Shown here in pieces: positions 1 through 64,000 of a stretch of 64,000 bases of DNA (positions within the stretch are counted from its first letter, which is position 1; every line of letters starts with the position of its first letter). The notes under the pieces were generated by a model that saw only the letters and a program-made list of their open reading frames with translations, had not been told where the DNA came from and did no database searches. The position numbers and the translations under genes were made by a program. This stretch comes from a virus. The stretch lies in the UHGV virus genome UHGV-1364187; one strand, given 5' to 3'.

Positions 1-32
1 ATATCACATCTAATCCTATATATATTCAGAGA

Positions 33-69
33 GTATAAAAAAAGAAGTAGCACTTTATAGTGCTACTTC
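33..69 (-). terminator. rho-independent terminator (hairpin + T-run) overlapping helicase stop codon
   Basis: inverted repeat gaagtagcact/agtgctacttc with A-run on plus strand (T-run on minus) immediately 3' of the minus-strand helicase gene. Confidence 0.6.
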
Positions 70-1902
70 TTTTACTCTTGGTTCAATTGTTGCTGGAATT
101 ATCATTGCAACTGAACCATTATGTTCTTCTTCCTCAGTTGGTTCTTGAACTATACTTACAGAACCATTAGTTTGATTTCTATATTGTGATAATAAGTAAA
201 TATTATCTCTATTATGAAGTTTATCTTCTAATGGTAAACTTACACTTTCATCATTAAGATTCTCTTCTTGTTGTTGCATAACTTCGGCTCTTGTTCTCAT
301 TCTACTGCTAGAAGAAGTAAGACCTAAATTAGCAATATCATCTTTAAGAGTTTCTTTAAATACTGGAACAAATTTATCTATATCAACATCAAGTCTAATA
401 TGATTTGGTGATGTAAATGGTTGGCAAATATAATATCTAGGAGTACATTTACCTCTACATTTAAATCTATTAAATGACATATATTTATCACCTTTACTAT
501 CATATTCTACATCAATAATAGCTCCCCAATCAATTACATTAAGAATTAAAATTGACTCTGCTATTTGTGCTCTTCCTAATACTCTAGCTACATCTTGTAC
601 ATTATTCAATCTAGCATTATCAGTTTTAGCTGTAGCATCACGATTTAATTGTCCGAATGAAATTACAGGGATATCTTTTAATATAGCAAATGTTTTCATT
701 TCTTCTGCGACTTTTCCTAATTCAACTCTCATATCAGGACATTTATACGTAGATCTAATACAGTTAATATAATCAAAGATAAGAGCTACCATTTCAACTC
801 CTTCATCTTCTAAATCTTCTGCCAATGTATAAAAATATCCTGTATCAACTGAACCATTTGGTACATATTTTACAATGATATCTATTGGAGATTCGTCAGT
901 TAAACATAATTCTCCATCTTCTCTAAGCATTCTAATTACTTCATCAAGACTATAATTTTGTAATTCTGAGTCTGGCGTTAATGCTATATCGAATATACGT
1001 TCAATAGTTTCAGTAATTTGATTTTCCATTGTAAGTAATACAACAGCTGGTCTTTTTGTTGCATCTTTTGGTTGATAATATCTATTAGCTTTTTTCATTT
1101 GTAGTAATAAATTTGTCGCTAATAATGATTTACCAGTATTTGGACATGCAAAGTACATATATAAACGTCCACTTTCAAATCCACCATATGTAAGTTCATT
1201 CATACCCTGCATTCCACATAATAATCTATTATTATTTGATGATAATCTATCATAAGCATCAGTTACAACATTTTGAAATATACCATCTTTCAATGAAAAG
1301 ATTTGATCTGTCATAGATTGTGTTGCAACTCTTCTAAAATTAGATTTGATTTTATCTACCATAGTTTCAATTTCTTTAACAATTGCACCTTTAGATAGAT
1401 AATTACTTGACTTAAATCTAGTCAATACATCAATAAAATCATCTACATCATTGTAGATAAATGAGTATTTTAAAGTTTCTGATACTGTACCATTTACAAA
1501 TTCCAATTCTTCTGTAGATAAAATAAAGTCTTCATAATTTATATCTAAAACATTGTCGTCCATAAACCCATCGTTTATATATTTAATGATAACGTCTGGT
1601 TGTCTTAAATTTTTATCTAATCTTGCTTCTAGAGCTTTTTTAATAAATCTAATCCTCTTCATCTTCTCAGGATCAGATTTATAAATATCCATATTTATAA
1701 TTTCAAATAAGTTTCTTAAACTAATTAGGTGAGATCTCTTTACTGATAAATTTAATGATAGTGTATAGAAACACATAAGATTTAAAGATGTCAAATCAAA
1801 ATTGACATCTATTAAATTTACTTTAGATTTATCTTTTACTACATTATGTCCTTGTCCTGTTATTCTTTTTCTTCTTGTAAGTGACATACTTCCTACACTC
1901 AT
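55..1902 (-). CDS. dnaB: DnaB-family replicative helicase (ORF extends to 1926; probable start ATG 1902 with GGAGGGG RBS)
   Basis: RecA-fold motifs: GRLYMYFACPNTGKSLLATNL (Walker A-like), LTMENQ, ALIFDYINCIR, SFGQLNRD (DnaB arginine-finger QLNR motif); C-terminal tail carries IPATIE motif. Confidence 0.7.
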   Translation of the reverse strand: MSVGSMSLTRRKRITGQGHNVVKDKSKVNLIDVNFDLTSLNLMCFYTLSLNLSVKRSHLISLRNLFEIINMDIYKSDPEKMKRIRFIKKALEARLDKNLRQPDVIIKYINDGFMDDNVLDINYEDFILSTEELEFVNGTVSETLKYSFIYNDVDDFIDVLTRFKSSNYLSKGAIVKEIETMVDKIKSNFRRVATQSMTDQIFSLKDGIFQNVVTDAYDRLSSNNNRLLCGMQGMNELTYGGFESGRLYMYFACPNTGKSLLATNLLLQMKKANRYYQPKDATKRPAVVLLTMENQITETIERIFDIALTPDSELQNYSLDEVIRMLREDGELCLTDESPIDIIVKYVPNGSVDTGYFYTLAEDLEDEGVEMVALIFDYINCIRSTYKCPDMRVELGKVAEEMKTFAILKDIPVISFGQLNRDATAKTDNARLNNVQDVARVLGRAQIAESILILNVIDWGAIIDVEYDSKGDKYMSFNRFKCRGKCTPRYYICQPFTSPNHIRLDVDIDKFVPVFKETLKDDIANLGLTSSSSRMRTRAEVMQQQEENLNDESVSLPLEDKLHNRDNIYLLSQYRNQTNGSVSIVQEPTEEEEHNGSVAMIIPATIEPRVKEVAL

Positions 1903-1925
1903 TAATAATCCCCTCCATTTATTCA

Positions 1926-3107
1926 TTAGAGGTCTTCTATTATCTGTTTAACCTCTTCTGATGTTATACAATCATACCCTTCTTTAAGATTGATATAGAT
2001 TGCTATTTTTTCATATTTATCTAATTGTCCGTCAAGTAAAAATAAATATTGTTCTAATTCTTTATGCTGTTCTTTTACTTGTTCAACAATCTTTCTCTTT
2101 TTAGAATCACTTTGTTTTATTTTTACTCTATTGTTATTACTATAATACTTTTTTATAATCTCGATTTTGCTTAATTGTTCCTGATTTGGTACAATTAGGA
2201 ATTCTAATCTTAGAAATTCTATATCTTCTAAAATAGAATTGACATAAAAAATAATCTCATCTGGAGATCTATCTATCATATCATCCAGATTAAGAGTTAT
2301 ATATTTTCTACATTCTATTTGCTGGAAATAACAATAATGTTCACTTGTATTACAATTATAGAATGATATAAAGAAACCTTTTGCCCCTTCATCGCCAAAT
2401 GACCATCTATACGGTGAACCACAGTAATAGAAATATTTATCAAAACATCCTGTTGTATGAACATGTCCTGATAATATATAACCTTTACAATTACAGAAAT
2501 CATTCATAGTAAATACTTTATTTCGTGGATTAGTATTATCTAATGTAATTACTTTATCTTGATATACTGCACCTTTATACATACCATGAACAACAGCAAT
2601 ATCATATAAACCACTTTCTTTCATTATATTATCATAATATTCTTGTGGTTTATTATATTCTTCTGGTAAACATAATACTCTAATACCTTTAATGATTTCA
2701 AATCTAGCTTGTTCTACTATACGGATATCTAATTCTGGATCACTTAAATAAGAATAGAATAACTTCAATTGTCCAGAATCATGTTCTTTAGTACCATCTA
2801 TGATTAATAAAGTAGCATTTTTTCTTTTTACTTGTTCTACTATATCTTTCATCAACAATAATCCATACATTATAGTCTGAGAATTTGCCATTTCTTTTTT
2901 ATGAAAATAATCTCCAGCAATAACAAATATATCATAGTTTATATTTTCTAATGGTGATAGCATCTGATCTCTGATAACAGAATATTGGTAGGATAAATCC
3001 ATCCTACCAATATGTAAGTCTGCAGTAGATACTATAGTTAATATATTATTTGGTCTTACATTTAAATTTTCATCTTCTGGTCTTGTAAACACTGCAGGAA
3101 TAATCAT
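1926..3107 (-). CDS. calcineurin-like metallophosphoesterase, Mre11/SbcD-like nuclease
   Basis: phosphoesterase motifs ADLHIGRMD, IAGDYFH, GTKEHD, VVHGM, SGHVHT; N-terminus MIIPAVF. Confidence 0.65.
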   Translation of the reverse strand: MIIPAVFTRPEDENLNVRPNNILTIVSTADLHIGRMDLSYQYSVIRDQMLSPLENINYDIFVIAGDYFHKKEMANSQTIMYGLLLMKDIVEQVKRKNATLLIIDGTKEHDSGQLKLFYSYLSDPELDIRIVEQARFEIIKGIRVLCLPEEYNKPQEYYDNIMKESGLYDIAVVHGMYKGAVYQDKVITLDNTNPRNKVFTMNDFCNCKGYILSGHVHTTGCFDKYFYYCGSPYRWSFGDEGAKGFFISFYNCNTSEHYCYFQQIECRKYITLNLDDMIDRSPDEIIFYVNSILEDIEFLRLEFLIVPNQEQLSKIEIIKKYYSNNNRVKIKQSDSKKRKIVEQVKEQHKELEQYLFLLDGQLDKYEKIAIYINLKEGYDCITSEEVKQIIEDL

Positions 3108-3121
3108 AATATCAAACTCCT

Positions 3122-3607
3122 TTAAATTGTATATTTATATTTAGGTGTTAAAGTGAATATATAACTTAAAACATTATAGATTGTTGTGATCAATGTTGCA
3201 TATATTTCATATTGGATATTATCATTACAAGATCCGAACTTAGATTGTTGATCATAATATCCATTATATGTAAATTGATTATTCTTAAATTCAAACTTAA
3301 AATAATTATTTGCGTGGGAGATTTTTAATGTGATGGCATTAAGTCTGATATTAATAAAGAATGAATTCTTTTCTGCATTCTCAATATTATATGAGAAACT
3401 AAAATCTTCATCTTCTACTTTATCAATATCAAATGCCGAACATGCATACACAAGATCTGTTAATACTGTTGATAAGTTTAATGAATTTAAGTTCTTTACA
3501 TACTTTCGTATACATCTCCATATAATGAAAGCTTTCATTATAGGAACAAATATTTTTAATTTAGTATTGTTTAGTTTTGTTAAAGATTTTACTGTTTGTA
3601 ATATCAT
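3122..3607 (-). CDS. hypothetical protein
   Basis: 161-aa ORF co-oriented and contiguous with neighbours. Confidence 0.4.
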   Translation of the reverse strand: MILQTVKSLTKLNNTKLKIFVPIMKAFIIWRCIRKYVKNLNSLNLSTVLTDLVYACSAFDIDKVEDEDFSFSYNIENAEKNSFFINIRLNAITLKISHANNYFKFEFKNNQFTYNGYYDQQSKFGSCNDNIQYEIYATLITTIYNVLSYIFTLTPKYKYTI

Positions 3608-3608
3608 A

Positions 3609-4457
3609 TTACTCTTCCCCCTTTTTAAATATATTTGGAACTGTTATAAAATTATCAGATATAGTTCCAGCCTCATTTAATGTAGTATGAATAATATGTT
3701 CTTTATTATAAATTACATCTGGAATATTCATACCACGTTTTAATACTTCTATGTCAATATCATTACCGTCTGAATGAATAGCATATACATTTGACATAAA
3801 TTTTTTAACTTTTTCTTCATCACCATTAAATAATGATGTTACTCTATAAATAAATTTATCAATATTCATATGTGGATTATCAGGATAACTTTGTAAAGTT
3901 AAATCTTGATAGAATTGGTCAAATTCTGCTATATGTTTGGCTAATCCAACAAATTTGACAGATTTATCAAATTCAATATCAGATGAATCACCAGAATAGT
4001 ATATATAACCATTATAGTGATTTATAGCTAATGCATAACAGTTTTTATATTCCCCATGTTCTACTGGAACAAATAAAATTTCTGTGTCCATAATATCATT
4101 GTAATAATCTTTTACTTCATACATTAACGGATCAACTTTGCACATTCCAAGATATGCTACAATTGAACCTTTATCTGGAAAATATACGGTTGGCTTAATA
4201 CCTTTTATATAATTACAATATTCAATTAAAGAACCTAAACTGCCTACATGATCTGAATGAAGATGAGTAATAATAATATTAACTGTTTTAATATTATCAT
4301 CTATAAGTTTAAGTCTAAGAATCTGTTTAAAAATATCACCACCACAGTCTATAAGTGTAAATACATTATATTCTGGTAACACGAAAAATGCTGAATTGTT
4401 GTGTTGATCTTCATTAAAACAACTTCCTCTACCAATAAAATTTAATAATTGTTCCAT
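3609..4457 (-). CDS. metallo-beta-lactamase-fold hydrolase (possible phosphodiesterase)
   Basis: MBL signature ITHLHSDHVGSLG (HxHxDH) preceded by LIDCGG and followed by conserved His/Asp positions. Confidence 0.65.
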   Translation of the reverse strand: MEQLLNFIGRGSCFNEDQHNNSAFFVLPEYNVFTLIDCGGDIFKQILRLKLIDDNIKTVNIIITHLHSDHVGSLGSLIEYCNYIKGIKPTVYFPDKGSIVAYLGMCKVDPLMYEVKDYYNDIMDTEILFVPVEHGEYKNCYALAINHYNGYIYYSGDSSDIEFDKSVKFVGLAKHIAEFDQFYQDLTLQSYPDNPHMNIDKFIYRVTSLFNGDEEKVKKFMSNVYAIHSDGNDIDIEVLKRGMNIPDVIYNKEHIIHTTLNEAGTISDNFITVPNIFKKGEE

Positions 4458-4474
4458 AATTACATCTCTCCTTT

Positions 4475-5200
4475 TTAATAATTTGAATTATATATTGGAT
4501 TTAAATTTTGAGTAAATTGCAATCTAGCATAATAAGTATATACAGCTCCACTAAATGTCTGATATGCAAGATTCATAAACTCAATATTTTCATTAATAGA
4601 TAAATCTACTATATGATTATTTGCTAAAGGTTTTGTCTTAGATAATTGTAAGATAAAACATCCAGCAATTTCATATCCTTCTTTTATAAGCATATCCATA
4701 TATGCAGCTAATTGACACCAATACTTATAACCAATATGATTAGATGTCTTAAAATCCCCTACATATAATCTTCCATTAATCTTTAGTATTACATCTATAG
4801 TCCCACCATAATATTCACATACAGTAGGTCTTTCTATAGCAAATACTTCTACGTTATAATCTCTATTAAGTTGATTCCACCATGTTTTAAATCCAGAAAT
4901 ACAATTGAAAATTTGATTAGATATATTTCTTGGATATATAGAATAATCGACTTCATAATTACTATCAATCATGATCTTATCACAAAGATCATGAACTATT
5001 GTTCCAATATTAGCATAAAAGTCTAGTTCTTCTTCATAATTTTTATGTCTAAAACCAAGACTATTTGCCCAATTAGTAATATAATCATCATGCATCAATG
5101 ATAATATTTCTGTTACTCTTGGTACATTTCTTCCATTACATTGATATCTATCACAAGATATATATGGAGAGAAATTCATATAAGATAAAATGTTATTCAT
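4475..5200 (-). CDS. PD-(D/E)XK nuclease, RecB/Cas4/lambda-exonuclease-like
   Basis: GTIDVIL...VGDFKTS (D..D-x-K) and QLAAY (QxxxY) motifs; AAAGGAG RBS. Confidence 0.55.
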   Translation of the reverse strand: MNNILSYMNFSPYISCDRYQCNGRNVPRVTEILSLMHDDYITNWANSLGFRHKNYEEELDFYANIGTIVHDLCDKIMIDSNYEVDYSIYPRNISNQIFNCISGFKTWWNQLNRDYNVEVFAIERPTVCEYYGGTIDVILKINGRLYVGDFKTSNHIGYKYWCQLAAYMDMLIKEGYEIAGCFILQLSKTKPLANNHIVDLSINENIEFMNLAYQTFSGAVYTYYARLQFTQNLNPIYNSNY

Positions 5201-5254
5201 TTAACGTTCTCCTTTCATATAAGATTATTATAGTGTTCTAAATTAAGTAAAAAA

Positions 5255-5286
5255 TAAAAAAGATAGAGGGTTTCCTCTATCTTTTA
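5255..5286. terminator. bidirectional hairpin terminator
   Basis: agatagagg/cctctatct stem flanked by A-run and T-run. Confidence 0.55.
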
Positions 5287-5694
5287 TTCTACTTCATACA
5301 CATCATATTGTGCATGTGAGATATTATAATCAAACCCTATTACATATTTTCTATCAGGATCATCTATAAGTTTTTGTATCTCTTTTGGTACTATATTAAT
5401 TATATTACCAACTCCAAAAGATATACATGTACTATCATAATTATCTTTATTTGTACTTGGTACTATCACCTTATGTTTTTTCACTTTACAAGTACAGTTA
5501 TCTAATGTATATTGATTAATACTATATATATTATAATAAATTTTACTATCGTCTAATGTTTCTAATATAGGACCATTCTCTTTGAGTAACTTATCTAAAT
5601 AATGAATATACAATGCTCTATCTTGATTCATATATACTGTTCTTTCTAAACTATCTTTTAATTTATTTACATCTAATTCGAGATTTATTAACAT
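5284..5694 (-). CDS. hypothetical protein
   Basis: 136-aa ORF, overlaps upstream gene by 7 nt. Confidence 0.45.
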   Translation of the reverse strand: MLINLELDVNKLKDSLERTVYMNQDRALYIHYLDKLLKENGPILETLDDSKIYYNIYSINQYTLDNCTCKVKKHKVIVPSTNKDNYDSTCISFGVGNIINIVPKEIQKLIDDPDRKYVIGFDYNISHAQYDVYEVE

Positions 5695-5960
5695 GATAAT
5701 TCACTCCTTTTATTTTTCATATTTTGTTTACGAGCAATAGTAGCTCTTATTAAACATTCTCTTTTATTTTTCTTAATTACTTTTACAACTTTTTGATACC
5801 TTTTCTTACTTAGTTTACGTAATCTTACAGTTAAGTCCAGATGTACTGTAGATTTACTAACGCCGAATACTTCTGCTGTTTCTCTTAGAGTAGATTTGTT
5901 TTTTACATAATAATCCGCTTCATCTAAAATCCTTTGTTTAATACGTGCATTATTTCTCAT
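5688..5960 (-). CDS. spoIIID-like: SpoIIID-family HTH transcription regulator
   Basis: IKQRILDEADYYVKNKSTLRETAEVFGVSKSTVHLDLTVRL aligns closely with B. subtilis SpoIIID (IKERTIKIGKYIVETKKTVRVIAKEFGVSKSTVHKDLTERL); AAAGGAGG RBS; early-promoter motif 30-50 nt upstream. Confidence 0.8.
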   Translation of the reverse strand: MRNNARIKQRILDEADYYVKNKSTLRETAEVFGVSKSTVHLDLTVRLRKLSKKRYQKVVKVIKKNKRECLIRATIARKQNMKNKRSELSC

Positions 5961-5991
5961 AACTAAATCCTCCTTTAATAATCTATATTCA

Positions 5992-6014
5992 TATATATAA
6001 TATATAATTGAAAA
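5992..6014 (-). promoter_or_regulatory. conserved phage early-promoter-like motif (plus-strand text TATATATAATATATAATTGAAAA; functional sense 5'-TTTCAATTATATATTATATA)
   Basis: one of at least 12 near-identical copies located 30-60 nt upstream of minus-strand start codons. Confidence 0.55.
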
Positions 6015-6064
6015 TATTATTACTTGAACATTTACATAATAACTTGTTAAGGAGGAATTGTAAT

Positions 6065-7021
6065 ATGAATGAAACTCAGTTTTTAAAGAAACTTAATGAA
6101 ACATATTTATTTAATGTCACAGACAATTATAGAATTATGATGACTAAGGCTGTAGTTGAATCTGATAGATTGAATATCAGAGATGACAAATTTGAAGATA
6201 TTAGAGCTTCTGTTAGTAGAAGACAAGTAAACTCAGTTATTAGTAGAACTATGAAATCTCCAGATGTTGTATTTATTAAACCTAGTATTCCATTACCAAG
6301 AGCATTAAAAGTATTTACTGTAAAGGATATTAAAACTCCTGGTAACCCATTAAAAGTATTCATAGATATATCAGAAATTATCTATGAAAAAGATGGTGAA
6401 TTTAAAATCGCTTCTGTAGATAAATTAATCGCTTATCTCACATCAGCAATGATGCAATTAATCTACAATTCAGAGCCTAATAGACTTATTAGTAATACAA
6501 CATTAATTGCTCCACTTAGAAGTGGGTTTGCTCAATTGGTATCATACATAATAGATTATCTATATAAGACTAGTAATCTTGACGGTATGAGAGATATGAT
6601 TAAACATATGGCTTCAATGTATTTTGATATTAATATTCTTAAAAGAGATTATAATATATCAAAAGATAGTATAGATGCAGCTGCATTAAAAATATCTGGA
6701 TTATCTAATAGACAGTTGGATGTATTAGAAATCTATACAGAAGATGATACATTTGATAATATTAAAACATTTGTAGAAACATTAAATGAATTACTTAAAG
6801 TACAAAAACTAACTATAGATGTTTTTATGAAAAAATGGTTAGACTTATGTGGTTCTGGTACTCAATTTGCATTAGAATATTTCCCATCATTGTCAGATAT
6901 GTTTACTAATGCTTATTGTTTATCATATATCAATAACCAAAAGACTATAGAAAAGATTGTAGGAAAAGATTTATCTTTATATTCATCTAAGCTTATAGCT
7001 TTAGGAGGAGGATTGATCTAG
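6065..7021 (+). CDS. hypothetical protein (ORF from 6008; likely start ATG 6065 after AAGGAGG)
   Basis: RBS taaggagg 8 nt before ATG 6065; AACA-N6-TA late-promoter-like string at 6031-6044. Confidence 0.5.
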   Translation: MNETQFLKKLNETYLFNVTDNYRIMMTKAVVESDRLNIRDDKFEDIRASVSRRQVNSVISRTMKSPDVVFIKPSIPLPRALKVFTVKDIKTPGNPLKVFIDISEIIYEKDGEFKIASVDKLIAYLTSAMMQLIYNSEPNRLISNTTLIAPLRSGFAQLVSYIIDYLYKTSNLDGMRDMIKHMASMYFDINILKRDYNISKDSIDAAALKISGLSNRQLDVLEIYTEDDTFDNIKTFVETLNELLKVQKLTIDVFMKKWLDLCGSGTQFALEYFPSLSDMFTNAYCLSYINNQKTIEKIVGKDLSLYSSKLIALGGGLI

Positions 7022-10000
7022 ATGAAAGTATTTGATTTAATGAGTAAATTACATAAGAGCACAGATAGTGCTCTTATGGAAACTCAATTGGGACATATTC
7101 CATTAGTATATGAATTACAGAAAGAGAAATTTCCAAGCAATATTAAATATAGACATGAATTAAGAGATTCTAATTCTTATAGAGTTCTTAAACAAGACTT
7201 TGTTAGAACAGGATTAGATGATTCTAAATTTATGAATGCTAATGATTTGTATAAAAATGGTAAAGTAAGAAAGATTATTTGTGTAGATCAAAATGGTTAT
7301 AAAGTGAATGATTCTACTATAAATATAATAATAGATGAAAGAACGTTCTTTATAAATTCAACAGATCCATATGCTGAATTAAAATATTGTATAGTATTTA
7401 TGGAAGATATAGTATATGATAAATCGTCTGTTATATTCGGTATAACAAATGGTATGTTTGTTGGTGGTATTGGTACTAATGAATGTATATCGTCTAAGAA
7501 TCTATTTATGGAAGCAGTGTTTACAACAGATGGGTTAATAGAACCTAAACAACTTAATGCTAGATATAAAGTATTTAAAGAAAATATATATGTAGTAAAG
7601 AATGGTAAGTTTTTATCTCACGATGTAACTCATGTATATGGAAATGTATTCAAAATTAATGATTTTACCGATACGGATAACTGGTTTGTTTATATTATAT
7701 ACTACAAAGATGAAGAATGTATAGATAATGTAAATAAATTAGAAAGTAAAATTAGAATTTTAGATGGAATGTTTCAAGAACTCCCAAACTATATAGAAAA
7801 AATGAGTGATGATTTTGACTATAGAATAGATCCAAATAAATCATATAAAGAAAATCTTCATGATATATTGAATTATATTTCAAATTATAATCATGAAGGT
7901 TTATTACAATTATATCTAGAGAATAAGACTTCTATTATAGAAGAATATACTGGAAAGTATATGATATCTTTAACTAAACCTGGAGATATTTGTGCTTATC
8001 TCCCAAGAAGAAGAAATGGAAAACAATATAATTATATAATTATGTATGTAAATGGATTATTATATAAATATCATGATGAGATAGAATATAATATTACCAA
8101 TATTAAAATACCATTAAAAGAAATCAATCATGAAGACGAGATTTTAATACAATTCTTTTTAGATTGTGGTAATAATACTTATAATACGACTTTTACTAAA
8201 GGTGCAACAAATACTATAAATTTTAGATATATTACTACCAATCCAGCTAATATAGAATTATATTCTCCAGAGTTTGAAGGAAAACATCTTTATGATTTGC
8301 CAGTAGATGATACAAGACCATTAAAAGTCGATTATGAGTATACTATGAATGGAAAAGATATGGAAGTTGAATTAGAAAATCCATATCTATATGGTAAAGA
8401 ATTAGCAATAGTGAATAAAAGACAGTTTAGACATCAAAAGATGCAAATACCAATTAAATATAGAAATAAATTAAGATATAAAGCATATTCTATAAGTACT
8501 ATATTATCTACATATAGAAACAATATTCCAAATAATATAGATGAATTTAATGCTTTATTTAGTAATATGACAGCTACATTAGAAAGTATTATAGATATAC
8601 CTAATGAATTAAATTTTATAGGAGTAGACGAATTCCCACCAGAATATTCTACAGATACATTTGCTATAGAATTAGAAGGATGTTTCTGGGTAGAAAAAGA
8701 AGATATATATAATATAGTGCTATTATCTAATGCTGGATCTAGATTATATATAGATGATCAACTTATGACTGTAGATATAAATGGTAGATTTAATGTAGGA
8801 GATGTAGATAATGGTCCTAATAGATGTAATATATTATTAGATAGAGGATATCATAATATAAAGATAGATTATGTCAATAATGTAGAACATCCATTATTAC
8901 AATTAGCATGGAAAGGATCTACAGAACAATACTATTCTATGATGAATGGAGATTTCTTATATCAAGAATTACCAGACTATTATATTCTTAAATTAAATGA
9001 AACAGATTTTAAATACTGTTTAAATTTTGGTCATTTTATCATGTTCAATGATGGAAGAAGATTATATGATAATGAGGCTTATGTAAAATTACATGGTATA
9101 GACCAAGTATATGATCAATCATATATAATAATATCAAAACCAATTCCAGAAGGAGATTTTATTGATATTTTCTATGTTCCAGATATAATTCTAGAAGTGT
9201 ATAGAGAAGATAGATTACCGGAAGATGGATATATTACTGTAGACAAAGATAATATGCTTAATACAAATCATCCAGAATTGTGTAATGTATATGTCAATGG
9301 TAAACTTATTAATCCTAAGCACATGATTAATCTAAATACTAATACTATGAAAATCAAATCTAATATTCACACTAAATCTTCAGTATGCGTATTAAAGACT
9401 AATATGTATGATGGATATACAGACGCAATATTTGAATATTCAAATGATGTATGGACAGAAGTAACAAATGGAATGTCACTAGAAGTAAAAAATAAATATC
9501 TTGGTGATTATGAAGATATTATCGATGAAGAACCAGATTATTTCAAACCACCATGTGTAGATTTAATATGGGCAATTATTAAGAAATTCTGGATAGATAG
9601 ATTTGGAGTTATCGATGCTGAAATGTTATTCCAATACAATGATGATCCAAGAGTATTAAGAAAGACAAAATTCTTACATGATTATATAGAATCTACAGAT
9701 TATGAAGATAACTCTAATATAGAATATAAATTATATGATCAAGATTATCATAAGTATCATAAGTTTATATGTAAATCACCAACTGCACTAAAATTTGGAA
9801 AACATGAAAATTTAGATCCTAATAAGAAATATTCTATCTCTATGAGTGTATCTTTATATTTAAATTTATCTCAACCAACAGATAGATTTTATTGTGAATT
9901 ATATGGAAGTGGTGGTACTAAACAAATTCCATTATGCTATAACCAAGAAACTTCTTTAGATATATCTCAAGTACCAAAAGTATATATGCTTAGATTATAT

Positions 10001-10207
10001 CTAGATAATATACCAATTACATCAGACTTTAATAATCTTAGAGTAGTATGTAATTTTAAAAATAGTGAAGAATTTGTTAAATTTGAAGATGGTATATTCT
10101 TAGAAGAACATGAATTTTCTAATAGAAATATAGAATCTATCATCATAGATCCATCTGTTATTACAGGAGTTAAACTTCCATATGGAAGTGAATTTGATAA
10201 AGAATAA
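7022..10207 (+). CDS. large hypothetical protein (1061 aa), probably virion-associated
   Basis: long ORF translationally coupled to upstream gene (TAG ATG). Confidence 0.5.
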   Translation: MKVFDLMSKLHKSTDSALMETQLGHIPLVYELQKEKFPSNIKYRHELRDSNSYRVLKQDFVRTGLDDSKFMNANDLYKNGKVRKIICVDQNGYKVNDSTINIIIDERTFFINSTDPYAELKYCIVFMEDIVYDKSSVIFGITNGMFVGGIGTNECISSKNLFMEAVFTTDGLIEPKQLNARYKVFKENIYVVKNGKFLSHDVTHVYGNVFKINDFTDTDNWFVYIIYYKDEECIDNVNKLESKIRILDGMFQELPNYIEKMSDDFDYRIDPNKSYKENLHDILNYISNYNHEGLLQLYLENKTSIIEEYTGKYMISLTKPGDICAYLPRRRNGKQYNYIIMYVNGLLYKYHDEIEYNITNIKIPLKEINHEDEILIQFFLDCGNNTYNTTFTKGATNTINFRYITTNPANIELYSPEFEGKHLYDLPVDDTRPLKVDYEYTMNGKDMEVELENPYLYGKELAIVNKRQFRHQKMQIPIKYRNKLRYKAYSISTILSTYRNNIPNNIDEFNALFSNMTATLESIIDIPNELNFIGVDEFPPEYSTDTFAIELEGCFWVEKEDIYNIVLLSNAGSRLYIDDQLMTVDINGRFNVGDVDNGPNRCNILLDRGYHNIKIDYVNNVEHPLLQLAWKGSTEQYYSMMNGDFLYQELPDYYILKLNETDFKYCLNFGHFIMFNDGRRLYDNEAYVKLHGIDQVYDQSYIIISKPIPEGDFIDIFYVPDIILEVYREDRLPEDGYITVDKDNMLNTNHPELCNVYVNGKLINPKHMINLNTNTMKIKSNIHTKSSVCVLKTNMYDGYTDAIFEYSNDVWTEVTNGMSLEVKNKYLGDYEDIIDEEPDYFKPPCVDLIWAIIKKFWIDRFGVIDAEMLFQYNDDPRVLRKTKFLHDYIESTDYEDNSNIEYKLYDQDYHKYHKFICKSPTALKFGKHENLDPNKKYSISMSVSLYLNLSQPTDRFYCELYGSGGTKQIPLCYNQETSLDISQVPKVYMLRLYLDNIPITSDFNNLRVVCNFKNSEEFVKFEDGIFLEEHEFSNRNIESIIIDPSVITGVKLPYGSEFDKE

Positions 10208-10210
10208 AAA

Positions 10211-10250
10211 ATAAAAAGAAAGATAGGTACTAACCTATCTTTCTTTTATT
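10211..10250. terminator. bidirectional terminator between convergent genes
   Basis: aaagaaagataggt/acctatctttcttt 14-bp stem. Confidence 0.6.
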
Positions 10251-10604
10251 ATATTCTTCTCTAACATCAATCATCTTTTGACCTCTATACCGTCCGACGA
10301 TTAATTCTCTCTTAGCGATCCATTCATCACCTGCAATTTGCATATACTTTTCTAAAATGACGCATGTATATTTAGTCTTATTAATATTAACAACAATATC
10401 AAGTGTCTCATCACATTTACCATCTTTATAACTACAATTATTACATAATATTTTCTCTTCTTTAGATTCTTTAATATCACCTAATGAACCATCTGATACA
10501 TACAATTTATAATATAAACCTCTTGGTTCTCTATCCTTTAGTTCTAAATTAATATTATTACATCTTCCTTTTAATGTGAATTTCATTTCTTTTGATTTTA
10601 CCAT
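10230..10604 (-). CDS. hypothetical protein
   Basis: 124 aa; AAGGAGGAG RBS. Confidence 0.45.
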   Translation of the reverse strand: MVKSKEMKFTLKGRCNNINLELKDREPRGLYYKLYVSDGSLGDIKESKEEKILCNNCSYKDGKCDETLDIVVNINKTKYTCVILEKYMQIAGDEWIAKRELIVGRYRGQKMIDVREEYNKRKIG

Positions 10605-10628
10605 AATAAATACTCCTCCTTAAAATAA

Positions 10629-10658
10629 ATAGAGAATACTCTTAAGAGTATTCTCTAT
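10629..10658 (-). terminator. hairpin terminator
   Basis: perfect 15-bp palindrome atagagaatactctt/aagagtattctctat after the stop of the 10664 gene. Confidence 0.55.
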
Positions 10659-10663
10659 ATGTA

Positions 10664-11185
10664 TTATAATAATTCTTTTAATTCTTCTGTAATTGGTATT
10701 ACATCTTGTTGCAATTTACCATATTCATTATAATATTGAATTATAATAGACTTTTCTGTTAATGCTACCCCTGATAATTTCTCATTTTTTAGAATAAAAC
10801 CTATACTATACCCACTTTGTGTTTTTATAATATTTTTATAAGTGGGATGTTCACTATCACTCATTATATAATCTTTAATCTCTCTAAACAATGGTAATAC
10901 TTTAAAGTTTCTCACTTTATAAGTAGCAAGTTTCTTCAGGTTTTTTACAGCTTCTTTCTTTGTATCAGCCCATATACGAGTTTTATTTTTAAACCATTTT
11001 CCTACATATGGTTCATATTCCTCATATATTATAGTATAATAATGCTCATTTCCAGTAACATAGGGTCCTTCTAAATACTCACTTCTACAAGCTAATGAAT
11101 TAGGTCTCATATACATACAATCTTCGCCACTAACTTCGCATTCAGCATGAGACATATCATATCGTTTTGCCCATTTACAACTCAT
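10664..11185 (-). CDS. hypothetical protein
   Basis: 173 aa; CAAGGAGG RBS. Confidence 0.45.
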   Translation of the reverse strand: MSCKWAKRYDMSHAECEVSGEDCMYMRPNSLACRSEYLEGPYVTGNEHYYTIIYEEYEPYVGKWFKNKTRIWADTKKEAVKNLKKLATYKVRNFKVLPLFREIKDYIMSDSEHPTYKNIIKTQSGYSIGFILKNEKLSGVALTEKSIIIQYYNEYGKLQQDVIPITEELKELL

Positions 11186-11261
11186 TTTAAATAACCTCCT
11201 TGAATTAATTATTTAGATGAAAAATATAACACTAGGTTTTTACCATAGTGTTATATCTATA

Positions 11262-11495
11262 TTAATGCATCACAAACATAACCGTTCCGACAATAGCAGT
11301 TATGATTGCAAATATTAATGATTTATCTACAAATTTTCGTGTCTTTATTAAATTATCGACGTCAACATTTTCCCCATTGATGCTACTACGAATTATACTT
11401 AATGCTAATCTAGAATTACTAAGCATTGCAGATGCGATTATCATTAATGCCATCCCATAAATATTACTCATCATAAATAACCAACTCCCTCTCAT
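11262..11495 (-). CDS. small two-TM membrane protein, holin-like (probable start at MMSNIYG, about 11474)
   Basis: two hydrophobic helices (IYGMALMIIASAML; LIFAIITAIVGTVMFVM) separated by a charged loop; GAGGGAG RBS. Confidence 0.4.
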   Translation of the reverse strand: MRGSWLFMMSNIYGMALMIIASAMLSNSRLALSIIRSSINGENVDVDNLIKTRKFVDKSLIFAIITAIVGTVMFVMH

Positions 11496-11584
11496 TTTTA
11501 AATTATTTTAATTTAGAATATAGTTGTCTTGCTAATTTGTAACTATTATTTTTTTTACTGATTCGAATGATGTTGATTCTTCTA

Positions 11585-11986
11585 TCATGCTAGATAGATA
11601 AATGCAATAACTTCACGTTTAGCAATATTCATATTATGACCATGAGATCTAACAATATTTCTAAGTTGAAGTGTAAGTTTTAGTGTTGTACCTCTTGCAA
11701 TAATAGAATCATGTTTCATTAATTTAGATTCTACTCTTGCCTCTTCAGCATCACGTAATGATGTGCTTGCCATTACTTTGGTATCATCAATCCTTCTAGT
11801 ATCATAGACAATTTTCATTAATTCTAATCCCATTCCAGTAATAATGTCTTCATTCTTTGCAATGAAACCTTTTAATTCATTATGAAGTTGGACGAATTTT
11901 TCTTCATATTGTTCTTCTGTGAATTCTTTTCTAGTTGATTGTTCTGCTGCTACACCTGATAATAATTTTGCTACTGTTTTTATAAT
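11585..11986 (-). CDS. hypothetical protein with probable non-ATG (ATT) start
   Basis: reading frame of the annotated 82-aa ORF stays open a further 51 codons upstream to a TAA; AGGAG sits 7 nt before an in-frame ATT at 11986-11984; no in-frame ATG/GTG/TTG. Confidence 0.4.
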   Translation of the reverse strand: MIKTVAKLLSGVAAEQSTRKEFTEEQYEEKFVQLHNELKGFIAKNEDIITGMGLELMKIVYDTRRIDDTKVMASTSLRDAEEARVESKLMKHDSIIARGTTLKLTLQLRNIVRSHGHNMNIAKREVIAFIYLA

Positions 11987-12058
11987 TAAACAACTCCTTT
12001 AATATATAATATAGTTTTTATTTGAGTATAATACATATTATTTATACTATACTCACCT

Positions 12059-12080
12059 AAATAATATATAATTGAAAATT
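12059..12080 (-). promoter_or_regulatory. early-promoter-like motif copy
   Basis: AATAATATATAATTGAAAAT next to the 12101-12128 terminator hairpin. Confidence 0.45.
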
Positions 12081-12100
12081 TAGACCTTTACAAAAAATAT

Positions 12101-12132
12101 AGATAGAGAGATACATATCTCTCTATCTTTTT
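12101..12132 (-). terminator. hairpin terminator after the 12131 gene
   Basis: agatagagagata/tatctctctatct stem + T-run. Confidence 0.55.
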
Positions 12133-12610
12133 ATACATGTAATCCTAATCCTCCGCATACAGCATCAGTAGACATTACTACTAATAATGATATATTAGTT
12201 TTATCTGTCAAAGTATCAACATCTAATGAATATTCTGTTTCATTTGTATATATACCTTTGCAAAAAGTACCTTCATATTCTATTACATTGATTTTAAATT
12301 TTTCATCTATATCATTATACTTAAATGATTTACTATATAATATTTTAGTACCATCATTTAATACAATAAGATTATATGATGTAGTTGTTGTAGTACTACT
12401 ATCAGTAACATTACATGTTACTGAGTATATTGTATTATCCGATAATGTAATAGAAGATATATCTACTTCTATTGGTGTTGAACTCGAAATTGTTCCAGTA
12501 TATACACTAGTACTATCTACAATAATATTTATATTCATACTAGTAGAATCATCAGATGTAACAGATAGTGTATTATTTTCTATAATGCCAGGTGTAATAA
12601 AACATGACAT
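12131..12610 (-). CDS. hypothetical Ser/Thr-rich protein
   Basis: 159 aa. Confidence 0.4.
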   Translation of the reverse strand: MSCFITPGIIENNTLSVTSDDSTSMNINIIVDSTSVYTGTISSSTPIEVDISSITLSDNTIYSVTCNVTDSSTTTTTSYNLIVLNDGTKILYSKSFKYNDIDEKFKINVIEYEGTFCKGIYTNETEYSLDVDTLTDKTNISLLVVMSTDAVCGGLGLHV

Positions 12611-12677
12611 ATTTAATCACCTCTTTTTTAAATTTAATATAATAGAGAGATATATCTCTCTATTATATTTTTGTTAA

Positions 12678-13388
12678 TTAAGATTTAAATGGTGCTAATT
12701 GAGCAGAATACATAGTTTTGAATGTTGTAGATGTATCTAAGTCTGCTACTTTCTTAGCGATATGATAGAATGCCATAGTATTTAAACTATCTTCTAATTC
12801 TTCGGCATGAGCATCCAATAAAGCAACTGTAAGTTGACCTGATACTGCTAAAGATGGCACATGTAATCTATCTAGATATTTTTCGATGAATCCAACAGAA
12901 AGAATTTGATATGTTGATACTGTTTCATAATCAATATAATCGATTAATTCTTCCATAAGATCTTCACCTAAGATTTGATATTTGCATACAATATCAAAAT
13001 CTAATTCATCTTTCATTTCTCTAATGATTTCTGGATCTAATACTTGGAATCTTGCAACAAGATTAAGATCTAAGAAATTCTTAAAGTTTCTCATTAGATA
13101 AGAATCTAATTTTTGATATTTACAGATACATTGCCAATCTAATTTGTCTTTGTATCTATCGATATCACTTGTTGATAATACTTGATATTTTGATACTAGT
13201 CTATATGTAGTAGCTTTGAATTCTTCTGTATATTCATTAGCTGGATTTTCTAAAGTATCAAAAATAACTTTGATATCATCGGCATCCATCTCGAATCTAG
13301 AGAAGACATCAACACGTTCATCTACAGGAGTAGATGATTTTAAAACATGATTAATAAGATCATTATTAGCTTTAATTTTAGTAATCAT
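12678..13388 (-). CDS. hypothetical repeat protein (5 x about 23-aa KYQxL...D.LD repeats)
   Basis: repeats SKYQVLSTSDIDRYKDKLDW / CKYQKLDSYLMRNF / ARFQVLDPEIIREM / CKYQILGEDLMEEL / STYQILSVGFIEKYLDRL. Confidence 0.45.
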   Translation of the reverse strand: MITKIKANNDLINHVLKSSTPVDERVDVFSRFEMDADDIKVIFDTLENPANEYTEEFKATTYRLVSKYQVLSTSDIDRYKDKLDWQCICKYQKLDSYLMRNFKNFLDLNLVARFQVLDPEIIREMKDELDFDIVCKYQILGEDLMEELIDYIDYETVSTYQILSVGFIEKYLDRLHVPSLAVSGQLTVALLDAHAEELEDSLNTMAFYHIAKKVADLDTSTTFKTMYSAQLAPFKS

Positions 13389-13453
13389 TAGACTACCTCC
13401 TTTAAAATAGATTACTTATAAGTTAAAAAATAAAGAGTAGTATATCCTACTCT

Positions 13454-13810
13454 TTAATTAAAATAATCTTCTAACCATTGAACTTCTTCATCAGTCAATA
13501 ATGATAGATCTGAATTTAGAATATTATTATAATTTGTTCTACATGCATCATAAATACGTTGAATTAGATTTAATCTTTTACAATATAAAATCTTTGGTTT
13601 TGCATATTCTACAAAATACTGATGATCTGGAATAGTTTCAAGAACTTCAATGTTTACTTTATCAATTTCTATATTATTGATATTTTCTACAATTGAACAA
13701 TTTATAAGAATATCATGATCTGGATAATACTCTTTTAAGAACTCTTTTATATCATCAGTAAATTCTTTAACAATAAATACGTTACTGTTAAATACTATAT
13801 CTGTAAACAT
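13454..13810 (-). CDS. hypothetical protein
   Basis: 118 aa. Confidence 0.4.
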   Translation of the reverse strand: MFTDIVFNSNVFIVKEFTDDIKEFLKEYYPDHDILINCSIVENINNIEIDKVNIEVLETIPDHQYFVEYAKPKILYCKRLNLIQRIYDACRTNYNNILNSDLSLLTDEEVQWLEDYFN

Positions 13811-13853
13811 TAATACATTAACATATTTTATTCCGTTATCAACAGTAAATTTT

Positions 13854-14030
13854 TACACTTGAATAAAGATATTGTCATTATGACCGCTTGATAATTTATA
13901 TGTTGATATTACTGATGGAATTTGTAAAGATAATGATAGTGAGAAATTATAAAGTACATTTGGTAGTGGATCTTCTCCAATCTTAAATAATCCTCGTTGT
14001 GTTGCATCGTATAAAGTTTCTTTTTTCATA
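13854..14030 (-). CDS. small hypothetical ORF (about 58 aa) not in the ORF track
   Basis: ATG 14030 (MKKETLYDATQRGLFKIGEDPLPNVLYNF...) in otherwise empty intergenic space. Confidence 0.25.
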
Positions 14031-14061
14031 TTTATATCTCTTTTTTATTTATAAAATTTAT

Positions 14062-14091
14062 ATATAGAGTAGATTATAATCTACTCTATAT
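14062..14091 (-). terminator. hairpin terminator
   Basis: atagagtagatta/taatctactctat. Confidence 0.45.
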
Positions 14092-14235
14092 ATTTATATA
14101 TAATGGATAATAATAAGTAAAGTTTAATCTATATATGTTATAGTATAGATTTCTCCTTTCTTATCTATCTTTTAAGGGTTCTTAGTCAACGCCTTTAAAA
14201 GCCCCTTACTTTCTTGTTAGAAGTTTAATAAAACT

Positions 14236-15408
14236 TTACAATCTTGTCTTAAGAACTTCTAAAATCTTAAATTGTAAAGTTGATGGATTAATTAATTCAT
14301 CACCTCTCATATTTACAACATTATCAATATTTACTCCATAATTATTACACATACCAGATGCAGTTTCTTTATTAATCTTACCAATTTCAATATGGTAATC
14401 AAATCTACCATTTCTAAGTATAGCATCATCTAATTTATCTTTATAATTAGTAGTACCAATAAAGATACAATTATTTGGAGAGTTAATACCATCTAATACA
14501 TTAAGAAGATCACCAATTGTATCATATTTCATACTCTTCATATAATTATCAAATGGATTATATTGTTTATCTTTCTTATTATCATCTTTATCAGATCTTG
14601 TTCCTGTAGAACAATCTATATCTTCAAACAATATTACAGAATTAGTCATTCTTGAAATATTATTTATAAGATTATCATTAATATAATTAACTTTTATAAT
14701 TACTAATCTATATCCCATATAACTAGCAATAGCCTTAGCAAATGATGATTTACCAGTTCCAGGTTCTCCATATAATAGAATACCTATATTATGTTTTATT
14801 TGATGCTTTTTATAGATAAAGTCATCTTTCTTAAACTTCTCAAGTATATCTATAATCTGTTCTTTTTTGTCTGAGAATATATTATTCATTGAATATTTAT
14901 CATATTCATATTGATAAAAACTACCATTTTCTGAATATTGTCTAACATCTAATTTATTTACACTTTCTCCTCCTTTGTTTATATAATTAGTAATATATTC
15001 AAATTCTTGCTTCGCATTGACTCCACATATAGAAATATTTATTATATGATTACGAGAATCAGAAGCATCAAATGGAATATTACTAATTGTATATAAACAC
15101 TTATTATGCCATCCAGTGAAATGTAGATTAGAAGGTATATTATTGTCACTTGATGTTGATTTACTTTCATCTAAATATCTATTTGGTTTATAAAATTTAT
15201 TTAAATTTGGAAATAATTCATGCAAGACTTTACATGTATTGTTATAAGGTTCTAACCAAAACATATCATCAACTTGTATCTTATAACATATCTTTTGTTC
15301 AATTGATTTCTTCACTAATGGTGTAACTGTTCTTACAACACTATTTCCTAAGTTTGTTAATCCTGCTACTGCTGCTAATTTCATTAATTGTTTAACTTCT
15401 TTATTCAT
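14236..15408 (-). CDS. AAA+ ATPase, Bcs1-like classical AAA (paralogue 1)
   Basis: C-terminal AAA module: IGILLYGEPGTGKSSFAKAIA (Walker A), ILFEDIDCS (Walker B), IFIGTTNYKDKLDDAILRNGRFDYHIEIG (second region of homology); about 200-aa unique N-terminal domain. Confidence 0.75.
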   Translation of the reverse strand: MNKEVKQLMKLAAVAGLTNLGNSVVRTVTPLVKKSIEQKICYKIQVDDMFWLEPYNNTCKVLHELFPNLNKFYKPNRYLDESKSTSSDNNIPSNLHFTGWHNKCLYTISNIPFDASDSRNHIINISICGVNAKQEFEYITNYINKGGESVNKLDVRQYSENGSFYQYEYDKYSMNNIFSDKKEQIIDILEKFKKDDFIYKKHQIKHNIGILLYGEPGTGKSSFAKAIASYMGYRLVIIKVNYINDNLINNISRMTNSVILFEDIDCSTGTRSDKDDNKKDKQYNPFDNYMKSMKYDTIGDLLNVLDGINSPNNCIFIGTTNYKDKLDDAILRNGRFDYHIEIGKINKETASGMCNNYGVNIDNVVNMRGDELINPSTLQFKILEVLKTRL

Positions 15409-15428
15409 AATCTATAATCTCCTTATAA

Positions 15429-15608
15429 TTAATTATTTTTATTATCAAAAAATGTGAATTTACACCAAGTGATAAAACTTATTGTAACAGCTATCAATAT
15501 AATGATTCCTGGAATACTATCTTGTCAAACTTGACGTAATACTTGTACTGCTATAAAGTATAATATTGTCATACCGAAATTTAATAAAATTCTATTTTCT
15601 GTTTTCAT
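15429..15608 (-). CDS. small TM peptide ORF (27 aa) ending in TGA, followed in frame by a 31-codon open continuation with a second TM segment (possible readthrough product of about 59 aa)
   Basis: ATG 15608 MKTENRILLNFGMTILYFIAVQVLRQV-TGA-QDSIPGIIILIAVTISFITWCKFTFFDNKNN-TAA; the continuation has no start codon and ends 20 nt before the next gene's ATG. Confidence 0.3.
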
Positions 15609-15622
15609 ATACAATCCATACT

Positions 15623-16498
15623 TTAATTTCTTTCACATAATAATTTTAATTGTAATTCACTTTGATTATATGGTGCTTCCATATCTTTAAGAATCTTATC
15701 TGGATCGGCACCAAAATATCTACACATATTTTCTGCAACTTCTCTATTATGTATTGGTTTAACTTCAAAGATCATATCAAATCTACCACTACGTAATAAA
15801 GCTTCATCTAATTTTTCTATATGATTCGTAGTAGCAATAAACATAACTTCTTCTTGAGAGTTAATACCATCCATTACATTTAACAATCCAGCGATATTAT
15901 TTTTATCTTCTACAACTTCCCCATTATCATTAACATTATTAGTTTTCTTATCTAAATATCTATCTATATCTTCAAATACATATATTGTTTCTTCGTATTT
16001 TGGGAGAGTTTTTAATTTAAATGGATCATTTACAGTAATAATACGTCTATTTGTATAATATGCTATAGCTTTGATAAGACTAGTTTTTCCTGTACCTGGT
16101 TCGCCATATAATAAAACTCCAGTCTTATGTATAATATGTTTTTCTTTATAAAAATCTGTATTTGAATTAAATTTGTCTATAAATTTAATAAGTGGTGATA
16201 TATCATCAAAGAATAATTCATCTAAAGATTTACAATATACACGATTAATTAAACCGTTTATAGTATTTGTATTACTATCAAATTCTTGAACATATACAGA
16301 ATTTGGTCTTGATTTAATAGGTGGATGATATTCATCAATTTCTTTAAAAATTTCCAATTTATTATGTCCTATAATATAAAACTTACACGTATTAAAATTT
16401 TTCATTACCTTATTGTCAGTACCTATAGTTTTGAATTCACTTTTTATATCAAATATAATATATGATGATTTATATATACATATATGAATACCGCTCAC
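15623..16498 (-). CDS. AAA+ ATPase, Bcs1-like classical AAA (paralogue 2)
   Basis: TGVLLYGEPGTGKTSLIKAIA, IYVFEDIDR, MFIATTNHIEKLDEALLRSGRFDMIFEV. Confidence 0.75.
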   Translation of the reverse strand: MSGIHICIYKSSYIIFDIKSEFKTIGTDNKVMKNFNTCKFYIIGHNKLEIFKEIDEYHPPIKSRPNSVYVQEFDSNTNTINGLINRVYCKSLDELFFDDISPLIKFIDKFNSNTDFYKEKHIIHKTGVLLYGEPGTGKTSLIKAIAYYTNRRIITVNDPFKLKTLPKYEETIYVFEDIDRYLDKKTNNVNDNGEVVEDKNNIAGLLNVMDGINSQEEVMFIATTNHIEKLDEALLRSGRFDMIFEVKPIHNREVAENMCRYFGADPDKILKDMEAPYNQSELQLKLLCERN

Positions 16499-16561
16499 TA
16501 TATTATTTATACATTGTATTTTTTATCGTATATAAACCCAACTTTTTCTAAATTATTCTTT

Positions 16562-16597
16562 GTATTATTTATACACCATATGATATATCTGTCAAGT
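16562..16597 (-). promoter_or_regulatory. host sigma-A-type promoter (TTGACA-17-ATAAAT with upstream TG)
   Basis: minus-strand text cTTGACAgatatatcatatggtgTATAAATaat about 65 nt upstream of the AAA+ paralogue 2 start. Confidence 0.4.
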
Positions 16598-16639
16598 TTA
16601 CATCCTGCTATATTACAAGTAATTAGATATTTGGATTTA

Positions 16640-16750
16640 ATAAGATTCAATGATTTTTTTACTTAACGTTTTTATTAAATGCTTACATGTTTCTTTAGTT
16701 AAATCCTTAGCTACTGATTTGATTAAAGTGCTTTTCTTTTTCATAATAGA
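16640..16750 (-). CDS. small basic protein (36 aa) not in the ORF track
   Basis: AAGGAGAGAT RBS then ATG 16750 (MKKKSTLIKSVAKDLTKETCKHLIKTLSKKIIESY); early-promoter motif 40 nt upstream. Confidence 0.4.
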
Positions 16751-16786
16751 ATCTCTCCTTTAAAATATATTATACTATTTTCATAT

Positions 16787-16810
16787 TTATAATATATAAT
16801 TGAAAAATAT
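16787..16810 (-). promoter_or_regulatory. early-promoter-like motif copy
   Basis: TATAATATATAATTGAAAAATAT directly downstream (minus sense) of the endolysin terminator. Confidence 0.5.
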
Positions 16811-16838
16811 ATTAGAAGAGTAAAAATACTCTTCTAAT
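16811..16838 (-). terminator. hairpin terminator after the endolysin gene
   Basis: attagaagagta/tactcttctaat. Confidence 0.6.
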
Positions 16839-16841
16839 ATA

Positions 16842-18026
16842 TTATAATTGTTTAAATGATCCTTCTTGAATATATCCACGTATATCTTTATATTTACATG
16901 CGTATACAGAAATACCATTTATAATTTGTTTCTTAGTAGATGTAAGGATAGTATCTCCTTTTTTACCAGTACATAAAATTTTAAGATCTTTATCTCTTAT
17001 ATTAGCACTGTTTACTAATACAGCATTATATCTTTCATCTATTCTTTCTACATATTGAGCATATACCCAACCTCTATCAGTTTTATACCATCCACCTTTT
17101 TCTTCTAAAAGACTAATAACTTCACCATTTTTATATGTTCCTACAATGGTAGCGTTTGTTGAAGGTGTTTGTCTTATATTTAAAGATGGTGCGGCTATAA
17201 CTTTACCTGTTGCACCTGTGATATTTAATGATGTTGAATTGTTAGTATTAGAATCATTCATTATATCTAAAGCTATATCTTTAGAATACTTAGAACTAGA
17301 AGACATGAATCCAGATACATTATCAACTTTAACTCTATACCACCCATCAACAGTTTCGTATACATTTAATTCTGTTCCTGTTGGTAAAGATTTAATGACA
17401 TCATATACTTGATTAGGTCCTTTTCTTATATTCATATTATCTATCAATTTTATTCTCTTATCGATAGAATCTTCTAATGCTACGTTTCTTCCATTCATCA
17501 TATCTTGATATAAATCTTGAACTTTTAATTTAAACTCTTTCCAAGCATTTATATCAGATATATAAAATGCTGGGCAATTCTTTCCAGTAATATCATAATG
17601 TCTATATACATCATTAATTGTAAGGTGATATTTCTTTAGAAGATATGCAGTTAACCAAGCAGTGTTTTCCATAACCTTACTAAAGTTTGAATCTTTATTA
17701 ACACACATCTCTATTGAAATTGTAGTATAGTTTGGTTGTAATCCATTATGAAATAATTTCTTTCCAGTAGCAGTATATGATTTAGCTCCTACTGACCATG
17801 CTACTTCATTATCTGGAATTGCTTGTAATATGATTGTATCATCTACTAAATACTGTGTACTTGCATAAGTCGTAGTAGTTTCGTAATAATTCCTATTAGC
17901 TCTAGCATTAGCACGATTACCATAATTAGCTGTGTAATGAATTACTATACCTTTTCTTATAGTGCATTTAGTCATAGGTCTATTCCTAGTACTTGTTAAT
18001 AAATCTTGTGTTATTGTTGTTACCAT
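16842..18026 (-). CDS. endolysin: N-acetylmuramoyl-L-alanine amidase (Amidase_2/PGRP) with two C-terminal SH3b domains
   Basis: N-terminal amidase region (IVIHYTANYGNRANARANRNYY...EMC...HYDITGKNCP) and two SH3-like repeats (GWYRVKVDNVSGFM; GGWYKTDRGWVYAQYV). Confidence 0.8.
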   Translation of the reverse strand: MVTTITQDLLTSTRNRPMTKCTIRKGIVIHYTANYGNRANARANRNYYETTTTYASTQYLVDDTIILQAIPDNEVAWSVGAKSYTATGKKLFHNGLQPNYTTISIEMCVNKDSNFSKVMENTAWLTAYLLKKYHLTINDVYRHYDITGKNCPAFYISDINAWKEFKLKVQDLYQDMMNGRNVALEDSIDKRIKLIDNMNIRKGPNQVYDVIKSLPTGTELNVYETVDGWYRVKVDNVSGFMSSSSKYSKDIALDIMNDSNTNNSTSLNITGATGKVIAAPSLNIRQTPSTNATIVGTYKNGEVISLLEEKGGWYKTDRGWVYAQYVERIDERYNAVLVNSANIRDKDLKILCTGKKGDTILTSTKKQIINGISVYACKYKDIRGYIQEGSFKQL

Positions 18027-18046
18027 AATTAATCAACTCCTTTTTA

Positions 18047-19627
18047 TTAAGATGTAACTGTATCTAATCTATATACTGAACTTTTAGATACACATATTAC
18101 TCTGTTAAGACTATCTACATACATATCTAATACTACATCAGATATACTTGTTTCTACTTTTTTATTGTATTTTATATCTAAAGATATAATTTTATCATTT
18201 CCTTCTAATATATGAATATTGTATTTAGATATAGAAACAATTTTTCTTATAGAAGAAGAGCCAGTGTATATAGTCTCTTCTATACCAAGTAATGGATTAA
18301 GTCTATATATTTTATTATCAGCACCCATTAATATATATTTACCAGTGCAATCAAAACAATTTATACTCGTTATACCACTATATGTGATAGTTCTTGTTTG
18401 ATGCATTGTTGATAGTTTATTTCCTTCATATATAAACACTTGAGCACCACTTGAATACATTTTAGCATTAGATGTATATAATGGTTCAACACTACTACAT
18501 CCTTCAGAAAAGTATCTATTTGTATCTTTATAATCTAATACAGAATTGTTAATTATGTCACTAAGTGCAAATAAGTTGAAGTTATTTGATGAATTAGATT
18601 TTAGTAAAATATATTGTGTATCTGTGTGGTAACTAGGTGAAGAACCACTAATAAATTCTGGTATAGTCTTATCTGAAAATACAACGTCTTGTATCGATGT
18701 AACATTTGGAATACTAACAGTTGTTACATTCTTAGATGAATCTATAAATTGTATAGAATTAGAATTAATCAATAATATATACGGTTTTTTATCTACATCA
18801 TACGTTTTATAGAATATTCCTACTGGAGAAGATGATGCAACTTTAGATACAGTATTATCTATATTACCATTGATATCATAATAATATACATTACTACTTG
18901 ATGATATATAGAAATTAGCATCTTCATTACTTGTAACCTTACTATTTTCTTCTGGTAGATCTATAAGCTTAGTAAGTTTATATTTATCATGAATATCTGT
19001 ATCAAATGTATTAAGTTTAGCTATATTCACACATATATTATATATAGTAGATCCTTTAGGTGTACTTACACCTTTACTAGTAAGTGCTTCACATAACATA
19101 TCTAAATGATCTCTATATTGTTGCTGTAATTGTTTAAGTAATTCATTTAAATCGTATGCTTGTTTGCAAGATGAAATCTTAACACCAATATCAGATTTTG
19201 TTAATATATTACTCTTAACTATATTATCAAATTCTGTTTTAGTATAAGCATTTATAGAATCAAACTTGATATTTAATAATTCATTCTCTATCCATTCGTT
19301 ATCTGGTATATTGTCTCCAGGATCTTGTTTAAGATTCAATAATAACATTAATACATTTACCATTGAATCTATAGTAGGTTTATCATAAGTCTCAAAATAT
19401 TGTATATTATCTACAATATATTTTGCATCTTTTATATGAGAATCTATATAATCTTGATCGTAATAATCATCAGTTATACATCTCAGTGTTTTTTCTAATA
19501 CATAGTTATAGTATTCGTCTATTTCTTTCTTAGTATAACAATCTAAACTAGTTATGGGTTTTTCATTTTTCTTATCTTCTATTATTTTTATTATACGTTC
19601 GACGAAGTCGTCCTTTTGAATATCCAT
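18047..19627 (-). CDS. tail-fibre/receptor-binding-like protein (paralogue A)
   Basis: N-terminal YTKKEID-type repeat region, long Ser/Thr/Asn-rich beta region; paralogous to the 19645 gene. Confidence 0.5.
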   Translation of the reverse strand: MDIQKDDFVERIIKIIEDKKNEKPITSLDCYTKKEIDEYYNYVLEKTLRCITDDYYDQDYIDSHIKDAKYIVDNIQYFETYDKPTIDSMVNVLMLLLNLKQDPGDNIPDNEWIENELLNIKFDSINAYTKTEFDNIVKSNILTKSDIGVKISSCKQAYDLNELLKQLQQQYRDHLDMLCEALTSKGVSTPKGSTIYNICVNIAKLNTFDTDIHDKYKLTKLIDLPEENSKVTSNEDANFYISSSSNVYYYDINGNIDNTVSKVASSSPVGIFYKTYDVDKKPYILLINSNSIQFIDSSKNVTTVSIPNVTSIQDVVFSDKTIPEFISGSSPSYHTDTQYILLKSNSSNNFNLFALSDIINNSVLDYKDTNRYFSEGCSSVEPLYTSNAKMYSSGAQVFIYEGNKLSTMHQTRTITYSGITSINCFDCTGKYILMGADNKIYRLNPLLGIEETIYTGSSSIRKIVSISKYNIHILEGNDKIISLDIKYNKKVETSISDVVLDMYVDSLNRVICVSKSSVYRLDTVTS

Positions 19628-19644
19628 TTAAATCTCACCTCACT

Positions 19645-21264
19645 TTATATAGCAAATGTAACTTTATAAATCCCACTAGTAGTAATAATAACAAGTATAT
19701 TTTTAGAAGTATCAAAGTATATACTTGGATAAGATCCTATACTTCCAGTATCAAATCTCCATAATAATTTATTATTATGAGATCCATATATACTACTTGA
19801 ATATATAGTATATAGCATATCACTAACACCATCAAATGTAGCCATATTATGAAGACTTATAGCAAATGTAAAAGGGTACTTTGTCAGTTCTAATGATGTT
19901 AGATTAATCATATCATATGCACCATATATTATTTCTTTATTATATTTAAGAGCATTATTGGCAAAATCTGTTTTATAACTAGTTCCACTTTTAAGTTTAT
20001 CTATTACATTCTCTAAATTTGCAGATTGATCTTTTAAATCTAATTTATCTAATCTATCAGTATATTTAAATAGATAAGGATTAGAATTCATATATAATAA
20101 CACAGCATCAAATGATTGTTTATTATATACATGAAGTGTATTATCATTTATTTTAGTTGATGTTAATGTATTATCATATGTGTAAAGATTATATGAATAA
20201 TTCCATATAGTAGTTCCACTTTGGTTCATTCCGATACCACCAGTTTTATACCCACATAACATTTTACCATCATTCATTAATCCTATTGGTGCTAAACCTT
20301 GGTCTGTTAATGATAATGTGAGAGAACTTTTATCTACAATATGACTTGTTGTATATATATGACTAGATGAAAATACAATATGACCAGAATAATCATATTG
20401 TAATCTTGGTAAACTTATTGTAGCTTGTTGTAGTAAATTAAAGTCTGTATCATATACTAATACTGTAGTTTTTGATAATATATATAAATTTCCTGTAAAT
20501 GGATCAACTTTAGCTACAGGATATGTCAATGTAGAAATTCCACTAGAAGAAAAATCTACTACTTTCTCTATTGATTGTGGAGTTTGAGCATAGTACATTT
20601 CTTCTGACATAGGTTTATTAAATCCTAATATATCATCTCTATACACTTCCCATTTTTCACTACCACCTCTAGGAATACCAATGCCAGTGATAGCGGTGGC
20701 AGTTTTTGATTTCCCATCACTAGCAGATTGTTTTAAACTTTCTATTTTGCTATTTAATATTGTGTATTGATTAACTGATACTGGTTTATCTGTATCTGTA
20801 GTTAATCCGTCTACAATATCAGATGTTCTTAAAAATTCATTTAGTTTATTATCAACTTCTTTTTTTGTATAAAATCCAGTTACATCTGGTAATGCTCCAT
20901 TAACGGCATCCTGAATTAATTGTTTAACTTCATCTTTAGTATACACAGATCCAGCATCTAATTTACCAGCAATTAATTTTCTTAATGTAGCAAATCTCTG
21001 ATCTATCTGTTCTTTTGTATAGTTATCAAAAGATGTTATTTTATCTAACTTTTCTTGAATTAATCCTAATTTGAAATCAATGATTTCTTTTGTATAAGTT
21101 TTATCTACAGTAAGAACAATATCAAGATAATTATTGATCTCTGTAATTAATAAATCTATTTCTTCTTTTGTATAATAATCGTCTAATACTTTAGGTGGTT
21201 GAGATAGTTTTCTTAATAGTTCAACCAGTTCTTCATTTAATTCGGCTTCACTAATTCTTCCCAT
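19645..21264 (-). CDS. tail-fibre/receptor-binding-like protein (paralogue B) with Y-T-K-x-E-I/V-D heptad repeats
   Basis: DDYYTKEEIDLLITEI / DNYTKEQIDQRF / SVYTKDEVKQLI / GFYTKKEVDNKL repeats shared with the 25579 fibre; C-terminal beta-rich domain. Confidence 0.5.
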   Translation of the reverse strand: MGRISEAELNEELVELLRKLSQPPKVLDDYYTKEEIDLLITEINNYLDIVLTVDKTYTKEIIDFKLGLIQEKLDKITSFDNYTKEQIDQRFATLRKLIAGKLDAGSVYTKDEVKQLIQDAVNGALPDVTGFYTKKEVDNKLNEFLRTSDIVDGLTTDTDKPVSVNQYTILNSKIESLKQSASDGKSKTATAITGIGIPRGGSEKWEVYRDDILGFNKPMSEEMYYAQTPQSIEKVVDFSSSGISTLTYPVAKVDPFTGNLYILSKTTVLVYDTDFNLLQQATISLPRLQYDYSGHIVFSSSHIYTTSHIVDKSSLTLSLTDQGLAPIGLMNDGKMLCGYKTGGIGMNQSGTTIWNYSYNLYTYDNTLTSTKINDNTLHVYNKQSFDAVLLYMNSNPYLFKYTDRLDKLDLKDQSANLENVIDKLKSGTSYKTDFANNALKYNKEIIYGAYDMINLTSLELTKYPFTFAISLHNMATFDGVSDMLYTIYSSSIYGSHNNKLLWRFDTGSIGSYPSIYFDTSKNILVIITTSGIYKVTFAI

Positions 21265-21354
21265 AAGTATTCACACTCCTTTAATTTAGTTTATTTAGAT
21301 GTTTTCGTATAAAAAATAAAAGAGATATATATATAAAATCTCTCTTTTAAATGA

Positions 21355-22011
21355 TTATTTTTCTTTTGGTTCTATTGTTGCTGGAACAATTAATTGTTCA
21401 ATTCTATCAACTTTTTGTTGTAATTGGTTAATCTGATTGTACATAAATCTATTTTGTTCATATAAAGGTGTAATCATTGCACTGAATAACCTACCCATAT
21501 CATATACAATTTGTTGCGTATTGAAATGATATTCTGTTTCTCCTAAAGAATCATTTATATATGTTTCGTTAGTTTTATCATCAATAGATTCCATTATTTC
21601 TTTAGAATCATATATTGGATTTGGTAATTGAAAATTTGGATCGTGGTTTTGATCTGTATAACTTCCATTCATATAGATAGATGGTAACAATTCATAAGAT
21701 ATCCAATTCTTAAATTCTTTAGCACATGGCATCTTTGAAGCATAAATAAGATTGAATACATCTGGAAGTTTAATAAAGTTCGTCATTTGCTCTCTACTGA
21801 TAGAATCAGTGACGTTACGTTTCGTAACGTCATCACAATGATCATTAATAACCTTTCTAAAACTATTCTTACTATACCCTAAAATATCTAATACATCATT
21901 AGCACAGAATAATGTATCCGTTTGGTTACCATTTTCTGCTGGTATGATTCTTACACTTCCTAGATTGTTAAAGATAAATTCTTGTACTTTATTCATTTTT
22001 GATTCCTCCAT
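21355..22011 (-). CDS. Bro-N domain protein (antirepressor-like DNA-binding), paralogue 1
   Basis: Bro-N signature MNKVQEFIFNNLGSVRIIPAENGNQTDTLFCANDVLDILGYS...FIKLPDVFNLIYASKMP...EFKNWISYELLPSI; C-terminal LIVPATIEPKEK. Confidence 0.65.
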   Translation of the reverse strand: MEESKMNKVQEFIFNNLGSVRIIPAENGNQTDTLFCANDVLDILGYSKNSFRKVINDHCDDVTKRNVTDSISREQMTNFIKLPDVFNLIYASKMPCAKEFKNWISYELLPSIYMNGSYTDQNHDPNFQLPNPIYDSKEIMESIDDKTNETYINDSLGETEYHFNTQQIVYDMGRLFSAMITPLYEQNRFMYNQINQLQQKVDRIEQLIVPATIEPKEK

Positions 22012-22049
22012 TTATTTTAAATTTAATTAGAATATTTTTATTCTAATCA

Positions 22050-22077
22050 CTTATATAATATATATAATCAAAATTTT
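22050..22077 (-). promoter_or_regulatory. early-promoter-like motif (variant AATCAAAAT)
   Basis: TATATAATATATATAATCAAAATTTT with a 5'-UTR hairpin (22026-22047) before the Bro-N gene. Confidence 0.4.
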
Positions 22078-22087
22078 AAAATATTAC

Positions 22088-22693
22088 TTATTTTTCTTCT
22101 TCTATCGTTGCTGGAACAATAAGTTTACCTTGGACTATTGGATACTTAGGTAAATTTTCATAATCGTCACTACCATTATTAATCATAACAGTACAATTAT
22201 GATCTATAAGAGATTTATCTATTAAATATTCTCCTAATTGTTCTGGAGTTGCTAATATATCATCATTAAATACCATATGTTCTTGACCATTAGGTTTTAT
22301 TATCATATATACCATAGAATCATATGAATTAGTAGAAAAACCATTTAGATTACAACTATCTATATACATAGGACATACTTCAAATGTTCTATTTATAATA
22401 TTACCATTATTATATTGAACATTATCTATACAACTATATATTTCATATCTAGCATTTTCTAAATCTTCCCATTGAATATTACTATGCTCTTTTAAATATT
22501 GAATGGTATAATTTGTAACTTGTGTGTTATCTATAATATTTACTTCATCTTGAATATAAAATTCCATATATAAAGTGCTATTTTTATCGGTATGATATGA
22601 TTGAAATAGTGGATTATCACTTACAATACAAGTGCTCATTCCTACTTCATCTTTTGATACTAATACATAAAAAATTTTATTCATAATATACAT
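22088..22693 (-). CDS. hypothetical protein with C-terminal LIVPATIEEEK tag
   Basis: 201 aa. Confidence 0.45.
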   Translation of the reverse strand: MYIMNKIFYVLVSKDEVGMSTCIVSDNPLFQSYHTDKNSTLYMEFYIQDEVNIIDNTQVTNYTIQYLKEHSNIQWEDLENARYEIYSCIDNVQYNNGNIINRTFEVCPMYIDSCNLNGFSTNSYDSMVYMIIKPNGQEHMVFNDDILATPEQLGEYLIDKSLIDHNCTVMINNGSDDYENLPKYPIVQGKLIVPATIEEEK

Positions 22694-22747
22694 CTCCTTA
22701 TATAGGTAATAAAAAGAGATATCTAAATGATATCTCTTTATTTTTTA

Positions 22748-23470
22748 TTAAAATCCAATTGTCCCATTAATTTTAAACGGTCCAATATTAAATGAACCCT
22801 CTATTTTTGACTGTTTAAAAAGATCAAACATAGAATGTTTATTATTTTCAGTATTATTAGTATTAGGTTGTTCATTTGCTACATTTCTAGGAACAATAAC
22901 AGCTGGTGTGATCATTTCATTATTTCTAATCTCATAATGTGTGCCATAATATTCTTGTCCAAGTCCTTGCTCAACACCAGCAAAATTAATATTTGAACAT
23001 CCACTATCTATAACATCTCCATCTACCATTTGATTAACAACATTTTCTAATGACCCCATAGGGTTTGTTATCGGATATAGTCTACTTAAATCACATTTAC
23101 AATCATAATCACATTGAACATATAGTTCTGGTTTTGATGGATATGGATTTCCATATAGATCACATTGTTGTACTTGAACTATTCTTCCTTTATAACTACA
23201 TGGAATAATATTTGCATCATCAGTTAATACTGAACTAGTTTTATCACAAAATACAACAGTACAATTATCTGATATATCATATCCTAACATTTTAAGATTT
23301 GTCAATAGTTTTTCTGCAAATATAGAATTTCCTAATTCAATTCTGATTGAAGAAGATAATGGAAAATCTTTAATATATACTTCTTTAGCACTTTCTGGAT
23401 CAAATGTACAATCGTCAGATATGATAAATTTGCCTAGTGAATAATTTAATACATATAACATTTCTACCAT
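22748..23470 (-). CDS. hypothetical Cys-rich protein with MITPAVIVP motif
   Basis: 240 aa. Confidence 0.45.
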   Translation of the reverse strand: MVEMLYVLNYSLGKFIISDDCTFDPESAKEVYIKDFPLSSSIRIELGNSIFAEKLLTNLKMLGYDISDNCTVVFCDKTSSVLTDDANIIPCSYKGRIVQVQQCDLYGNPYPSKPELYVQCDYDCKCDLSRLYPITNPMGSLENVVNQMVDGDVIDSGCSNINFAGVEQGLGQEYYGTHYEIRNNEMITPAVIVPRNVANEQPNTNNTENNKHSMFDLFKQSKIEGSFNIGPFKINGTIGF

Positions 23471-23527
23471 AATTTTATTTATCCTCCTTAAAAAAATAGA
23501 GAGAAGTTTAACTTCTCTCTATATATT

Positions 23528-24421
23528 TTATACTCTTTTGAATAGTAATTCATCACTACTAAATCCAGCTGCGTTTTTATGTCCTCCACCCCCATATGAT
23601 TCAGCAATAGAAGCACAATCAACATTTGGATCTTGTGAGAATATACTATATGTGTATTTTTCACCATTAAAGCAATAAACCATGCAAATTGGATATTCTT
23701 TGATTTTATCTCCAAAAATCCAACTATTTGTTTTCTTATTAACAGCTAAACATTTAAGTCCTCTAATTTCAGTTTCATATCCATAGTCATTAAGATATTT
23801 AGCATTAGAAGTATCAATATACCTTTTAATAGTTTGACCATTGTTGATAATAGCTTGTAATATAATACCACGATTATCTTCTGATATTCTGTTCCATATA
23901 GGTTTACTACATTCATAACCCACAGAATCCATTCCAAGTTTGAAATAAGTTGTTTTGTCTCCATACTTAAATACCCATCTATCATAATCGTCAACGAGTC
24001 TAATGAAATATGGAACTACTTTCTCTAATTCTTGTTCATTCTCTAATATCGTAACAGGAAGTTTATTAGTGTAGATGTATGTTAATAATGCACCACATCC
24101 TAGATTTGATCTAATACCTGCTATATTTTTCAAATCTTGATATTTATCTATAAGCTCGATAGAAGATTTATGATGATCAATCCATACCACAACACATCCA
24201 CGAGCAATTAGATCTCTTAATACATGACATGTATTTTCTGTAAAGGAATAATCTACAAACCAAACTTCATCACCATCTTTTACTGTATCTAATGGTAATG
24301 GATCTGTATAATTTACTTCAAAGAAGTCTTCTTTGTTATAGTAATCACAAAACCAAGCTACAATATCTCCTGCTAAATTTCCGTCTAAATCATTGTGATA
24401 AAAGCATTTAATTTTTCTCAT
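23528..24421 (-). CDS. nrnA-like: DHH/DHHA1 phosphoesterase, NrnA-like nanoRNase/pAp phosphatase
   Basis: DHH motifs FYHNDLDGNLAG, WFVDYS, WIDHHKSS and DHHA1 GGGGHKNAAGF. Confidence 0.7.
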   Translation of the reverse strand: MRKIKCFYHNDLDGNLAGDIVAWFCDYYNKEDFFEVNYTDPLPLDTVKDGDEVWFVDYSFTENTCHVLRDLIARGCVVVWIDHHKSSIELIDKYQDLKNIAGIRSNLGCGALLTYIYTNKLPVTILENEQELEKVVPYFIRLVDDYDRWVFKYGDKTTYFKLGMDSVGYECSKPIWNRISEDNRGIILQAIINNGQTIKRYIDTSNAKYLNDYGYETEIRGLKCLAVNKKTNSWIFGDKIKEYPICMVYCFNGEKYTYSIFSQDPNVDCASIAESYGGGGHKNAAGFSSDELLFKRV

Positions 24422-24714
24422 TATAATCTCTCCATTTCTTTTTCTAATTTTGATATTTCTTTATTATTATCATGAAATCTTTTTGGTAAGTTAGCTTTGA
24501 TATAATTTTCTACTAACTTATTTTCTTTAGAATTTAGATCTTCTAAGAAATCAACATCTTGTAAGTTATATCTGTATACAGCTTTAAAATATAATCTATA
24601 TACTATTCTAGAATTGATAGTATTTAATTGACCAATTCTATTTTTTAACTTATTGGATTTACTATCATTACTTAATGTGCGTCTTGTTACATCAAATATA
24701 AACATAAATATCAC
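24421..24714 (-). CDS. hypothetical protein
   Basis: 97 aa; TAATG overlap with downstream gene. Confidence 0.4.
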   Translation of the reverse strand: MIFMFIFDVTRRTLSNDSKSNKLKNRIGQLNTINSRIVYRLYFKAVYRYNLQDVDFLEDLNSKENKLVENYIKANLPKRFHDNNKEISKLEKEMERL

Positions 24715-24740
24715 TCTTCTATTTTATTATATATTTTTTA

Positions 24741-25091
24741 TCAATCTACAAGATTAATTAAACCTATAGATGTATTGATATCTATTTTTACATTTTTAAA
24801 ATGATTATTCATTTCTGATAATATTTTATTACGAATATTTATCATATCTGAATAATCTTTTAGAATATTATAAGCTTCTGATGGTGACATTGATACATAG
24901 TCTTTAATATCTTTATCTGTATAAATTTCACCATCACATATAAGATCATTATTGAAATAGAATGAATAATATCCACAATCTATCTTCAATAATGCTTCTA
25001 ATCTTGATAAAGAATTTTGATTATATTGGTAATTAATACCTACTAGTACTTCTTTATCAGCATTCATAAACTGTTCTATTAATTTATTCAT
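24741..25091 (-). CDS. hypothetical protein
   Basis: 116 aa; AAAGGAG RBS. Confidence 0.4.
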   Translation of the reverse strand: MNKLIEQFMNADKEVLVGINYQYNQNSLSRLEALLKIDCGYYSFYFNNDLICDGEIYTDKDIKDYVSMSPSEAYNILKDYSDMINIRNKILSEMNNHFKNVKIDINTSIGLINLVD

Positions 25092-25094
25092 GTT

Positions 25095-25451
25095 TATATT
25101 GTATACTCCTTTCTTTTAATACCATTCTAATGTATAAGGTATTGTATTTGTATTAATTTTTGGTATAAAACTACAACCTTCTTCATAAAGTTCATTTAAA
25201 TACTCTTCTATTAATTGCTCATTTATTTTGTATCATTTTGGTAATTTTGCATCGATGATCAATGTTCTTTCACTAATTACATCATAATACTTATTTAATC
25301 TTTCAAACATTATAATTTCTTTTATATCTCTCCCTTTATCTTTAAATTTACAATTTACAGACTTAACTACTCTATCATATATTCTATCATTTATTTTTTG
25401 TAGAATATGAATCTGTGATAGTAAATATCCTTTCCTAGATTTTGTAAGCAT
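25095..25451 (-). CDS. small protein (72 aa) ending in TGA, followed in frame by a 45-codon open continuation (possible readthrough)
   Basis: ...IIDAKLPK-TGA-YKINEQLIEEYLNELYEEGCSFIPKINTNTIPYTLEWY-TAA; the continuation lacks any start codon and fills the gap to the next gene. Confidence 0.3.
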
Positions 25452-25477
25452 AAAATCATCTCCTTTATAATTTTATT

Positions 25478-25506
25478 CATATTTATAATATATTATTGAA
25501 AATCAT
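25478..25506 (-). promoter_or_regulatory. early-promoter-like motif copy
   Basis: TATAATATATTATTGAAAATCAT 27-55 nt upstream of ATG 25451. Confidence 0.45.
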
Positions 25507-25578
25507 TTTATATGTAAGTTCACGTCATTTTAACATGCTAATAATTAAGTAAATATATTAAAAAAGGAGTGATTAAGA

Positions 25579-28500
25579 ATGGCTATTACAAATTTTACTA
25601 ATAAAGCTAAACGTTTCTCAGTATTAGTATTACCATATGAGAAAAAAGACATGGCTGTAGCTAAAGAGTTAATTATTGATTATGATAATGGTCATATCTA
25701 TGTAGTAGATAAAACTGGTACTAGAATTATTAGTATCACAAAAGATTTACAAGATTCTATTGATAATATCATAAACAATGGTGGGAATATTATCAATGTA
25801 ACAAATCCTAGTGATAATACAACACAAATTTTAAACGACGTATTAAAGAATATATATAATTATGTCAATGCTTCAGTAGAAGGATTATGTATTAAGAAAC
25901 CAGCTAGATTATTATGTGATACTAATATAGCTGTACTTAATGGATTACCTGGAGATATTGATAATGTAACAGTTAATGATGGAGATGATATTCTCCTTAT
26001 TGCACAAGATGATAAAAGATTAAATGGTAAATGGAAAGTAAATGCTAGTGGTGATTGGAAAAGATCAGATGATCTTAATTCTCAAACAGAACTTGTTAGA
26101 AGTGCATTCTTCTTTATTGATGAAGGGGATAAATATAAAAGTACTGGATGGTTATTAACAACTGATAATCCAGTTATTGATTCTTCTGATTTAGAGTTTG
26201 AAATATTTTCTAGACAAGAAGACATTCTAGCTGGAACTGGTTTAGTAAGAACTGGTAATGAATTTTCATTAGCGGAATGTGTTATTCCTGGAACTGCAAC
26301 TAAAGTAAGATGGGACCAATATGGTAGAATTGTAGGATGGGAAAATCCTACAACATTATTTGAATATGGTATCACTGATGCTGTTCCGTTATCACATATA
26401 GGTTCTGGTGGAGATCAACATGCTATTGTCACTGTAGATGAGCATGGTTTTTCGTCTAAAGAAGATAAACAAATGCTTGACTCTCTCATGCCAACCATTG
26501 AAGATTTGGAAATAAAAACAAACGAGAAATTAAATATTAAGTCAGAAATTGAATTTATATCACAAGATCCGATAGAAATTCAATTACAAGGAGAAACAGA
26601 GATTGTAAATGACCTACTTACAGATTCTGCAACTAAAGCTTTAGCTGCTGGACAAGGTAAAGTATTATACGATTTATTAAACTATCTATTTCAAAATACT
26701 AATGAGGATGGAACTCCATATACAAAATTATGGATGGGAACATTATCTCAATATTATAATCTATTAGAAAAAGATCCCGTTACTTTATACATGTCAACCG
26801 ATTATGTAAATGAAAATACAGCACTTTCTATGGGTTCTAATGTAGAAGAGATTATTATGATGCTTCAATTAATGCAATCTTCTAAAGTAAGTAAAGAGGG
26901 AGATATTGTTAATGGAGATCTTATTGTCGGTTCTTCTGTTAAAAACCAAAATCTTAAAGTGTATGGTAATATTTATATTAACGGTGTATTATTAGATCAA
27001 GCATTTGCACCAATAGATCATGAACATGATGATATGGTTTCACAAATAGACTTTGATGCTAAATTAAAGAAAAAAGCTGATAAATATCATACTCATGTTA
27101 TACCAGATGTTGAAGGTCTTAAAGAAGCTTTGGACAGTAAAGCTGCTATAGACCATACACATAATTTAATATATTATGATAAAGAAGAATTAGATTTCTT
27201 ATTATCTACAAAAGCTCCAGTAAACCATAAACATAAAGTAGCCGATATTATAGATTTATTTACTAAAGGTGATAGTACTGGTGCTAAAATGGAATTATGG
27301 TTAAAAAATATGATTAGTGATCCATTACATAGAACTGTAACCGATGCTCAAATTGCAAGATGGGAACAAATGGTTAATGGAACTAGTACTAATACTGGAG
27401 GAATATCTAAACTTGAATTAGACTCACATAATAACGATTCTAATGCACATCCAGATATTAGAGAATCTATTAGAGAAATTTTAGACGAGTTAGGCTCTGC
27501 AAGTTTAACTTCTAATTTAAATATTAAAGAATCTATTAATGAATTATATACAAAATTACCAACAGTAACAAATTCAGCAAAATTAATGAAAGAAGCTTGT
27601 AATGTAATTATAACACAGGATAATACAACTAACGTTCCTATTGGATTTACTGGATTTGATCCAGATATTCATACATTATTAGTATTTAAAAATAGTACGT
27701 ATTATCATCCAATAGAAGATTATACAATGAATGGAACTACAAGTATTGATTTAACTAAAGAAATTGTTCCATCTGGTACTATATTTACATTTGTTGTTTT
27801 ATGGGTAGAAGGCGACGTATTAGGTGGAGGATCTGGTTCTGGTTCAATATCTCAAGATATTTATGATCTATTAGATAATAAAGCTGATCTTGATCATGAA
27901 CACAAATTAAAAGATCTTATAGATGATCCATTACATAGAACTGTAACAGATGCTATGATTGATAGATGGAATAATGGAACAACTAGTAGTGGAAATAATA
28001 ACGGAATAGATGCAGCTATGCTTATTGCTGCCCATAATGTAGATACTACATCTCATGATGATCTCAGAACTAAAGTGGATGAAATTTATAACAATATGTC
28101 CAATGTTTTATTTAAGACAAAAGTTATAGAACTTATTCCGACAAGAGATAATCAAACAGAATTTAGTGTAAATATGAATGATTTAGCTAAAGAAAAATAT
28201 GGTCATTTTGTAATGTTTAATTCTACTGCTACATCAGATTATGTATTGTCTGATTATAAATTGAAATTTAATGAACCATGTAATTTAACTGATAAAATAA
28301 AATTAGTATTATTCTGGATTGATGGTAATATTCTAGTTCAAAATTCAGCAGCTGGATCTGTTGCTTGGGATTCATTAACACAAGCTGTTAAGAATACAAT
28401 TAATAATAAGATTGATAAAACAGAAGTATATACTAAAACAGAATTAGACACTCTTATAAATTCACTAGCAAGCACTACGATAACAGATGATTTACAAAGA

Positions 28501-28992
28501 CAAATTGATGATTTAAAAAATAACAGTACAAGTTCTAGTAATGTATATACAAAATCAGAAATTGATACAATTTTATTAAATAAAGCTAATAGTGGTGATA
28601 CTTATACTAAAACAGAAATAGATAATAAGTTTCAAACTATAGATAATGCAATAAATAGTGCTGCTAATATGGCAACTAAGACTGATCTTGATAATTATTA
28701 TACTAAAACAGAAATAGATAATAAGTTTCAAACTATAGATAATGCAATAAATAGTGCTGCTAATATGGCAACTAAGGCTGATCTTGATAATTATTACAAT
28801 AAGACAGAGATAGATAATAAACTATCTGGTTATTATTCTAAAACTGAAATTGATAATAAAATAAATGCTCTATCAAATAGAATAACAGCACTTGAATCTA
28901 GAAAAACATTAGTTCCTATTACAGAAGCAGAGTATAATGCGTTATCAACAGCAAATAAAAATGATACTACAAAAATATACGCAATATATTAA
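25579..28992 (+). CDS. tail fibre protein with His-x-His metal-site repeats and YTKTEID repeats
   Basis: spaced DHEHD/YHTHV/DHTHN/NHKHK/DHEHK motifs (compare T4 gp37/gp12 HxH iron sites), duplicated DPLHRTVTDA segment, C-terminal YTK(T/S)EID repeats; AACA-N6-TA string 33 nt upstream. Confidence 0.65.
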   Translation: MAITNFTNKAKRFSVLVLPYEKKDMAVAKELIIDYDNGHIYVVDKTGTRIISITKDLQDSIDNIINNGGNIINVTNPSDNTTQILNDVLKNIYNYVNASVEGLCIKKPARLLCDTNIAVLNGLPGDIDNVTVNDGDDILLIAQDDKRLNGKWKVNASGDWKRSDDLNSQTELVRSAFFFIDEGDKYKSTGWLLTTDNPVIDSSDLEFEIFSRQEDILAGTGLVRTGNEFSLAECVIPGTATKVRWDQYGRIVGWENPTTLFEYGITDAVPLSHIGSGGDQHAIVTVDEHGFSSKEDKQMLDSLMPTIEDLEIKTNEKLNIKSEIEFISQDPIEIQLQGETEIVNDLLTDSATKALAAGQGKVLYDLLNYLFQNTNEDGTPYTKLWMGTLSQYYNLLEKDPVTLYMSTDYVNENTALSMGSNVEEIIMMLQLMQSSKVSKEGDIVNGDLIVGSSVKNQNLKVYGNIYINGVLLDQAFAPIDHEHDDMVSQIDFDAKLKKKADKYHTHVIPDVEGLKEALDSKAAIDHTHNLIYYDKEELDFLLSTKAPVNHKHKVADIIDLFTKGDSTGAKMELWLKNMISDPLHRTVTDAQIARWEQMVNGTSTNTGGISKLELDSHNNDSNAHPDIRESIREILDELGSASLTSNLNIKESINELYTKLPTVTNSAKLMKEACNVIITQDNTTNVPIGFTGFDPDIHTLLVFKNSTYYHPIEDYTMNGTTSIDLTKEIVPSGTIFTFVVLWVEGDVLGGGSGSGSISQDIYDLLDNKADLDHEHKLKDLIDDPLHRTVTDAMIDRWNNGTTSSGNNNGIDAAMLIAAHNVDTTSHDDLRTKVDEIYNNMSNVLFKTKVIELIPTRDNQTEFSVNMNDLAKEKYGHFVMFNSTATSDYVLSDYKLKFNEPCNLTDKIKLVLFWIDGNILVQNSAAGSVAWDSLTQAVKNTINNKIDKTEVYTKTELDTLINSLASTTITDDLQRQIDDLKNNSTSSSNVYTKSEIDTILLNKANSGDTYTKTEIDNKFQTIDNAINSAANMATKTDLDNYYTKTEIDNKFQTIDNAINSAANMATKADLDNYYNKTEIDNKLSGYYSKTEIDNKINALSNRITALESRKTLVPITEAEYNALSTANKNDTTKIYAIY
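28603..28794 (+). repeat. near-perfect 96-bp tandem duplication (2 copies, 1 mismatch) inside the fibre gene
   Basis: actaaaacagaaatagataataagtttcaaactatagataatgcaataaatagtgctgctaatatggcaactaag(a/g)ctgatcttgataattatta repeated; encodes YTKTEIDNKFQTIDNAINSAANMATK(T/A)DLDNY twice. Confidence 0.8.
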
Positions 28993-29021
28993 TAACCGAA
29001 CATTAAGGTATAGGATACAAT

Positions 29022-29044
29022 ATTAAGGTATCTTATACCTTAAT
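29022..29044 (+). terminator. hairpin terminator after the fibre gene
   Basis: ttaaggtat-ctt-ataccttaa. Confidence 0.5.
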
Positions 29045-29071
29045 ATATTTTTATAAAAGGAGGTTAAATAT

Positions 29072-30397
29072 ATGGAAATATCATATGGAAATAAAAGAGT
29101 TCTAAAAGTGTTTAGACAAGATAAATGTGTTAGTATTGGAATTCCTAAATCTAAATTATTACTTCATTTAGATAGTATAGGAATGGAGAATACTAAACTC
29201 GAGACTAGAAATAAATTCTATGATATAAGTGGAAATAATAATCATTTTAATCTATATAATTTCGATTTTAATGATGAAAATGGTTGGTTAGAAAATAACC
29301 TTCATTTTAATGGTGAAACTACATATATTGAGAATTATACATTTAATACTATAAATGTATATACTATATCTATATCTTTTCATGTCCCACCTAATGGTAA
29401 TTTTGCTGGATCATTTCCTGGTATAAATAAAGTATATACTAATAATGGAACTTTATATATCAATGTGTCAAGTAGTTCAAAAATATCATTAAATAGTGTA
29501 ATAAAACCAAACAAATTCTACAATCTCATTATGACATATGAAGCTGGAAGATTTACTGTATATCTTAATGGAGAGAAACGTAGAGTGTATAGTAATGTGA
29601 ATAAAGGATATGTAACTAATTTCTGTTTAGGTAGAAGTGTTGATTTTACATATGGAGAATTTATGTTACATTCAGTGCAATATTATTCCAAAGCATTAAC
29701 TGCACAAGAATTAAAAACGTTAAGTGATTTAGAACAAAAAAGATATATAGTATATTACGATAAGAATATGGTTATGGATGTAAGAGGGTATAACTCTATG
29801 CTAAAATACGGAGGATTTATTAGTATTAGAGATAATAGTATACATCATAATCACTTAAGATGTAGCAAATGGTATACACATTTTCCTAAAACTAGATCTT
29901 ATGCTATGACTGGAACAAATAGTATGAATATAGTTGGAAGACCTTTACTTATGGATTCATTCACACTAGAATTTGTAATAAGTCATATAAAATACATGTT
30001 TGCTGAAGAAGTATTTTTAATGGGTAAATATAAAAAAGGAGAATATGGTATAGAAATAACTCTTAATGTAAGAGGGTTAATCTTACGTATTCATGGTAAA
30101 ACTCAATTAGAATATTTATATCCTATAAATTATACAAATAAAAGAACTTCTATTAGTATAGTATATGATAGAAAGAATCAACAATTGATATTATATCATA
30201 ATGCTAATAGAGTTAAATTATTTGAGAATGTAGATTATATATCAAATATAAATGATATGACTATGAATTTCGCAAGAAAAGATGGATATTTCCCATTCAT
30301 TGGAAATATCTGTTGTATAAGAATGTATAATGAAGCTATATCTAGTTCATGTATCAATGATAATTATGAACAAGATATGGATATTTATAGACAATAG
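29072..30397 (+). CDS. LamG-like (concanavalin-A-type lectin/glucanase fold) domain protein, fibre-associated
   Basis: DISGNNNHFNLYNF...NGW...LHFNGETTYIEN motif typical of Laminin_G_3 jelly-roll domains; second similar module downstream. Confidence 0.5.
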   Translation: MEISYGNKRVLKVFRQDKCVSIGIPKSKLLLHLDSIGMENTKLETRNKFYDISGNNNHFNLYNFDFNDENGWLENNLHFNGETTYIENYTFNTINVYTISISFHVPPNGNFAGSFPGINKVYTNNGTLYINVSSSSKISLNSVIKPNKFYNLIMTYEAGRFTVYLNGEKRRVYSNVNKGYVTNFCLGRSVDFTYGEFMLHSVQYYSKALTAQELKTLSDLEQKRYIVYYDKNMVMDVRGYNSMLKYGGFISIRDNSIHHNHLRCSKWYTHFPKTRSYAMTGTNSMNIVGRPLLMDSFTLEFVISHIKYMFAEEVFLMGKYKKGEYGIEITLNVRGLILRIHGKTQLEYLYPINYTNKRTSISIVYDRKNQQLILYHNANRVKLFENVDYISNINDMTMNFARKDGYFPFIGNICCIRMYNEAISSSCINDNYEQDMDIYRQ

Positions 30398-30411
30398 AAA
30401 GGAGGATATAT

Positions 30412-31128
30412 ATGGGAAAATATTCTATAAAACCAGGTATAATCCATATTGGAACTGATGCATTATCTCCATATGTTCATACAAGTACAGTAATAGTAGA
30501 CAAGAATACAAAACTTAAAACTATACTTGATGAAACTTATAGAAAATATTATGAAAGAAATAAACCTACATGGGAAAGGGTGACAGTAAATATATCACCA
30601 GATGATTGGATTGCTGCTGATGGTATGTATAAATATCATATAATCTCTTATAAAGATAGAGAATATATGAAGTATAATATTATATGTGAAACTGAAGTTA
30701 GTATTTCTAATATGCTAATATTATTAGCAAATGAAAGATACAAGTTTATTAAATCTGAATGTATAGATGGTGAGGTTTATACATATACTAATGTGAAACC
30801 TAAACATAATATACGATTAGACATATTAACTATATGGACTGGGAATACATTATATTTTCAAGGAACACCAAAAAATCTAAAAGTAAATTTAAAACAAAAC
30901 AAATTTACTGTTTTAGATGATGAAAATTGTATGTATAAAGTAAATGTTGGTGATTTAGATTTAGCAACAAATCATTTCGTTACATGTACTTTTGACAATT
31001 ATAATATGCAAAAGTTTTTACAAAGTAATAATAGATTTATAACAGCATCATATTCGTATGGAGAAATAACAATATATACAGAATTTCCATTTGATGCAAC
31101 TGTTATATTAATAATTCATAGATGTTAA
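30412..31128 (+). CDS. hypothetical protein
   Basis: 238 aa; AAAGGAGG RBS. Confidence 0.45.
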   Translation: MGKYSIKPGIIHIGTDALSPYVHTSTVIVDKNTKLKTILDETYRKYYERNKPTWERVTVNISPDDWIAADGMYKYHIISYKDREYMKYNIICETEVSISNMLILLANERYKFIKSECIDGEVYTYTNVKPKHNIRLDILTIWTGNTLYFQGTPKNLKVNLKQNKFTVLDDENCMYKVNVGDLDLATNHFVTCTFDNYNMQKFLQSNNRFITASYSYGEITIYTEFPFDATVILIIHRC

Positions 31129-31142
31129 GGAGGTTTATTATT

Positions 31143-34100
31143 ATGGCTAATCAAGATTTAGAAACGTTTGGGTATATTCTTCATCCAGGATTTGCTCAAA
31201 CAGCACAAGGTGAAAAATGTTCACCGTTAACTCATGTATCAACAGTATATGATGGTGATAAATCATTGACAGAGATTATAAAAGAAATTACAGACGAGAA
31301 GAATAAATTACCAGAAATTACTGTAGTAGAAGTAGAAGTTAATCCAGATGATTGGAATGAACAACCAGATGGATCATTTGAATATGATTATACAGATTCT
31401 ATATTAAACGATAAATTAATGACAGAAGTTCAAGCTGATAAAGAAAACATGAAAAAAATAGTAAATGATAAAATTAGATGGGCTTTAACTGAAGATATTG
31501 TTGGTAATACAGTACCAATATTCATTCAGAAAAAACCTACACAACGATTAATATTGAAATTATTAATATATAGCAAATATATTAAGATACCATTATCTAT
31601 CCAAGAACCAAATTGGGAAGCAAATAATGTATCTAAAGAATATTTGTATGCAGATGATGTAATATTAGCATCACATCTAGCATTATTCAGACTAGATAGA
31701 ACAAATATAAATAAATTCTTAGATAATAATTACTCTATAACAAAAACTAAAAAAGGTGAAGTTACAGTATATACAGATAATGCAGTATCGTTAGATAGTC
31801 AGGTTATTTTACTAGATACTGGTTTAACTGCATCTGATTTAGATGATGATAATGGAGGAACTGGAGGTGGAACAAGTACAACACCATCAACTCCAAAAGA
31901 TGATAAAGTTGGAGATGTATTAACAGCAGTTCAAAGATGTAACTTAACTGGTTCTCTAAAGGATTATGAAATTTCAGAAAATGTTGTCGAAAAAGGTATG
32001 GGAGAATATGTAAATGCTTTACCAAATCTCCATATACTAAAATCTAAAGATATTCTTATTACAGATACTAATAATAGTTTTGAAGATTTTGATAGTACAT
32101 ATTCATCATATGTAATATTAAAAGCTTCTGATTTTACTGGAGGAACATTCTCATTATCTGGAGAATCATTACGTAATTTTTCATATGTAGCATTTCCTAC
32201 AATAGATTATGTAAATGGTATATTTGCTATGGTAAGTTTCTTAACACCATATGCAAATGCACAAACACCATTAGTTAAAGATAGTGATGATATCTATAAA
32301 CTAATACCATTTACTAGTAGAATATTTGATACTAGTAATGTATTTGATTCTGCTAAAACAAATTCTATCAAAAATCGTGATAGTAGATATGCTTTAGGTA
32401 ATAATGGATTCTTTGGATGGATTAAAGAAGCTAATAGTGGAACAGAAATAGATGATATGTATAATGTAAACTGTAGGGTTACTAATCTAAGACATATGAA
32501 CAATAATATCGTAAATAATACTGTAACTGTAAAGACTAATGAACTTGTGAATAGTACATCTGACAGATTACCATTAACAGATCAAAAGAAACTTACAATT
32601 ATGAATGAACAGTATGATAGTATATCTACATTATTAGAAGACGAAGCTGAACTCAAATATATTATCAATCCATCTAGCGGTTCTTATGATATATCGCAAT
32701 CACAAAATAAACAATTATTGTCTAATAATGGTAGTGTGTATTATATTAAGTATTGTTCAAATAAGAGTTTAGGTGGTATTATTAAATCTGGAAATGCCCT
32801 ACTGTACGTAAATGCTATGCAAACAGGATACTTACAAATATTAGAAGCATATGCAGATATAAATCAATGTAGTAATACTGATATTTCAAATACTACACTA
32901 TATTCTTCATTATCTAATCCTAGTGAATTATTAGGATCTTCATATAAGAAATCTGCAATTGAATTAAGAACTTCATTAGAATTCGGAAATCCTTCATGTT
33001 TCAATTCTATTGTAGAAAAAAATGTGACTTATATTGGTCATGATAATGGATTAATATTAGTACTTGATAATACTACACTAGATGTAATTTATTCAATTAA
33101 TATTAAAAAGATAATTATTGATAATACAGATCAATTCTATAATAACTATAAGATCAATACTATAGATTGGTTTGATGATAATTGTTTTGCTTTTACGTGT
33201 GAATATAATCCATATGTATATTGTATTAATAAAACTGATGGATCATTAGTATGGGCACATAATAGCGGTATATCAGAAGGATTACAAGTAGTAAGTAGTT
33301 TAAACCAATCAGTTTATTTCTGTTATAGAAATAAAGATGATCAAATAAGATTAGCCGAATGGAAGAAGTTTGCTAATAATAACAATAGTGGAAACACAAA
33401 TACATCTAGTGGAGAAGATCCTTGGAGAAAAGTTTTAGATCTACCAACTAATGTAATGTTTAGTAGATCATGTGTATTGGGAGATAAAATTTACATTATA
33501 GGTGGATTACAACCAAGAGATATGTATATTTTTGATGGTAATAATTTAATAAAATCAAATATAGAATTGCCATATCCATTCATGGACGGTTGTGTTATTG
33601 GGTATGATGGTAAAATTCATATGCTAGGTGGATCAGTGACAGATAGTAAAAATCTACATTATACATTCGACGGTACTAAATGGGAAAAGATGAATGATTT
33701 ACCATACGATTTTACTAATGGTAGTGTAGTTAGTACATATAATACTTATTATAATACACCAATGATGTATCTTGTTGGAGGAACAGAATATAATACAAAT
33801 AATAAACTTACAACATATTATAATAATAGTGGAAAATACGAAGTGCGTACACATCCAGTTAGTTTTAAAAGAACATGCTCTGTATATTATAATGATGATC
33901 TTCATATTCTTGGAGGTCAAGACACATCAAAGAGTCATTATTATAATGGGTCATTATATAAATTAGAAGATATACCATATCAATTATATGGTGGTGATGC
34001 TGTAGTTTATAATGATAAGATTCATATCTTCGGTGGTGGAGGTGGAAAACGTCGTCATTATAGTTATGATGGAAATTCGTGGACTAGAGAGAAAGATTTA

Positions 34101-34184
34101 AATTTTGATTTTGATTGGAATTGTATGGTTATATATGATAACAAACTTTATGCAATAACAGATAATGCTATTTATACTTTATAA
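31143..34184 (+). CDS. Kelch-repeat beta-propeller protein, putative receptor-binding fibre (ORF from 31122)
   Basis: C-terminal Kelch motifs (LGDKIYIIGG, YDGKIHMLGG, MMYLVGG, NDDLHILGG, NDKIHIFGG, YDNKLYAI); Gly/Thr-rich linker; TAAGGAGG RBS before ATG 31143. Confidence 0.6.
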   Translation: MANQDLETFGYILHPGFAQTAQGEKCSPLTHVSTVYDGDKSLTEIIKEITDEKNKLPEITVVEVEVNPDDWNEQPDGSFEYDYTDSILNDKLMTEVQADKENMKKIVNDKIRWALTEDIVGNTVPIFIQKKPTQRLILKLLIYSKYIKIPLSIQEPNWEANNVSKEYLYADDVILASHLALFRLDRTNINKFLDNNYSITKTKKGEVTVYTDNAVSLDSQVILLDTGLTASDLDDDNGGTGGGTSTTPSTPKDDKVGDVLTAVQRCNLTGSLKDYEISENVVEKGMGEYVNALPNLHILKSKDILITDTNNSFEDFDSTYSSYVILKASDFTGGTFSLSGESLRNFSYVAFPTIDYVNGIFAMVSFLTPYANAQTPLVKDSDDIYKLIPFTSRIFDTSNVFDSAKTNSIKNRDSRYALGNNGFFGWIKEANSGTEIDDMYNVNCRVTNLRHMNNNIVNNTVTVKTNELVNSTSDRLPLTDQKKLTIMNEQYDSISTLLEDEAELKYIINPSSGSYDISQSQNKQLLSNNGSVYYIKYCSNKSLGGIIKSGNALLYVNAMQTGYLQILEAYADINQCSNTDISNTTLYSSLSNPSELLGSSYKKSAIELRTSLEFGNPSCFNSIVEKNVTYIGHDNGLILVLDNTTLDVIYSINIKKIIIDNTDQFYNNYKINTIDWFDDNCFAFTCEYNPYVYCINKTDGSLVWAHNSGISEGLQVVSSLNQSVYFCYRNKDDQIRLAEWKKFANNNNSGNTNTSSGEDPWRKVLDLPTNVMFSRSCVLGDKIYIIGGLQPRDMYIFDGNNLIKSNIELPYPFMDGCVIGYDGKIHMLGGSVTDSKNLHYTFDGTKWEKMNDLPYDFTNGSVVSTYNTYYNTPMMYLVGGTEYNTNNKLTTYYNNSGKYEVRTHPVSFKRTCSVYYNDDLHILGGQDTSKSHYYNGSLYKLEDIPYQLYGGDAVVYNDKIHIFGGGGGKRRHYSYDGNSWTREKDLNFDFDWNCMVIYDNKLYAITDNAIYTL

Positions 34185-34193
34185 AAAATAAAT

Positions 34194-34223
34194 GCACATG
34201 TGGGATTTGATTCTCACATGTAC
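34194..34223 (+). terminator. hairpin (imperfect) between fibre genes
   Basis: acatgtggga/tctcacatgt. Confidence 0.35.
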
Positions 34224-34257
34224 ATTTTAATAATATCTTAAAAGGAGGTAAAAATAA

Positions 34258-35985
34258 ATGATAGGAAGACAGATGAATATATATACTAGAAAGCCTGTTA
34301 TGCTTACAGTAACATGGAAAGCTAATGGTGTTGTATTAAAAGAAGAACAAGTAGAAATAGGAGATCCTGCAACACCTCCAACTAATGTAAGTATAGAAGG
34401 ATATGATTTTTTAGGATGGGATAAAGATTATTATAGAATTATGAACAATATGGTTATAAATGCTAAATTAAAGATTAAAACTTACACTGTAAGATTCTTT
34501 ATGAGTGGTATATTATTATCAACACAATATGTAGAATATGATAAATCTGCAAATCCACCAACAAATCTAACAATACCAGAGGGATATATTCATAAAGGAT
34601 GGGATAAAGATTATACACACATCAAGAGTGATACAGATATTAATGCTATTATAGATATTAAAAGATTCATGGTATACTTTTATGATAATTCTTATGATGC
34701 AAAATATAAGAGAAATGTATTAAAAACAGAAGAAGTCGAATATGGTAAAGATGCAACCCCTCCTACATCTATAAATACTCCAATAGAACAATATAAAGTT
34801 CTTTCTGGATGGATTATGAGTTCTATATCACAATATACATATAGAGAAGATCATAAAAACATTAAAGATGAAATGCACTTATATCCATTTATTACAAATG
34901 ATTGGTATTTTGCAGATGGTGTATATAATGAAGTAAGTTCATATAGCTTTACATCTCCTGTCACTGGAGCTGTAACACAAAGTTCATACTCTTGCTTCTT
35001 TGGAGATTTATATAAGAAAAATGTCCAAGGTGCTACAGGTTATGATCTAGAATATAAATATTTTAATACAGAATTGTCTAAATTATCATATGATACTTCA
35101 TATATTAATGCAGAAATTCAAAACTTGATGTATATATGTACTGTAGAAGTATTAAAGAGTGGTGCTATAACACTGACAGCAACAATTGATGGTATAACGC
35201 ATAGTACTACTATAAATGGAACAAGATTATATACTAAAGATGAATTGATATATAATGTAGGATTAAATTATAATATATTTACAGATAATCCTACAGGTGA
35301 TGATTTCTATAAACTAGAACAATGGTATGGTAATCCACTTATTCATATAATTCCATTATATGATGAATCTGGAAACTTTGTAAAGAACTTTGCTGGATAT
35401 GGAGAATCATCTACTCCTTATAATAGTAACAATCTTGTACAAATAGAGAGTGCTGAAAATATGATAGTGCGTACAGAGGATTATTATCTACATGCTGATG
35501 ATTTCGCTGATAGAACTCATCCTATTCTATTAGATGCTATTATGAAACCTGGAACATTCTCTATTACATTTAAAGGAACACCATATTTTGGTTCTCCTAT
35601 AACATGTAAGAAAGTTATAAATATTGCAGATAAAGGTATTTCTTCTATAGAATATAATGGAAATGCTATAACTGAATTAGAAATTCCAGTTAGTCAAACT
35701 ACAACTTTAAATTACAAAGTTAAGAGATCTGTTAATGGATCTTCAGAACAATGGTTTGATACAACACAAAGTACATGGAATGGTAAGAGTGTAAAAGATA
35801 TTGTAACTGTAGGAGTATTTGCTGGATATAGTTATGATCCATATACACAAGTTCCTAGAATGGATATAGAAATTACATCAGGTGGAATAGCTATAACACC
35901 TAAACTTACTGGATATGCGTTATTAGAAATAAAATGTAATGATAATAGTGAATATACAAGACATGTATTATTAATAATCAAATAA
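34258..35985 (+). CDS. protein with three Listeria-Bacteroides (Flg_new) type repeats
   Basis: VEIGDPATPPTNVSIEGYDFLGWDKDY / VEYDKSANPPTNLTIPEGYIHKGWDKDY / VEYGKDATPPTSINTPIEQYKVLSGW. Confidence 0.55.
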   Translation: MIGRQMNIYTRKPVMLTVTWKANGVVLKEEQVEIGDPATPPTNVSIEGYDFLGWDKDYYRIMNNMVINAKLKIKTYTVRFFMSGILLSTQYVEYDKSANPPTNLTIPEGYIHKGWDKDYTHIKSDTDINAIIDIKRFMVYFYDNSYDAKYKRNVLKTEEVEYGKDATPPTSINTPIEQYKVLSGWIMSSISQYTYREDHKNIKDEMHLYPFITNDWYFADGVYNEVSSYSFTSPVTGAVTQSSYSCFFGDLYKKNVQGATGYDLEYKYFNTELSKLSYDTSYINAEIQNLMYICTVEVLKSGAITLTATIDGITHSTTINGTRLYTKDELIYNVGLNYNIFTDNPTGDDFYKLEQWYGNPLIHIIPLYDESGNFVKNFAGYGESSTPYNSNNLVQIESAENMIVRTEDYYLHADDFADRTHPILLDAIMKPGTFSITFKGTPYFGSPITCKKVINIADKGISSIEYNGNAITELEIPVSQTTTLNYKVKRSVNGSSEQWFDTTQSTWNGKSVKDIVTVGVFAGYSYDPYTQVPRMDIEITSGGIAITPKLTGYALLEIKCNDNSEYTRHVLLIIK

Positions 35986-35991
35986 AAAATA

Positions 35992-36030
35992 AAATACATA
36001 GAGAAGATTAAATTTCTTCTCTATGTATTT
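35992..36030. terminator. strong bidirectional terminator between convergent genes
   Basis: aaatacatagagaaga/tcttctctatgtattt 16-bp stem with flanking A- and T-runs. Confidence 0.7.
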
Positions 36031-36034
36031 TTTA

Positions 36035-37195
36035 TTATTCTTCATTTTTTAATATATCTAACCCTACATAATTAGAAAATGTATCAGAAAGTCTATCACT
36101 AACATTATCAAGAATACTAATACATTGTTCTAAATAATTTCTTATATATAATGAATTATATACATAAACGTTTCCGTTATATAACAATAATACCGTCGTA
36201 GCACCATATTTTTCTAGAACTTTTTCTTCTTCTATTTCGTTAAATTGTTTAATGATTTCTGATATATTATCTTTAGCCTGTTTTAATAAATCTTCTCTAT
36301 AAAAATCATTTTTATTTACTATATCCATAATAGTATTAATACTATTCATAGATGTATACATAAATATTATTCCAGATTTAATTTGGAAATCTGAATCATT
36401 TAATGGATAAACTATTGGAGCTAAATCTAATTGGGATACATTACCAACTACTTCTCCATCTTTATATATATAATCATTATTTATAAACAACATTTCGTCT
36501 GTAAGTAAGATGGCTTTAGACATCATTAAATCTTCGTATGGTATAATCATATTAGTTGGAACATAGCCATCTACATTGTACATATTTGTTGTAGATACTG
36601 ATGCTACATTAGTTCTTAGATCATTAATAAGATATATTGATCCGTTATGATAAATATAAAATCTAGTATCTTGACCATTATAATAATCACTATAAACAGT
36701 CTTGATAATATCATACATAAAAGATTGTATCTGTTGATTTTTAACAATACTTTCCATACAACATTTTGTTTCTAATAATAACATTTCTTTCATATACATT
36801 CCTGGAATACAGAATGTTCTAATCATACCATCTTTGATTTCACATCTATATTGTGGGTATGAATCAAAGATATTAAGTTTTCTAGTTTCAAATCTAATAC
36901 CTTCTAATTCTCCATTATCATTTGTATATTCAGATACATATAAGAATGAATCTTTTAGTTGTAAATCTAATGATGTAATAGTTCCTTCTCCATTATCATA
37001 ATATACATGATATGTTTCGTTATCTTGATCAAATATCACTTCGTCGATATCATAAATTTCTATGATATTATTATCTATAATAATTCTATCTACTGTATCT
37101 ATTGTATCTAGTTCTAATTTAATATTTCCATCTTCCATTCTTTCTAATTTAGCCTTTTCAGTTTCACACATAAATGCAATTCTTTTATCACTCAT
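36035..37195 (-). CDS. hypothetical protein (ORF to 37222; likely start MSDKRIAF after GAGGAGG)
   Basis: 395-aa ORF. Confidence 0.45.
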   Translation of the reverse strand: MSDKRIAFMCETEKAKLERMEDGNIKLELDTIDTVDRIIIDNNIIEIYDIDEVIFDQDNETYHVYYDNGEGTITSLDLQLKDSFLYVSEYTNDNGELEGIRFETRKLNIFDSYPQYRCEIKDGMIRTFCIPGMYMKEMLLLETKCCMESIVKNQQIQSFMYDIIKTVYSDYYNGQDTRFYIYHNGSIYLINDLRTNVASVSTTNMYNVDGYVPTNMIIPYEDLMMSKAILLTDEMLFINNDYIYKDGEVVGNVSQLDLAPIVYPLNDSDFQIKSGIIFMYTSMNSINTIMDIVNKNDFYREDLLKQAKDNISEIIKQFNEIEEEKVLEKYGATTVLLLYNGNVYVYNSLYIRNYLEQCISILDNVSDRLSDTFSNYVGLDILKNEE

Positions 37196-37401
37196 ATTAT
37201 TTATCCTCCTCAGATAATTCATTAATAAATTTTACTATAATATACTTGCTATCTCCCATTAAATCTAATGTCATCTGTCTTGTAGTATGAATTATAATAT
37301 CATAACCATATTCTGTAACAATATCATATCTGATAAGTTTGTCACTATCATCAACTATAATAAGTGAAATATTAAAAAGTGATTGTGCACCAAATTCTGT
37401 A

Positions 37402-37503
37402 TTAACAGTAAGTACCATTGATTCGTTGAATACTTAATATTTTACCATTAATAGTTATATACTTCTTGATATAATCATCTCTTATATCAAAATATTCTTT
37501 CAT
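37402..37503 (-). CDS. small ORF (33 aa) with AGGAGTG RBS, overlapping the start of the 37197-37418 ORF out of frame
   Basis: MKEYFDIRDDYIKKYITINGKILSIQRINGTYC; the downstream 73-aa ORF (37197..37418) starts inside it at ATGGTACTTACTGTTAA. Confidence 0.3.
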   Translation of the reverse strand: MKEYFDIRDDYIKKYITINGKILSIQRINGTYC

Positions 37504-37530
37504 AATAAAATCACTCCTTATATATGTATT

Positions 37531-37558
37531 CAATTATATAATATATAATTGAAATTAG
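37531..37558 (-). promoter_or_regulatory. early-promoter-like motif copy
   Basis: CAATTATATAATATATAATTGAAATTAG adjacent to terminator 37554-37592. Confidence 0.5.
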
Positions 37559-37592
37559 TATTACTCCATTGTTGGAGTAATACTAATTTTTT
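37554..37592 (-). terminator. hairpin terminator + T-run
   Basis: attagtattactcca/tggagtaatactaat. Confidence 0.65.
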
Positions 37593-38331
37593 ATAACTCA
37601 TGGTAATGATAATACTTACCATTAAGTTCCCCATTTAATTTAGACAATACATGCAAACTATCCATTTTCATATCAAATAGATAATCATCCATACATTCAA
37701 GAATTCTGGCTCCTTTAATTTCACATGTTTTATATGTGTCATTAATAAGTGCTATATCACTTATTTTTCTAGCCAACCTCTCTAATCTATCTCGATTCCA
37801 ATCAATGAACTTGTCTCTAAATATAACGACCGCTTCATAATCTTGAGAATCGATATTCCAACCAGAAAGCTGTTCACATGCCATTCTTCCTTCAGAGAAC
37901 ATATTCATTGCCAATGTATATAGCCTATTGCATTCATTACAATTTGATGCACAATTATCTATACATTCCTGTGCTTCTTGTGCAAATTTAATACATGGTT
38001 CTTTCCAACAAGATATTGAAAAGGACAAAAAATCTGACGCTAACTTTAATCTCCCCACATTACTAACACCATCCATTGTAATTATCTGTGCGTTTCTCAT
38101 ATGATGATCAATATTTACATGAACAGGATGTGTAGTTAATGATGGATAAGATTCCTCAACTCCATTTTGTTTAATAGTCTTCATTTTCTTATTGCAAATA
38201 AATGTCACTACAATTGCAATTACAGAAAACATTCCTGCAACAAGTTGGGAAGCAATATCTGTAAAATCTATCATGTTTACGGGTATTAGAATAATAAAAT
38301 TTTGGATTATGAACGGATCTAATACCTCCAC
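37591..38331 (-). CDS. membrane protein with N-terminal TM segments and Cys-rich C-terminal domain
   Basis: hydrophobic N-terminus (FIILIPVNMIDF...MFSVIAIVVTFIC), multiple CxxC/CxxxC. Confidence 0.45.
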   Translation of the reverse strand: MEVLDPFIIQNFIILIPVNMIDFTDIASQLVAGMFSVIAIVVTFICNKKMKTIKQNGVEESYPSLTTHPVHVNIDHHMRNAQIITMDGVSNVGRLKLASDFLSFSISCWKEPCIKFAQEAQECIDNCASNCNECNRLYTLAMNMFSEGRMACEQLSGWNIDSQDYEAVVIFRDKFIDWNRDRLERLARKISDIALINDTYKTCEIKGARILECMDDYLFDMKMDSLHVLSKLNGELNGKYYHYHEL

Positions 38332-38418
38332 ACCCCCTTTAATTACTTGTTACCCATAAAGTTTCAATTTTATATCAATAACTTTATATTAAAATATAAC
38401 ATTTGGAGGTATGCTTAA

Positions 38419-38757
38419 ATGATTGAAATTGTTATATCTACAATAATAGTATTAGTATTACTAAATGAATTTAGAAAGATATTAGAATATTTATATACAG
38501 AAGAAAAATACATAATCGCTAGCACATTAGATTTCCTTAGAGATAATCCAACTGAAATCAGATACACTAAAGGAATACATTATATGATTGATTATATAGT
38601 AAATAATATAATGATATCTTATTTACCTAATGATATATATAAAACTTCCATACATAAAATTATATTCTCTTGTGTAGTACGTAAATACTTAAAAGATCTT
38701 ATAAATGATAATATTGCTGAAGTTGTAAAAATTATCGTGGATGAAAAATACAGATAA
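38419..38757 (+). CDS. small protein with N-terminal TM helix
   Basis: MIEIVISTIIVLVLLNEF...; GGAGG RBS. Confidence 0.4.
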   Translation: MIEIVISTIIVLVLLNEFRKILEYLYTEEKYIIASTLDFLRDNPTEIRYTKGIHYMIDYIVNNIMISYLPNDIYKTSIHKIIFSCVVRKYLKDLINDNIAEVVKIIVDEKYR

Positions 38758-38760
38758 ACC

Positions 38761-40074
38761 CTAATATGGTTTATCTGTAGTTATTCTGTTTTTATTTAAT
38801 TCTTCCATTATAATAGTTTGTTCATGTACAAATTCAGTATCTAAATATAAAGCTATATATGTAGTTATACCTTTAAAAGGTTCAGAATAAGTTCCAATGC
38901 ATGTTTCCCAGTCCATAGATACTTGTAGTTCTTTATCTGAATTAAATGTTTTTATATCTATAAACTCTCTAGGACTTATACCAAGTTTTAATGCTTGTCT
39001 TATAAGAGGAGTTACATGAATACTATCAAATAATTCTATAAACGGAATTTTTGGTATCTCATCTTGATCAAATTCTGCATAATCTACGTTAAGATAATTA
39101 TTCCATCCTTTTTCATTTACTGTAGGTATATGTAGTGTAGTTATTTCTCCCACAATAACAGTTTCTTCACTACCTTGAGATAATTTATGAATAATCTCAT
39201 GTTCTGTTCTAGAATAATATGCATACCATCTAGGTGCTGGAATCTTGACTCCTATATTAAAATCTATCATATATGAATCAGATACATGATTTTTTGTTTG
39301 TCCATCATCAAGACTCATTCTCTCTGTTAGGTCTATATCTATTGAAAAATTTCTCATTCTAACAAAGAATTCATTAATACCATTCGTGCGTCTAAATTTA
39401 TATAATATCGGTAATTCTGATTTGGAATTAAGGTATCTTACAAATTTAGCACATTCTGATACATCACCACTTTGTATATTAAATCCTACATCTTTAGCAA
39501 ATTGAATCATTACATGTAATGGAATATGGAAATCTAAATCTATCTTGAATCTCCTCTTTGTTCCAATAGGTAATACAACACCAAGTCTTTCAAATAAATC
39601 TACTTGTTTTGATCTAGTATCAACTTTAATTTTTACATTATAATTCAATTCTACTAATTTAAGTCCTAGTGCTAAGAATAAATGTCTATCATAATCTTTT
39701 ATGAATGATGTATCTAATCTTCCCATTTGCATTGCTAAATTTACACCAAATCTTACATCATTATGATCATTATTATTGAAATCATAATTTATTCTTGGTG
39801 TAATAGCAATAGCTGGAGTTGGTTTACTTATAAAATTATAAGATTTATCCATTTTTCTATACTCATCCAATATATGTTTTTCATTAATATATACTGTCTT
39901 AAAGTAATCTTTTGGTAATCCACTTAATATGAAATCTTTAATATATTCAGTTGCTATTGATTCTGTGTGGATTAATGATGGTGAAGCCATACTCATATTT
40001 AAATTTACTTCTTGTTTCTTTTTTAATATATCTGCAGGATTACATTTCTTTAGATTAGGATTTCTATTAATCAT
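38761..40074 (-). CDS. hypothetical protein
   Basis: 437 aa. Confidence 0.45.
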   Translation of the reverse strand: MINRNPNLKKCNPADILKKKQEVNLNMSMASPSLIHTESIATEYIKDFILSGLPKDYFKTVYINEKHILDEYRKMDKSYNFISKPTPAIAITPRINYDFNNNDHNDVRFGVNLAMQMGRLDTSFIKDYDRHLFLALGLKLVELNYNVKIKVDTRSKQVDLFERLGVVLPIGTKRRFKIDLDFHIPLHVMIQFAKDVGFNIQSGDVSECAKFVRYLNSKSELPILYKFRRTNGINEFFVRMRNFSIDIDLTERMSLDDGQTKNHVSDSYMIDFNIGVKIPAPRWYAYYSRTEHEIIHKLSQGSEETVIVGEITTLHIPTVNEKGWNNYLNVDYAEFDQDEIPKIPFIELFDSIHVTPLIRQALKLGISPREFIDIKTFNSDKELQVSMDWETCIGTYSEPFKGITTYIALYLDTEFVHEQTIIMEELNKNRITTDKPY

Positions 40075-40144
40075 TATATCACTCCTTTATCATAAAAAAT
40101 AAAAGCATTTACGTTAATGTTCCACGTAAATGCTTTTTATTATA

Positions 40145-40492
40145 TTAGAAGTGTTTCTGTTCTTTTATTCTCTTAATCTTCTCTAATTGTTCTTGAGAAT
40201 AGTTCTTTCTAGATAATCCAATAAGTGTATTAATATTAATAATAGTATCTCTTGAGTGGTTCATTGCTTTATTAAACATACCATTATTTCTAGAGATATA
40301 TAATGCATTTCTTGGATTAAGAACTTTAAATGCTTCTTCATAGAATGCTTTGTTATTAATTAGGAATATAGATAACGTATCACCATCAAAATCTGCAGCC
40401 ATAGTCTTTAAGATCTGTAATGGTAATGCCATTGTATATGTGTCTAATATTCCTACTACATGCATTTGTAAAATACTTCCATATGAAATTGT
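40145..40492 (-). CDS. rpoC-like: multisubunit RNA polymerase beta' N-terminal fragment, exon 2 (contains catalytic AADFDGD)
   Basis: PTISYGSILQMHVVGILDTYTMALPLQILKTMAADFDGDTLSIF aligns with bacterial beta' [43 protein letters not shown]. Confidence 0.7.
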   Translation of the reverse strand, partial: TISYGSILQMHVVGILDTYTMALPLQILKTMAADFDGDTLSIFLINNKAFYEEAFKVLNPRNALYISRNNGMFNKAMNHSRDTIININTLIGLSRKNYSQEQLEKIKRIKEQKHF

Positions 40493-40986
40493 AGGCTCCG
40501 TCTTCACATAGAGTCGTGACTTCTATGCAGTTCTCTTATGAACTTCTATGAGTATTACTCATAAGGAGAGACTATATCTTCATCTTTTACTATTCTTATA
40601 TTATTTCAAATATAAGATACTACTAGCAGTCAGATGCCTTGCACTTCGGATATACTATATCCTACTCTACTCACTTCGTCTATATCTAATTTATTAGATA
40701 TACCTTATTTTTAACTAGATTACTAGTATATTAGCTTTCGATAGTCGTTGAACCTTCTCCTATATAATTTATATAAGAGCTTGGCTGCTGATTGGACATT
40801 GTTTGTTACTTGGCACGATACTTAGGCTCTCACCATATATCATCTTAATGATTATTTCTGTCTTTCGACTGCCATTCACGCTTACCTGTTACAGTTACGT
40901 TGTAGCTCATTAAGCATTAGCCCTTCCCAGACAAGTTCACAAGGTTTTTCTCCGTACATTTCTGTAGGGAGGACCCATCCACAAAT
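40493..40986 (-). mobile_element. group I self-splicing intron (ORF-less, about 0.49 kb, T4 td-like core) interrupting the beta' gene; boundaries approximate
   Basis: minus-strand P, Q, R and S core elements found in canonical order (coordinates in the intron finding); less AT-rich than flanks; stop codon of the upstream ORF lies inside it. Confidence 0.7.
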
Positions 40987-42147
40987 AGGTCGATTTATTA
41001 AAATAGGTATACCTTGACCGTCATCTATTAAAGATTGAATAATATTTCTAACTCTTTGGTCTTCTTGAATAGTGGCATAATACCAAATATTATGTGCTTC
41101 ATCATAAGACATATTATAAGATTTTACTAAAACATTTATAATTCTCTGTTCTAATAATCCTACTAATGCAAAGTATGATAATTTTACTTGGTCTACTTTT
41201 AATGTATCATCTGGAATGATTACACATCTAGAAGAGAAGTTAAATCTTCCTCCGAATACTCCTCTAAATATACCTTTCTTTCCAGATAATATATTTTCAA
41301 CTTCAGCATAAACTTTATTAAGTTTATATTGTAAATCGTATAATAATTGTAATTTAGGTTTCTTCTTTCTATGAATACGTAATGTATTCATATTGATATC
41401 ATGAACTAATTTTACAATCATATTATACAATCCATTAATATCGTTGAATACAAAGTTTCCACCATCAAGTTTGAATGGTCTTAATAGTGTCGTAAATATT
41501 GGTATAGAATGAGTAAATATCTTATCTTTATTCTCTAACAAATCAAGATAAGTATCAGTCTTAGCTTTCTTATTAGAAGAATTATTGTAATAATAATCTA
41601 AAACTGTTTCAAAGTTATCTCTTAACCATAATATACCTTTTCCTTTATATGGTTCATCTTTAACTTGTTTATTTTCTTCTATTGTAAATCCATCTTCATT
41701 CTTATTGTCTATTGGTTTTATGATATTATAAAGTTTCTCTGTTCCAATAATAGTCTCTAATTCTTTATATAGATTAGGATGGATTATACAATATTCATCT
41801 TTCAATACTGTCCAACCAAATAAGTCATAATTATCATCAACAAACTTTACTTTAGTATTACATATAGGACATGTCATGCCATTATTAATTTTACCCATAG
41901 TGTAACCACATGAACATTTATATTTGTTAATGAACGGGTTAGAGTCATTTAATGTAGAACCAAATCTAGTACTAAAAATACCATTTGGTTCTTTTAAATC
42001 CTTCTTAATGTTTTGATGTTGAAAGATAATGAACCCGTTACCAGTACGAAGATCATTATCTTTCTCTTTATCCAAGTCAATTCTTTCTAGTAATGTTTCA
42101 ACTTTAAATAAATTTCCAAGTTCATCTACAAGATGTGGATAATTCAT
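40987..42147 (-). CDS. rpoC-like: multisubunit RNA polymerase beta' N-terminal fragment, exon 1 (zinc-binding region)
   Basis: CSCGYTMGKINNGMTCPICNTKV zinc finger; ...PILINRP joins exon 2 (TISYG...) to restore the conserved LNR(A)PT(L)H...NADFDGD segment. Confidence 0.65.
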
Positions 42148-42213
42148 ATTTATATCATCTCCTTCAATAATATAATATATAAGTTAATAATAAGTTACAT
42201 ATACATTAATTTT

Positions 42214-42687
42214 CTAATGTATATGTAACTTATTATATTTATATTTATATTCTATAGACTTAGAATCTCTTTCTTGCTTCTTTTCTATCCACTCTTGAAC
42301 TTTATCTTTTATTTTATACTTGTTCACTAAACAACAGATTACATTATATGTGTCATTCATTGAATAGAAAAACCTAGATTTATAATTATTATACAAATAA
42401 GATTTACTAACAAGTTGTTGAAATCTTGATAAATTATAAATACACTGTTTAAGACTATATTCACGTCTTGATATTCTTATTCTCGCTTTCTTTTCGATTT
42501 TATGTCTAAGTCTATATAAACATGTGTAAACATCACATATTTCTTCAGAAAGATGATATATATCAATTTCTTGTTCAGATAAGCAATTTATCAATTCTGA
42601 TAACTCTTCTTGCATCTTCATAAAAATAAAATCATCACCACTCATATCAGTGATACTATGTTGTAATTTTGTATCTATTAAAAACAT
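42214..42687 (-). CDS. hypothetical protein
   Basis: 157 aa. Confidence 0.4.
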   Translation of the reverse strand: MFLIDTKLQHSITDMSGDDFIFMKMQEELSELINCLSEQEIDIYHLSEEICDVYTCLYRLRHKIEKKARIRISRREYSLKQCIYNLSRFQQLVSKSYLYNNYKSRFFYSMNDTYNVICCLVNKYKIKDKVQEWIEKKQERDSKSIEYKYKYNKLHIH

Positions 42688-42689
42688 TT

Positions 42690-43622
42690 CTATTCACATC
42701 CTTTATCAAAATACTTTCCTTTATAATAATTGCCAATTTTTATTGTATCTAAATTATATTCTGTGCATTTTTTACCGACAGTCAATCTAATATTTTTCTT
42801 ATGTAAAAGTTCTTCTGTTATTCCGATAGAATTCATATCTTCTTCAAAGTTAGTAAATGTTAACCATCTTTCACATATAGTATGTTCACTACACCATTCA
42901 GTATTATATACCATATATATTAATCTTGACCATTTTATATATAGTCTATTTTTGTTTTTATCACTAATAACTCTTCCTGTAGATGCTATACCACCACATA
43001 TGTTTTTATAAGTATGATCTATAACTTTTCCATTGTCCACACATCCAATATTATATTCTGTTTCATATCCAGATATTAAGAATTTTATTTTACACATTGT
43101 TATTTTTGTTCCATTTTTATTACGTGTACTATATGTTGAAGTTACAATGAATTCTAATCCATCTTTACTTGTATGAATTGTGGATTCAACAGTATTTAAT
43201 CTTTGTTTTGAATCTGAAATAGAACCATTTGTTATATTGCTTCTTGTGACATAATATATATTCTTAGATTCAATAAATTGTATTTTGTAATTACTACTTT
43301 GCGTATTATGTATCATCTTATATTTCTCATCCATATCCAATACTTTAAATTCTAATCCGTCATTATTTTTAAATATTTTACCTATAATATTTGATTTGTT
43401 ACATGGTCTATTGTATGTCTTATCTACTGCTAAATTATGCATTATTATATATCTTGATGCTTCGGTTTCATAATCAGTTTCTATAAATCTTATATTATAA
43501 TAATGATTATTATTTCCATCATATATACATCCAAGATGTTTTAATACAATAAATCTTCTTCCATATTTTCCTTCAAATTCTTTTCCAATGATATCGTTAT
43601 ACTCTACTACACTTCTTCCCAT
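42690..43622 (-). CDS. hypothetical protein with three about 55-aa internal repeats (ORF to 43682; likely start MGRSVVEY after AAAGGAGAG)
   Basis: repeats G(K/L)EF.VL...Y.I.F.E. Confidence 0.4.
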   Translation of the reverse strand: MGRSVVEYNDIIGKEFEGKYGRRFIVLKHLGCIYDGNNNHYYNIRFIETDYETEASRYIIMHNLAVDKTYNRPCNKSNIIGKIFKNNDGLEFKVLDMDEKYKMIHNTQSSNYKIQFIESKNIYYVTRSNITNGSISDSKQRLNTVESTIHTSKDGLEFIVTSTYSTRNKNGTKITMCKIKFLISGYETEYNIGCVDNGKVIDHTYKNICGGIASTGRVISDKNKNRLYIKWSRLIYMVYNTEWCSEHTICERWLTFTNFEEDMNSIGITEELLHKKNIRLTVGKKCTEYNLDTIKIGNYYKGKYFDKGCE

Positions 43623-43660
43623 TATAATACACTCTCCTTTAGTATTATTAAATATATACT

Positions 43661-43689
43661 CACATATATAATATATAATCAAAATGAAT
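43661..43689 (-). promoter_or_regulatory. early-promoter-like motif (AATCAAAAT variant)
   Basis: CACATATATAATATATAATCAAAATGAAT next to terminator 43686-43721. Confidence 0.45.
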
Positions 43690-43721
43690 ATTAGAATACC
43701 TTTTTTGGTATTCTAATATTC
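43686..43721 (-). terminator. hairpin terminator
   Basis: gaatattagaatacc/ggtattctaatattc. Confidence 0.6.
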
Positions 43722-43864
43722 ATTCTTTTCGTTCAAACAGCATATATATTTAGGAGATGATTTTTAATGGACTTAACTAACCCATTACAAATATGTTGTA
43801 TATATTATAAACTATTACTTTTTATATTTAGACAAATTAATAGATAGTATAGAATATATATATT

Positions 43865-45052
43865 CTATACTACATTTTTATGTGTTCTATATTTTACAAT
43901 ATCACTTATAGTACTAATATTATATCCAGTACTATATTTTATTTCAGTTAGTGTCATACCCTCTTGTTCATACATTCTTCTTATATCTCTTACAATATCA
44001 TCTGTTATACTTCTTCCAGGAGCATTGGATAAATCATATTGTTCATATATATCTCTATGTGCTCTACCGCTAGTAATATTCACAATAGTTTTTCTATTTA
44101 TATCAAGATGATGTGATATCATTGTTGGAGTATATCCATTGGAAAACAATATCATTATATTATGCACATCTTCATCTGTAATCTTAGTTGGAACATAAGC
44201 ATTAGATAAATCGTATTGATTTCTAATATCTAAATGTTTCTTTCCACCATATACAATATTAGTTACAGTTTTTCTATTTAAATTTAATTCATCTGCAATC
44301 TGATATGCTTGATACCCTTGAGAATATAATCTAAATATATCATGTAAAGTATCTTCTGGAAGTAATCTTGTAACTTGATCTAATTCTAATTCTTCATATA
44401 CATCTTTATGGCTAGAACCACATGATATATTTCTTACATTAACATATGAAACTCCAGTTTTTTCTGCAATTTCTTTAAGAGATAATGTTGTATCCTTAAT
44501 AAGATTACCAACTTCATAAGCTTTCTCTTTAGATATACATATAGCTTCTACTTCTGGTCTTAATTCTTCATATGAATGATGAACATTTTCTAATGGAGTA
44601 GCCCATTCAAGATTACATAACCAATTACACCATGTACAACCATTTATATGATTGACTTGATATTGTTCTGGATTTTCTATTGGAAGAAATGTCATCATTA
44701 CTAATCTATGAACAAAGTATATATGTTTCTTTCCATCAAGACATGATAATCCAACTCGTAGATATCCTTTATCTGTAGATTGTTGTTGCATGAATACATT
44801 ATTAAGTAATGAGAATATTCTTCCGTAATTACTTACCATATATCTTCCAGGAACAATTTCTTCTGAATTTATAAATACAAATATTTCATCTGGAGCCATA
44901 AGTGGGATATATGTATATTCTTGTTGATAATTTGAAAATTGTTCTGGTATATAATTTGGTGGTAGTTCTTTTCCAGTCTTAGAAATATATGCTGGAATTA
45001 TTAAATTTTTGATTTCTTGTCCTTCTTTATACTCTTTGTTTTTGTAATACAT
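43865..45052 (-). CDS. HNH homing endonuclease with NUMOD-like DNA-binding repeats
   Basis: HNH_3 core VHRLVMMTFLPIENPEQYQVNHINGCTWCNWLCNLEWATPLENVHHS; NUMOD4-like N-terminus; four repeated helix motifs (e.g. YQIADELNLNRKTVTNIVYG). Confidence 0.7.
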   Translation of the reverse strand: MYYKNKEYKEGQEIKNLIIPAYISKTGKELPPNYIPEQFSNYQQEYTYIPLMAPDEIFVFINSEEIVPGRYMVSNYGRIFSLLNNVFMQQQSTDKGYLRVGLSCLDGKKHIYFVHRLVMMTFLPIENPEQYQVNHINGCTWCNWLCNLEWATPLENVHHSYEELRPEVEAICISKEKAYEVGNLIKDTTLSLKEIAEKTGVSYVNVRNISCGSSHKDVYEELELDQVTRLLPEDTLHDIFRLYSQGYQAYQIADELNLNRKTVTNIVYGGKKHLDIRNQYDLSNAYVPTKITDEDVHNIMILFSNGYTPTMISHHLDINRKTIVNITSGRAHRDIYEQYDLSNAPGRSITDDIVRDIRRMYEQEGMTLTEIKYSTGYNISTISDIVKYRTHKNVV

Positions 45053-45128
45053 TTAAATCATCCTTTCTATTTTTAGATTATTTTTTTGTTAGTGTAATAT
45101 TAAAAAATAAATATAAACTAGGAACACC

Positions 45129-46382
45129 CTAGTTTATATTTAATATTCCAAATGCATCATTTAACATATCAGTAATGTCAGTAGTTTTAACAACACTATT
45201 ATGAAACGCTTTTAAGCTTCTTTGTTTGGTTGTTGAAGCGATTTTGCTCATAGCCATACCTATATGGGCTATACCTATTCTTCTAAATAGACTACTACCA
45301 CATACCTCACATATATCTTCACCTTCACATAATGCAGCGAATCTAAGATTAACAGTTTTATCTATAAATTGATTCTTTGTATCTGAAGTAATTTCAATTA
45401 CTTTATCTCCTTGTTGGACAAAACAATACATATATTGTTTAATATTCTTCTTTGTTAATTTAACTCTAATTGTACGTTTCGTTTTACAATCACTTCCCTT
45501 AGGAGAAATAGAAATATGTTGAAATCCACTGAATAATAATTTCTCCCAATATCCACCAATTTGAGTTTTGATAGCTCTCGCTGTTGCTCCAGGTGCAATA
45601 GAGTTAGCAAATATATGATAATCCTCTTTAGATATACCATCCATATAACATGATGTAGCTATATCATATTTACCTGTTACGTTATTATATACAGCACCTT
45701 TCATCATACACATATTCTTTAAGTTATTTTCAATATTACCTCTGGCTTTACAATCAAAGATTTCCATCGCATCATCATCTTTTAATATTTCTTTTGTTTG
45801 TGCTATTAATTGATTAGAAATATCTTCTGCTACAACTTCATCACCATCTTCAAGAGCTTTCTTATTCTCTTTAATAAGTTTAGTCTTTAATGGCTTAAGT
45901 TTATCTGATAAAGATAATATAGCATCATCATAATGAGCTGCTAATACTGTAGTTAATCTCATTAGTATTTGTGACTTTAATAAGAAATGTTTTAATGCAT
46001 CTAATGGTACTTTATCTTCCAATCTAGCATATGTAATATCAGATACAATATCATTAAATACATCATCATCTACAGAATAATTTATATACTTTTCTAATTC
46101 AAATAGTTCTTTCTCTATACATAGTCTATTAAATATCCATAACCCTACAGTAGTTGTAAATTCATTCTTATTTCTCTTTCCTTCAGGACCATAAGAATTT
46201 GGTGGAATTTTAATATAATTAAATGGTTCAAATCTTCTTTTATTGTTAAACTTTCCAAGTAATTCTATAATAAGACTTATAGTTAAATCTTTTTCTTCTA
46301 AAGATAATAGATAATCTATATCTTCTTGTTTTGTTATAAACACACCATCTTTTACTTTAGGCATATTATAATCTCCTTTCAT
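45129..46382 (-). CDS. rpoC-like: multisubunit RNA polymerase beta' C-terminal fragment (bridge helix + trigger loop)
   Basis: ATARAIKTQIGGYWEKLLF aligns with bridge helix DTALKTANSGYLTRRLV; KQRSLKAFHNS aligns with trigger-loop QLTMRTFH; ends with an ITDMLNDAFG (LPRVAELFEAR-like) helix. Confidence 0.5.
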   Translation of the reverse strand: MKGDYNMPKVKDGVFITKQEDIDYLLSLEEKDLTISLIIELLGKFNNKRRFEPFNYIKIPPNSYGPEGKRNKNEFTTTVGLWIFNRLCIEKELFELEKYINYSVDDDVFNDIVSDITYARLEDKVPLDALKHFLLKSQILMRLTTVLAAHYDDAILSLSDKLKPLKTKLIKENKKALEDGDEVVAEDISNQLIAQTKEILKDDDAMEIFDCKARGNIENNLKNMCMMKGAVYNNVTGKYDIATSCYMDGISKEDYHIFANSIAPGATARAIKTQIGGYWEKLLFSGFQHISISPKGSDCKTKRTIRVKLTKKNIKQYMYCFVQQGDKVIEITSDTKNQFIDKTVNLRFAALCEGEDICEVCGSSLFRRIGIAHIGMAMSKIASTTKQRSLKAFHNSVVKTTDITDMLNDAFGILNIN

Positions 46383-46454
46383 CTAATTTATATTAATTAG
46401 ATGTAAACAGACAAAAAATAAAAGAGCAGAAACTAATCTACTCTTTTATATGTA

Positions 46455-46910
46455 TTATTCGATTACTAATTTAGATTTAACAATAGTAATTGCTAATTCT
46501 TTATCTTTAAAAATCATCGGTAAGATATCTTTACCATCATATACTCTAAAGTCAGGTCCACATAATTCTGTAACGATTCCTTTGATTGCTGGAAGTATAT
46601 ACTTTTCTCTAGCAATATATCCATCATCGTAAGATTCAATCATCTTTACAATCTTTTGTCTTTGAATTGTATTTTCAACTTTACCATTTGTTGGTAATTG
46701 TTTTACCAATTTCTTAATATCGATAAGTGTTTTAAGAGGATTAGTTCTAAATAATTCCTCTGTAATCTTTTCTGCTTCTGTTTCTTTAAATCCTTCTGGA
46801 TTGAATAATGATACCTTTTTATTTGTTCTTTCTGTTTCCATAATTCTAATACCCTCCATAATTGCACCTAATAATTCTACTTCTTCTTGTGTGAATGCTT
46901 TTACTATCAT
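46455..46910 (-). CDS. hypothetical protein
   Basis: 151 aa; AAAGGAG RBS; promoter motif upstream. Confidence 0.45.
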   Translation of the reverse strand: MIVKAFTQEEVELLGAIMEGIRIMETERTNKKVSLFNPEGFKETEAEKITEELFRTNPLKTLIDIKKLVKQLPTNGKVENTIQRQKIVKMIESYDDGYIAREKYILPAIKGIVTELCGPDFRVYDGKDILPMIFKDKELAITIVKSKLVIE

Positions 46911-46952
46911 TTTTAAACAACTCCTTTAATATTATTATTGTATTATTTACAC

Positions 46953-46978
46953 TATTATAATATATAAGTGAAATATTA
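46953..46978 (-). promoter_or_regulatory. early-promoter-like motif (variant)
   Basis: CTATTATAATATATAAGTGAAATATT 43-65 nt upstream of ATG 46910. Confidence 0.4.
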
Positions 46979-46996
46979 GACTTTTACATAATATAA

Positions 46997-47036
46997 TAAC
47001 ACACTAAGTCACATAGGGGATGAGCTTAGTGTGTTA
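46997..47036 (-). terminator. hairpin
   Basis: taacacactaag/cttagtgtgtta with 16-nt loop. Confidence 0.45.
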
Positions 47037-47686
47037 TTAATTTGGTAGATTGATGGTTAAGCAAGCAAAGTGGATTGTTTGCTAAAAAAATAGTGTTTTT
47101 TTGGAGTAAGACAATATTTGATATTACTTTGTATTTTGGGATTTGACTTAAGACAAATACTTGTCTCAAATATATGTTATTATATTTTAAAAGTTTAATA
47201 TCCACCATAGATTTTACTCTATGGTGGATATACACACAAAAAAGGAAAGAAGAAAAAGAAAAAAAGTTTTAATATGGTTTACTAATATGTTATATTGTAT
47301 AAAAAGATAAAAACCTATACTATTATAGTATAGGTTTTTACAAATAAATTTAAAAGGAGATTGCTTAATACAAAAAGACTTATATCCCGATGGATTATAT
47401 ATATATGTTTATAATAAAAAAATAAGATAAGCCATAATAGCTTATCTTATTTTTCAAAAGAATTGTAGAGTTAAAAAAACAGCTAATTTAATATATAAAG
47501 GATTATTTATATGTTTATTAAAATTTAAACCTTAATAATCTCAGCTTGTATTATCATATTTTTATCTTCAGAATAATATATAATTAAAAAATTAGACCAT
47601 ACTATAAAAAGTATGGTCTAATTTAATATGTTTAGAACATTAATATAATAAAATAACGAAAAAATAAACTATAACCAGTAGAGTTC

Positions 47687-48523
47687 CTAATAGAAGCAGA
47701 GATAAGTTATATCAAGGCTCTTTGTATATTCGTTAAGTGGTTCGCTTGGAAAATGAAGAACCGTTAATGGTCTGATGGATTCATAATATATATACCCATT
47801 AATTTCGTGTTTATACCCAGTTAATAATGAAATAGCATTAATTTTTGCAGTATCTAATCCAGTTGTAGATGCAAACCATTCTCTACAATCATCTACTGTA
47901 ATTTTCAATTTCAATTGAACAAATGATTCAATCTCTAAAGTATTAGTTGAATCAAATACATTAGCATCAATAGGAGTACCGTCAACATATCTTTGAATAA
48001 GTTCTGGTTCTGTATCAAATGCTTTAAAATAATAAGCAATTTTTCCATTAGTAAGTGCTCTACCAAAATATCTAGTTCTATCTAAATCTGATAGATCATT
48101 AGGTGGAGTAATATATCTAAATGGAACTAAATCACTAGGTTTAATCCATTTTGAATAATCAACATCATATACTTGATGTTGTTCTTGTCCACATCCACCG
48201 ACACCAACAGCAAATAGACAAACTACTTCATCTCTTCTAACTCCAGGTTCTGGGTTAGGAGTATTTAAAGTGTTTTCTAATCCCAATACCGTATTATACG
48301 ATGGTGTTCTTGTTGGCACATCAATATTATAATGTTTCATCATAGTAAATGCTGAACCTGATACAATGACTTTATTATGTAAGCCTTGATGTAATACATT
48401 TCCTAAACCATCTTTAATAGTGATTAATGATCCAGGACGTTGTATATTAGCTTTATCTGCATTACGAACAGCATCTGATAAAATTCGCATTTGTTCTTGT
48501 TGTTCATCTGTAGGAATAGCCAT
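47687..48523 (-). CDS. hypothetical protein (possibly structural)
   Basis: 278 aa. Confidence 0.45.
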   Translation of the reverse strand: MAIPTDEQQEQMRILSDAVRNADKANIQRPGSLITIKDGLGNVLHQGLHNKVIVSGSAFTMMKHYNIDVPTRTPSYNTVLGLENTLNTPNPEPGVRRDEVVCLFAVGVGGCGQEQHQVYDVDYSKWIKPSDLVPFRYITPPNDLSDLDRTRYFGRALTNGKIAYYFKAFDTEPELIQRYVDGTPIDANVFDSTNTLEIESFVQLKLKITVDDCREWFASTTGLDTAKINAISLLTGYKHEINGYIYYESIRPLTVLHFPSEPLNEYTKSLDITYLCFY

Positions 48524-48573
48524 TATAATTCCTCCTTTATAAGTAATATAATATTATATAGATGTTTAGACGT

Positions 48574-51030
48574 TTAAATACGAGTTATCTCTATCATGTC
48601 TTCTGGAATACAACTATCATTATAAGTATTGATAACTTTTATATCTAATTCATGTTGGAACATAAAATGGTTTATATCATCAAACTCATAGAATATTTTA
48701 AACCATATTTCTTCTCTGTTAATTCCAATAAATTCTGGATCATCTGGTTTATCTCCAAGATCTAATCCCCAACCAATACTAATTTCATCTCTAATTGGAA
48801 TTTTATCATCTAATGTATTATATACTTCAAACATTGGAGTTTCATCAAACTCAGTGTATGTTTTTACATCAAAAGCACTAATCCATCTCATGGTATCAAT
48901 AACTTTTATTTTATTACCAATAACATCATCAAATCTATACACTGTATTGATCTTGTCTAATTGAATTTTATAAGATTTATAAAAGTTTATTACAGTATAG
49001 ATATATTGTTTTACTACATTACCTATCATTGGCATATTCATGAATAGATAATCAAATTCACTACAATTAATATAATCTTCTAATGAAGATAATATCTCAA
49101 TCATAGTATCAGAAATAGCATTCTCTTTTTCTTTTCCGTCTAATAATCTTATATTACTAATATGATTATAAATATCTATATTATTATATAAGAAGTATTC
49201 TGTATATGTTTTAGCCATACTACCATCTGGTAATTGATATACTTTATTTGATACGTCTGTTACCATTAATGCATTATATATATCTTCATATATTCTGTAT
49301 ATATCAGCATCGTTAGCATTTTTCATTTGATATATAATATGATCATAAATCTTCTTATTAGTAAGGAATATATTAGTTAATTGATTGAATGTAAGAATTT
49401 GTTCTGTTGGTATAATAAATTCATCTATTCCTAGTTGTTCTAAAGTTACATGATTATTCATTAGATATTCTGATAATTTGGTAAAATCTAATTGAAAATT
49501 AAATCCCATAACAGATAATACTTTAGACGGTGCATCAGACACAATATCATCTTGTAAACCTGATTGTTCATAATTAAGTAGATATAAATACATTATAGCA
49601 TGTTTAATATTGATAGATGCTTCTGATATCTTATACACTTTAATATTTAGATTGTCTTCTAAGAATACATCATCCATAATCATATTAAAGAAATAACATG
49701 TTTCAAATGTAAGTTTATCCATTTCATATATAGTATCTATAGATAAGTATTTACTTCTTTCTATATTAAATTCTCTAGATATGATTTGTTTATATATAGT
49801 ATCTTTATCATTACCTCCACACCAGAATGGATCATCCTTTGTCATATCCTCATATGATACATAACATTTATCATCTCTGATATAGTTATCAAGTATACCA
49901 TCTATTGGAACTTTGATAAATTTAAGTTCAAAATTATTTACATAATCATCAACAGTTTCATATTGACCAGTTTCTTGATTGATTTCTGTAACCGTATCAA
50001 ATAAATATTCACCGTTTTCATCAACTTTTCTAGCTCTAAGAATATAATATTTAAACAATTCTACATTCTTAAATCCGAATAATGAACATATATCAACCAT
50101 GTTCTTTGTAGTAGATTTAAATGTAAGAAGAGTATTCATATTCTTTAACATCGCTAATTGATATTTCATAGGTATTTCCTCAAAATATGTTATACCACTT
50201 GATTCAAATATATATTTTACAGTTCTAAGATCAAATACATCTTTACGAATAATCATATCTGGTATATCCATTAATAAATCACACATAGCTTGAATCTTTA
50301 TGAAGATTATTATAAATTTATTATAATAATCATTTTTATAAAGCATAGCATCTTTATATAAACATGTAAGAGCATAAGTTCTTGCATTCTCTATTTTTTC
50401 CCTATATCTATTCTTTATTTCTGTTATAGATACTTGTGGCATATAAATAATACCAAATCTAGGTAATGTTCTTAATAGATATGGATCTATACTTAATGAT
50501 CCTAAATAATTAAGATATTCAGCATCAGGATATAATTCTCTATATTTATCTAATATACCCAATCCTTCTAATACATTTAATTCACTAGTAGTCATTTTAT
50601 GTAATGGTATTTTATTATTAACACCAGCTATTTGTTCCGTTATTTTTATACCATCATCATCCAACGGTGGTAATCCACAAAATGTTCTATAATAATCATT
50701 CTGTTCTTCATAATTATTTATAAAATCTCTAACAGCAATTTTTAATAATTTATCATGGTATTCTTTTGGAATATTAGCATGGAATACATATGGATCATCT
50801 GCTGTTAGTCCAACCTCATTAAGCTGAGCTACAGTATAATTAAACATATCAAATGATGCTAAACCTCTTCTACATTGTATATATGTATTTGCAATTCTTG
50901 ATATGTCTAATGTTTCGTATTTTCCGACTTCATCTTCATCTTTTAATATAGTATCCATCATTAATGTTTTCCCTACATGTATTAACGTGTCTACCATAGG
51001 ATAATCTGTTTCTATTTTATTATATGACAT
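48574..51030 (-). CDS. large hypothetical protein (ORF to 51087; likely start MSYNKIETD after AAATGGAGG)
   Basis: about 818 aa. Confidence 0.5.
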   Translation of the reverse strand: MSYNKIETDYPMVDTLIHVGKTLMMDTILKDEDEVGKYETLDISRIANTYIQCRRGLASFDMFNYTVAQLNEVGLTADDPYVFHANIPKEYHDKLLKIAVRDFINNYEEQNDYYRTFCGLPPLDDDGIKITEQIAGVNNKIPLHKMTTSELNVLEGLGILDKYRELYPDAEYLNYLGSLSIDPYLLRTLPRFGIIYMPQVSITEIKNRYREKIENARTYALTCLYKDAMLYKNDYYNKFIIIFIKIQAMCDLLMDIPDMIIRKDVFDLRTVKYIFESSGITYFEEIPMKYQLAMLKNMNTLLTFKSTTKNMVDICSLFGFKNVELFKYYILRARKVDENGEYLFDTVTEINQETGQYETVDDYVNNFELKFIKVPIDGILDNYIRDDKCYVSYEDMTKDDPFWCGGNDKDTIYKQIISREFNIERSKYLSIDTIYEMDKLTFETCYFFNMIMDDVFLEDNLNIKVYKISEASINIKHAIMYLYLLNYEQSGLQDDIVSDAPSKVLSVMGFNFQLDFTKLSEYLMNNHVTLEQLGIDEFIIPTEQILTFNQLTNIFLTNKKIYDHIIYQMKNANDADIYRIYEDIYNALMVTDVSNKVYQLPDGSMAKTYTEYFLYNNIDIYNHISNIRLLDGKEKENAISDTMIEILSSLEDYINCSEFDYLFMNMPMIGNVVKQYIYTVINFYKSYKIQLDKINTVYRFDDVIGNKIKVIDTMRWISAFDVKTYTEFDETPMFEVYNTLDDKIPIRDEISIGWGLDLGDKPDDPEFIGINREEIWFKIFYEFDDINHFMFQHELDIKVINTYNDSCIPEDMIEITRI

Positions 51031-51139
51031 TATATTTACCTCCATTTCATTTATCAATTTACTTATATGTAAAAATGTTCTAAACATATGATATTACAAC
51101 ATAATAGTAAATTGATATAGAAAGAGGTGTAAAAAAAAT

Positions 51140-51802
51140 ATGAATGAATTTCCAGGAATAAAAATATTCGAAGGTATAAATCCAACATTAACTTCGCCTT
51201 ATTCCCCATTTTCATTGTCTTTTTATCAAACAAGAAAAACATTGATTGATATAGATCTATATCAGCGATTTTTATCTAATGCTATAAAACAATTCAGGGG
51301 AACAGAAGTTTATAAACATTATAAAGCGTTCTTGATGGGATTAGGATTAGATAAGTCACAAATGCATTCTAATATAAATTCAGAAATGGCTAATTTAGAA
51401 ATGCATCATAATGTTCTTACAATATTTGATATAGCTATTATTCTTACTGAGCATACATTAAATCAATATGGATATATATCATCATTTGATTTAGTAAACA
51501 TGCTTAGAAAAGAACATACCGAACATAGAGTACAACTTATCATGATTGATTTAACGACTCACCAATTATTTCATAATACTGGAGAAATATATTTTCATCC
51601 AAATATGTGTGTTGGAAATTGGTGGGAATTCTTAGAATTATACAAAGATGGTGTAACACCAGATATAGCTAAAAAAGTTATAAAATATATAGATAGAGCT
51701 GAAGAGTTAGAAGGTTCTATTGATGGTAAGTATTCTGAACTTAGAAAAAATGTAAAAGATTGGAGTGTTTATAATGAGTCCTTCAAGCATAATGAATTTT
51801 AG
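51140..51802 (+). CDS. hypothetical protein
   Basis: 220 aa; AACA-N6-TA string about 30 nt upstream. Confidence 0.45.
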   Translation: MNEFPGIKIFEGINPTLTSPYSPFSLSFYQTRKTLIDIDLYQRFLSNAIKQFRGTEVYKHYKAFLMGLGLDKSQMHSNINSEMANLEMHHNVLTIFDIAIILTEHTLNQYGYISSFDLVNMLRKEHTEHRVQLIMIDLTTHQLFHNTGEIYFHPNMCVGNWWEFLELYKDGVTPDIAKKVIKYIDRAEELEGSIDGKYSELRKNVKDWSVYNESFKHNEF

Positions 51803-52235
51803 TAATATTCTTAATATTGTAACTATAATAATGTCACTATATATGATACATTTTTTAAATTGCATGCTAAAATATGTAAACGATAAAAACAAAATTAGAA
51901 AATATGAGATTGATATAAACTGTAAAGTTACACAACAAGAAGTTGAAGAGGAATTGGATGGATTTATTAGAGCTAGATGGGAAGAATATTTTATTTGTAA
52001 ATTAGGATGGAAAGAAACATATGCTCCTAATTCTAAAGAACAAGAAAAAGTGTTATCAGATATGGCAACTATTATAAGTTGTACAATATCACCATTATTA
52101 ATGACAAGATTATCACGTTTTTATAATCCTGAAAAAGATAAAGATGGAGTATCTGGTATTGATAAAGTAATAGCCGAAAAAATCCATATTATTGTTCTAA
52201 ATTATAGCTTAGAAAACAGTAAACCTACAAAATAG
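51765..52235 (+). CDS. hypothetical protein with N-terminal hydrophobic segment
   Basis: 156 aa, overlaps upstream gene. Confidence 0.4.
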   Translation: MFIMSPSSIMNFSNILNIVTIIMSLYMIHFLNCMLKYVNDKNKIRKYEIDINCKVTQQEVEEELDGFIRARWEEYFICKLGWKETYAPNSKEQEKVLSDMATIISCTISPLLMTRLSRFYNPEKDKDGVSGIDKVIAEKIHIIVLNYSLENSKPTK

Positions 52236-52266
52236 ATAAAAAATAAAGGTATATAGTCTAAAATGA

Positions 52267-53064
52267 CTATATACCTTTATTTGTTAGTATTCTCATATAA
52301 TATGAAAGAATCATTTCCATAATTCTTCTATTATATGATATATCCATTATATTTGGATCAAATGAATATAACTCTTGTAATCCATAATTCATATAAAACG
52401 GACTATTTATTCTAAATAAACTAGAGTCATTGAATTCTCTATAGAAACCAGGTTCTACTCTAAAATTCATATATTCATTAAGAAAATTAGATAGAATTTG
52501 CACTGCGTCCAATATATTCAGTTCAGCAGCTTCAAATACACACTTGAGTAATTCGATAAAGTAATTTTCATGTACTGGTAATATTTGATCAGATATACCT
52601 TTCACATCAAAATTCTCTAACATTCTTACTCTATCACAAAAATAATAGTATTCATATCTGAATATTCTGTAAAATGATGTGTATATATTCTTACATACAA
52701 ATTCCACTTTATCAAAAGTAGTATATCTTGGTTCTTTTGATATTACAAATATAGCATCTTTTCTTATAGCTAATACTTCTTCATCTTGAATACCATTAGC
52801 TTCAAAAAACATTTGTCTATATTCCTTAAATCCATTATTAAGTTCTTTCTTTATAACTTCATTATCTCTTTGTAGCTTTCCAATCACAATACTTCTATCT
52901 TTGAGAGAAGCATAATAATCGTACTCACTTTGAGATATAAGTCCTTTTGATAAGAGAATACTGATATTAGCTTTCCTCATATCATATTCTCTTATATAAG
53001 TAGATATAAGGAAATCTATATCTTTATTAATATAGACGTCCTTCAGGTAGCTCCGTGACACCAT
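52267..53064 (-). CDS. hypothetical protein
   Basis: 265 aa; AAGGAGG RBS embedded in the 3' end of the upstream gene. Confidence 0.45.
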   Translation of the reverse strand: MVSRSYLKDVYINKDIDFLISTYIREYDMRKANISILLSKGLISQSEYDYYASLKDRSIVIGKLQRDNEVIKKELNNGFKEYRQMFFEANGIQDEEVLAIRKDAIFVISKEPRYTTFDKVEFVCKNIYTSFYRIFRYEYYYFCDRVRMLENFDVKGISDQILPVHENYFIELLKCVFEAAELNILDAVQILSNFLNEYMNFRVEPGFYREFNDSSLFRINSPFYMNYGLQELYSFDPNIMDISYNRRIMEMILSYYMRILTNKGI

Positions 53065-53551
53065 TATGCAATGCCTCCTTAGCTATATACTTTACGTAAT
53101 TTTCTTTATCAATATCAAAGTTATACAACCCATTAACAGACATTGACATATTATATTGTGTAGGTGTAAAGTTATAATCTTCAACATCATTGATCATAAT
53201 GGGAATAACTCCATATCTATGTTGTATAAATTTATATACAGATTCTATAATAGCATCAAAATATCCACCATTATCCCTATAGACAAGAAGATATATATTT
53301 TTACCTTCATAAAATGGCATCATCGCTTTCATTAACTCATTTATACCATTTGATTGTAAAATATAGTTTGCATAATTTATATCAAATTCTCTTTCTTTTC
53401 CTTCTTCTAATATAAAAGAACCAGTAGGTATTATATTCAATCTCTCAAATCCTTCTAAAGGACTTAAGAGATTGAATACTAAAAGGTTCTTTACATATGG
53501 TTCTCCAGTTTGAAAATCAACTAATGTAGTATGATCTCCTATGAAAATCAT
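53027..53551 (-). CDS. hypothetical protein
   Basis: 174 aa. Confidence 0.45.
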   Translation of the reverse strand: MIFIGDHTTLVDFQTGEPYVKNLLVFNLLSPLEGFERLNIIPTGSFILEEGKEREFDINYANYILQSNGINELMKAMMPFYEGKNIYLLVYRDNGGYFDAIIESVYKFIQHRYGVIPIMINDVEDYNFTPTQYNMSMSVNGLYNFDIDKENYVKYIAKEALHNGVTELPEGRLY

Positions 53552-53599
53552 AAATAATCACCTCTAAAAGAATCAATAATGTTCATGATTAATCTCTCC

Positions 53600-54265
53600 T
53601 TATCGTTGAATTATAGCTGGAATTTGTAATTGTTGATTATTATAACCAACAGCCATTCTTAAGAAGTATTGATTATACTCTTGTAATGTATAATTTGATG
53701 GTACTGGAGGATTTAATTCTCTAATAAGTTTAAGAATTAGCCCATCATTAAATTCTACAGTAGGAACCATCTTCCAAGCTTCAAATAAATCATGACTTGT
53801 ATATAAATCAAACATATATAATGTCATTGCTATATTAATGAAGTAATTTTGCATCCAACTAAATTGAATATATTGATCTCCACATACGATACCAAATGTC
53901 TGTGCTAAATATGCTTTAAATACATTTACATAATTCGTCTGTGCTTCATCTGGTGTTGCGTATAATATAATATTCTTTCCTATAGTTAATGCTTTAAGAA
54001 TACTAGCTATATAGTCCATGCACTCTTTTCTATTTAAATGCTCATAATACATTGTACAAAAACCGTCCATATCATTATTAACTTCGTGCATAAAACATTC
54101 GTAAGTTGGTGTTAATATACTAGCTACCAATGCTCCACATTGATTTACAAATTGTGGATCTACATTTTGACTAATTGCCACAACCACATTATTCTGTGGA
54201 TCTTGTCTAACGAAATCAAATACTACATTAGTATCTGATGTAAAATAAAGTGTTCCTGTAATCAT
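53600..54265 (-). CDS. hypothetical protein
   Basis: 221 aa. Confidence 0.45.
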   Translation of the reverse strand: MITGTLYFTSDTNVVFDFVRQDPQNNVVVAISQNVDPQFVNQCGALVASILTPTYECFMHEVNNDMDGFCTMYYEHLNRKECMDYIASILKALTIGKNIILYATPDEAQTNYVNVFKAYLAQTFGIVCGDQYIQFSWMQNYFINIAMTLYMFDLYTSHDLFEAWKMVPTVEFNDGLILKLIRELNPPVPSNYTLQEYNQYFLRMAVGYNNQQLQIPAIIQR

Positions 54266-54266
54266 A

Positions 54267-54572
54267 TTAATTCTCCTCTCCTAAATCACAAGTTCCAATA
54301 CATTGTGGACATCCATACATTTTAATATAATCATCTTTACCTAATCTTTTAATACACACATAATGGTCGTTTTTCCAACCAATTCTATCGTCACTAAAAC
54401 TGTCTTCTTTAATCACAATATCATCTATATCAAATAATAAATCACCATTATTAGGTCTCCAGTATGTGTCTACAATATATTGTTTCATTTCTTCTATTGT
54501 ATTAAAGTATTTAACACATTTCATTGACTCTTCTAACATATGCCTAACTGGACGATATTTAATCATATACAA
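54267..54572 (-). CDS. hypothetical small protein with C-terminal CPQC...C motif
   Basis: 101 aa. Confidence 0.4.
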   Translation of the reverse strand: MYMIKYRPVRHMLEESMKCVKYFNTIEEMKQYIVDTYWRPNNGDLLFDIDDIVIKEDSFSDDRIGWKNDHYVCIKRLGKDDYIKMYGCPQCIGTCDLGEEN

Positions 54573-54608
54573 TTCCCCCCTTATTTTTTATATAAAATAG
54601 AGAACTTT

Positions 54609-56036
54609 TTATAAGTTCTCTAATCTTCTTTGATTAACTTTCTTTTTGTTTGGTACAAAGTTTTTAAGACTATCCTCTTTATCAGATTTTGTATCATCTT
54701 CATCTTGTTCGTCTTCATCTTGTTCTATCTCTTCTGTAGGTTCTAATCCATAAGAAGAATAATCTGGTTCTTCATCATCAGAACCCATCATTGCATCTTG
54801 AATAGATTTTGGATCTAAAGAAACATTATCATCTTCATCATCTTTTGTTACACTATATGTTTCTCTATCGTCTTGATAGAAATAATCATTCTTCTCTCTA
54901 GCAGAATAATCAGTTCGTGTTTCATGGTATTCATATGTGGTTGGTTCTGTATAATATGGCATTGTTGTTTGAATATTTTCTTGTTTTATAAAGTCTTTAA
55001 GAGCATCTCCAACAACATCACCAATAGTTTGTTGTGTATTATCTTCAATAACTCCAATAGGACCACGTTCTTCTTGTTTCTTTCTTTGTTCCTCTTTTTG
55101 TTTTCTTCGTTGTTCTTGTTCATATTTCTTAATTTCTTTAGGTGTCATCTTAACTTTTCTTGTTTTAATTACACCTGCAACTTCTTTCTCTTGAATAGTT
55201 TCTGTAGAACCATCAGATTCTGACATAACTTTTCCTCCAATAACTAATTGTGATACTAAACTCATATCATTCTCCTCCTTCATAATTTTTATTTCTTGCT
55301 TATGAATTGCACTAGCTAATTTTCTAGCTTGATAATGCATTCCACATTTTGTGCAATATAAATGATTAAATCCTTCATCGTAGTCTATTTCACCACCACA
55401 AGGAAATCCATTTATCATATTATTACAATATAATTTAGAGCCATCTAATTCAAATAGCATTGCATAATCTATTAAGACAACTCCAAAACCAGGTCTTACT
55501 CCATAGTTAAACATATAATTAGTTCCTATATCTTCCATAACATACTTACCCAATATCTTAGTAGTTATAAGATCATATATGTCTGGTGCTATAGATATAT
55601 ACTCTTCTCTTGATTGAACAGCTTTTACTCGTTCATAATTACCAACTACACCAGTATTTGCCTCTACCTCAAATGATTTACATACGTAAGGTTTAATAAA
55701 ATTCTGATTATAGTTTTCAGCATAGTTAGCCTTAATACCAACTTTATCTAAAGCTATTTTAAAACAATTTACATTACATTCATATGGTGCATATACTACT
55801 CTATTAGTACCACCACCTATTTTATGACATCCTCTTTTTATAAGTAATTGATTAATCATATCCTTCTTTTGATCAATCTTAGATGCATATTTTACAGAAT
55901 TGACTATCCATTGTAATGAATCTATATCATTATAATCTAACCAATTATATAGACTCGGTGCAGCCAATGTTTCAAAATTAAATTCTAATGGGGACATTTC
56001 TTTAGAATATAATATTGATCTAGGATTAAGTTTCAT
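54609..56036 (-). CDS. atypical protein-kinase-like fold protein with zinc ribbon and highly charged KE/DE-rich C-terminal region (tentative)
   Basis: Gly-rich loop IGGGTNRVVY, FKIA lysine, DIGTNYMFN and VVLIDYAML (DFG-like); CTKCGMHYQ; QEQRRKQKEEQRKKQEE and acidic tail. Confidence 0.3.
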   Translation of the reverse strand: MKLNPRSILYSKEMSPLEFNFETLAAPSLYNWLDYNDIDSLQWIVNSVKYASKIDQKKDMINQLLIKRGCHKIGGGTNRVVYAPYECNVNCFKIALDKVGIKANYAENYNQNFIKPYVCKSFEVEANTGVVGNYERVKAVQSREEYISIAPDIYDLITTKILGKYVMEDIGTNYMFNYGVRPGFGVVLIDYAMLFELDGSKLYCNNMINGFPCGGEIDYDEGFNHLYCTKCGMHYQARKLASAIHKQEIKIMKEENDMSLVSQLVIGGKVMSESDGSTETIQEKEVAGVIKTRKVKMTPKEIKKYEQEQRRKQKEEQRKKQEERGPIGVIEDNTQQTIGDVVGDALKDFIKQENIQTTMPYYTEPTTYEYHETRTDYSAREKNDYFYQDDRETYSVTKDDEDDNVSLDPKSIQDAMMGSDDEEPDYSSYGLEPTEEIEQDEDEQDEDDTKSDKEDSLKNFVPNKKKVNQRRLENL

Positions 56037-56042
56037 TATTCA

Positions 56043-56846
56043 TCATCCCCTTGGTATAGAATTTAAGAAAGCCATTTTCTTTCTTTGTAATTGTTCTTGT
56101 ATTGACGCTGGTGGAGCTATTTCCATATCATCAATACTAGTATTTTGCATAGTATTATTCTTATTGTAAATACTACCGAAATAATTTGATTGATTATGCA
56201 TATTAAGTAATTTATTATATGCTTCTCTATTATATAGATTATTAAGTTGTCTTTGCTGCATACGAAGTTGTTGTTCGTTTAGTCTTATAGCTTCTTCTCC
56301 GTATGATTCAAAGAAATCTGATAATCCACAATCCCCTAATTGATTATCCATACGTTCTCTTTCTCTACACATATTCGTATATTGATTTTGTTGTTGTATA
56401 GGGTATTGTTCATTCATAGTTCTAATACTCATTAGTCTCATAGTATTTTGATCTTCTCTTTGATCATCTGTCATTCTTTGTTCTTGAATAAATTGAGGAT
56501 CATACTGTTTTAGATGTTCTTCCATATCATCTTTATGAAGCCCCAATGCCTTATTAACTCTTTTACTGACTTCTTTAAACTGATTTGCATTTTGGATTTG
56601 TGCTTGCCTCATTTGTGCTTCCATTTGTCTCTGTCTTTGTTGAGCCAAATAAGGATTATACAATCCAGTATGCATACCACCATAATACTGACCCATTCCC
56701 ATCATTTGATTTGGTGGTTGATTGTAACCCGTTCCCATATTAACCATATTGCCTATAGATTGAGGCATCATGGGGTGTTGATATGGTATATTCATTTGAT
56801 TTTGTTGATGAAATGCACTCATTATAGGTGAATTATAATTAATCAT
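56043..56846 (-). CDS. Q/N/M/P/G/Y-rich low-complexity (prion-like) protein
   Basis: N-terminal half is compositionally biased (e.g. NQMNIPYQHPMMPQSIGNMVNMGTGYNQPPNQMMGMGQYYGGM) plus QRQRQMEAQMRQAQIQ. Confidence 0.5.
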   Translation of the reverse strand: MINYNSPIMSAFHQQNQMNIPYQHPMMPQSIGNMVNMGTGYNQPPNQMMGMGQYYGGMHTGLYNPYLAQQRQRQMEAQMRQAQIQNANQFKEVSKRVNKALGLHKDDMEEHLKQYDPQFIQEQRMTDDQREDQNTMRLMSIRTMNEQYPIQQQNQYTNMCRERERMDNQLGDCGLSDFFESYGEEAIRLNEQQLRMQQRQLNNLYNREAYNKLLNMHNQSNYFGSIYNKNNTMQNTSIDDMEIAPPASIQEQLQRKKMAFLNSIPRG

Positions 56847-56877
56847 TATATCTAAACCTCCTTTAGATTATATCTCT

Positions 56878-56906
56878 CATATATATAATATATAATTAAA
56901 ATAATT
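56878..56906 (-). promoter_or_regulatory. early-promoter-like motif copy
   Basis: TCATATATATAATATATAATTAAAATAAT then hairpin 56905-56933. Confidence 0.45.
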
Positions 56907-57012
56907 AATGCTCAATGAAAAATAGAGCATTAATATTTCCTATAAGTATAAGTTATGAGGGGTTTAAAAAATAAAACTAGAGAGATTTTACACTCTCTAG
57001 TTTTTTATTAAT

Positions 57013-57708
57013 TTATTCTGGCATTTCTTCAAATTCTATTTGTTGAAACTTACTGCTAAAAATGATACGGTCTTTATACAATTCACTATATTCTTTTACC
57101 ATAGCTACAAGTGATTTTGGTAATGTATATGATAGACTATTCATAAATCTATTAAAATTAACAATATCCTTTTCACAGTCTATTCTATTAAGGCACATAT
57201 CATATATACATGATAATACATATACACTATATTCATACATATACGTTTCATCAATTTGTTCTATACAACATTGTCTATAAATATATTGATCTAGATTATT
57301 AAGAATCATATCTAAAGTTTCTCTTGTAGTAAATAACTCTTGTGGATTTCTTGATGGTTCTCTATTATATAGTGGATTATCATCACAATCATACACACTA
57401 TGACCATTGATATTGTATAAAGTTCTATCACAATCACCTACAGGGTTATTAACTAAATTGAATGCTGTAATACATAGCATTTTTATAGTACTAAATAATT
57501 TATGTGAAAATATATTATTTGGTAAGGATTTCAAAGAATAGTTTTCAGTAATAATAGGATCATTATTTGATATATTATCTTCGTATTCACTAAATGGACT
57601 CATTATAGCAAACAATTTATTGTCTGGTGTTCCTATTTGTGGAGCAATAATTACTGCTGGTGTTACCATTTCTTTTTTATTTACTTTTACTTCGTTCTTT
57701 TTACTCAT
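57013..57708 (-). CDS. hypothetical protein with N-terminal MVTPAVIIAP tag
   Basis: 231 aa. Confidence 0.45.
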   Translation of the reverse strand: MSKKNEVKVNKKEMVTPAVIIAPQIGTPDNKLFAIMSPFSEYEDNISNNDPIITENYSLKSLPNNIFSHKLFSTIKMLCITAFNLVNNPVGDCDRTLYNINGHSVYDCDDNPLYNREPSRNPQELFTTRETLDMILNNLDQYIYRQCCIEQIDETYMYEYSVYVLSCIYDMCLNRIDCEKDIVNFNRFMNSLSYTLPKSLVAMVKEYSELYKDRIIFSSKFQQIEFEEMPE

Positions 57709-57720
57709 ATTACATTCCTC

Positions 57721-58176
57721 CTATAAATTAGATTTAATAAATAATAGATCATTCTTAATACTATTAAGAATGATTGATAGTTTGGTTAAACTACTAATTT
57801 GATTGTCGTTAAATTTAAATACATGTTTCAGTATCTTTTTAATCTCATTTTCTAGCATAACCATAATCAGATCAATACCAATTTCATCAATCTGAACTGA
57901 TTTGATTGATAGATTATCTAGAATATTATTAACAACGTTGAATTTATCTACAGTAGATTCTAACGGATTAAATAATCTATAGAGATGGTTACTAACAACA
58001 TTATTAGCAACTATTGATTTGTATACAGCATTAATAGTAATACCATTAGGATATTTACCATTAAGTGTATAGATTTTATTAAGATAATCGGAGATATCAG
58101 TTTTCATAACTAATACCCCACAACTATCACCACTACAATCTGAACTATTACCATAACCATAAATACTATTATACAT
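57721..58176 (-). CDS. hypothetical protein (ORF to 58236; likely start MYNSIYGYG after AGAGGAGGAG)
   Basis: 151 aa. Confidence 0.4.
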   Translation of the reverse strand: MYNSIYGYGNSSDCSGDSCGVLVMKTDISDYLNKIYTLNGKYPNGITINAVYKSIVANNVVSNHLYRLFNPLESTVDKFNVVNNILDNLSIKSVQIDEIGIDLIMVMLENEIKKILKHVFKFNDNQISSLTKLSIILNSIKNDLLFIKSNL

Positions 58177-58906
58177 ATCTTCTCCTCCTCTTAATTTGTG
58201 TTTTATAATTATCCATATTGACTGTTGTATTATCAATATAGAAATTAGCTGGAATTTGATAATCTTCTCTACAAAATCTTTGATGATAAGAATCTTGTAG
58301 AATAAAATTATCTAGATCTTGTTTTGTTTGTACATCTACCATATCATTATATTCTGATATGACTTGAATTAGTAATGGATCTACTATACGTATCCCATTG
58401 CTTTTTGTAAAACATTCACTAGCTTTCTTTTGTGAAGCTGGTGAATGATTAACATGTCCTTTTTGATGGTAAAAATTAGCATATAAATTATTATAGTATA
58501 TAGCACAGAATAACTCAATAATGAATTGTTCATTCTTTACTTCTTGTCCACTAGAATTATACATATGACCATTATACATACAATTTATCCAACTAAATAT
58601 CCATTTAGTAATTCCATATATACAATATTGACTATCACCAAAGATATTAATCTTATATCCAATTCTATAATAATCAATAGCTCTATATACAGCAAGTAAT
58701 AATGCTCTATTTTCTGTCATATTATTAGTACAATCCCTAAGTATATAAGACTTATAATCGACTACATTTCGATTTCCATATTCATCTGTTAAAACACATA
58801 CAGCTCCTGGACATCCTATAGTCTCTCCTGTTGATTCTACCTTATGAATAGAACCATCACAAAATATATTACATGTTTCTGGATTGAAAATGTCTCTATA
58901 ATCCAT
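58169..58906 (-). CDS. rnhA-like: ribonuclease H (RNase HI family)
   Basis: IFCDGS...GCPGAVCVL...TNNMTENRALLLAVYRAI...INIFGDSQYCIYGITKWIFSWINC...KGHVNH pattern matches the RNase H DEDD core. Confidence 0.7.
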   Translation of the reverse strand: MDYRDIFNPETCNIFCDGSIHKVESTGETIGCPGAVCVLTDEYGNRNVVDYKSYILRDCTNNMTENRALLLAVYRAIDYYRIGYKINIFGDSQYCIYGITKWIFSWINCMYNGHMYNSSGQEVKNEQFIIELFCAIYYNNLYANFYHQKGHVNHSPASQKKASECFTKSNGIRIVDPLLIQVISEYNDMVDVQTKQDLDNFILQDSYHQRFCREDYQIPANFYIDNTTVNMDNYKTQIKRRRRYV

Positions 58907-58925
58907 ATTATATTTACCTCCTTTT

Positions 58926-58954
58926 CATATATATAATATATAATTGAAAAATAG
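58926..58954 (-). promoter_or_regulatory. early-promoter-like motif copy
   Basis: CATATATATAATATATAATTGAAAAATAG then hairpin 58955-58981. Confidence 0.5.
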
Positions 58955-58981
58955 CTTAGATAACCAAAAAGGTTATCTAAG
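58955..58981 (-). terminator. hairpin
   Basis: cttagataacc/ggttatctaag. Confidence 0.5.
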
Positions 58982-59038
58982 TTTAATGAGATTATTACGA
59001 GTGGAAAAAGTTAATTATAATCACCTATTACAAAAATG

Positions 59039-59503
59039 TTATTTACATTTTTTAAGTTTAACTTTTTTACCTAAGTTCTTAATCTTTTTCTTCACGTTTT
59101 TGATTTTATTTTTAGCTTTGCATTTTCCTGCTTCAGATTGACATCCACTAGCTTCTTTTGCACAAGCTTCAATAAAAGCTTCAAATTGTGCTTTTGATGG
59201 GATAACAACAGCTACAGTATTAATATCCATATCGATTCCATTAGCTTCACAAATTTTACATAAAGCTTTATATTCATCACATTCTGAGTAACTTTCTGAT
59301 AAATATTTTGTCACTTCAACTAATTCATCTAACCCAATACAATATTCATTCTGTGCTGTTCTAATAACTCTTGCTGTTTCTGGTGTTACTTCTAATGATA
59401 CCTCTTCTTCAACAGTTGCATATACATCATCAGTATTATATAATTCTTGATCTTCATCTGAAACTGTTGTACTTTCTAAAATACTTCTAAGATAAGAATT
59501 CAT
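59039..59503 (-). CDS. hypothetical protein, acidic N-terminus, Cys-rich core, poly-basic C-terminal tail
   Basis: C-terminal KAKNKIKNVKKKIKNLGKKVKLKKCK. Confidence 0.4.
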   Translation of the reverse strand: MNSYLRSILESTTVSDEDQELYNTDDVYATVEEEVSLEVTPETARVIRTAQNEYCIGLDELVEVTKYLSESYSECDEYKALCKICEANGIDMDINTVAVVIPSKAQFEAFIEACAKEASGCQSEAGKCKAKNKIKNVKKKIKNLGKKVKLKKCK

Positions 59504-60277
59504 TTACTTTTCCTCCTTTTTAACTATTACAGCTGGTATAACTAAACCTTGTTCAGTATACTCATTTCCAGCTATATTATTTGTATGTTGATTTTGGTCA
59601 ACATTTAAAATATTTCGTATAGTGTCCATTGTCGGTAATTTGTTTCCACCACCAAATTCTACATACAATTCACTCTTCTCTAAGATATCATAATTAATCT
59701 TAGTTTTATAAGTCATTTCTTCTATACGCTGTAAAATATCAAGTTGTTCTGGTGGGAAAAATGGTCTATATAAATCAACAAACTTCTTATAATTACCCAA
59801 TACTTTGTCTGTCGGTACAAATAGATATCCATTATGAATTAATTGATGTGGTGTTTCTGATACAGATATTAATCCTATAATTCCATAATAGTGTACATAC
59901 ATAACTTCTTTAGCTACCAATTCTATTTCCAATGGTTCATTATATGCAACTCTTTTATTAAATACTATTAGACATATATCATATAATGATAATGGATCAT
60001 GATGTAAATGGATTTTAATCTTAGAAGTCTCTTCATTGGTCACATTCTCATAAAAACAACATTTATTCATGTCCATATTCTCTCTAAGATACTGAATAAG
60101 CATTTGATACTCTATAGAATGTCTTACCATTCTTTCTAAATCTTTCATAAATTTTTTGAATGATTTATCATCAAATAAGTCATAATCTTGAATATCAAAT
60201 GGTGGTAATTCTCTGATATGCAATATTGTACTTTTATCGTTTAATTGAATAGGTATTAAATTATTCGGATCTCGCAT
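59504..60277 (-). CDS. hypothetical protein with C-terminal LVIPAVIVKKEEK tag
   Basis: 257 aa; AAAGGAG RBS. Confidence 0.45.
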   Translation of the reverse strand: MRDPNNLIPIQLNDKSTILHIRELPPFDIQDYDLFDDKSFKKFMKDLERMVRHSIEYQMLIQYLRENMDMNKCCFYENVTNEETSKIKIHLHHDPLSLYDICLIVFNKRVAYNEPLEIELVAKEVMYVHYYGIIGLISVSETPHQLIHNGYLFVPTDKVLGNYKKFVDLYRPFFPPEQLDILQRIEEMTYKTKINYDILEKSELYVEFGGGNKLPTMDTIRNILNVDQNQHTNNIAGNEYTEQGLVIPAVIVKKEEK

Positions 60278-60353
60278 TATATCAGCTCCTTTCTTACGTA
60301 TATGTTGAAATATACTGTTTACCGAACATATAGATAAAAAGGGAGATGATAAT

Positions 60354-60536
60354 ATGCCAGGAACATATAAATTTTACATAGGAAGATGTGTGGAATGTGA
60401 TAAAGAAGATTTCTTTCCAATATACTTATATAAAAACTCCAATACATCAACATGTGAATATTGTGGAGGTACGGTATATATAGATAAATCGGAAACATTT
60501 AAAGGAAAAATATACATAAACAGAGAAAAAAGATAA
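60354..60536 (+). CDS. small zinc-ribbon protein (CxxC...CxxC)
   Basis: AAGGGAGATG RBS, MPGTYKFYIGRCVECDKEDFF...CEYCGG; followed by terminator 60542-60575; TTGAAA-17-TATAGA upstream. Confidence 0.5.
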   Translation: MPGTYKFYIGRCVECDKEDFFPIYLYKNSNTSTCEYCGGTVYIDKSETFKGKIYINREKR

Positions 60537-60541
60537 AAAAT

Positions 60542-60575
60542 AAGTATAGTGGGCATTTGCCCACTATACTTTTCA
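60542..60575 (+). terminator. hairpin terminator + T-run
   Basis: agtatagtgggca/tgcccactatact. Confidence 0.6.
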
Positions 60576-60685
60576 TATGTTAGAAACCCACAAATGGTTG
60601 TGGTTATATATTTTTTAATATATGAGCTAACACCTAATAGGAAACAATTTAACAGCAAGATAAAGGTCATTACGATCATTAACTT

Positions 60686-60713
60686 CATATATATAATATA
60701 TAATTGAAATTTT
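60686..60713 (-). promoter_or_regulatory. early-promoter-like motif copy
   Basis: CATATATATAATATATAATTGAAATTTT with hairpin 60714-60751 upstream. Confidence 0.45.
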
Positions 60714-60827
60714 AAAGATATACATTATGGACATCCATAATGTATATCTTTATATTGTTAAACAATAAAACAGTAATAAGAGGATTTTATAGAATGTTAA
60801 ATCAGATATATCTGATTTATATTTATG

Positions 60828-61946
60828 TTATTCGTCTTGTAAATCTTTATCTTCTTGTTGTTCTAAATATAGCTCTAAATATTCTTCATTTGTCATAATA
60901 TGTTCATCTACAACTTCGTCTATGAATTCCTTTTCATCATTACATACAATCTTTTGTTTATACTCAGGTAATAATAGATTGTCAATATCAAAATCTTCAC
61001 CAAAATTATCAGTAATATATTTAAATATAGATTCTTTGATACTTGAATATGAGTCTATATTTAATAATATCTCTTCTAATGTGTATGTTATATAACAATC
61101 AACTGTATTACCCAAAGGTCTATATAAATCACTTATAGTATTATCTGATATAGATTCTTGTACAGACATAACAGCTTTAGCTAATGAATTTAAATCCCAT
61201 TCATTTCCAGCCCATTCAACTTTTTTCTTTATCATTGGAATAAAGCTATTATCAAAACTATAAGTACATTTGTTAATATTACATATATCTATATACGGTA
61301 TATTCTTTAAATGTAATGTGACATTGATAAATTTTGGTAATCTTCTCATTGGAATAATTCCATCTACAGATGACCATAGATCTAATATATTATCAATATG
61401 AAATATACTAATATCATCATTAATCTTATTAAGATATTCATCTTCACATTCATAAACAAATCTATCTTTTATCATAATCTCATCGTTAATTAAATCTTTA
61501 AAGAATCTATAATCTAATTGATATAGACTATCAATTACTAGCTGTAGTATATTATTATTTGTATCTTGGATAGATTTTATCATATCTTTATAATCAAATA
61601 TAGATCCACCTATTATAATAGTATACTCATTATCTTTCAGAACGACTTCAGTTTTAAGTTCATTCTTATTAGACAAAAACTCTATTAATGAATCTTTTAT
61701 ATTTTCAAAAGCTTTTATTACAATAACGACATTACTATGAACAAGTAAATCTTCATTATTCTCTATTGTAGATATCATATTTGGTTTATTTGATTGATCA
61801 TTAAAAGAACAATAAGAACACAAAAGATATGTGTTCTTAATTGTTATTAATGATCTATTATCATGAATTTTACCAAGTTCTATTTCTTCACTTTTTTTAG
61901 TTGAAGATTTGATATTGCTTAGTACTTTCTTAATAGATCTCTTCAT
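60828..61946 (-). CDS. hypothetical protein
   Basis: 372 aa. Confidence 0.45.
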   Translation of the reverse strand: MKRSIKKVLSNIKSSTKKSEEIELGKIHDNRSLITIKNTYLLCSYCSFNDQSNKPNMISTIENNEDLLVHSNVVIVIKAFENIKDSLIEFLSNKNELKTEVVLKDNEYTIIIGGSIFDYKDMIKSIQDTNNNILQLVIDSLYQLDYRFFKDLINDEIMIKDRFVYECEDEYLNKINDDISIFHIDNILDLWSSVDGIIPMRRLPKFINVTLHLKNIPYIDICNINKCTYSFDNSFIPMIKKKVEWAGNEWDLNSLAKAVMSVQESISDNTISDLYRPLGNTVDCYITYTLEEILLNIDSYSSIKESIFKYITDNFGEDFDIDNLLLPEYKQKIVCNDEKEFIDEVVDEHIMTNEEYLELYLEQQEDKDLQDE

Positions 61947-62346
61947 TATATTTCCCCCTATATAAGTCTACCATTTTTTGATAGACTTCTGATACTTCAT
62001 CTCCCCACTCTGGTTCTAATGGTCTAATGAGTTTTTGTATATCTTTAGTCGTAATGATTTCGTTTCTTTGAACAATTTGATTCATTGTTCTTACATAAAG
62101 TTCAATAGATGTTTCTACACTATCATATTCAATAGGCATAACAAATTGTGTTTCTTCAGATTTAATATTTCCTGGATTTCTATAATCAGAAATTAATTTT
62201 GGATGTTTTCTATTCTCAAATTCAAATATAGCCATAATAAGATATGGATCTACGTTATAGTAATCACAATATTTCTTTACTATTGGTAATAACCAATGGA
62301 TCTTCTTATTTGTTGATAAGAAGATTATCTCTTCTTTAAACTCCAT
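61930..62346 (-). CDS. hypothetical protein
   Basis: 138 aa. Confidence 0.4.
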   Translation of the reverse strand: MEFKEEIIFLSTNKKIHWLLPIVKKYCDYYNVDPYLIMAIFEFENRKHPKLISDYRNPGNIKSEETQFVMPIEYDSVETSIELYVRTMNQIVQRNEIITTKDIQKLIRPLEPEWGDEVSEVYQKMVDLYRGKYNEEIY

Positions 62347-62364
62347 TTTACATCACTTCCATTT

Positions 62365-62988
62365 TTAATATTTTAAACTATTCCATTCTGGGAATGGTTT
62401 TTGTTCTACTACTGGTTTATCAATAGTATCTTTGATTGTATGTGCTAATTGAATATTATCTTTTACAATTCTTAGAATAGTTTTTTTAGAATTAAAATCG
62501 ATATTCTTAATAGCTTCATAACAAGGTTCGATATATTTGATAAATCTATCAATATATTCAACCAATTCTTTATTAGAACTAAATACACCACCAGCTTCAA
62601 AACTTACTGCTAACTTGGTATTGATAAGTGTATTAAGATCTTCTAGTACTTTAAATTGATCCTTGATTGATTTTGTTTTATTGAAATAAAAGTTTTCATT
62701 AATATACTTTTGAATTTCGTCCGTACATGTAAAATCAGATTCAATATGTACACCTTTTAAAATTTCTCCTGTTCTGTCTGTAATAAAAGACAAGTTGTAT
62801 AACGGATTACTATTATATATAATAGCAGTAATGAATTTAGAATCTGTTTGTGCAATCCCTTTTAAATTCTCTGTTCTATATCTTTGTTTACCAATAAATG
62901 TAAACTCTGGACGTTTATTGATTTTATCTGCTAGAACATAAAGTTCTTTAAGCATTTTCATCTTGTCTACTAATACTGATTGTGACAT
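62365..62988 (-). CDS. hypothetical protein (ORF to 62997; likely start MSQSVLV after GGAGG)
   Basis: about 207 aa. Confidence 0.45.
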   Translation of the reverse strand: MSQSVLVDKMKMLKELYVLADKINKRPEFTFIGKQRYRTENLKGIAQTDSKFITAIIYNSNPLYNLSFITDRTGEILKGVHIESDFTCTDEIQKYINENFYFNKTKSIKDQFKVLEDLNTLINTKLAVSFEAGGVFSSNKELVEYIDRFIKYIEPCYEAIKNIDFNSKKTILRIVKDNIQLAHTIKDTIDKPVVEQKPFPEWNSLKY

Positions 62989-63048
62989 GATAATCATTCC
63001 TCCTTATATTAATATTAGTTATTATAGTGTTTTTTATATAATTAAATA

Positions 63049-63076
63049 TTATTTCGATTATATATTATAAATATGA
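63049..63076 (+). promoter_or_regulatory. early-promoter-like motif in plus-strand functional orientation
   Basis: TATTTCGATTATATATTATAAATATG 49-76 nt upstream of ATG 63125. Confidence 0.45.
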
Positions 63077-63124
63077 TAGATAAATGAGATATCTATACTA
63101 TTATATTATGAGGAGGTACTTATT

Positions 63125-63811
63125 ATGAATAAAGTACAAGAGTTTATTTTCAACAATCTAGGAAGCGTTAGAATTATACCATCCGAGAATGGTAACCAAA
63201 TTGACACACTATTCTGTGCCAAAGATGTAGCATCTATTTTAGGGTACAGTAACACAAAAGATGCAATTTTAAGACATTGTAAGGGGGTCGTGAAACACGA
63301 CCTCCCTTCAAATGGAGGAAATCAATTAACAAACTTTATTAAACTTCCAGATGTATTCAATCTTATTTATGGATCTAAAATGCCTTTCGCTGAAGAGTTT
63401 AAAGATTGGATCTCTTATGAATTATTACCATCTATTTATATGAATGGTAGCTATACAGATCAAAATCATGATCCAAATTTCAAATTACCAAATACAATAT
63501 ACAATAGTGCAACAGATACATATGATCTAGCACAAAATGTAGATAGTGAATTTGAAATTCCGTGGAATGAAGAAACTTTAAACCAATTCCCAGAATGTAT
63601 GAGAAGATATCAACAAAATCCAAATATTCAATTAAATAAACATGATTCTATGATGTTATATGGTGTAAATCTTATGATGAATGAATATCAACAAAGACAT
63701 TTTGAGTATACAATAAATATAATTAACCAATTACAAAATCAAATCAATCAAATGCAACAAGATGTAAATAAAGTCAAACAATTAATCGTTCCAGTAACAA
63801 TTGAAAAATAA
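63125..63811 (+). CDS. Bro-N domain protein, paralogue 2
   Basis: N-terminal about 120 aa roughly 85% identical at DNA level to the 21355 gene (MNKVQEFIFNNLGSVRIIPSENGNQIDTLFCAKDVASILGYS...); C-terminal LIVPVTIEK. Confidence 0.65.
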   Translation: MNKVQEFIFNNLGSVRIIPSENGNQIDTLFCAKDVASILGYSNTKDAILRHCKGVVKHDLPSNGGNQLTNFIKLPDVFNLIYGSKMPFAEEFKDWISYELLPSIYMNGSYTDQNHDPNFKLPNTIYNSATDTYDLAQNVDSEFEIPWNEETLNQFPECMRRYQQNPNIQLNKHDSMMLYGVNLMMNEYQQRHFEYTINIINQLQNQINQMQQDVNKVKQLIVPVTIEK

Positions 63812-63835
63812 TATAGTTCATAGGAGATGATTTTA

Positions 63836-64000
63836 TGTTAGTATTAGGAAAATTCGATTATGTATATTCAGATCAACAAAAAGATGCATTAAGAAACGCA
63901 ATTACTAATAATATTGAAGTTGGTGATATTAAAAATCCAGGCATTCCATTGAATCTTATGGAAACATATATTGAACTTAGGTCTTATGGGTATGATATTG
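63836..64000 (+). CDS. hypothetical protein, 5' partial (runs off window)
   Basis: GGAG RBS then ATG 63836 MLVLGKFDYVYSDQQ... Confidence 0.35.

Follow-up and report, generated by a model that had tools for sequence, protein, structure and literature searches.

On the minus strand of the window, by which we mean the whole 64-kb stretch of viral DNA that was analysed, positions 5688..5960 encode a 90-aa HTH protein of the SpoIIID family (MRNNARIKQRILDEADYYVKNKSTLRETAEVFGVSKSTVHLDLTVRLRKLSKKRYQKVVKVIKKNKRECLIRATIARKQNMKNKRSELSC) with an ATG start, which was identified from its open reading frame and from Pfam, PHROG, PDB, and fold matches. A Shine-Dalgarno sequence (AAGGAGG, 5969..5975, minus strand) was read from the sequence at a spacing of 8 nt to the ATG. 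It is preceded by an early-type promoter element (TTTTCAATTATATATTAT-ATATAT-G, 5990..6014, minus strand), for which the predicted transcription start is G5990, leaving a 30-nt leader to the start codon. The SpoIIID-like gene is followed by a 136-aa ORFan (5284..5694, minus strand) and by an intrinsic terminator with a 12-bp stem and a T-run (5258..5285, minus strand). The unit thus reads, in order, early promoter, Shine-Dalgarno sequence, SpoIIID-like gene, 136-aa ORF, terminator, and the late-type promoter of the exonuclease and replication genes.

The family assignment was supported by sequence and by fold. The 90-aa protein matched the Pfam SpoIIID profile PF12116 with 67.9 bits against a gathering cutoff of 27 (E 8.8e-19) over profile positions 4-81 of 82, and PHROG 11726 (sporulation stage III protein D) with 74.8 bits. 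All generic HTH families in the Pfam search fell under their thresholds; the similarity to SpoIIID, which the original prediction had read from the HTH region, therefore covers the full domain and goes beyond a generic HTH. A phmmer search against the PDB retrieved B. subtilis SpoIIID (2L0K, E 2.6e-8) over residues 7-79. The AlphaFold2 model, built from a 10-sequence alignment, reached a pLDDT of 89.9 and predicted helices at residues 2-20, 25-32, 36-50, and 52-88, of which 36-50 (SKSTVHLDLTVRL) would be the recognition helix and 52-88 a continuous, basic, C-terminal helix. When this model was compared with the PDB by Foldseek, 2L0K was the top and sole strong match (TM 0.67/0.65, probability 1.0, 38% identity), and all matches after it had E values of about 1. 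In the family alignment, the near-invariant residues were all kept (R10, T24, R26, A29, S35, K36, T38, D42, L47, V58, N65, and R72), and the HTH core FGVSKSTVHxDLTxRL was intact. The product of the ORF is a full-length, diverged SpoIIID-family protein. The identical protein was found on 18 metagenome contigs, the longest being a 256.5-kb contig from a gut metagenome, and the locus was base-for-base identical in 8 independent assemblies, which left no variation for a selection analysis.

The near identity to host SpoIIID that had been claimed is an overstatement. The HTH peptide ETAEVFGVSKSTVHLDLTVRL is identical to its B. subtilis counterpart VIAKEFGVSKSTVHKDLTERL at 15 of 21 positions, whereas the complete proteins share 33-38% identity, depending on the alignment. 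On the NCBIfam equivalog model of SpoIIID (TIGR02844), the 90-aa protein scored 66.6 bits, under the cutoff of 111.5. The same model gave 154 bits for B. subtilis SpoIIID, 149 for a bacterial copy (P0007) lying in the canonical spoIID-M23 peptidase-spoIIID-mbl context, 106 for gp43 of phage CP51, and 83.8 for gp42 of phage phi3626. P0007 is 45% identical to the 90-aa protein. In the phage, the gene neighbours are a virion protein, the ORFan, an exonuclease, an MBL hydrolase, and a DnaB-like helicase, and there is no spoIID/mbl synteny. The protein is a member of the SpoIIID family and not a SpoIIID orthologue.

Two positions of divergence concern the parts expected to touch DNA. The HKD motif of the canonical recognition helix is HLD in the 90-aa protein (K to L), and the canonical C-terminal ERHIRGGxATKxKY, with its RHIRGGxATK motif, is replaced by RECLIRATIARKQN; R72, A76, and K78 are kept, while R69, H70, G73, G74, T77, K80, and Y81 are replaced, and the segment RKQNMKNKR is basic. 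Among 112 single-domain representatives, HKD co-occurred with RGG in 61 of 70 cases, compared with 12 of 27 for a hydrophobic residue at that position (Fisher P = 3.6e-5). The 90-aa protein belongs, along with phi3626 gp42, to the minority subtype that has a hydrophobic residue in place of K and lacks RGG. SpoIIID's basic C-terminal region is described as one of two regions required for DNA binding (Himes et al. 2010, as cited in PMC3789822). Because this second DNA-contact region is remodelled and the recognition-helix lysine is replaced by leucine, site preference or affinity may differ from those of SpoIIID.

In an exhaustive HMMER search of 1.84 billion representatives, no other sequence shared the 50%-identity cluster of the 90-aa protein. 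The search retrieved about 1,400 SpoIIID-family clusters at E <= 1e-3, and their single-domain matches were mostly about 40-50% identical. The closest family representative (P0019), at 58% identity, is located on 0.7-kb contigs that lack the early motif and is thus uninformative. The closest copies in bacterial genomes are 40-53% identical and are scattered through many Clostridia MAGs, and they gave no host signal.

The second gene of the cassette is probably translationally coupled to the first, because the two reading frames share 7 nt, the ATG of the second lying within the end of the SpoIIID-like gene. The 136-aa ORFan had no Pfam or PHROG match even at E <= 10, contained no detectable YopX domain, and found itself as the sole match among 5.8 billion clusters; its single-sequence AlphaFold model was unusable (pLDDT 33). 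The terminator scan returned 2 matches against 0.2 expected, and the terminator at 5258..5285 closes the two-gene operon.

Elements of the form AACA-N6-TA, corresponding to the AR9 late promoter consensus AACA-(6N)-TA/G (PMC5312081), lie on both sides of the cassette. One of them (AACATTTACATA, 6027..6038, plus strand) is located before the divergent virion-protein gene (6065..7021), and the other (AACACTATAATA, 5226..5237, minus strand) just downstream of the terminator and before the exonuclease gene (4475..5200). Across the window, 16 of 62 genes, among them the virion gene at 6065 and the exonuclease gene, had AACA-N6-TA in the 80 nt upstream, while 6.8% was expected (P = 2.9e-6). The element at 5226..5237 would give the exonuclease and replication genes a late-type promoter of their own, apart from the early cassette. 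The SpoIIID-like gene is thereby placed at a divergent junction of early-type and late-type promoters.

The conserved early promoter, named as such in the original prediction, was confirmed as a sequence element. A 25-nt element (TTTCAATTATATATTAT-N6-G) recurs across the 64-kb window. The 20-mer ATTATATATTATAWATATGA, counted with <=3 mismatches, occurred 15 times in the window (6 exact) compared with 2.8 +/- 1.5 times in shuffled sequences, and the copy of the SpoIIID-like gene itself (5989..6008, minus strand) is a consensus copy. About 13 copies are intergenic, each 18-50 nt upstream of a Shine-Dalgarno sequence and an ATG, and with a single exception they lie on the minus strand. For AR9, the early promoters that the injected virion RNA polymerase recognises have an experimentally defined consensus of AAATATATATTAT-(6N)-G(+1) (PMC5312081); the window core AATTATATATTAT-(6N)-G, located at 5990..6010 (minus strand) before the SpoIIID-like gene, agrees with it at 12 of 13 positions and has the identical 6-nt spacing to the G. 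The early motif also precedes genes for a beta' fragment of a non-virion RNAP, for two Bro-N/Ant-like proteins, and for an RNase H, a set that fits an early class. In a scan for sigma-70-type promoters, matches were no commoner than in shuffled sequences, and none stood out for the SpoIIID-like gene. Both the sequence itself and the homologous transcription system give good support to the putative early-type promoter, and from the similarity to the AR9 consensus we infer that the SpoIIID-like gene would be expressed early.

The phage from which the window comes is a gut jumbo phage of 256 kb (256.5-kb contig, ERZ27229639 k119_250412), and the window itself has 26% GC and no tRNA genes. The viral origin assumed for the sequence was borne out by its gene content: virion structural proteins, tail-fibre-like proteins, an endolysin, and split RNA polymerase genes, including two beta/beta' fragments at 40882..42147 (phrog_2987, 138 bits) and 45129..46382 (phrog_2962, 191 bits). 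Other genes in the window encode the DnaB-like helicase, a Cas4-like exonuclease, the MBL hydrolase, the RNase H, and the two Bro-N/Ant-like proteins. We considered it next to impossible that bacterial DNA carrying the spoIIID of the host, or an ORF arising by chance, accounts for the gene. The family name was the one point in favour, and against it stand the phage neighbours, the sub-cutoff equivalog score, the strong Shine-Dalgarno sequence, the full-length profile match, the confident fold, and the identity in 8 independent assemblies.

The nearest isolates in tblastn searches, at 22-33% identity, were AR9, PBS1, Goe21, phiR1-37, Staphylococcus S6-like phages, and the Fusobacterium JD-Fnp phages, which represent the jumbo-phage clade that has both a virion and a non-virion RNA polymerase; the RNAP beta' of AR9, PBS1, and phiR1-37 was among the proteins matched. 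Uracil DNA is found in PBS1, AR9, phiR1-37, and S6, and phage PMB12 is PBS1-like. A Ugi homologue, which is a marker for uracil DNA, was not detected within the 64 kb, and nothing is concluded from this result. A tblastn search of INPHARED gave no SpoIIID-family gene in AR9, PBS1, or the other jumbo phages there, and megablast of positions 4000-9000 against INPHARED gave no near-identical phage. In IMG/VR, the SpoIIID query retrieved two distant loci only and the virion-protein query none. The endolysin points only generally to Bacillota as the host.

Homologues of the adjacent virion protein revealed a large uncultured clade with contigs of up to 240 kb. In the closest relative (L099; ENA ERZ27302611 k141_1801795), the virion protein is 65% and the exonuclease 72% identical, and the same slot is occupied by a gene for a 219-aa SpoIIID-YopX fusion (PF12116, 89 bits; C-terminal YopX PF09643, 59 bits). 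Next come a 164-aa ORF, to which the N-terminus of the 136-aa ORFan bears a weak resemblance, and a counterpart of the terminator; conservation extends to the early motif and to the two late motifs. The SpoIIID domains of the two phages are 45% identical while the flanks are 65-72% identical, which implies that the domain has diverged fast or been replaced. Five other relatives (L100, L101, L102, L103, and L105) have the exonuclease and virion genes side by side, and the fragments examined contained no SpoIIID-family ORF. Because the slot holds a SpoIIID-YopX gene in L099 and nothing in the five other relatives, the cassette is accessory and its slot variable. Its absence from most of the related phages marks it as optional, an addition of the host-takeover or auxiliary-regulator class that lies outside the core transcription programme.

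SpoIIID homologues in phages have been known since phi3626 (Zimmer et al. 2002, as cited in PMC3714127). They have been reported for human-gut phages, and phages of spore-formers, gut viromes included, are enriched in sporulation homologues, of which spoIIID is one (PMC10294663). According to the available accounts, none of the phage homologues has been characterised experimentally (PMC3714127, PMC10294663). We also found tandem SpoIIID-domain proteins on a phage-like contig beside RecT/YqaJ. Two overviews of jumbo phages mention neither SpoIIID nor phage sporulation genes. Phage-encoded SpoIIID homologues as such are therefore not new, having their own PHROG (11726) and being represented in gut-phage surveys and in phi3626. 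What is new is the setting in an AR9-like jumbo phage with its own RNA polymerases, the clean architecture of the early operon, and the sister SpoIIID-YopX fusion.

The gene is very probably accessory and expressed early, and it very probably encodes a SpoIIID-fold regulator that binds DNA sequence-specifically, in an uncultured AR9/PBS1-like jumbo phage whose bacterium, on the best explanation of the data, would be a low-GC Gram-positive gut bacterium. On infection, a virion-packaged phage RNA polymerase would start at G5990 of the AATTATATATTAT-N6-G promoter and produce a short bicistronic mRNA, covering the SpoIIID-like gene and the 136-aa ORFan and ending at the terminator 5285..5258. The small protein, probably monomeric, would then bind specific DNA sites through its SpoIIID-type helix SKSTVHLDLTVRL and its basic C-terminal helix, and would alter transcription at these sites, most likely by repression or occlusion. 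As to the targets, we would give roughly one third of the weight to host genes, SpoIIID-regulated sporulation genes included, one third to phage DNA, and the rest to others, such as resident prophages or competing elements. The B. subtilis-type SpoIIID box is reportedly WWRRACARNY (attributed to Halberg and Kroos in 1994). This box occurred 77 times in the 64-kb window compared with 65 +/- 7.6 expected, which was not significant. An unbiased k-mer enrichment of the intergenic regions in the window returned Shine-Dalgarno, terminator, and promoter words only, and no operator-like motif.

It is possible, if somewhat unlikely, that the target is host sporulation, with the protein mimicking SpoIIID, occupying host SpoIIID boxes, and mis-timing the sigmaE-to-sigmaK mother-cell programme. 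Sporulation would be blocked, with the cell staying productive, or it would be steered, with phage DNA trapped in the spore. The SpoIIID family is otherwise confined to endospore-forming Bacillota, spoIIID homologues are enriched in spore-former phages as noted above, and spore conversion by phages is documented, PMB12 and SP10 being examples (PMC3714127). In its recognition helix the protein comes very close to SpoIIID (with 15 identities among the 21 HTH positions), yet the HKD lysine and the RGG hinge, which co-vary in the canonical type, are both lost. Likewise, a 45%-identical relative sits in the canonical sporulation context, but the protein is distant from every bacterial SpoIIID (at most about 50% identity) and scores 66.6 bits against about 150 for true orthologues. 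Being accessory and presumably early, the gene has the features expected of a host-takeover gene; however, activation by SpoIIID depends on RNA polymerase with sigmaE or sigmaK, a form that vegetative cells lack, and host mRNA was strongly lowered overall by AR9 infection (PMC5312081).

A regulator directed at the phage itself, which would bind phage DNA and tune the early-to-late switch by shutting off early promoters of the virion RNAP, by autoregulation, or by modulating promoters of the non-virion RNAP, is an equally possible, if somewhat unlikely, reading. The position of the gene at the divergent early/late promoter junction is consistent with it, as are the homologues of phi3626 and CP51, which lie among early and replication genes beside other HTH regulators, and the tandem SpoIIID-domain proteins beside RecT/YqaJ suggest that the fold serves phages as a general DNA-binding module. 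However, five of the six related phages have no SpoIIID-family gene at the locus or elsewhere in the fragments examined, so the common transcription programme does not need it, and the 64-kb window (64 of 256 kb) held no operator-like repeat beyond the promoter motifs. We consider it improbable that the protein serves conflict between elements, either by interfering with prophages or competing phages that use SpoIIID-like regulators or as part of an anti-defence or exclusion module together with the ORFan. SpoIIID-like regulators are indeed present in temperate Clostridium phages, the slot is a hotspot of variable accessory content, the gene has an ORFan as its partner, and the SpoIIID domain diverges faster than its flanks (45% versus 65-72% in L099). 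This support is circumstantial, and neither gene matched a defence or anti-defence family in Pfam or PHROG.

The reading of an accessory early DNA-binding regulator can be extended, as a rather doubtful conjecture, to a jumbo phage with AR9-like RNA polymerases and autonomous transcription, possibly with uracil DNA, whose early, diverged SpoIIID mimic intervenes in the mother-cell sporulation of gut clostridia, either stalling sporulation or ensuring that phage DNA is trapped in spores. If true, jumbo phages would for the first time be linked functionally to the control of late sporulation, and the SpoIIID-YopX fusion of L099 would hint at a role for the uncharacterised YopX family. Spore formation decides how gut Clostridia persist and are transmitted, and the sporulation regulators of phages have so far only been catalogued. 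The locus offers a clean case, with one small gene, a defined promoter, a predicted start, and a terminator; the related phages that lack the cassette provide a natural control and the SpoIIID-YopX fusion a natural variant. Here the SpoIIID fold is used by a phage other than a temperate siphovirus, one that is not dependent on the host RNA polymerase. Its use by a phage with its own RNA polymerase makes the question of whether host or phage DNA is the target a sharper one. The AR9-type grammar of early and late promoters is conserved in a distant, uncultured clade of gut phages.

Compared with known systems, the window phage shares with AR9 and PBS1 the homologous RNAP beta/beta' fragments, the divergent layout of early and late promoters, and the AACA-N6-TA late-type motifs before virion genes. 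Unlike in the early promoters of AR9 and PBS1, the conserved block in the window phage reaches further upstream (TTTCAATT), and the protein identities to AR9 are just 25-30%. B. subtilis SpoIIID, a mother-cell transcription factor that represses and activates sigmaE/sigmaK genes, resembles the phage protein in length (93 versus 90 aa), in its four-helix HTH fold (TM 0.67), in the FGVSKSTVHxDLTxRL core, and in its basic C-terminal segment. It differs in having a GG break where a continuous helix (52-88) is predicted for the phage protein, and the phage gene is phage-borne, behind a promoter of the phage-RNAP type, and outside any spoIID/mbl synteny. The SpoIIID-YopX fusion of L099, for its part, retains the RGG motif and has the YopX domain. 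The products gp42 (ORF42) of C. perfringens phage phi3626 and gp43 of vB_CpeS-CP51 are, like the 90-aa protein, phage-encoded single-domain proteins of about 90-100 aa that score below the TIGR02844 cutoff and depart from RGG in the C-terminal motif, and their genes lie within early/replication modules. Their identity to the 90-aa protein is about 38-44%, depending on the alignment, and they belong to temperate siphoviruses of 33-39 kb that depend on the host RNA polymerase and carry sporulation-type sigma factors, whereas the window phage is a jumbo phage of about 256 kb that encodes multisubunit RNA polymerases itself and has an early promoter of the AR9 type.

A set of near-identical copies of an early-type element, TTTCAATTATATATTAT-N6-G, was distributed across the window. 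The element was identical at 12 of 13 positions to the early promoter consensus of jumbo phage AR9, which is recognized by its virion RNA polymerase (RNAP) (PMC5312081). Near-identical copies were located on the minus strand at 5990, 12054, 16782, 22048, 37531, 42165, 43661, 46950, 47566, 56878, 58926, and 60686, and on the plus strand at 63059; a copy with one mismatch was found on the minus strand at 25477-25496. From their sequence, these elements define a putative early regulon, whose members include genes for an RNAP beta' fragment, two Bro-N/anti-repressor (Ant)-like proteins, RNase H, and several ORFans. As both Bro-N/Ant-like genes (21355..22011, minus strand; 63125..63811, plus strand) are preceded by early-type promoters, the SpoIIID-like protein is accompanied by other putative early DNA-binding or regulatory proteins.

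Two split multisubunit RNAP genes (phrog_2987, 40882..42147; phrog_2962, 45129..46382; both minus strand) are separated by ORFs with no assigned function (42214..43682) and an HNH endonuclease gene with extra HTH domains (43865..45052, minus strand), and the layout of this cluster looks like a homing-endonuclease insertion. Many intrinsic terminators had the stem words ATAGAGAGAT / ATCTCTCTAT in common (e.g., the one at 5258..5285 and those that precede the genes with ends at 12610, 21264, 22693, and 23470). These words were 39-fold enriched in the intergenic DNA of the window, and their common use suggests a stereotyped terminator.

SpoIIID domains were also found in other arrangements. At the syntenic position of the sister phage (L099:6231-6890, minus strand), the domain is fused to YopX in a protein of 219 aa. 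No function for YopX (PF09643) was found in the literature searched; being joined here to an HTH that is sequence-specific, it may act in a process connected with DNA. Some proteins of 215-599 aa (P0011-P0018) carried two to six SpoIIID domains in tandem, an unusual arrangement for an HTH that binds as a monomer. Two such tandem genes (107-1120 and 1831-2562) adjoin dNK, YqaJ, RecT, and RusA in the phage-like contig L098. The 864-bp locus at 5201..6064 of the window was identical or differed by one base in eight independent gut metagenome assemblies (L001-L008), and thus, it belongs to one clonal phage lineage that is widespread across samples.

Among the other genes of the window, an MBL-fold hydrolase (3609..4457, minus strand) matched the anti-Pycsar nuclease Apyc1 (PF23023) below threshold, scoring 27.5 bits where the cutoff is 50, and Apyc1 was also listed in the precomputed annotation; judged from these matches, the hydrolase may be a cyclic-nucleotide nuclease with an anti-defence role. 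Two paralogous, adjacent AAA+ ATPases (14236..15408 and 15623..16498, minus strand) both matched phrog_7485 at approximately 142-145 bits. A cluster of large plus-strand proteins (7022..10207, 25579..28992, 29072..30397, 31122..34184, and 34258..35985) contained PA14, tail-fibre repeat, laminin-G, Kelch, and Listeria-Bacteroides repeat domains. Such proteins probably serve in receptor binding or adhesion and could aid host identification.

A second promoter-like motif, AACA-N6-TA, was present within 80 nt upstream of 16 of the 62 window genes (P = 2.9e-6), with start codons at 3107, 5200, 11185, 12610, 18026, 21264, 38331, 40074, 45052, 48523, 60277, and 62997 on the minus strand and at 6065, 25579, 29072, and 51140 on the plus strand. 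This motif equals the late promoter consensus of the AR9 non-virion RNAP. As the AR9 late promoter is recognized on the uracil-containing template strand (PMC5312081), the gut phage may, by analogy, have dU-DNA like AR9.

Follow-up and report, generated by a model that had tools for sequence, protein, structure and literature searches.

A tandem pair of Bcs1/YjoB-type AAA+ ATPases beside a jumbo-phage endolysin probably forms a separate transcription unit with an early-type promoter motif

The interval that joins an endolysin to two AAA+ ATPase genes in the window (the whole 64-kb stretch of phage DNA analyzed) is probably a junction between two separately regulated transcription units. The tandem ATPases would occupy an early-type unit of their own and serve as a soluble chaperone or remodeller, and their adjacency to the endolysin would be inherited gene order without functional coupling. 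The first unit would lead from a late-type promoter motif through two fibre-like proteins and a cytoplasmic amidase endolysin to a hairpin terminator; the second would begin directly after this terminator, with an early-type (virion-RNA-polymerase type) motif followed by the Bcs1/YjoB-family AAA+ pair. The features are presented in Table 1, in which the positions originally predicted for the endolysin and the two ATPases, all on the minus strand, are borne out.

Table 1 Features of the endolysin-ATPase junction and its surroundings
Feature	Position	Strand	Description
77-aa protein	11262..11495	-	hydrophobic helix at each end (hydropathy); ~5.3 kb downstream of endolysin
Hairpin	14060..14093	-	15-bp stem, 3' of paralogue 1; minus-strand tail less T-rich
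Bcs1-like AAA+ paralogue 1 (downstream type)	14236..15408	-	intact, 390 aa; strong ribosome-binding site
Small hydrophobic ORF	15429..15608	-	in 214-nt spacer; ATG 15608, TGA 15525-15527, TAA 15429-15431
Bcs1-like AAA+ paralogue 2 (upstream type)	15623..16744	-	373-codon gene with two compensating frameshifts; pieces: 35-aa ORF 16637-16744, 47-aa ORF 16507-16650 (another frame), 291-aa ORF 15623-16498
TTGACA-17-ATAAAT	16567..16595	-	inside broken paralogue 2 coding region
Early-type promoter-like motif	16781..16805	-	TTTCAATTATATATTATAAATATGA, 25 nt; after endolysin terminator
Intrinsic-terminator-like hairpin	16806..16843	-	17-bp stem, T-rich tail; right after endolysin stop
Endolysin	16842..18026	-	N-acetylmuramoyl-L-alanine amidase (Amidase_2) with two SH3b domains (2xSH3_3)
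Two tail-fibre-like genes	18047..21264	-	539 aa (19645-21264) and 526 aa (18047-19627); directly upstream of endolysin
Late-type promoter-like motif	21291..21302	-	AAACATCTAAATAA (AACA-N6-TA); ahead of fibre-fibre-endolysin operon

The source contig (256.5 kb, 25% GC) belongs to a jumbo phage from gut metagenomes, classified here as AR9/PBS1-related. The virion protein encoded at 48574-51087 has its closest similarity to proteins of Fusobacterium jumbo phages, PBS1 and AR9, and the host is probably a Firmicute.

The boundary between the two units is marked by a terminator-like hairpin, a class of element found four times versus 0.3 expected from shuffles; in the related locus L003, the equivalent site (5141-5188) has a 20-bp hairpin that differs in sequence. 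The hairpin following paralogue 1, weaker than the endolysin terminator, is likely the end of the ATPase unit. The inferred start G of the early-type motif (16782) lies 38 nt ahead of the paralogue 2 ATG. Ten sites of this 25-nt motif occur in the window versus 0.06 expected, a number reached in none of 100 shuffles. Compared with the AR9 virion-RNAP early consensus AAATATATATTAT-N6-G, the motif agrees at 12 of 13 positions and has the G at the correct spacing, the window ...AATTATATATTAT-N6-G corresponding to the AR9 element; the extended AT-rich conserved element and the start G six bases downstream are those of AR9/phiKZ-type early units, although the window motif is longer, with 25 conserved positions, and is known from sequence alone. 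In L001, L003, L005 and L009, too, the stretch from the endolysin to the ATPase cluster contains the motif. Among window genes, copies of it stand ahead of RNase H, Bro/Ant-like and SpoIIID-like genes but of none with a structural role; L012 has it ahead of a fragment of RNA polymerase beta-prime, and there the ATPase gene follows farther downstream on the same strand. Within the 64-kb window, no RNA polymerase subunit was found.

The late-type motif fits the AR9 late consensus, AACA-(6N)-TA/G (PMC5312081). Further copies precede the fibre operon of L003, L001 and L009 and occur at positions 48554 and 46393 of the window; the motif is of low information and weakly enriched (4 matches versus 1.1 expected in the window). 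The early and late classes are thus suggested by the likeness of short AT-rich motifs to those of the distant AR9 and by the kinds of genes downstream. Taken as sequence features, these elements show the ATPases and the fibre-endolysin operon as separate units under different motif classes.

The fibre genes and the endolysin are read as one unit, with a gap of 20 nt and no hairpin between them. L001 and L003 have syntenic genes (480-542 aa) ahead of their endolysin, and L009 has a Phage_fiber_rpt protein there. The SH3b-amidase assignment of the endolysin was confirmed by Pfam (Amidase_2, 3.9e-20; SH3_3, 1.5e-23), and the PHROG annotation is amidase/endolysin; inspection of the N-terminus by eye revealed no signal-peptide-like hydrophobic stretch. 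As had been stated, no holin-like gene adjoins the endolysin. The 77-aa protein downstream, which had no match in Pfam and PHROG searches, can be named as a holin candidate with low confidence. Small two-helix membrane proteins are syntenic with it in L003 (9573-9746, 57 aa) and L001 (10641-10781, 46 aa).

Both ATPases are assigned to the Bcs1/YjoB family. They are paralogues (the 291-aa and 390-aa ORFs share 37% identity over 214 aa, E 1e-36) and carry the Walker A and second-region-of-homology motifs quoted in the original prediction. Pfam AAA was matched by both paralogue 1 (3.9e-22) and paralogue 2 (6.2e-22), and phrog_7485 by paralogue 1 (5.5e-42), a protein found in identical form on 4 contigs. 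The clade profile aligned to yeast Bcs1 in one stretch (profile 39-358 to Bcs1 79-408, 148 bits), and Cdc48-type matches reached a comparable score only with two domains. The AlphaFold check that had been proposed was run on paralogue 1 and gave an AF2 model with a pLDDT of 89.5, for which the 11 best Foldseek matches were full-length Bcs1 (E 1e-20 to 1e-15), followed by Bacillus subtilis YjoB (3e-15) and other AAA classes (from 6e-11). The alignments covered 390-445 columns for full-length Bcs1 chains (E 1e-20) and ~ 375 columns for YjoB. Profile and fold matches thus agree with the earlier Bcs1 assignment.

The predicted layout of paralogue 1 comprises a basic amphipathic N-helix, a beta-rich Bcs1-type N-domain and a single classical-clade AAA domain with Walker A, sensor-1 Asn and arginine fingers. 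Walker B reads ILFEDID in paralogue 1 and YVFEDID in paralogue 2, and 'ED' instead of 'DE' at this site is a peculiarity of Bcs1 and YjoB (PMC9565160). Residues G214, G217, G219, K220, N321, R332 and R335 are invariant across 64 sequences; in Walker B, E262 is invariant and D263 nearly so. Pfam BCS1_N did not match the window proteins and was sub-threshold in the relative L012, and a profile of the N-domain alone found no match in PDB, Bcs1 included. An N-terminal transmembrane anchor, as in Bcs1 proper, was not found in the window clade: the maximum 19-residue Kyte-Doolittle score over the first 60 residues is 0.39-0.97, versus 1.99 in L007 and 1.60 in L008. The N-helices of the clade are amphipathic, with a net charge of +3 to +10. 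Such a basic amphipathic helix could still carry a ring to the membrane.

Mitochondrial Bcs1 and YjoB are among the nearest known counterparts of the pair; Bcs1 proper is a membrane translocase, a heptameric ring that moves a folded client across a membrane. Mitochondrial Bcs1 (yeast, mouse; PDB 6SH3, 6UKS, 8TP1), the best full-length fold match, shares the one classical-clade AAA domain, the 'ED' Walker B and the beta-rich Bcs1-specific N-domain, but it has the N-terminal transmembrane helix that the window clade lacks, and the window proteins differ further in being phage-encoded tandem paralogues without a BCS1_N match, whose N-domain profile does not find Bcs1. YjoB (PDB 7W42), a soluble, chambered Bcs1-like chaperone of a Firmicute, is cytoplasmic and without a membrane helix, as is predicted for the window clade, and is alike in its Bcs1-type N-domain, 'ED' Walker B and full-length fold; the phage proteins differ by their long basic N-terminal helix. 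The N-domain of YjoB has been reported to be Bacillales-specific and to resemble no other in sequence (PMC9565160).

Bcs1 orthologues of jumbo phages have already been described (Iyer et al. 2021, PMC7824862), and the window pair is a clade-specific tandem variant of them. The described orthologues, among them Erwinia phage Phobos gp119 and Klebsiella phage Miami gp182, share a family (phrog_7485) with the window pair and likewise reside on jumbo-sized genomes, but the characterized examples are single-copy with no lysin adjoining, whereas the window has a tandem pair by the endolysin; the relatives L007 and L008 retain the transmembrane helix, whereas the pair of the gut-phage clade is unanchored. 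The family is widespread in jumbo phages: it is represented in 268 phage records, and among the IMG/VR candidates scanned 412 were confirmed as relatives. Two old orthologue groups are both retained across the clade, and the ATPase copy number among relatives ranges from 1 to 4. ATPase identity across relatives is 32-42%, versus 58-71% for the endolysin (amidase domain; L001, L003, L005 and L009). Five related phages have the endolysin and the ATPases side by side, and in L009 this order persists with ATPase identity down to 32%; at such divergence, it could reflect function and not inertia.

Another important question is whether the short reading frames around the ATPases are genes in their own right. 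The upstream paralogue is inactivated in the present genome by two frameshifts, at an A7 run (16654-16660) and an A6 run (16519-16524); the downstream paralogue is intact. Deletion of one A from the A7 run and insertion of one A in the A6 run restore a protein of 373 aa that aligns with four orthologues of 365-369 aa at 98-100% length coverage and 46-48% identity. Residues 1-94 of the repaired protein align to residues 1-95 of the L003 orthologue (35% identity, E 2.7e-10), and what had been taken for a separate 36-aa basic peptide (16637-16744) is therefore the N-terminus of the broken gene. No intact near-identical copy of paralogue 2 was present in the protein database. The two N-domains, described as divergent, do measure ~ 200 aa each, but they prove homologous once paralogue 2 is repaired. 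Likewise, the sigma-A-type promoter proposed for this region exists as a sequence, but it falls within the broken gene and its resemblance to a promoter is probably fortuitous: of the 23 perfect TTGACA hexamers in the window, 11 come with a comparable -10 box, and promoter-like matches in the region (35) are fewer than the 44 expected from shuffles.

The other short frame, a hydrophobic one in the spacer between the ATPase genes, consists of 27 codons, an in-frame TGA and 31 further codons behind a weak ribosome-binding site. It is identical across three independent assemblies and is thus real sequence. Since no long gene of the present genome contains an internal TGA, this TGA is a true stop. 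No homologue was found in related loci, and a search of 5.8 billion proteins matched only the code-4 gene call of the same contig; spurious hydrophobic ORFs are frequent in the 25% GC DNA of this genome. Of the transmembrane peptides placed between the ATPases, then, one exists as an unconserved sequence with an internal stop, and the other is a gene fragment. A holin-endolysin cassette co-expressed late was also considered and rejected, given the terminator, the different promoter class, and the stop and lack of homologues in the hydrophobic ORF.

These data raise a key question: do the ATPases serve lysis, virion assembly or an early function? The original prediction favored a lysis-associated cassette in which the paired ATPases export a signal-less endolysin, or time its action, instead of a holin, with the hydrophobic peptides as membrane partners. 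Bcs1 does translocate folded protein (established; cited in PMC7824862), the endolysin has neither an obvious signal peptide nor an adjacent holin, its neighborhood with the ATPases is maintained in five related phages, and literature searches are consistent with the claim that no paired-AAA lysis system had been described. Nevertheless, this reading is highly improbable. The ATPase pair is not considered a lysis device because it has its own terminator-bounded, early-type unit, no membrane anchor and one broken copy. The terminator and the change of promoter class separate it from the endolysin in all five of these phages; the clade lacks the helix that a Bcs1-type translocase needs; and the endolysin, unlike paralogue 2, is intact. 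The supposed peptides are a fragment of the broken ATPase and a frame with an internal stop and no homologues, and in relatives the ATPase genes abut or have genes for non-membrane proteins between them. Single-copy relatives that have the transmembrane helix adjoin polymerase, helicase or nucleotidyltransferase genes, not lysins; none of 80 other viral (IMG/VR) loci with an ATPase relative has a homologue of the present endolysin within 7 kb; and the role of holin could fall to the conserved small membrane protein with two helices encoded downstream. The tempting interpretation as a new lysis system is thereby removed, its apparent small peptides tracing to a broken gene.

A chaperone for virion assembly, or in a variant for the folding of the neighboring fibre proteins, is unlikely as well. 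Membrane-proximal head assembly is the only published idea for the jumbo-phage Bcs1-like ATPases (PMC7824862), and both their wide distribution and their position beside fibre genes in the window clade would agree with it, but the promoter motif is early-type rather than late-type, the clade has lost the membrane anchor, one copy is broken, and variable copy number with fast divergence is unusual for core morphogenesis genes. Loss of the anchor, duplication and the early-type promoter instead point away from assembly and lysis and toward chaperone or remodelling activity in the cytoplasm early in infection. The alternative already offered in the original prediction, an accessory or (anti-)defence module, is compatible with the data. 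In a more specific form, a ring would trap a folded host protein (a defence complex or an envelope/stress factor, for example) soon after infection and inactivate it; this narrower version of the explanation preferred here has a low probability. The early-type motif and the accessory behavior of the genes (variable copy number, rapid divergence, one decayed copy) argue for it. Tad3 (L005) and Apyc1 (L001) are encoded in the same blocks of relatives, but kilobases away and in other units. The weak similarity to the defence ATPase IetA does not amount to membership, as the PADLOC matches are local, around Walker A only, and NCBIfam IteA_antiphage scores 49 bits against a family cut-off of 510.

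Under the preferred explanation of an early, soluble chaperone or remodeller, the ATPases would assemble as a ring whose Bcs1-type N-domains form an internal chamber, and in relatives with both paralogues intact the ring would contain both. Because the transmembrane helix is missing, the ring would act in the cytoplasm, like the soluble YjoB, or at the membrane surface through the basic amphipathic N-helix. Early in infection, it would spend ATP on holding or remodelling folded clients, most likely targets of host takeover or anti-defence, or else phage proteins whose maturation requires assistance. An unlikely but more far-reaching proposal is that, in phages with both copies intact, the two conserved paralogue types build a soluble hetero-oligomeric chamber of the Bcs1/YjoB type, expressed from an early promoter, that captures or dismantles a folded complex of host proteins, for instance an immune or envelope-stress factor. 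If true, this chamber would be a phage machine of a new class, for host takeover or anti-defence, and would provide the first assigned function for the widespread Bcs1-like ATPases of jumbo phages.

The two AAA+ genes next to the endolysin encode Bcs1-like ATPases of the kind known from jumbo phages, here as a tandem pair without a membrane anchor that is particular to one clade; they form a unit of their own with an early-type promoter motif, which adjoins the late fibre-endolysin operon, and one of the two copies is decayed. The window (GC content 25%) was drawn from a contig of 256,505 bp. Megablast against deposited phages gave no match to the region and no close relative of the window, and a scan of IMG/VR for close relatives, with a single protein as the query, found none. 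The gene order and identities in the original prediction stood: the endolysin and two paralogous AAA ORFs, with 37% identity to each other across 214 residues, are present and have Pfam and PHROG matches; each AAA ORF matches Pfam AAA and phrog_7485, an uncharacterised family of phage proteins. Inspection of the endolysin N-terminus by eye revealed no signal-peptide-like stretch. The neighbouring proteins of 118, 159, 526 and 77 aa had no Pfam or PHROG match, for a 236-aa neighbour the matches were confined to PHROG families without a known function, phrog_3532 being the best (E 6.4e-27), and the PHROG matches of the 539-aa fibre-like protein were marginal and all of unknown function.

Genes, hairpins and promoter-like motifs of the window
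Feature	Coordinates	Strand	Remarks
Two fibre-like genes	19645-21264 and 18047-19627	-	First in minus-strand order
Endolysin	16842-18026	-	Amidase_2 and two SH3_3 domains
35-aa ORF	16637-16744	-	Between endolysin and 291-aa AAA ORF
291-aa AAA ORF	15623-16498	-	Followed by 214-nt spacer
Paralogue 1 AAA gene, 390 aa	14236-15408	-	After the 214-nt spacer
17-bp hairpin, T-rich tail	16806-16843	-	Follows endolysin stop
Second hairpin	14060-14093	-	Follows paralogue 1
25-nt motif TTTYRATTATATATTATAWATRTGA	5989-6013, 12053-12077, 16781-16805, 25477-25501, 37530-37554	-	
25-nt motif TTTYRATTATATATTATAWATRTGA	43660-43684, 56877-56901, 58925-58949, 60685-60709	-	
25-nt motif TTTYRATTATATATTATAWATRTGA	63052-63076	+	
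25-nt motif variant	near 22068	-	
Late-type motif AAACATCTAWWTAA	21291-21302, 46393-46404, 48554-48565	-	Fits AACA-N6-TA

The assignment of the ATPases to Bcs1 was borne out by several lines of evidence. A profile of the clade aligned to yeast Bcs1 as one continuous match of 148 bits that takes in both the N-domain and the AAA domain. The AlphaFold model was confident (pLDDT 89.5, from an alignment of 64 sequences), and its top eleven Foldseek matches (E 1e-20 to 1e-15) were all full-length Bcs1 chains; next came B. subtilis YjoB, and other AAA classes appeared from 6e-11. Moreover, both paralogues carry the Walker B 'ED' that is peculiar to Bcs1 and YjoB (Kwon et al., PMC9565160). By sequence the N-domain is unrecognisable, as an N-domain-only profile gave no Bcs1 match in the PDB. 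BCS1 orthologues occur in all major jumbo-phage groups, and a membrane-proximal assembly role has been proposed for them (Iyer et al. 2021, PMC7824862); our searches yielded 268 phage records of the family and 412 confirmed relatives among the scanned IMG/VR candidates. At their N-termini, the single-copy relatives at two more distant loci, L007 and L008, clearly have a transmembrane helix, with hydropathy scores of 1.99 and 1.60. In all members of the window clade the N-terminal hydropathy is below 1.0 and a basic amphipathic helix is found instead; in having no transmembrane helix, these ATPases are closer to the soluble chaperone YjoB than to Bcs1, and this argues against a membrane-translocase role.

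The arrangement is conserved in the related viral loci L001/L002, L003, L005 and L009 (the last on a 244-kb contig), where two or three Bcs1-like genes come after the endolysin. The whole block is common to them, including the fibre genes in most, and a 220-236-aa gene after the ATPases is shared by L001, L003 and L005. The endolysins of the clade are 58-71% identical, versus 32-42% for the ATPases. Outside the clade, the ATPase gene is single-copy, and its neighbours are unannotated or encode a polymerase, a helicase or a nucleotidyltransferase. Within 7 kb of the ATPase, a homologue of this endolysin was found at 0 of 80 IMG/VR loci, a test that other lysin families would escape. A neighbour-joining tree separates the upstream type from the downstream type, which indicates that the ATPase duplication is old and that both copies are usually retained. 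Copy-number expansion extends beyond the window's clade, since L082, a 526-kb IMG/VR contig, harbors four tandem Bcs1-like copies in one locus (about 4738-11570). The relatives' syntenic blocks also contain clear Apyc1 (L001 16887-17615) and Tad3 (L005 3209-3859) genes; in the window, a metallo-beta-lactamase-fold protein (3609-4457, minus strand) has sub-threshold similarity to Apyc1, an anti-Pycsar nuclease (27.5 bits, cut-off 50). A PA14-domain protein of more than 1000 aa (7022-10207, plus strand; counterparts L001 11220-14444 and L009 14250-17116), kept in the same neighbourhood across loci on the opposite strand, could function as an adhesin or in receptor binding.

Another important question is how the ATPases and the endolysin are transcribed. 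The endolysin and paralogue 1 are each followed by a hairpin, and in L003 the place of the first is taken by a 20-bp hairpin whose sequence differs. Directly after the endolysin hairpin lies TTTCAATTATATATTATAAATATGA (16781-16805), a copy of a 25-nt early-type motif that occurs 10 times in the window (0.06 expected), always intergenic and pointing at the downstream gene, and frequently right behind a hairpin. At 12 of 13 positions the motif agrees with AAATATATATTAT-(6N)-G, the consensus of the AR9 early promoters, which belong to the virion RNA polymerase and have been mapped by experiment (PMC5312081); the spacing to the G is right as well. Of the annotated genes, the motif stands ahead of RNase H, two Bro/Ant-like genes and one SpoIIID-like regulator, and of no structural gene. 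It also separates the endolysin from the ATPase cluster in L001, L003, L005 and L009; in L012, a more distant locus, the motif precedes an RNA polymerase beta-prime fragment, and the ATPase gene lies farther downstream on the same strand. Ahead of the fibre-fibre-endolysin operon is AAACATCTAAATAA, which fits the AR9 late consensus AACA-(6N)-TA/G and whose position is kept in L003, L001 and L009. The AAACATCTAWWTAA sites, which stand ahead of the fibre operon and of two genes that neighbour the gene for the virion structural protein, are only weakly enriched in the window, though conserved in relatives. The comparison with AR9 is reasonable because the closest counterparts of one virion protein of the window come from Fusobacterium jumbo phages and from PBS1 and AR9. 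From these motif classes we infer that the ATPases are probably early genes and the endolysin a late gene, and the analogy suggests a two-polymerase transcription scheme of the AR9/phiKZ type; no RNA polymerase subunits were found within the 64-kb window. The proposed sigma-A promoter (TTGACA-17-ATAAAT) falls inside the broken paralogue 2 and is unremarkable.

The 291-aa ORF of paralogue 2 begins with a GTG lacking a ribosome-binding site and aligns to paralogue 1 from residue 89 onward only, while the corresponding gene in related phages encodes 363-369 aa. The 35-aa ORF upstream, in the same frame, has a strong ribosome-binding site, and a 47-aa ORF in a different frame (16507-16650) spans the gap. 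In silico repair (one A removed from the A7 run 16654-16660, one added to the A6 run 16519-16524) restored a 373-aa protein with 98-100% length coverage and 46-48% identity to four orthologues; over the full length of its first 94 residues it is 35% identical to the L003 orthologue (E 2.7e-10). Thus, the supposedly separate basic peptide is the N-terminus of paralogue 2. The protein database holds no intact near-identical copy. Judging by its name (k119_...), the contig was probably assembled from short reads, and no independent assembly covers either frameshift site. Sequencing error is an unlikely source: the window contains 100 A/T runs of 6 or more, and no inspected gene besides paralogue 2 is broken, so the frameshifts are probably real. 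Programmed slippage would have to occur twice, first +1 and then -1, both times at a non-canonical site, and could yield the full-length protein in traces only. An identical paralogue 1 is present in L093, L094 and L095, independent assemblies of low coverage that come from other samples. They start at window positions 15660, 15637 and 15629; these breaks cluster within about 30 nt in the 3'-terminal part of paralogue 2 and may mark a point where the assembly branches because strains vary upstream.

The hydrophobic ORF between the AAA genes (15429-15608, minus strand), formerly read as a membrane partner, consists of 27 codons, an in-frame TGA and 31 codons, identical, TGA included, across three independent gut-metagenome assemblies. 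An alternative code with TGA as Trp would give a 59-aa two-helix protein; it was rejected because internal TGA codons are absent from the long genes and 6 of 67 long ORFs end in TGA. In this genome, TGA is thus a true stop. The sole database "homologue", a 59-aa JGI protein with W at the TGA, is a code-4 call of the same contig. No similar peptide was found among the related loci. The AAA genes directly adjoin in L001 and L003, and larger proteins without a strongly hydrophobic stretch separate them in L005 and L009. Spurious ORFs of this AT-rich DNA often contain hydrophobic stretches, and there is no basis for a functional membrane partner.

The ATPase cassette is therefore not a lysis device: the ATPases stand in their own unit behind an early-type motif, are anchor-less and include a decayed copy. 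No literature linking Bcs1 to phage lysis was found. The most likely candidate mechanism is that the ATPases would form a chambered ring, soluble or peripherally attached, which would spend ATP on holding or remodelling folded clients in the early phase of infection. A few kb downstream of the endolysin, small proteins that each have two hydrophobic helices occur in synteny (window 11262-11495, minus strand; L003 9573-9746; L001 10641-10781), and the window protein is a possible holin, conserved by position and more ordinary than the ATPase cassette.

Two further genes were noted. The SpoIIID-like regulator (90 aa, 5688-5960, minus strand; phrog_11726, E 9.5e-21), preceded by an early-type motif, hints at a spore-forming Firmicute host. 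A protein with HNH_3, NUMOD4 and helix-turn-helix domains (43865-45052, minus strand), surrounded by genes of unknown function, is probably a homing endonuclease.

Follow-up and report, generated by a model that had tools for sequence, protein, structure and literature searches.

Unrelated proteins of an uncultured gut jumbo phage, an AR9-like relative of Bacillus phage AR9/PBS1, carry the same short peptide tag, nearly always on an N- or C-terminal tail, and in related phages this tag is replaced by another one on several client families at once. Such a concerted change of dialect is the decisive evidence for a shared docking signal. The window, i.e., the whole stretch of DNA analysed here (64,000 nucleotides), corresponds to about 134.6-198.6 kb of the contig ena:ERZ27229639:k119_250412 (256,505 bp). 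The 10 kb next to the window hold two further tag copies, so that 74 kb of 256.5 kb were examined in total. A literature search turned up no account of a tag of this kind in jumbo phages.

Results

The tag is enriched far above chance and lies at protein ends

The window copies fit the consensus [LM][IVQ][IVT]PA[TVYI][IF], with a core of 7-8 residues (Table 1; examples with their flanks are EQLIVPATIEPKEK and MIIPAVFTRPED). A preliminary description of this DNA had quoted eight such peptides. All eight are present in the genes named there, and in a six-frame scan they are the only matches to [LIMV][IVT]P[AV][TV][IFV] in the window, each in a true coding frame and none in the non-coding frames. 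Per-protein shuffling gave an expectation of 0.07 matches vs. the 8 observed, with none of 300 shuffles reaching 8, and the strict pattern was found five times vs. about zero in shuffled window proteins; the enrichment is thus clear. The PSSM made from the tag copies gave 10 window sites above 15 bits vs. 0.08 expected. Two copies had previously been overlooked: NLIIPAYIS in the HNH endonuclease (43865-45052) and QLQIPAIIQR in the product of gene 53600-54265. Tag-bearing genes make up about 17% of the window genes, or about one in six.

Table 1. Tag copies, weaker candidates and early-promoter cores associated with Bro-N genes (window positions)
Feature	Position	Strand	Carrier or associated gene	Place in the protein
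Tag MIIPATIE	82..105	-	DnaB-like helicase, 623 aa (gene 55-1926)	residues 608-615, 8 from C-end
Tag MIIPAVFT	3084..3107	-	Mre11/SbcD-like metallophosphoesterase (gene 1926-3107)	residues 1-8
Weak candidate ITVPNIFK	3624..3647	-	metallo-beta-lactamase-fold hydrolase (3609-4457)	4 from C-end
Candidate tag LQIPSVIS	13904..13927	-	putative 58-aa ORF (13853-14029)	
Tag LIVPATIE	21370..21393	-	Bro-N protein (21355-22011)	4 residues from C-end
AR9-type early-promoter core	22055..22064		upstream of Bro-N gene 21355-22011	
Tag LIVPATIE	22100..22123	-	201-aa protein without known function (22088-22693)	3 residues from C-end
Tag MITPAVIV	22892..22915	-	240-aa protein without known function (22748-23470)	residues 186-193
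Tag LIIPAYIS	44981..45004	-	HNH homing endonuclease (43865-45052)	residues 17-24
Tag LQIPAIIQ	53606..53629	-	221-aa protein without known function (53600-54265)	1 residue from C-end
Tag MVTPAVII	57646..57669	-	231-aa protein without known function (57013-57708)	residues 14-21
Probable divergent tag YQIPANFY	58238..58261	-	RNase H (58169-58906)	22 residues from C-end
Tag LVIPAVIV	59522..59545	-	conserved 257-aa protein, phrog_12252, HNH-like core (59504-60277)	5 from C-end
Early-promoter core	63059..63068		Bro-N gene 63125-63811	
Tag LIVPVTIE	63782..63805	+	Bro-N protein (63125-63811)	1 residue from C-end

Of the ten window copies, nine are no more than 20 residues away from an N- or C-terminus, a zone that holds 14% of all residues. 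The terminal position earlier claimed for every quoted copy fails for gene 22748-23470, whose tag is the sole internal copy and is followed by a low-complexity N/Q/T-rich tail. The 57013 tag does belong to the N-terminal region, as had been stated, yet it begins at residue 14 rather than residue 1, because a strong AGGAGG ribosome-binding site favours an ATG further upstream as the start. A variable number of residues, from 1 to 13, follows the C-terminal tags, and 13-16 residues precede some of the N-terminal ones.

Synonymous codons vary between the copies (ATT/ATA/ATC, GTT/GTA, GCA/GCT, ACA/ACG, CCA/CCT), and the conservation is therefore at the peptide level, just as first supposed. Together with the confinement of matches to coding frames and the presence of copies at both protein ends, this rules out a DNA-level repeat, promoter or terminator. 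More generally, the probability of an artefact is practically negligible, whether it is traced to chance in A+T-rich DNA, to common descent of the tails or to a DNA element lying over gene ends. CCA and GCA do recur among the copies, and the Bro-N genes 21355-22011 and 63125-63811 are paralogues with homologous tails, so that the carriers, taken to be unrelated, are mostly but not all so. Against an artefact stand the shuffling result, the varying codons, the occurrence of N-terminal, C-terminal and one internal copy, and the finding that across 49 genomes it is the peptide, not the DNA, that co-varies.

Carriers with a known role act on DNA, and several are likely early

Every carrier whose function can be recognised is a DNA-acting protein: the DnaB-like helicase (supported by Pfam divDNAB and by PHROG), the Mre11-like phosphoesterase, the two Bro-N proteins and the HNH homing endonuclease (PHROG HNH endonuclease, E = 6e-49; it resembles the AR9 HNH homing endonuclease g271). 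The HNH-like core protein and RNase H are probable further members of this set. Four window carriers have no known function; for one of them, the product of 22088-22693, neither Pfam nor PHROG gave a match. In the Mre11-like gene, an AAGGAG ribosome-binding site precedes the tag-bearing ATG, and the first ~15 residues of the protein form an extension relative to AR9 g002. AR9-type early-promoter cores are enriched (20 vs. 9.4 expected) and are found upstream of several carriers, which, to judge from these cores, are likely early genes. None of the recognisable virion proteins and none of the RNA polymerase subunit genes in the window is tagged.

Weaker candidates were treated separately. The RNase H peptide YQIPANFY fits the clade-wide form hydrophobic-x-x-P-x-x-F. 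LQIPSVIS, with 14.5 bits, is the only PSSM match between the ten strong sites and the background. ITVPNIFK, spotted by eye, scores under the PSSM threshold, and neither L001 nor L004 conserves it. IAPPASIQE (gene 56043-56846) was rejected as a tag because it is conserved rather than co-varying, being kept as KLPSSISQE in L010, a relative in which the real tags have changed.

The clientele also bears on the suggestion that the peptide is a prohead-protease site, or else a capsid-targeting sequence for virion-packaged proteins, a reading that we consider highly improbable. I-E closes four of the ten copies in the window, the head proteases of the T4 and phiKZ types cleave after Glu, and T4 capsid-targeting sequences are short terminal peptides. 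The Glu, however, is missing from most window copies (PAVIV, PAVII, PAVF, PAYIS, PAIIQ) and from the dialects of other lineages (LKPLF, SPVTF), and the peptides conform to neither the T4 (L/I-x-E) nor the phiKZ (S/A/G-x-E) rule of an invariant Glu on head or internal proteins. The tag is carried by non-structural proteins, replication enzymes among them, and most copies are C-terminal, so that cleavage would remove only 1 to 13 residues. The protease site proposed in the preliminary description accordingly finds no support here.

The tag sits on tails predicted to be disordered

As is typical of short linear motifs (SLiMs), the tag recurs above chance by apparent convergence, on at least nine unrelated protein families in the window, and its 7-8-residue core lies in regions predicted to be disordered, the AF2 pLDDT being below 55 in both tails tested. 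For the helicase, nearly all of residues 532-623 have a pLDDT below 50; for the 59504 protein, the linker 233-246 is likewise below 50 and the tag itself at 45-55. In-cis docking was considered for the helicase tail and rejected, since AF2 leaves the tail unplaced.

Unstructured termini are what AAA+ unfoldases need to start, and the window contains two adjacent classic-clade AAA ATPase genes (14236-15408 and 15623-16405). The tag might on these grounds be a degron or unfoldase-recognition signal by which a phage or host AAA+ machine times the turnover or remodelling of early proteins. We regard this as very unlikely, given that the tag may be at either terminus or internal, followed by 1 to 13 variable residues, and thus lacks the defined first or last residue of an extreme-terminus signal, and that its carriers include the replicative helicase, required throughout replication. 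To our knowledge, no ssrA-type, N-degron or ClpX motif resembles it.

The tag changes in concert between lineages

Megablast found no near relative among sequenced phages, and a single-sequence search of IMG/VR with the helicase found nothing; an alignment-based search alone succeeded. In the closest relatives the tails are conserved: the helicase tag is kept in the homologues P0002-P0006 (68-82% identical), giving way to lineage variants further out, the tails of the 59504 family likewise keep it, and the Mre11-like orthologues begin with MIIPAVF or MIIPAVI. In other lineages, the Mre11-like N-termini read MISPVNF, MKPLF, MIKIMREV or MKFPIQFF.

These variants are not private to one protein. 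Dialects such as SPVxF, LKPLF, NPFIH, YCPF.I, MIPAL.F and others each recur, within their lineage, on the C-tail of the helicase, on the N-terminus of the Mre11-like protein and on further clients. The SPVxF lineage is represented by the 244,002-bp contig LEMO22-1_SAMN17062633_METAG-scaffold_16, where the helicase has LESPVTFV, the Mre11-like protein MISPVNF and the 59504 homologue LISPVTFI, and where RNase H has MINPISF in the same place as YQIPANFY in the window. The counterparts of two more carriers in this lineage, matched by syntenic gene order alone, have EMVSPVVFY (57013) and end in LTPPVRLA (53600). The LKPLF dialect is found on three proteins of its lineage. Elsewhere, the helicase shares KIM..V with the Mre11-like protein while a third protein has QPIMTKV, and in another lineage LEEAIVFV is paired with LEQAVMFV. 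A third small protein carries the lineage tag in at least eight lineages, sometimes in tandem; neither it nor its neighbours had any PHROG match.

Co-variation was assessed across 49 non-redundant genomes by comparing each helicase tail with the Mre11-like N-terminus of the same genome. None of 20,000 permutations reached the observed match, and the N-terminus from the own genome was the single best match to the helicase tail in 12 of the 49, where about one would be expected. The divergence is fast: fairly close phages, with 63% vs. 70% helicase identity to the window, already differ in dialect, and distant dialects such as RDALEF, YCPFSI, LIDPL and KIMAVV have almost nothing in common. The lineage-specific change on three to six client families suggests a common binding partner.

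Such a partner might be a host hub hijacked by the phage (such as the beta-clamp, SSB, a chaperone or RNA polymerase), the dialects then reflecting different hosts, since divergence would be expected among phages that infect different ones. Some copies do resemble clamp-binding variants (QLKPLF in the relative L006, and QGLVIP when set against the MutL-type QxxhxP). This reading is nevertheless distinctly unlikely: such hubs are very conserved and their motifs near-universal, yet even fairly close phages differ here, as shown above, and the window copies have no Q at a fixed position.

AR9 has no evident multi-client tag

The AR9 helicase ends in DSGIPF, the AR9 Mre11-like protein has no N-terminal extension, and the tail of g242, the AR9 homologue of the 59504 protein, is unrelated. 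No multi-client tag was evident among these homologues or at the ORF termini in 100 kb of AR9. AR9/PBS1 was therefore rejected as an experimental proxy, which leaves no experimental system at hand. A route through the DNA polymerase was also followed, using AR9 g152; the contig of the window and its close relatives are absent among the homologues returned. Those homologues have a conserved extreme C-terminus, ...QFPTN[IV]LxF, which shows no co-variation with the tags and was therefore left out of the tag count.

Discussion

The results strongly support the initial suggestion of a shared docking or targeting signal on flexible termini, through the enrichment, the position, the low-pLDDT tails, the conservation in orthologues and, above all, the concerted change. 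The more specific explanation that we favour, with a confidence about evenly balanced between acceptance and doubt, is a co-evolving short linear docking motif for one hub, which is most probably phage-encoded and which we would place, as a guess, in the clamp-less replication/recombination machinery. The tag would serve as a docking motif on the disordered tails of early, non-structural, mostly DNA-acting proteins; all copies of one genome would bind the same groove of one receptor, and docking would concentrate the clients wherever this hub resides. The singleness of the receptor, its encoding by the phage and its location are all inferred. Phage encoding appears most probable because, from lineage to lineage, the client families all change their peptide together. 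The best guess for the site is the family-B-polymerase replication/recombination machinery, with a polymerase or accessory subunit, a ssDNA-binding protein or a UvsX-like recombinase as candidate hubs. The tag would then play the role that PIP-box and clamp-binding motifs, RPA-binding motifs or the T7 gp4/gp2.5 C-tails play elsewhere.

One close likeness is to the PIP-box and beta-clamp-binding motifs (QL[SD]LF / QLxLxL) and the gp45-binding C-terminal peptides of T4/RB69. These, too, are short and hydrophobic, sit on disordered N- or C-terminal tails, in many cases right at the N-terminus, and are common to many unrelated DNA enzymes (polymerases, nucleases, RNase H, helicases) that use one groove of one hub. 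In contrast to them, the tag has no fixed Gln or aromatic pair: none of the ten copies shows either at the distance demanded by Q-x-x-[LIM]-x-x-[FY]-[FY], and the beta-clamp consensus is approached only in isolated copies elsewhere (as in L006). Moreover, clamp motifs are stable across kingdoms, whereas the tag changes between related phages. Group-1 jumbo phages are described as having no classical clamp (Iyer et al. 2021), and this phage group is reported to be without a classical clamp or primase and to have a divergent PolB and DnaB. The general idea of a hub-binding motif, raised in the preliminary description, is thus retained, while its classical clamp version is weakened by both the reported absence of a sliding clamp and the mismatch to the consensus.

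The acidic C-tails of T7 gp4 helicase and gp2.5 SSB, which bind gp5 DNA polymerase, and the E. coli SSB tip (DDDIPF) are partly comparable, in that the C-tail of a replicative helicase would serve as a tether, with acidic residues ahead of a short hydrophobic tip. The AR9 helicase ends in DSGIPF; the window helicase has the acidic stretch EPTEEEEH upstream, but its tag is followed by PRVKEVAL. T7, however, has only two such clients and an aromatic residue that must be last, while the phage tag has at least 12 clients and need not be terminal. In the SSB system, the tail belongs to the hub and every client has a pocket of its own, whereas here the clients carry the tail. A likeness of motif type only links the tag with eukaryotic polymerase- or SSB-associated subunits that read a degenerate x-P-F-type motif on many replication and repair proteins, several clade dialects being of the form [NKCES]-P-[FLIVM]-x-[FI]; in the phage, the Mre11-like phosphoesterase is a client, not the receptor. 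Human POLE2, reported as the receptor for NPF-type motifs on replication proteins, provides a precedent for a PolB-associated motif hub.

Some points speak against a hub in the replisome. The clientele of about 17% of genes, Bro-N proteins and the homing endonuclease included, is broader than a purely replisomal contact predicts, and four of the carriers have no known function. In addition, many-client hub motifs (PIP-box, beta-clamp motif) are normally very stable in evolution, and the fast divergence seen here fits a system of specificity or exclusion no less well. The tag may instead be an address by which proteins are admitted to, or kept in, a replication compartment or condensate that the phage builds, with dialects that exclude the proteins of competing phages and of the host; we grant this reading a small but real chance. 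It would account for a broad clientele, accessory and mobile genes among it, that needs access to the phage DNA, and the tandem tags of several lineages suggest a multivalent partner. Genes for two classic AAA ATPases (14236-16498) and for a conserved Q/N-rich prion-like protein (56043-56846) also lie in the neighbourhood.

The chimallivirus nuclear import system (PicA/Imp1) offers a parallel, as it operates in related jumbo phages, likewise with multisubunit RNA polymerases, selects DNA-acting proteins and relies on species-specific determinants, which the fast concerted divergence of the tag resembles. That system, however, recognises surface patches of folded cargo and not terminal peptides; AR9-like phages are reported to have no chimallin and are not known to form a compartment, the 74 kb examined showed neither a shell nor a pore gene, and the RNA polymerase subunits of the window, as noted, are untagged. 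Encapsulin cargo-loading peptides and the T4 capsid-targeting sequence are similar in being short terminal peptides placed after a flexible linker on unrelated cargo; they differ in that no shell gene is associated with the tag, whose cargo belongs to replication and recombination, the virion proteins being untagged.

The address reading can be put more broadly, and we hold this form just as tentatively: in multisubunit-RNAP jumbo phages that do not use chimallin, a terminal 'password' would license access to a DNA factory, whether a compartment, a condensate or a DNA-bound scaffold, and password and reader would diversify rapidly, thereby excluding the nucleases and regulators of co-infecting relatives and of the host. 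If this were true, no linear signal that targets proteins to a phage replication compartment would have been known before the tag, and dozens of motifs within a single genome would be evolving in concert.

If, as in the docking-motif reading, one receptor reads the tag, this receptor organises a large part of the early proteins in a widespread uncultured clade of gut jumbo phages, and its identity would show how a replisome without clamp and primase recruits its helicase, nucleases and RNase H. The 7-8-residue tag is a direct handle for finding this receptor, and the lineage tag can be used to predict DNA-handling proteins among genes of unknown function. At least 49 lineages, each with its own dialect, make up a natural data set for the co-evolution of a motif and its hub. 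Motifs with many clients are usually frozen, whereas here the dozens of copies in a genome shift jointly from one related phage to the next, which points to selection for private specificity, e.g., for the exclusion of competitors.

A recurrent peptide tag on proteins of the window

Scanning the window in six frames with the pattern [LIMV][IVT]P[AV][TV][IFV] returned eight matches, exactly the copies listed in the preliminary description, and all of them are in frame with a long ORF. Per-protein shuffling gave 0.07 expected matches, and none of 300 shuffles reached eight. Since the frames are all coding, the codons vary among copies, as had been claimed, and so few matches are expected, chance or a DNA-level element was rejected. 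Relaxing one position revealed two extra copies, in a homing endonuclease and in the 53600 gene (see the table of features). With a PSSM, these ten sites scored 21–27 bits, cleanly apart from all else (0.08 sites above 15 bits expected by chance). The adjoining 10 kb of the contig holds two further copies (...DGMIIPARIIPKEQRMN and MSNFKRIPATIVPKG...), which puts the tag on approximately one gene in six.

The assertion that the tag always sits on a terminal tail holds for nine of the ten window copies, found no more than 20 residues from a protein end (14% of residues occupy such positions), but the copy in the 22748 protein is internal (residues 186–193 of 240). The 57013 copy, described as N-terminal, is present but starts at residue 14, judging from a strong AGGAGG ribosome-binding site before an upstream ATG.

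Every carrier with a recognisable function acts on DNA; four others have no assigned function. The tag is located on the C-tail of the replicative DnaB-like helicase, constitutes the very first residues (MIIPAVF) of the Mre11/SbcD-like metallophosphoesterase, an extension missing from AR9 g002, and is borne by the HNH homing endonuclease and two Bro-N proteins. The carriers, presented earlier as unrelated, do represent several distinct families, but the two Bro-N proteins are paralogues. A probable divergent copy, YQIPANFY, occurs in RNase H (MINPISF at the corresponding position in a relative), and no tag was found on recognisable virion proteins of the window. At locus L011, an ORF of 123 aa that encodes Bro-N only precedes a 90-aa ORF ending with the tag (MIIPARIIPKEQRMN); the pair may represent a split Bro-N gene or result from a sequencing frameshift.

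In AlphaFold2 models built with family alignments, helicase residues 31–531 form a confident core and nearly all of 532–623, including the tag (608–615), has pLDDT <50. The conserved 59504 protein also has a confidently predicted core, in which His/Asn residues are invariant and which weakly resembles HNH endonucleases in structure; pLDDT block means for the last 25 residues of this protein are 44–55. The tag-bearing tails are thereby modelled as disordered.

Matches to the AR9 early-promoter core TATATATTAT are over-represented in the window (20 vs. 9.4 expected; 20 reached in 0 of 100 shuffles), and about two-thirds of them are intergenic, pointing towards the downstream gene. Cores lie in intergenic regions immediately upstream of several carriers, which, by analogy with AR9, suggests early expression of the latter. 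Given this enrichment and orientation, AR9 and the distant clade of the window may have a virion RNA polymerase promoter in common.

Coordinates of features in the window and at other loci
Feature	Locus	Coordinates (strand)	Remark
HNH homing endonuclease	window	43865-45052 (-)	NLIIPAYIS near N-terminus; within region 40882-46382
53600 gene	window	53600-54265	QLQIPAIIQR at C-end
Bro-N ORF pair	L011	12545-13219
Tandem tags	L001	1470-1871; 6192-7070
Tandem tags	L040	10004-11797; 17599-18159
Tandem tags	L053	14559-15077
Helicase g007	L005 (AR9)	3583-5268
Prion-like protein	window	56043-56846 (-)
Prion-like protein	L006	15828-16607
Prion-like protein	L007	15849-16673
Prion-like protein	L010	13719-14516
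Two adjacent AAA ATPases	window	14236-15408; 15623-16498 (-)
475-aa protein	window	54609-56036 (-)
Metallo-beta-lactamase-fold hydrolase	window	3609-4457 (-)
Its positional counterparts	L001; L004	7555-8283; 7522-8274	Pfam PF23023 (anti-Pycsar Apyc1)
TATATATTAT sites (examples)	window	5997-6006, 22055-22064, 42172-42181, 56885-56894, 58933-58942, 60693-60702, 63059-63068

The genome and neighbouring genes

The window (G+C 24–30%, separate gene blocks on each strand) spans ~134.6–198.6 kb of a 256,505-bp metagenomic contig, of which the analysis covered 74 kb. No near-identical relative was found among sequenced phages; the closest are from metagenome assemblies in ENA (pig gut according to the label of at least one), and the helicase shares 31% identity with its counterpart in Bacillus phages AR9/PBS1 and 26–29% with those of Staphylococcus jumbo phages. 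Virion proteins, RNase H, the homing endonuclease and homologues of the AR9 split virion and non-virion RNA polymerase subunits are encoded. AR9-like phages have multisubunit RNA polymerases and lack chimallin. They are reported to possess an RNase H1 as well as a divergent family-B DNA polymerase and DnaB, but neither a primase nor a classical sliding clamp (Iyer et al. 2021).

The free-standing endonuclease (395 aa) is flanked by homologues of AR9 g270 (N-terminal part of non-virion RNA polymerase beta') and g264 (C-terminal part of virion RNA polymerase beta); the related AR9 g271 is situated within an intron of g270. The 475-aa protein, without a family match, has a kinase-like GxGxxG region, a Cys-rich (zinc-ribbon-like) segment and a tail of ~190 residues, highly basic and then highly acidic. 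The hydrolase adjoining the replication genes is possibly a cyclic-nucleotide-degrading anti-defence enzyme.

The tag changes in concert across lineages

The helicase tail tag is kept in the closest five of 120 homologues (68–82% identity; MIIPAVII, MVIPAIFL, FIIPATIA, FIIPATII, MVIPAYIS), and remoter ones bear other short hydrophobic peptides, usually Pro-centred. In 48% of helicase homologues the last 25 residues contain a generic hydrophobic-x(1,2)-P-hydrophobic-x-hydrophobic pattern, vs. 3.7% of internal windows; the 59504 family behaves likewise.

Within each genome, differing client families share one tag variant.

Lineage-specific tags on different clients
Genome	Helicase C-tail	Mre11-like N-terminus	Other clients
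244,002-bp contig (L004, L010)	LESPVTFV	MMKMISPVNF	59504 homologue LISPVTFI; counterparts by position: EMVSPVVFY (57013), LTPPVRLA (53600)
L006	LLKPLFV	MKPLF	small protein QLKPLFV
L007	QLFKIMAVV	MIKIMREV	small protein KLQPIMTKV
225-kb phage (two proteins, presumed from one genome as their contigs match in length; no Mre11-like N-terminus seen)	RLEEAIVFV		59504 homologue KLEQAVMFV

An alignment-based IMG/VR scan added 80 loci, many with their own matched pair of helicase tail and Mre11-like N-terminus (QPMVTF/IPMVKF, VKPFTI/MKPFQI, RGMIYE/PGMVYE, MIPALLF/MIPALYF, YCPFSI/YCPFDI, LIDPL/LIDPL, NPFIHV/NPFIHI, RDALEF/RNAIEF, RDVIFM/RDVITF). When the summed similarity between these two peptides of the same genome was subjected to a permutation test (49 non-redundant genomes), the observed value was reached in none of 20,000 permutations, and in 12 genomes the own-genome partner outscored all others (~1 expected). 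In at least eight lineages the tag of the lineage is also found, sometimes as a tandem double, on a third protein, a small one encoded a few kb downstream. Tandem tags also occur among close window relatives (e.g., NMIIPAYIIPAVIVDKGKI), and several relatives carry two on one tail (NMIIPAYIIPAVIV, IYPAEI...IYPAFI, LIDPLIEIEYYDLIDPLE, MIEGITF...MIEGIEF), which hints at a multivalent or oligomeric receptor.

A putative common receptor

The earlier proposal of a shared docking signal gains support from several unrelated proteins changing the same peptide together, as if fitting one drifting binding site; the best explanation is a common receptor for all tags. The fast change of the peptide argues for a receptor encoded by the phage and against a conserved host hub; judging from the clients and from the reported lack of clamp and primase in the group, it most likely belongs to the replication/recombination machinery. 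PolB or its accessory subunit, an ssDNA-binding protein and a UvsX-like recombinase would be candidates, and the tag would be a functional counterpart of PIP-box/clamp-binding motifs, RPA-binding motifs or T7 gp4/gp2.5 tails. The apparent likeness of several dialects to x-P-F may provide a lead.

The tag does not fit the PIP-box consensus, nor the beta-clamp one, which speaks against the clamp-binding version of the hub proposal. A prohead-protease site and capsid targeting were discarded given the lack of a conserved Glu and the non-structural nature of the carriers, and a terminal degron because the tag is off the extreme end and may occupy either terminus. Family-B polymerase homologues of AR9 g152 (P0241–P0355) have a conserved extreme C-terminus (...LESLGFKTLDI..QFPTN[IV]LxF or ...SNI[IV]x[FIL]), a type of tail that binds the processivity factor in other polymerases; in this AR9-like group it showed no co-variation with the tags.

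The very broad clientele, accessory and mobile genes included, and a divergence far faster than usual for many-client hub motifs would also suit a private "address" licensing entry to the phage DNA factory and excluding foreign proteins. We regard this as rather unlikely. Import determinants of nucleus-forming relatives are likewise species-specific, but are surface patches and not terminal peptides, and the Q/N-rich prion-like protein and two AAA ATPases encoded nearby show no link to the tag. The former (~265 aa, conserved, no family match), has a Q/N/M/Y/G-rich N-terminal region and a Q-rich middle. Its gene shares a conserved early block with those of RNase H and several carriers, and the product could serve as a scaffold or form condensates. 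The ATPases (classic clade, PF00004, E ~1e-22; Walker and second-region motifs Bcs1-like by eye) received no PHROG function, and the 100 kb of AR9 that was compared contained no match; at locus L003 a homologue is located near the helicase.

Possible origin of the tag system

As to the tag itself, the more remote clade members have no Mre11-like extension, the tail is missing from many 59504 homologues, and no shared tag was found in the AR9 homologues checked. The AR9 helicase terminates in ...EKDSGIPF, a sequence similar to the C-terminal tip of bacterial SSB (DDDIPF) and possibly an ancestral version of the tail with a single client. Taken together, the absences indicate that the multi-client system seems to have expanded inside this uncultured clade, and its starting point may have been an ancestral helicase tail.

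What the first reader, a model, noticed from the sequence alone, without database searches (positions are those of the whole stretch)
21810..21832. Paralogous Bro-N genes carry different but structurally equivalent 10-bp GC-rich hairpins with an AAA loop at the same codon position
In the 21355 Bro-N gene the mRNA-sense sequence UGACGUUACG-AAA-CGUAACGUCA (plus coordinates 21810-21832) forms a perfect 10-bp stem. In the 63125 paralogue the equivalent position (63282-63304) reads GGGGGUCGUG-AAA-CACGACCUCC, also a 10-bp stem with an AAA loop. The flanking Bro-N sequence is about 85% identical between the two. The hairpins themselves are unrelated in sequence, so the stems covary. Both are GC-rich islands in a 28% GC genome. 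This points to selection for a structure (RNA or ssDNA) rather than for the encoded peptides (DDVTKRNVTD versus KGVVKHDLPS). Possible roles are an RNase or ribosome-pausing element, a transcription attenuator, a ssDNA recombination/replication hairpin, or a footprint of a hairpin-targeting mobile element.
Basis: seen in the sequence. Interest (0 to 1): 0.6.

Follow-up and report, generated by a model that had tools for sequence, protein, structure and literature searches.

The report
Conserved hairpin inside Bro-N genes
The two hairpins are real, and they are local examples of an apparently undescribed stem-loop that sits at one fixed spot inside Bro-N genes of phages from many bacterial phyla and of insect baculoviruses, kept by paired base changes that also dictate the encoded peptide.

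Summary
A perfect 10-bp stem with an AAA loop lies at 21810-21832 (minus-strand gene). A 10-bp stem with one G:U lies at 63283-63305, 1 nt off the stated coordinates; it can also fold as 12 bp with one bulge (63281-63308). Both use codons that are rare in this 26% GC genome, and 5000 synonymous recodings never matched either.

The feature is not a local oddity. All four Bro-N paralogues I could read from the 256-kb parent contig have a palindrome centred on the same Lys codon, although the fourth is weak and not significant on its own. So do most Bro-N genes in two samples chosen only by downstream protein sequence, phages of E. coli, Pseudomonas, Mycobacterium, Campylobacter, Staphylococcus and Ralstonia, and baculovirus bro genes.

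Stems differ widely and covary: all 12 pairs show changes on both sides. Synonymous sites enforce Watson-Crick pairing, and stems are GC-rich. Loops are A-rich and G-poor but not C-poor, which points to the sense strand.

There is no Rfam hit and no paper in the searched library. Function is unknown. My best guess is a self-contained cis element on the sense strand (mRNA or non-template DNA) tied to the Bro-N gene and its protein. The main rivals are a DNA-level role and a self-perpetuating palindrome.

The parts
21810..21832 (-). Hairpin 1: 10 perfect base pairs with an AAA loop (Lys59 codon of the 213-aa protein); codons GAC GTT ACG AAA CGT AAC GTC
21796..21810 (-). Small second hairpin directly 3' of hairpin 1 in the mRNA sense (ACUGAU-UCU-AUCAGU, 6 bp); its significance is unknown
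21781..21873 (-). Divergent cassette of Bro-N gene 1 (SKNSFRKVINDHCDDVTKRNVTDSISREQMT), unalignable with the paralogue although the flanks are about 84-85% identical
21355..21996 (-). Bro-N gene 1 (P0002, 213 aa; the GGAGGA Shine-Dalgarno sequence favours the ATG at 21996 over the one at 22011)
63281..63308 (+). Hairpin 2: core GGGGGUCGUG-AAA-CACGACCUCC at 63283-63305 (10 bp, one G:U), or 12 bp with U63303 bulged; the loop is the Lys57 codon
63248..63331 (+). Divergent cassette of Bro-N gene 2 (SNTKDAILRHCKGVVKHDLPSNGGNQLT), nearly identical in amino acids to Firmicutes prophage Bro-N proteins
63125..63811 (+). Bro-N gene 2 (P0001, 228 aa)

Best explanation
Shown: the two hairpins are members of an ancient stem-loop that is maintained as a structure and built into the Bro-N domain coding sequence. 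It lies between the conserved His (HC... or HVD...) and the GGxQ/NFI strand, and it encodes the first strand of the domain's beta-hairpin. The pairing, not the peptide, is what is conserved. Stem sequences drift by paired changes and drag the amino acids with them, which makes this the hypervariable patch of the protein.

Inferred: the folding strand is the sense strand, because loops avoid G but not C. The element occurs in phages of at least four bacterial phyla and in insect baculoviruses, and only in Bro-N genes. It therefore probably does not depend on a host-specific factor. My committed guess is a self-contained cis element, either mRNA or the non-template DNA strand. It would act on the Bro-N gene's own expression, most plausibly as a ligand of the nucleic-acid-binding Bro-N protein (autogenous control), or otherwise as a plain physical barrier to ribosomes or nucleases.

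I put about 0.9 on 'selected structure' and about 0.35-0.4 on this mode of action.
For: Position-specific enrichment. The sample was 135 unique Bro-N genes chosen only by the protein segment after the site. A triloop stem of at least 6 bp sits at codon +5 after Cys in 34% of them, against 0.37% at 32,565 other codon positions. The 45-nt window there is the most stable of the whole ORF in 46% of genes and in the top 5% in 69%.

Covariation. All 12 pairs change on both sides. 220 cells have both sides changed against 79.5 in shuffles (0 of 500 shuffles reach this). The covariation score is 0.594 against 0.252, and slid registers give only 31-50% paired.

Synonymous sites. Real windows fold at -15.1 kcal/mol against -8.8 after codon permutation. 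Non-Watson-Crick alternatives occur at 0.16-0.26 of expectation. CAT is preferred over CAC where it extends the stem. Stems are 60% GC against 45% for the ORFs, and they stay GC-rich in 26-27% GC genomes.

Not a protein effect. With 7-nt loops the two arms are read in different frames.

Breadth. The hairpin is in all four paralogues read from the contig, the fourth being weak. It is in the second subfamily. It is present at the same site in 8 of 12 named phages (E. coli YDC107_1, Pseudomonas, two Mycobacterium phages, Campylobacter, two Staphylococcus phages, Ralstonia), shifted in two and weak or absent in two. In baculovirus bro genes the most stable ORF window starts at codons 50-69 in 25 of 43 genes.

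Sense strand. The loop Lys codon is AAA 88 times and AAG 3 times, against 1300:1242 elsewhere. Loop Gln is CAA 9 and CAG 0. Third positions in loops have G 2 observed against 14.9 expected, but C 10 against 8.7. Baculoviruses show the same trend.

Specific to Bro-N. The covariance model finds only the two sites in the 64 kb, and the arms occur nowhere else. BRO proteins are reported to bind DNA (PMC2830988, citing Zemskov 2000).
Against: No experiment or transcript data bear on function.

At synonymous sites G:U is avoided as strongly as A:C. The usual RNA signature of tolerated wobbles is therefore absent, and a DNA-level or mutational origin of the perfect complementarity is not excluded.

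The excess of G:T over A:C mismatches (81 against 36) comes mainly from two amino-acid combinations and may be inherited rather than independent.

An operator 160 nt inside an ORF is an unusual place for autogenous control.

There are no other hairpin targets in the window for a hairpin-binding protein.

Some lineages have lost the hairpin or weakened it (phiCD505, Salmonella ciri, paralogue 4 with z = -0.17).

Sequences in the samples are phylogenetically related, so the counts overstate the number of independent events.
Confidence: 0.45

Rival explanations
1. A DNA-level element. The palindrome would work as a cruciform or a single-strand DNA hairpin during replication or recombination. It could be a fork-stalling or strand-exchange hot spot that drives duplication, gene conversion or cassette exchange of bro genes, or a binding site on DNA.
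For: Strict Watson-Crick preference at synonymous sites, with no tolerance of G:U. An A/T-only centre flanked by GC-rich arms is what eases hairpin nucleation. The feature is conserved in both phages and baculoviruses. bro genes are multi-copy, with at least 4 in this contig and 1-16 in baculoviruses, and they are associated with genome rearrangements (PMC2830988). There is a hypervariable cassette between conserved flanks.
Against: Loops avoid G but not C, and prefer A but not T. A symmetric cruciform or double-strand site predicts no such strand asymmetry. About 20% of stem cells are mismatched, which penalises cruciform extrusion heavily. The hairpin lies inside the divergent cassette, not at its borders.
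Confidence: 0.22
2. A non-adaptive, self-perpetuating palindrome. An ancestral quasi-palindrome would be kept complementary by intramolecular template switching during replication, in a protein segment that tolerates change. The covariation would then be mutational rather than selected.
For: Perfect Watson-Crick complementarity at freely changeable (synonymous) sites, with mismatches concentrated at amino-acid-changing positions. The mechanism is universal, so it fits both phages and baculoviruses. Template switching is known to create hairpins in one step (bioRxiv 10.1101/2023.04.19.537475, listed). The frameshifted paralogue 3 still has a perfect 9-bp stem.
Against: It does not explain GC-rich stems in 26-27% GC genomes, where mutation pressure runs the other way. 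It does not explain the loop rule, AAA 88 against AAG 3 and CAA 9 against CAG 0, because the loop is not templated. It does not explain retention at one site across extreme divergence while no other site in these ORFs behaves this way.
Confidence: 0.13
3. An mRNA signal that depends on bacterial host machinery: an RNase III, RNase Y or RNase E processing site, a Rho or pause signal, an intrinsic attenuator, or a frameshift stimulator.
For: Phages commonly use RNase III hairpins. Stems reach 15-16 bp in some members. The strand signal favours the sense strand.
Against: The same hairpin is kept in baculovirus bro genes, which are expressed in insect cells. There is no U-run after the stem. No slippery heptamer precedes it (sequence). 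Many stems are only 7-10 bp, which is short for RNase III.
Confidence: 0.08
4. Coincidence, or a recently imported GC-rich patch: two unrelated palindromes that happen to align.
For: The cassette of gene 2 matches prophage-type Bro-N at the amino-acid level, so exchange of the patch is plausible.
Against: 0 of 5000 synonymous recodings reach the observed stability. Only the hairpin is GC-rich, not the rest of the cassette (28-31% GC). The same site carries hairpins in hundreds of independent genes.
Confidence: 0.02

Closest known systems
Coding palindromes in mitochondrial genes of Nematomorpha (PMC6649704)
   Same: Inverted repeats lie wholly inside protein-coding genes. Both arms are translated, so protein function and a stringent secondary structure are preserved together. 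The function is unknown.
   Different: Those repeats are long (up to 284 bp), numerous and confined to a few mitochondrial genomes. Here there is one short (7-16 bp) stem at a single homologous site of one protein domain family, spread across phages and baculoviruses.
Cis-acting replication element (cre) of picornaviruses (from my own knowledge)
   Same: A stem-loop embedded in a coding region. The structure is conserved while the sequence varies, and the loop is A-rich and sequence-constrained.
   Different: cre belongs to RNA viruses, templates VPg uridylylation and sits in different genes in different genera. Bro-N genes are in DNA viruses, the site is fixed within one domain, and no replication role is known.
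Integron attC sites (from my own knowledge)
   Same: The structure is conserved and the sequence is variable, and one specific strand is the folded one.
   Different: attC sites are 57-141 bp, carry extrahelical bases, lie at cassette ends outside ORFs and need an integrase. None of these features is present here.
Lambda boxB / nut hairpins (from my own knowledge)
   Same: A short GC-rich stem with an A-rich loop in an early phage transcript. Some Bro-N stems (GCCCU...AGGGC in L220 and L023) even match the lambda boxB stem.
   Different: boxB has a 5-nt GNRA-like loop, a boxA partner and an N protein, and it lies between genes. Here the loop is usually 3 nt, the element lies within an ORF, and it also occurs in lytic phages, jumbo phages and baculoviruses.
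Origins or binding sites lying inside the gene of the protein that binds them (lambda O/ori, SPP1 gene 38/oriL, phiX174 gene A; from my own knowledge)
   Same: A cis site is embedded in the coding sequence of a DNA-binding protein. This is the precedent for the self-ligand reading.
   Different: Those sites are sequence-specific iterons or nick sites with proven binding. Here the sequence is free and binding is untested.

Membership tests
Bro-N domain genes (Pfam PF02498) | Match to PF02498 above the curated cut-off (25.6 bits) | tested here: met
   59.9 bits for gene 1 and 65.0 bits for gene 2; paralogue 4 scores 47.2 bits
Bro-N coding-region hairpin (family defined here, model R1) | The stem-loop lies between the conserved His(-Cys) or HVD motif and the GGxQ/NFI strand, centred about 5 codons after Cys | tested here: met
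   Both window hairpins have the loop at codon +5 after HC. The most common loop start, 15 nt after the Cys codon with a 3-nt loop, is found in 54 of the 113 scored hairpins.
Bro-N coding-region hairpin (family defined here, model R1) | Covariation supports the helix across members | tested here: met
   All 12 pairs show double-sided changes; 80.8% of cells are paired against 60.7% in shuffles and 31-50% in slid registers. This test is not phylogeny-corrected.
Bro-N coding-region hairpin (family defined here, model R1) | Scored by a covariance model built from the family | tested here: inconclusive
   p2 scores 50.9 bits and p1 33.3 bits, but both were in the training alignment. Untrained members score 20-41 bits at the expected place: L016, L021, L014, L191 and paralogue 4.
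Rho-independent terminator or attenuator | A GC-rich hairpin followed directly by a run of U | tested here: not met
   Neither hairpin is called by the terminator scan on either strand, and no T-run follows
Any curated RNA family (Rfam 15) | A covariance-model match | tested here: not met
   No hit at gathering score in the window, and none at E <= 1 in 8 representative loci
-1 frameshift stimulator | A slippery heptamer X XXY YYZ 5-9 nt upstream of the stem | tested here: not met
   By reading the sequence upstream of both stems, no such heptamer is present in frame
Lambda-type boxB/nut | A 5-bp stem with a GNRA-like pentaloop, plus boxA | tested here: not met
   The loop is 3 nt (AAA) closed by G-C, and the element lies inside an ORF. 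boxA was not searched for.
Repeated palindromic mobile element inserted in frame (REP, MITE or RPE type) | Many near-identical copies in the genome, and extra length relative to homologues | tested here: not met
   The arms are unique in the 64 kb. There is no insertion relative to other Bro-N proteins.

The most novel reading that the evidence does not exclude
The hairpin is the cognate nucleic-acid ligand of the Bro-N domain itself. Each bro gene would then be a self-recognising unit: a DNA- or RNA-binding protein plus its own structure-specific site inside its coding sequence. This would give autogenous control, or a homing-like drive that explains why bro genes multiply in large DNA viruses from phages to baculoviruses. 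It would be the first specific ligand assigned to this very abundant domain.
Probability: 0.12. Interest if true: 0.92.

Novelty: new variant of a known kind. Interest (0 to 1): 0.8.

Why it matters
Bro-N is one of the commonest domains in phage and large insect-virus genomes, and its function is still unclear. A hairpin conserved at one site of its coding sequence across viruses of bacteria and of insects is a rare case where a nucleic-acid structure visibly dictates a protein segment. It gives a concrete, testable handle on what Bro-N genes do: autoregulation, self-recognition or mobility. It also warns that the hypervariable wing strand of the protein may reflect drift of the stem rather than diversifying selection on the protein. 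Finally, it shows that structured elements hidden inside ORFs are missed by searches limited to intergenic regions.

Tried and rejected
- DNA search of the phage collection found no relative of the gene. A single-protein scan of viral contigs found nothing. The alignment-based viral and metagenome scans gave only 4 and 9 loci, so I switched to alignments of the segment after the hairpin.
- I first read the excess of G:T over A:C mismatches (81 against 36) as proof of an RNA structure. The synonymous-site test showed G:U avoided as strongly as A:C, so I dropped that argument. I replaced it with the loop asymmetry between G and C.
- An outer helix CAUUG/CAAUG (His-Cys pairing with Asn-Gly) was rejected, because Asn is AAC 11 times and AAT 2 times. 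The CAT preference instead fits an extension of the main stem.
- Internal translation start after the hairpin (Gly-Gly codons acting as a Shine-Dalgarno sequence plus a downstream Met): by eye, from the sequences, the Gly-Gly codons are not biased towards GGAGG and the Met is not universal. I did not quantify this.
- Co-translational folding pause: when the ribosome reaches the stem only about 10-15 residues have emerged from the tunnel, so this seems unlikely. This is inference only.
- Terminator, frameshift site, boxB, repeated mobile element and any Rfam family were each tested and not met.
- Sequence and fold searches of solved structures gave only weak winged-helix or LAGLIDADG-like hits.
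- The literature searches found no report of this hairpin. The Zemskov 2000 paper could not be opened.

Full report
**1. The observation**

The window is 26.4% GC. On the minus strand, gene 21355-21996 encodes a 213-aa Bro-N protein (P0002). A GGAGGA Shine-Dalgarno sequence favours the ATG at 21996 over the one at 22011. Its sense strand reads UGACGUUACG-AAA-CGUAACGUCA at 21832..21810, which is ten perfect pairs.

On the plus strand, gene 63125-63811 encodes a 228-aa protein (P0001). It reads GGGGGUCGUG-AAA-CACGACCUCC at 63283-63305, one base to the right of the stated coordinates. One of the ten pairs is G:U. The same stretch can also fold as 12 bp with U63303 bulged (63281-63308).

Both proteins match Pfam Bro-N well above the curated cut-off. 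Folding energies are -12.8 kcal/mol (z = -2.7) and -22.0 kcal/mol (z = -5.75).

The two genes are 83.7% identical over the 123 nt upstream of a divergent patch and 85% identical over the 180 nt downstream of it. The patch itself (93 and 84 nt) cannot be aligned, and it is larger than the hairpin. Within the patch only the hairpin is GC-rich: 43% and 65%, against 31% and 28% for the rest.

The hairpins are built from codons that are rare in this genome: GAC 10%, GTC 5%, GTG 6%, ACG 3.6%, CGT 7.7%, AAC 11%, GGG 5.7%, CAC 7% and CTC 1.5%. None of 5000 synonymous recodings drawn from the window's codon usage folds as well as either real sequence.

AAA-loop stems of 7 bp or more are not enriched in the window overall (7 found, 10.9 in shuffles). 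These two are the only ones that reach 10 bp, and they have the highest GC.

**2. The same site in the other paralogues**

The window is part of a 256.5-kb contig from a human-gut metagenome. I found no relative of the Bro-N gene in the phage collection.

Two further Bro-N paralogues lie outside the window. Paralogue 3 (L007:1793-2486) carries AUUACCUGU-CAAAACA-ACAGGUAAU, a 9-bp stem centred on the homologous AAA (z = -3.6). Paralogue 4 (L013:12545-12916) carries UAUGUGU-CAAAAAU-ACACGUA, a weak 7-bp stem that is not significant on its own (z = -0.17).

So four different stem sequences share one position.

**3. An unbiased wider sample**

I fetched 160 loci from bacterial genomes and viral contigs, using only the protein segment after the hairpin (NFIPEGDLYRL...LPSIRKTG) as the query. 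This gave 135 unique sequences.

- A triloop-centred stem of at least 6 consecutive pairs sits at codon +5 after the conserved Cys in 34% of genes. At 32,565 other codon positions the figure is 0.37%. For stems of at least 8 bp the figures are 16% and 0.12%.
- The 45-nt window starting at the His codon has a mean MFE of -13.9 kcal/mol, against -6.6 for other windows in the same ORFs. It is the most stable window of the whole ORF in 46% of genes and in the top 5% in 69%. Most of the failures were anchoring errors on my side.
- Stems are very different from one another. Examples are GGGGUGUCGUG/CGCGACACCCC, GGUACGCCCU/GGGGCGUACC, CUAUGGAACG/CGUUCCAUAG, AUGACUCCCUG/CGGGGAGUCAU and GGCUACCGUG/CGUGGUAGCC.

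I then counted pairs on an ungapped 42-column alignment of 89 distinct sequences that includes the two window sites.

| Measure | Observed | Control |
|---|---|---|
| Cells that form a pair | 80.8% | 60.7% in shuffles (0 of 500 reach it); 31-50% in slid registers |
| Pairs with changes on both sides | 12 of 12 | 10.3 in shuffles (16 of 500 reach 12) |
| Cells with both sides changed | 220 | 79.5 (0 of 500) |
| Covariation score | 0.594 | 0.252 |

This test is not corrected for phylogeny.

**4. The constraint is on the nucleic acid, not the protein**

- Permuting synonymous codons within each ORF weakens the site from -15.1 to -8.8 kcal/mol (mean z = -2.4; p <= 0.01 in half of the genes).
- Stems are 60% GC against 45% for their ORFs, and are richer in 94% of genes.
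- At synonymous third positions inside the stem, the non-Watson-Crick transition alternative occurs at only 0.16-0.26 of its expected frequency. The exception is A-U against G:U, at 0.59.
- The His codon before the Cys is CAT 82 times and CAC 25 times, against a background of 188:239. CAT extends the helix to as many as 16 pairs.
- In a second sample, chosen by the segment FINESGLY...KRFKxWV (the HVDxEDK subfamily, with quite different peptides), the hairpin sits at the same place. Examples are GGGGGGUCG-CAAAUCA-CGACCCCC, CUGAUGCAC-CAAAUCA-GUGCAUCAG and CUAAAGUCG-CAAAUCA-CGACUUUAG. 44 of 61 genes there have a clear stem.
- With these 7-nt loops the two arms are read in different frames. Symmetry at the protein level therefore cannot produce the pairing.
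- An AlphaFold model has pLDDT of about 80 in the domain. It places the encoded peptide (codons 53-61 of P0001) in the first strand of a beta-hairpin, E56-62 paired with E65-73.

**5. Breadth**

I examined twelve named phages.

| Phage | Result at the Bro-N site |
|---|---|
| Escherichia phage YDC107_1 | GGGUCUGCAU-UUA-AUGCAGACCC |
| Mycobacterium phage Pippy | AUGGGGUAG-AUCAGAC-CUACCCCAU |
| Staphylococcus phage vB_SauM_EW22 (27% GC over the stretch fetched) | CUACGUACC-CAAAUUA-GGUACGCAG |
| Pseudomonas CF124b, Mycobacterium SuperAwesome, Campylobacter PC11 (27% GC over the stretch fetched), Staphylococcus phage 77, Ralstonia Claudette | Hairpin present at the same site |
| Escherichia mEp554, Vibrio ICP1 | A hairpin is present but shifted |
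| C. difficile phiCD505, Salmonella ciri | Weak or absent |

Baculovirus bro genes keep it as well. The hairpin lies after the HVDxKYK motif. Examples are CAAGGGUCGCG-AAU-CGCGACCCUUG (-28 kcal/mol), GGGGGCGCG-AAU-CGCGCCCC and GAGCAGGGUGAGA-CCGUA-UCUCACCCUGCUU.

In 25 of 43 unique baculovirus genes the most stable 45-nt window of the ORF starts at codons 50-69. Synonymous permutation weakens the site from -18.2 to -13.8 kcal/mol.

A covariance model built from the first alignment finds only the two Bro-N sites in the 64-kb window (50.9 and 33.3 bits; the next best is 13.9). It also recovers untrained members at the expected position with 20-41 bits.

**6. Which strand folds**

My first argument was that G:T mismatches (81) outnumber A:C mismatches (36). 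It does not survive. At synonymous sites G:U is avoided as much as A:C, and the excess comes from two amino-acid combinations (Val/Arg and Gly/Leu).

A cleaner signal is in the loops.

| Loop feature | Observed | Background or expected |
|---|---|---|
| Lys codon, first sample | AAA 88 : AAG 3 | 1300 : 1242 |
| Lys codon, second sample | AAA 11 : AAG 0 | 525 : 447 |
| Gln codon, second sample | CAA 9 : CAG 0 | 174 : 289 |
| Third position G, second sample | 2 | 14.9 |
| Third position C, second sample | 10 | 8.7 |
| Third position A, second sample | 29 | 16.5 |
| Third position G, baculoviruses | 4 | 9.5 |
| Third position C, baculoviruses | 16 | 13.2 |
| Gln codon, baculoviruses | CAA 9 : CAG 1 | 374 : 288 |

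A structure used symmetrically on both strands would avoid C as much as G. The asymmetry points to the sense strand, meaning mRNA or the non-template DNA strand. A purely mutational origin would not constrain the loop at all.

**7. What it is not**

- It is not an intrinsic terminator: no T-run follows, and the scan calls neither site.
- It is not any Rfam family.
- It is not a frameshift site: no slippery heptamer precedes the stem (sequence).
- It is not a boxB element: the loop is 3 nt and the element lies inside an ORF.
- It is not a repeated mobile palindrome: the arms are unique and there is no extra length relative to homologues.
- A signal that depends on bacterial RNases or on transcription-translation coupling is hard to reconcile with conservation in baculoviruses.

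**8. How it most likely works**

Shown: a stem-loop maintained as a structure, at a homologous site, specific to Bro-N genes and independent of host.

Inferred: it folds from the sense strand and acts in cis on the gene that carries it. A generic expression brake would not be confined to one domain family, and a host-specific signal would not cross from bacteria to insects. The economical reading is therefore a self-contained gene-plus-product system.

BRO proteins are reported to bind DNA, and bro genes are multi-copy and associated with rearranged regions (PMC2830988). I therefore rank first a cis element tied to the Bro-N protein (autogenous control or self-recognition), or failing that a simple barrier to ribosomes or nucleases. 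Second comes a DNA-level role in recombination or duplication. Third comes a self-perpetuating quasi-palindrome kept complementary by template switching. That third reading explains the strict Watson-Crick rule but not the GC-rich stems in AT-rich genomes or the loop rule. No available data decide between these.

**9. Novelty**

Five full-text searches found no description of this hairpin, and Rfam has nothing. The nearest analogues are the coding palindromes of Nematomorpha mitochondria (PMC6649704) and coding-region cis elements such as the picornavirus cre. This one differs in being a single short stem fixed within one protein domain across viruses of bacteria and of insects.

**10. Caveats**

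- The sampled sequences are related, so the counts overstate the number of independent events.
- Stems defined by my own scoring carry some ascertainment bias; one search is affected, one search is not.
- The baculovirus query was recalled from memory, although tblastn confirmed the matches.
- Only about 88 kb of the 256-kb contig was examined.

Noticed in passing
window 21355-21393 (-), 63782-63811 (+), 22088-22126 (-), about 60-110 (-); also L007:2440-2486: Four different ORFs in the window end with the same C-terminal tail, (L/I)(I/V)(V/I)P(A/V)TIE. They are the two Bro-N proteins, the unrelated 201-aa ORF at 22088-22693 (GKLIVPATIEEEK) and an ORF ending near position 60 (AMIIPATIEPRVKEVAL). 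Paralogue 3 and distant relatives (IVPAIII, IIPAKIVK, VVPLIRIVK) have it too. It looks like a shared C-terminal signal of unknown meaning.
   Followed up: partly
L007:1793-2486 (contig k119_250412, outside the window): The third Bro-N paralogue is split by a +1 frameshift (an extra base near TCTT) just upstream of its hairpin. This gives a 71-aa N-terminal ORF and a 161-aa C-terminal ORF (P0007). P0007 is on 7 contigs; the six loci fetched, from different samples, are identical wherever they overlap L007 (three reach the frameshift site).
   Followed up: partly
window 53435-53479 (-): A 20-bp hairpin (MFE -25.2 kcal/mol) lies inside a long ORF. It is the most stable 45-nt coding window in the 64 kb and is not related to Bro-N.
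   Followed up: no
window 21796-21810 (-): A second, perfect 6-bp hairpin (ACUGAU-UCU-AUCAGU) directly abuts hairpin 1 on its 3' side in the mRNA.
   Followed up: no
whole window; contig ena:ERZ27229639:k119_250412: The window belongs to a 256.5-kb, 26% GC contig from human-gut metagenomes, of jumbo-phage size. The phage collection holds no close relative of its Bro-N gene: no DNA match, and every protein-level match is below 60% identity. The contig carries at least four Bro-N paralogues. P0001 is on 7 contigs; the six loci fetched, from different samples, are identical over the gene.
   Followed up: partly
L217:1004-1030; L026:1251-1273: The hairpin covariance model also scores a second stem-loop a few hundred bases from the Bro-N site in two unrelated loci (21.1 and 16.9 bits). 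I did not examine these.
   Followed up: no
L220, L023: Some Bro-N hairpins (GCCCU-AAAAC-AGGGC, peptide DALKQG) have exactly the stem of the lambda boxB element (GCCCU...AGGGC). This is probably coincidence.
   Followed up: no
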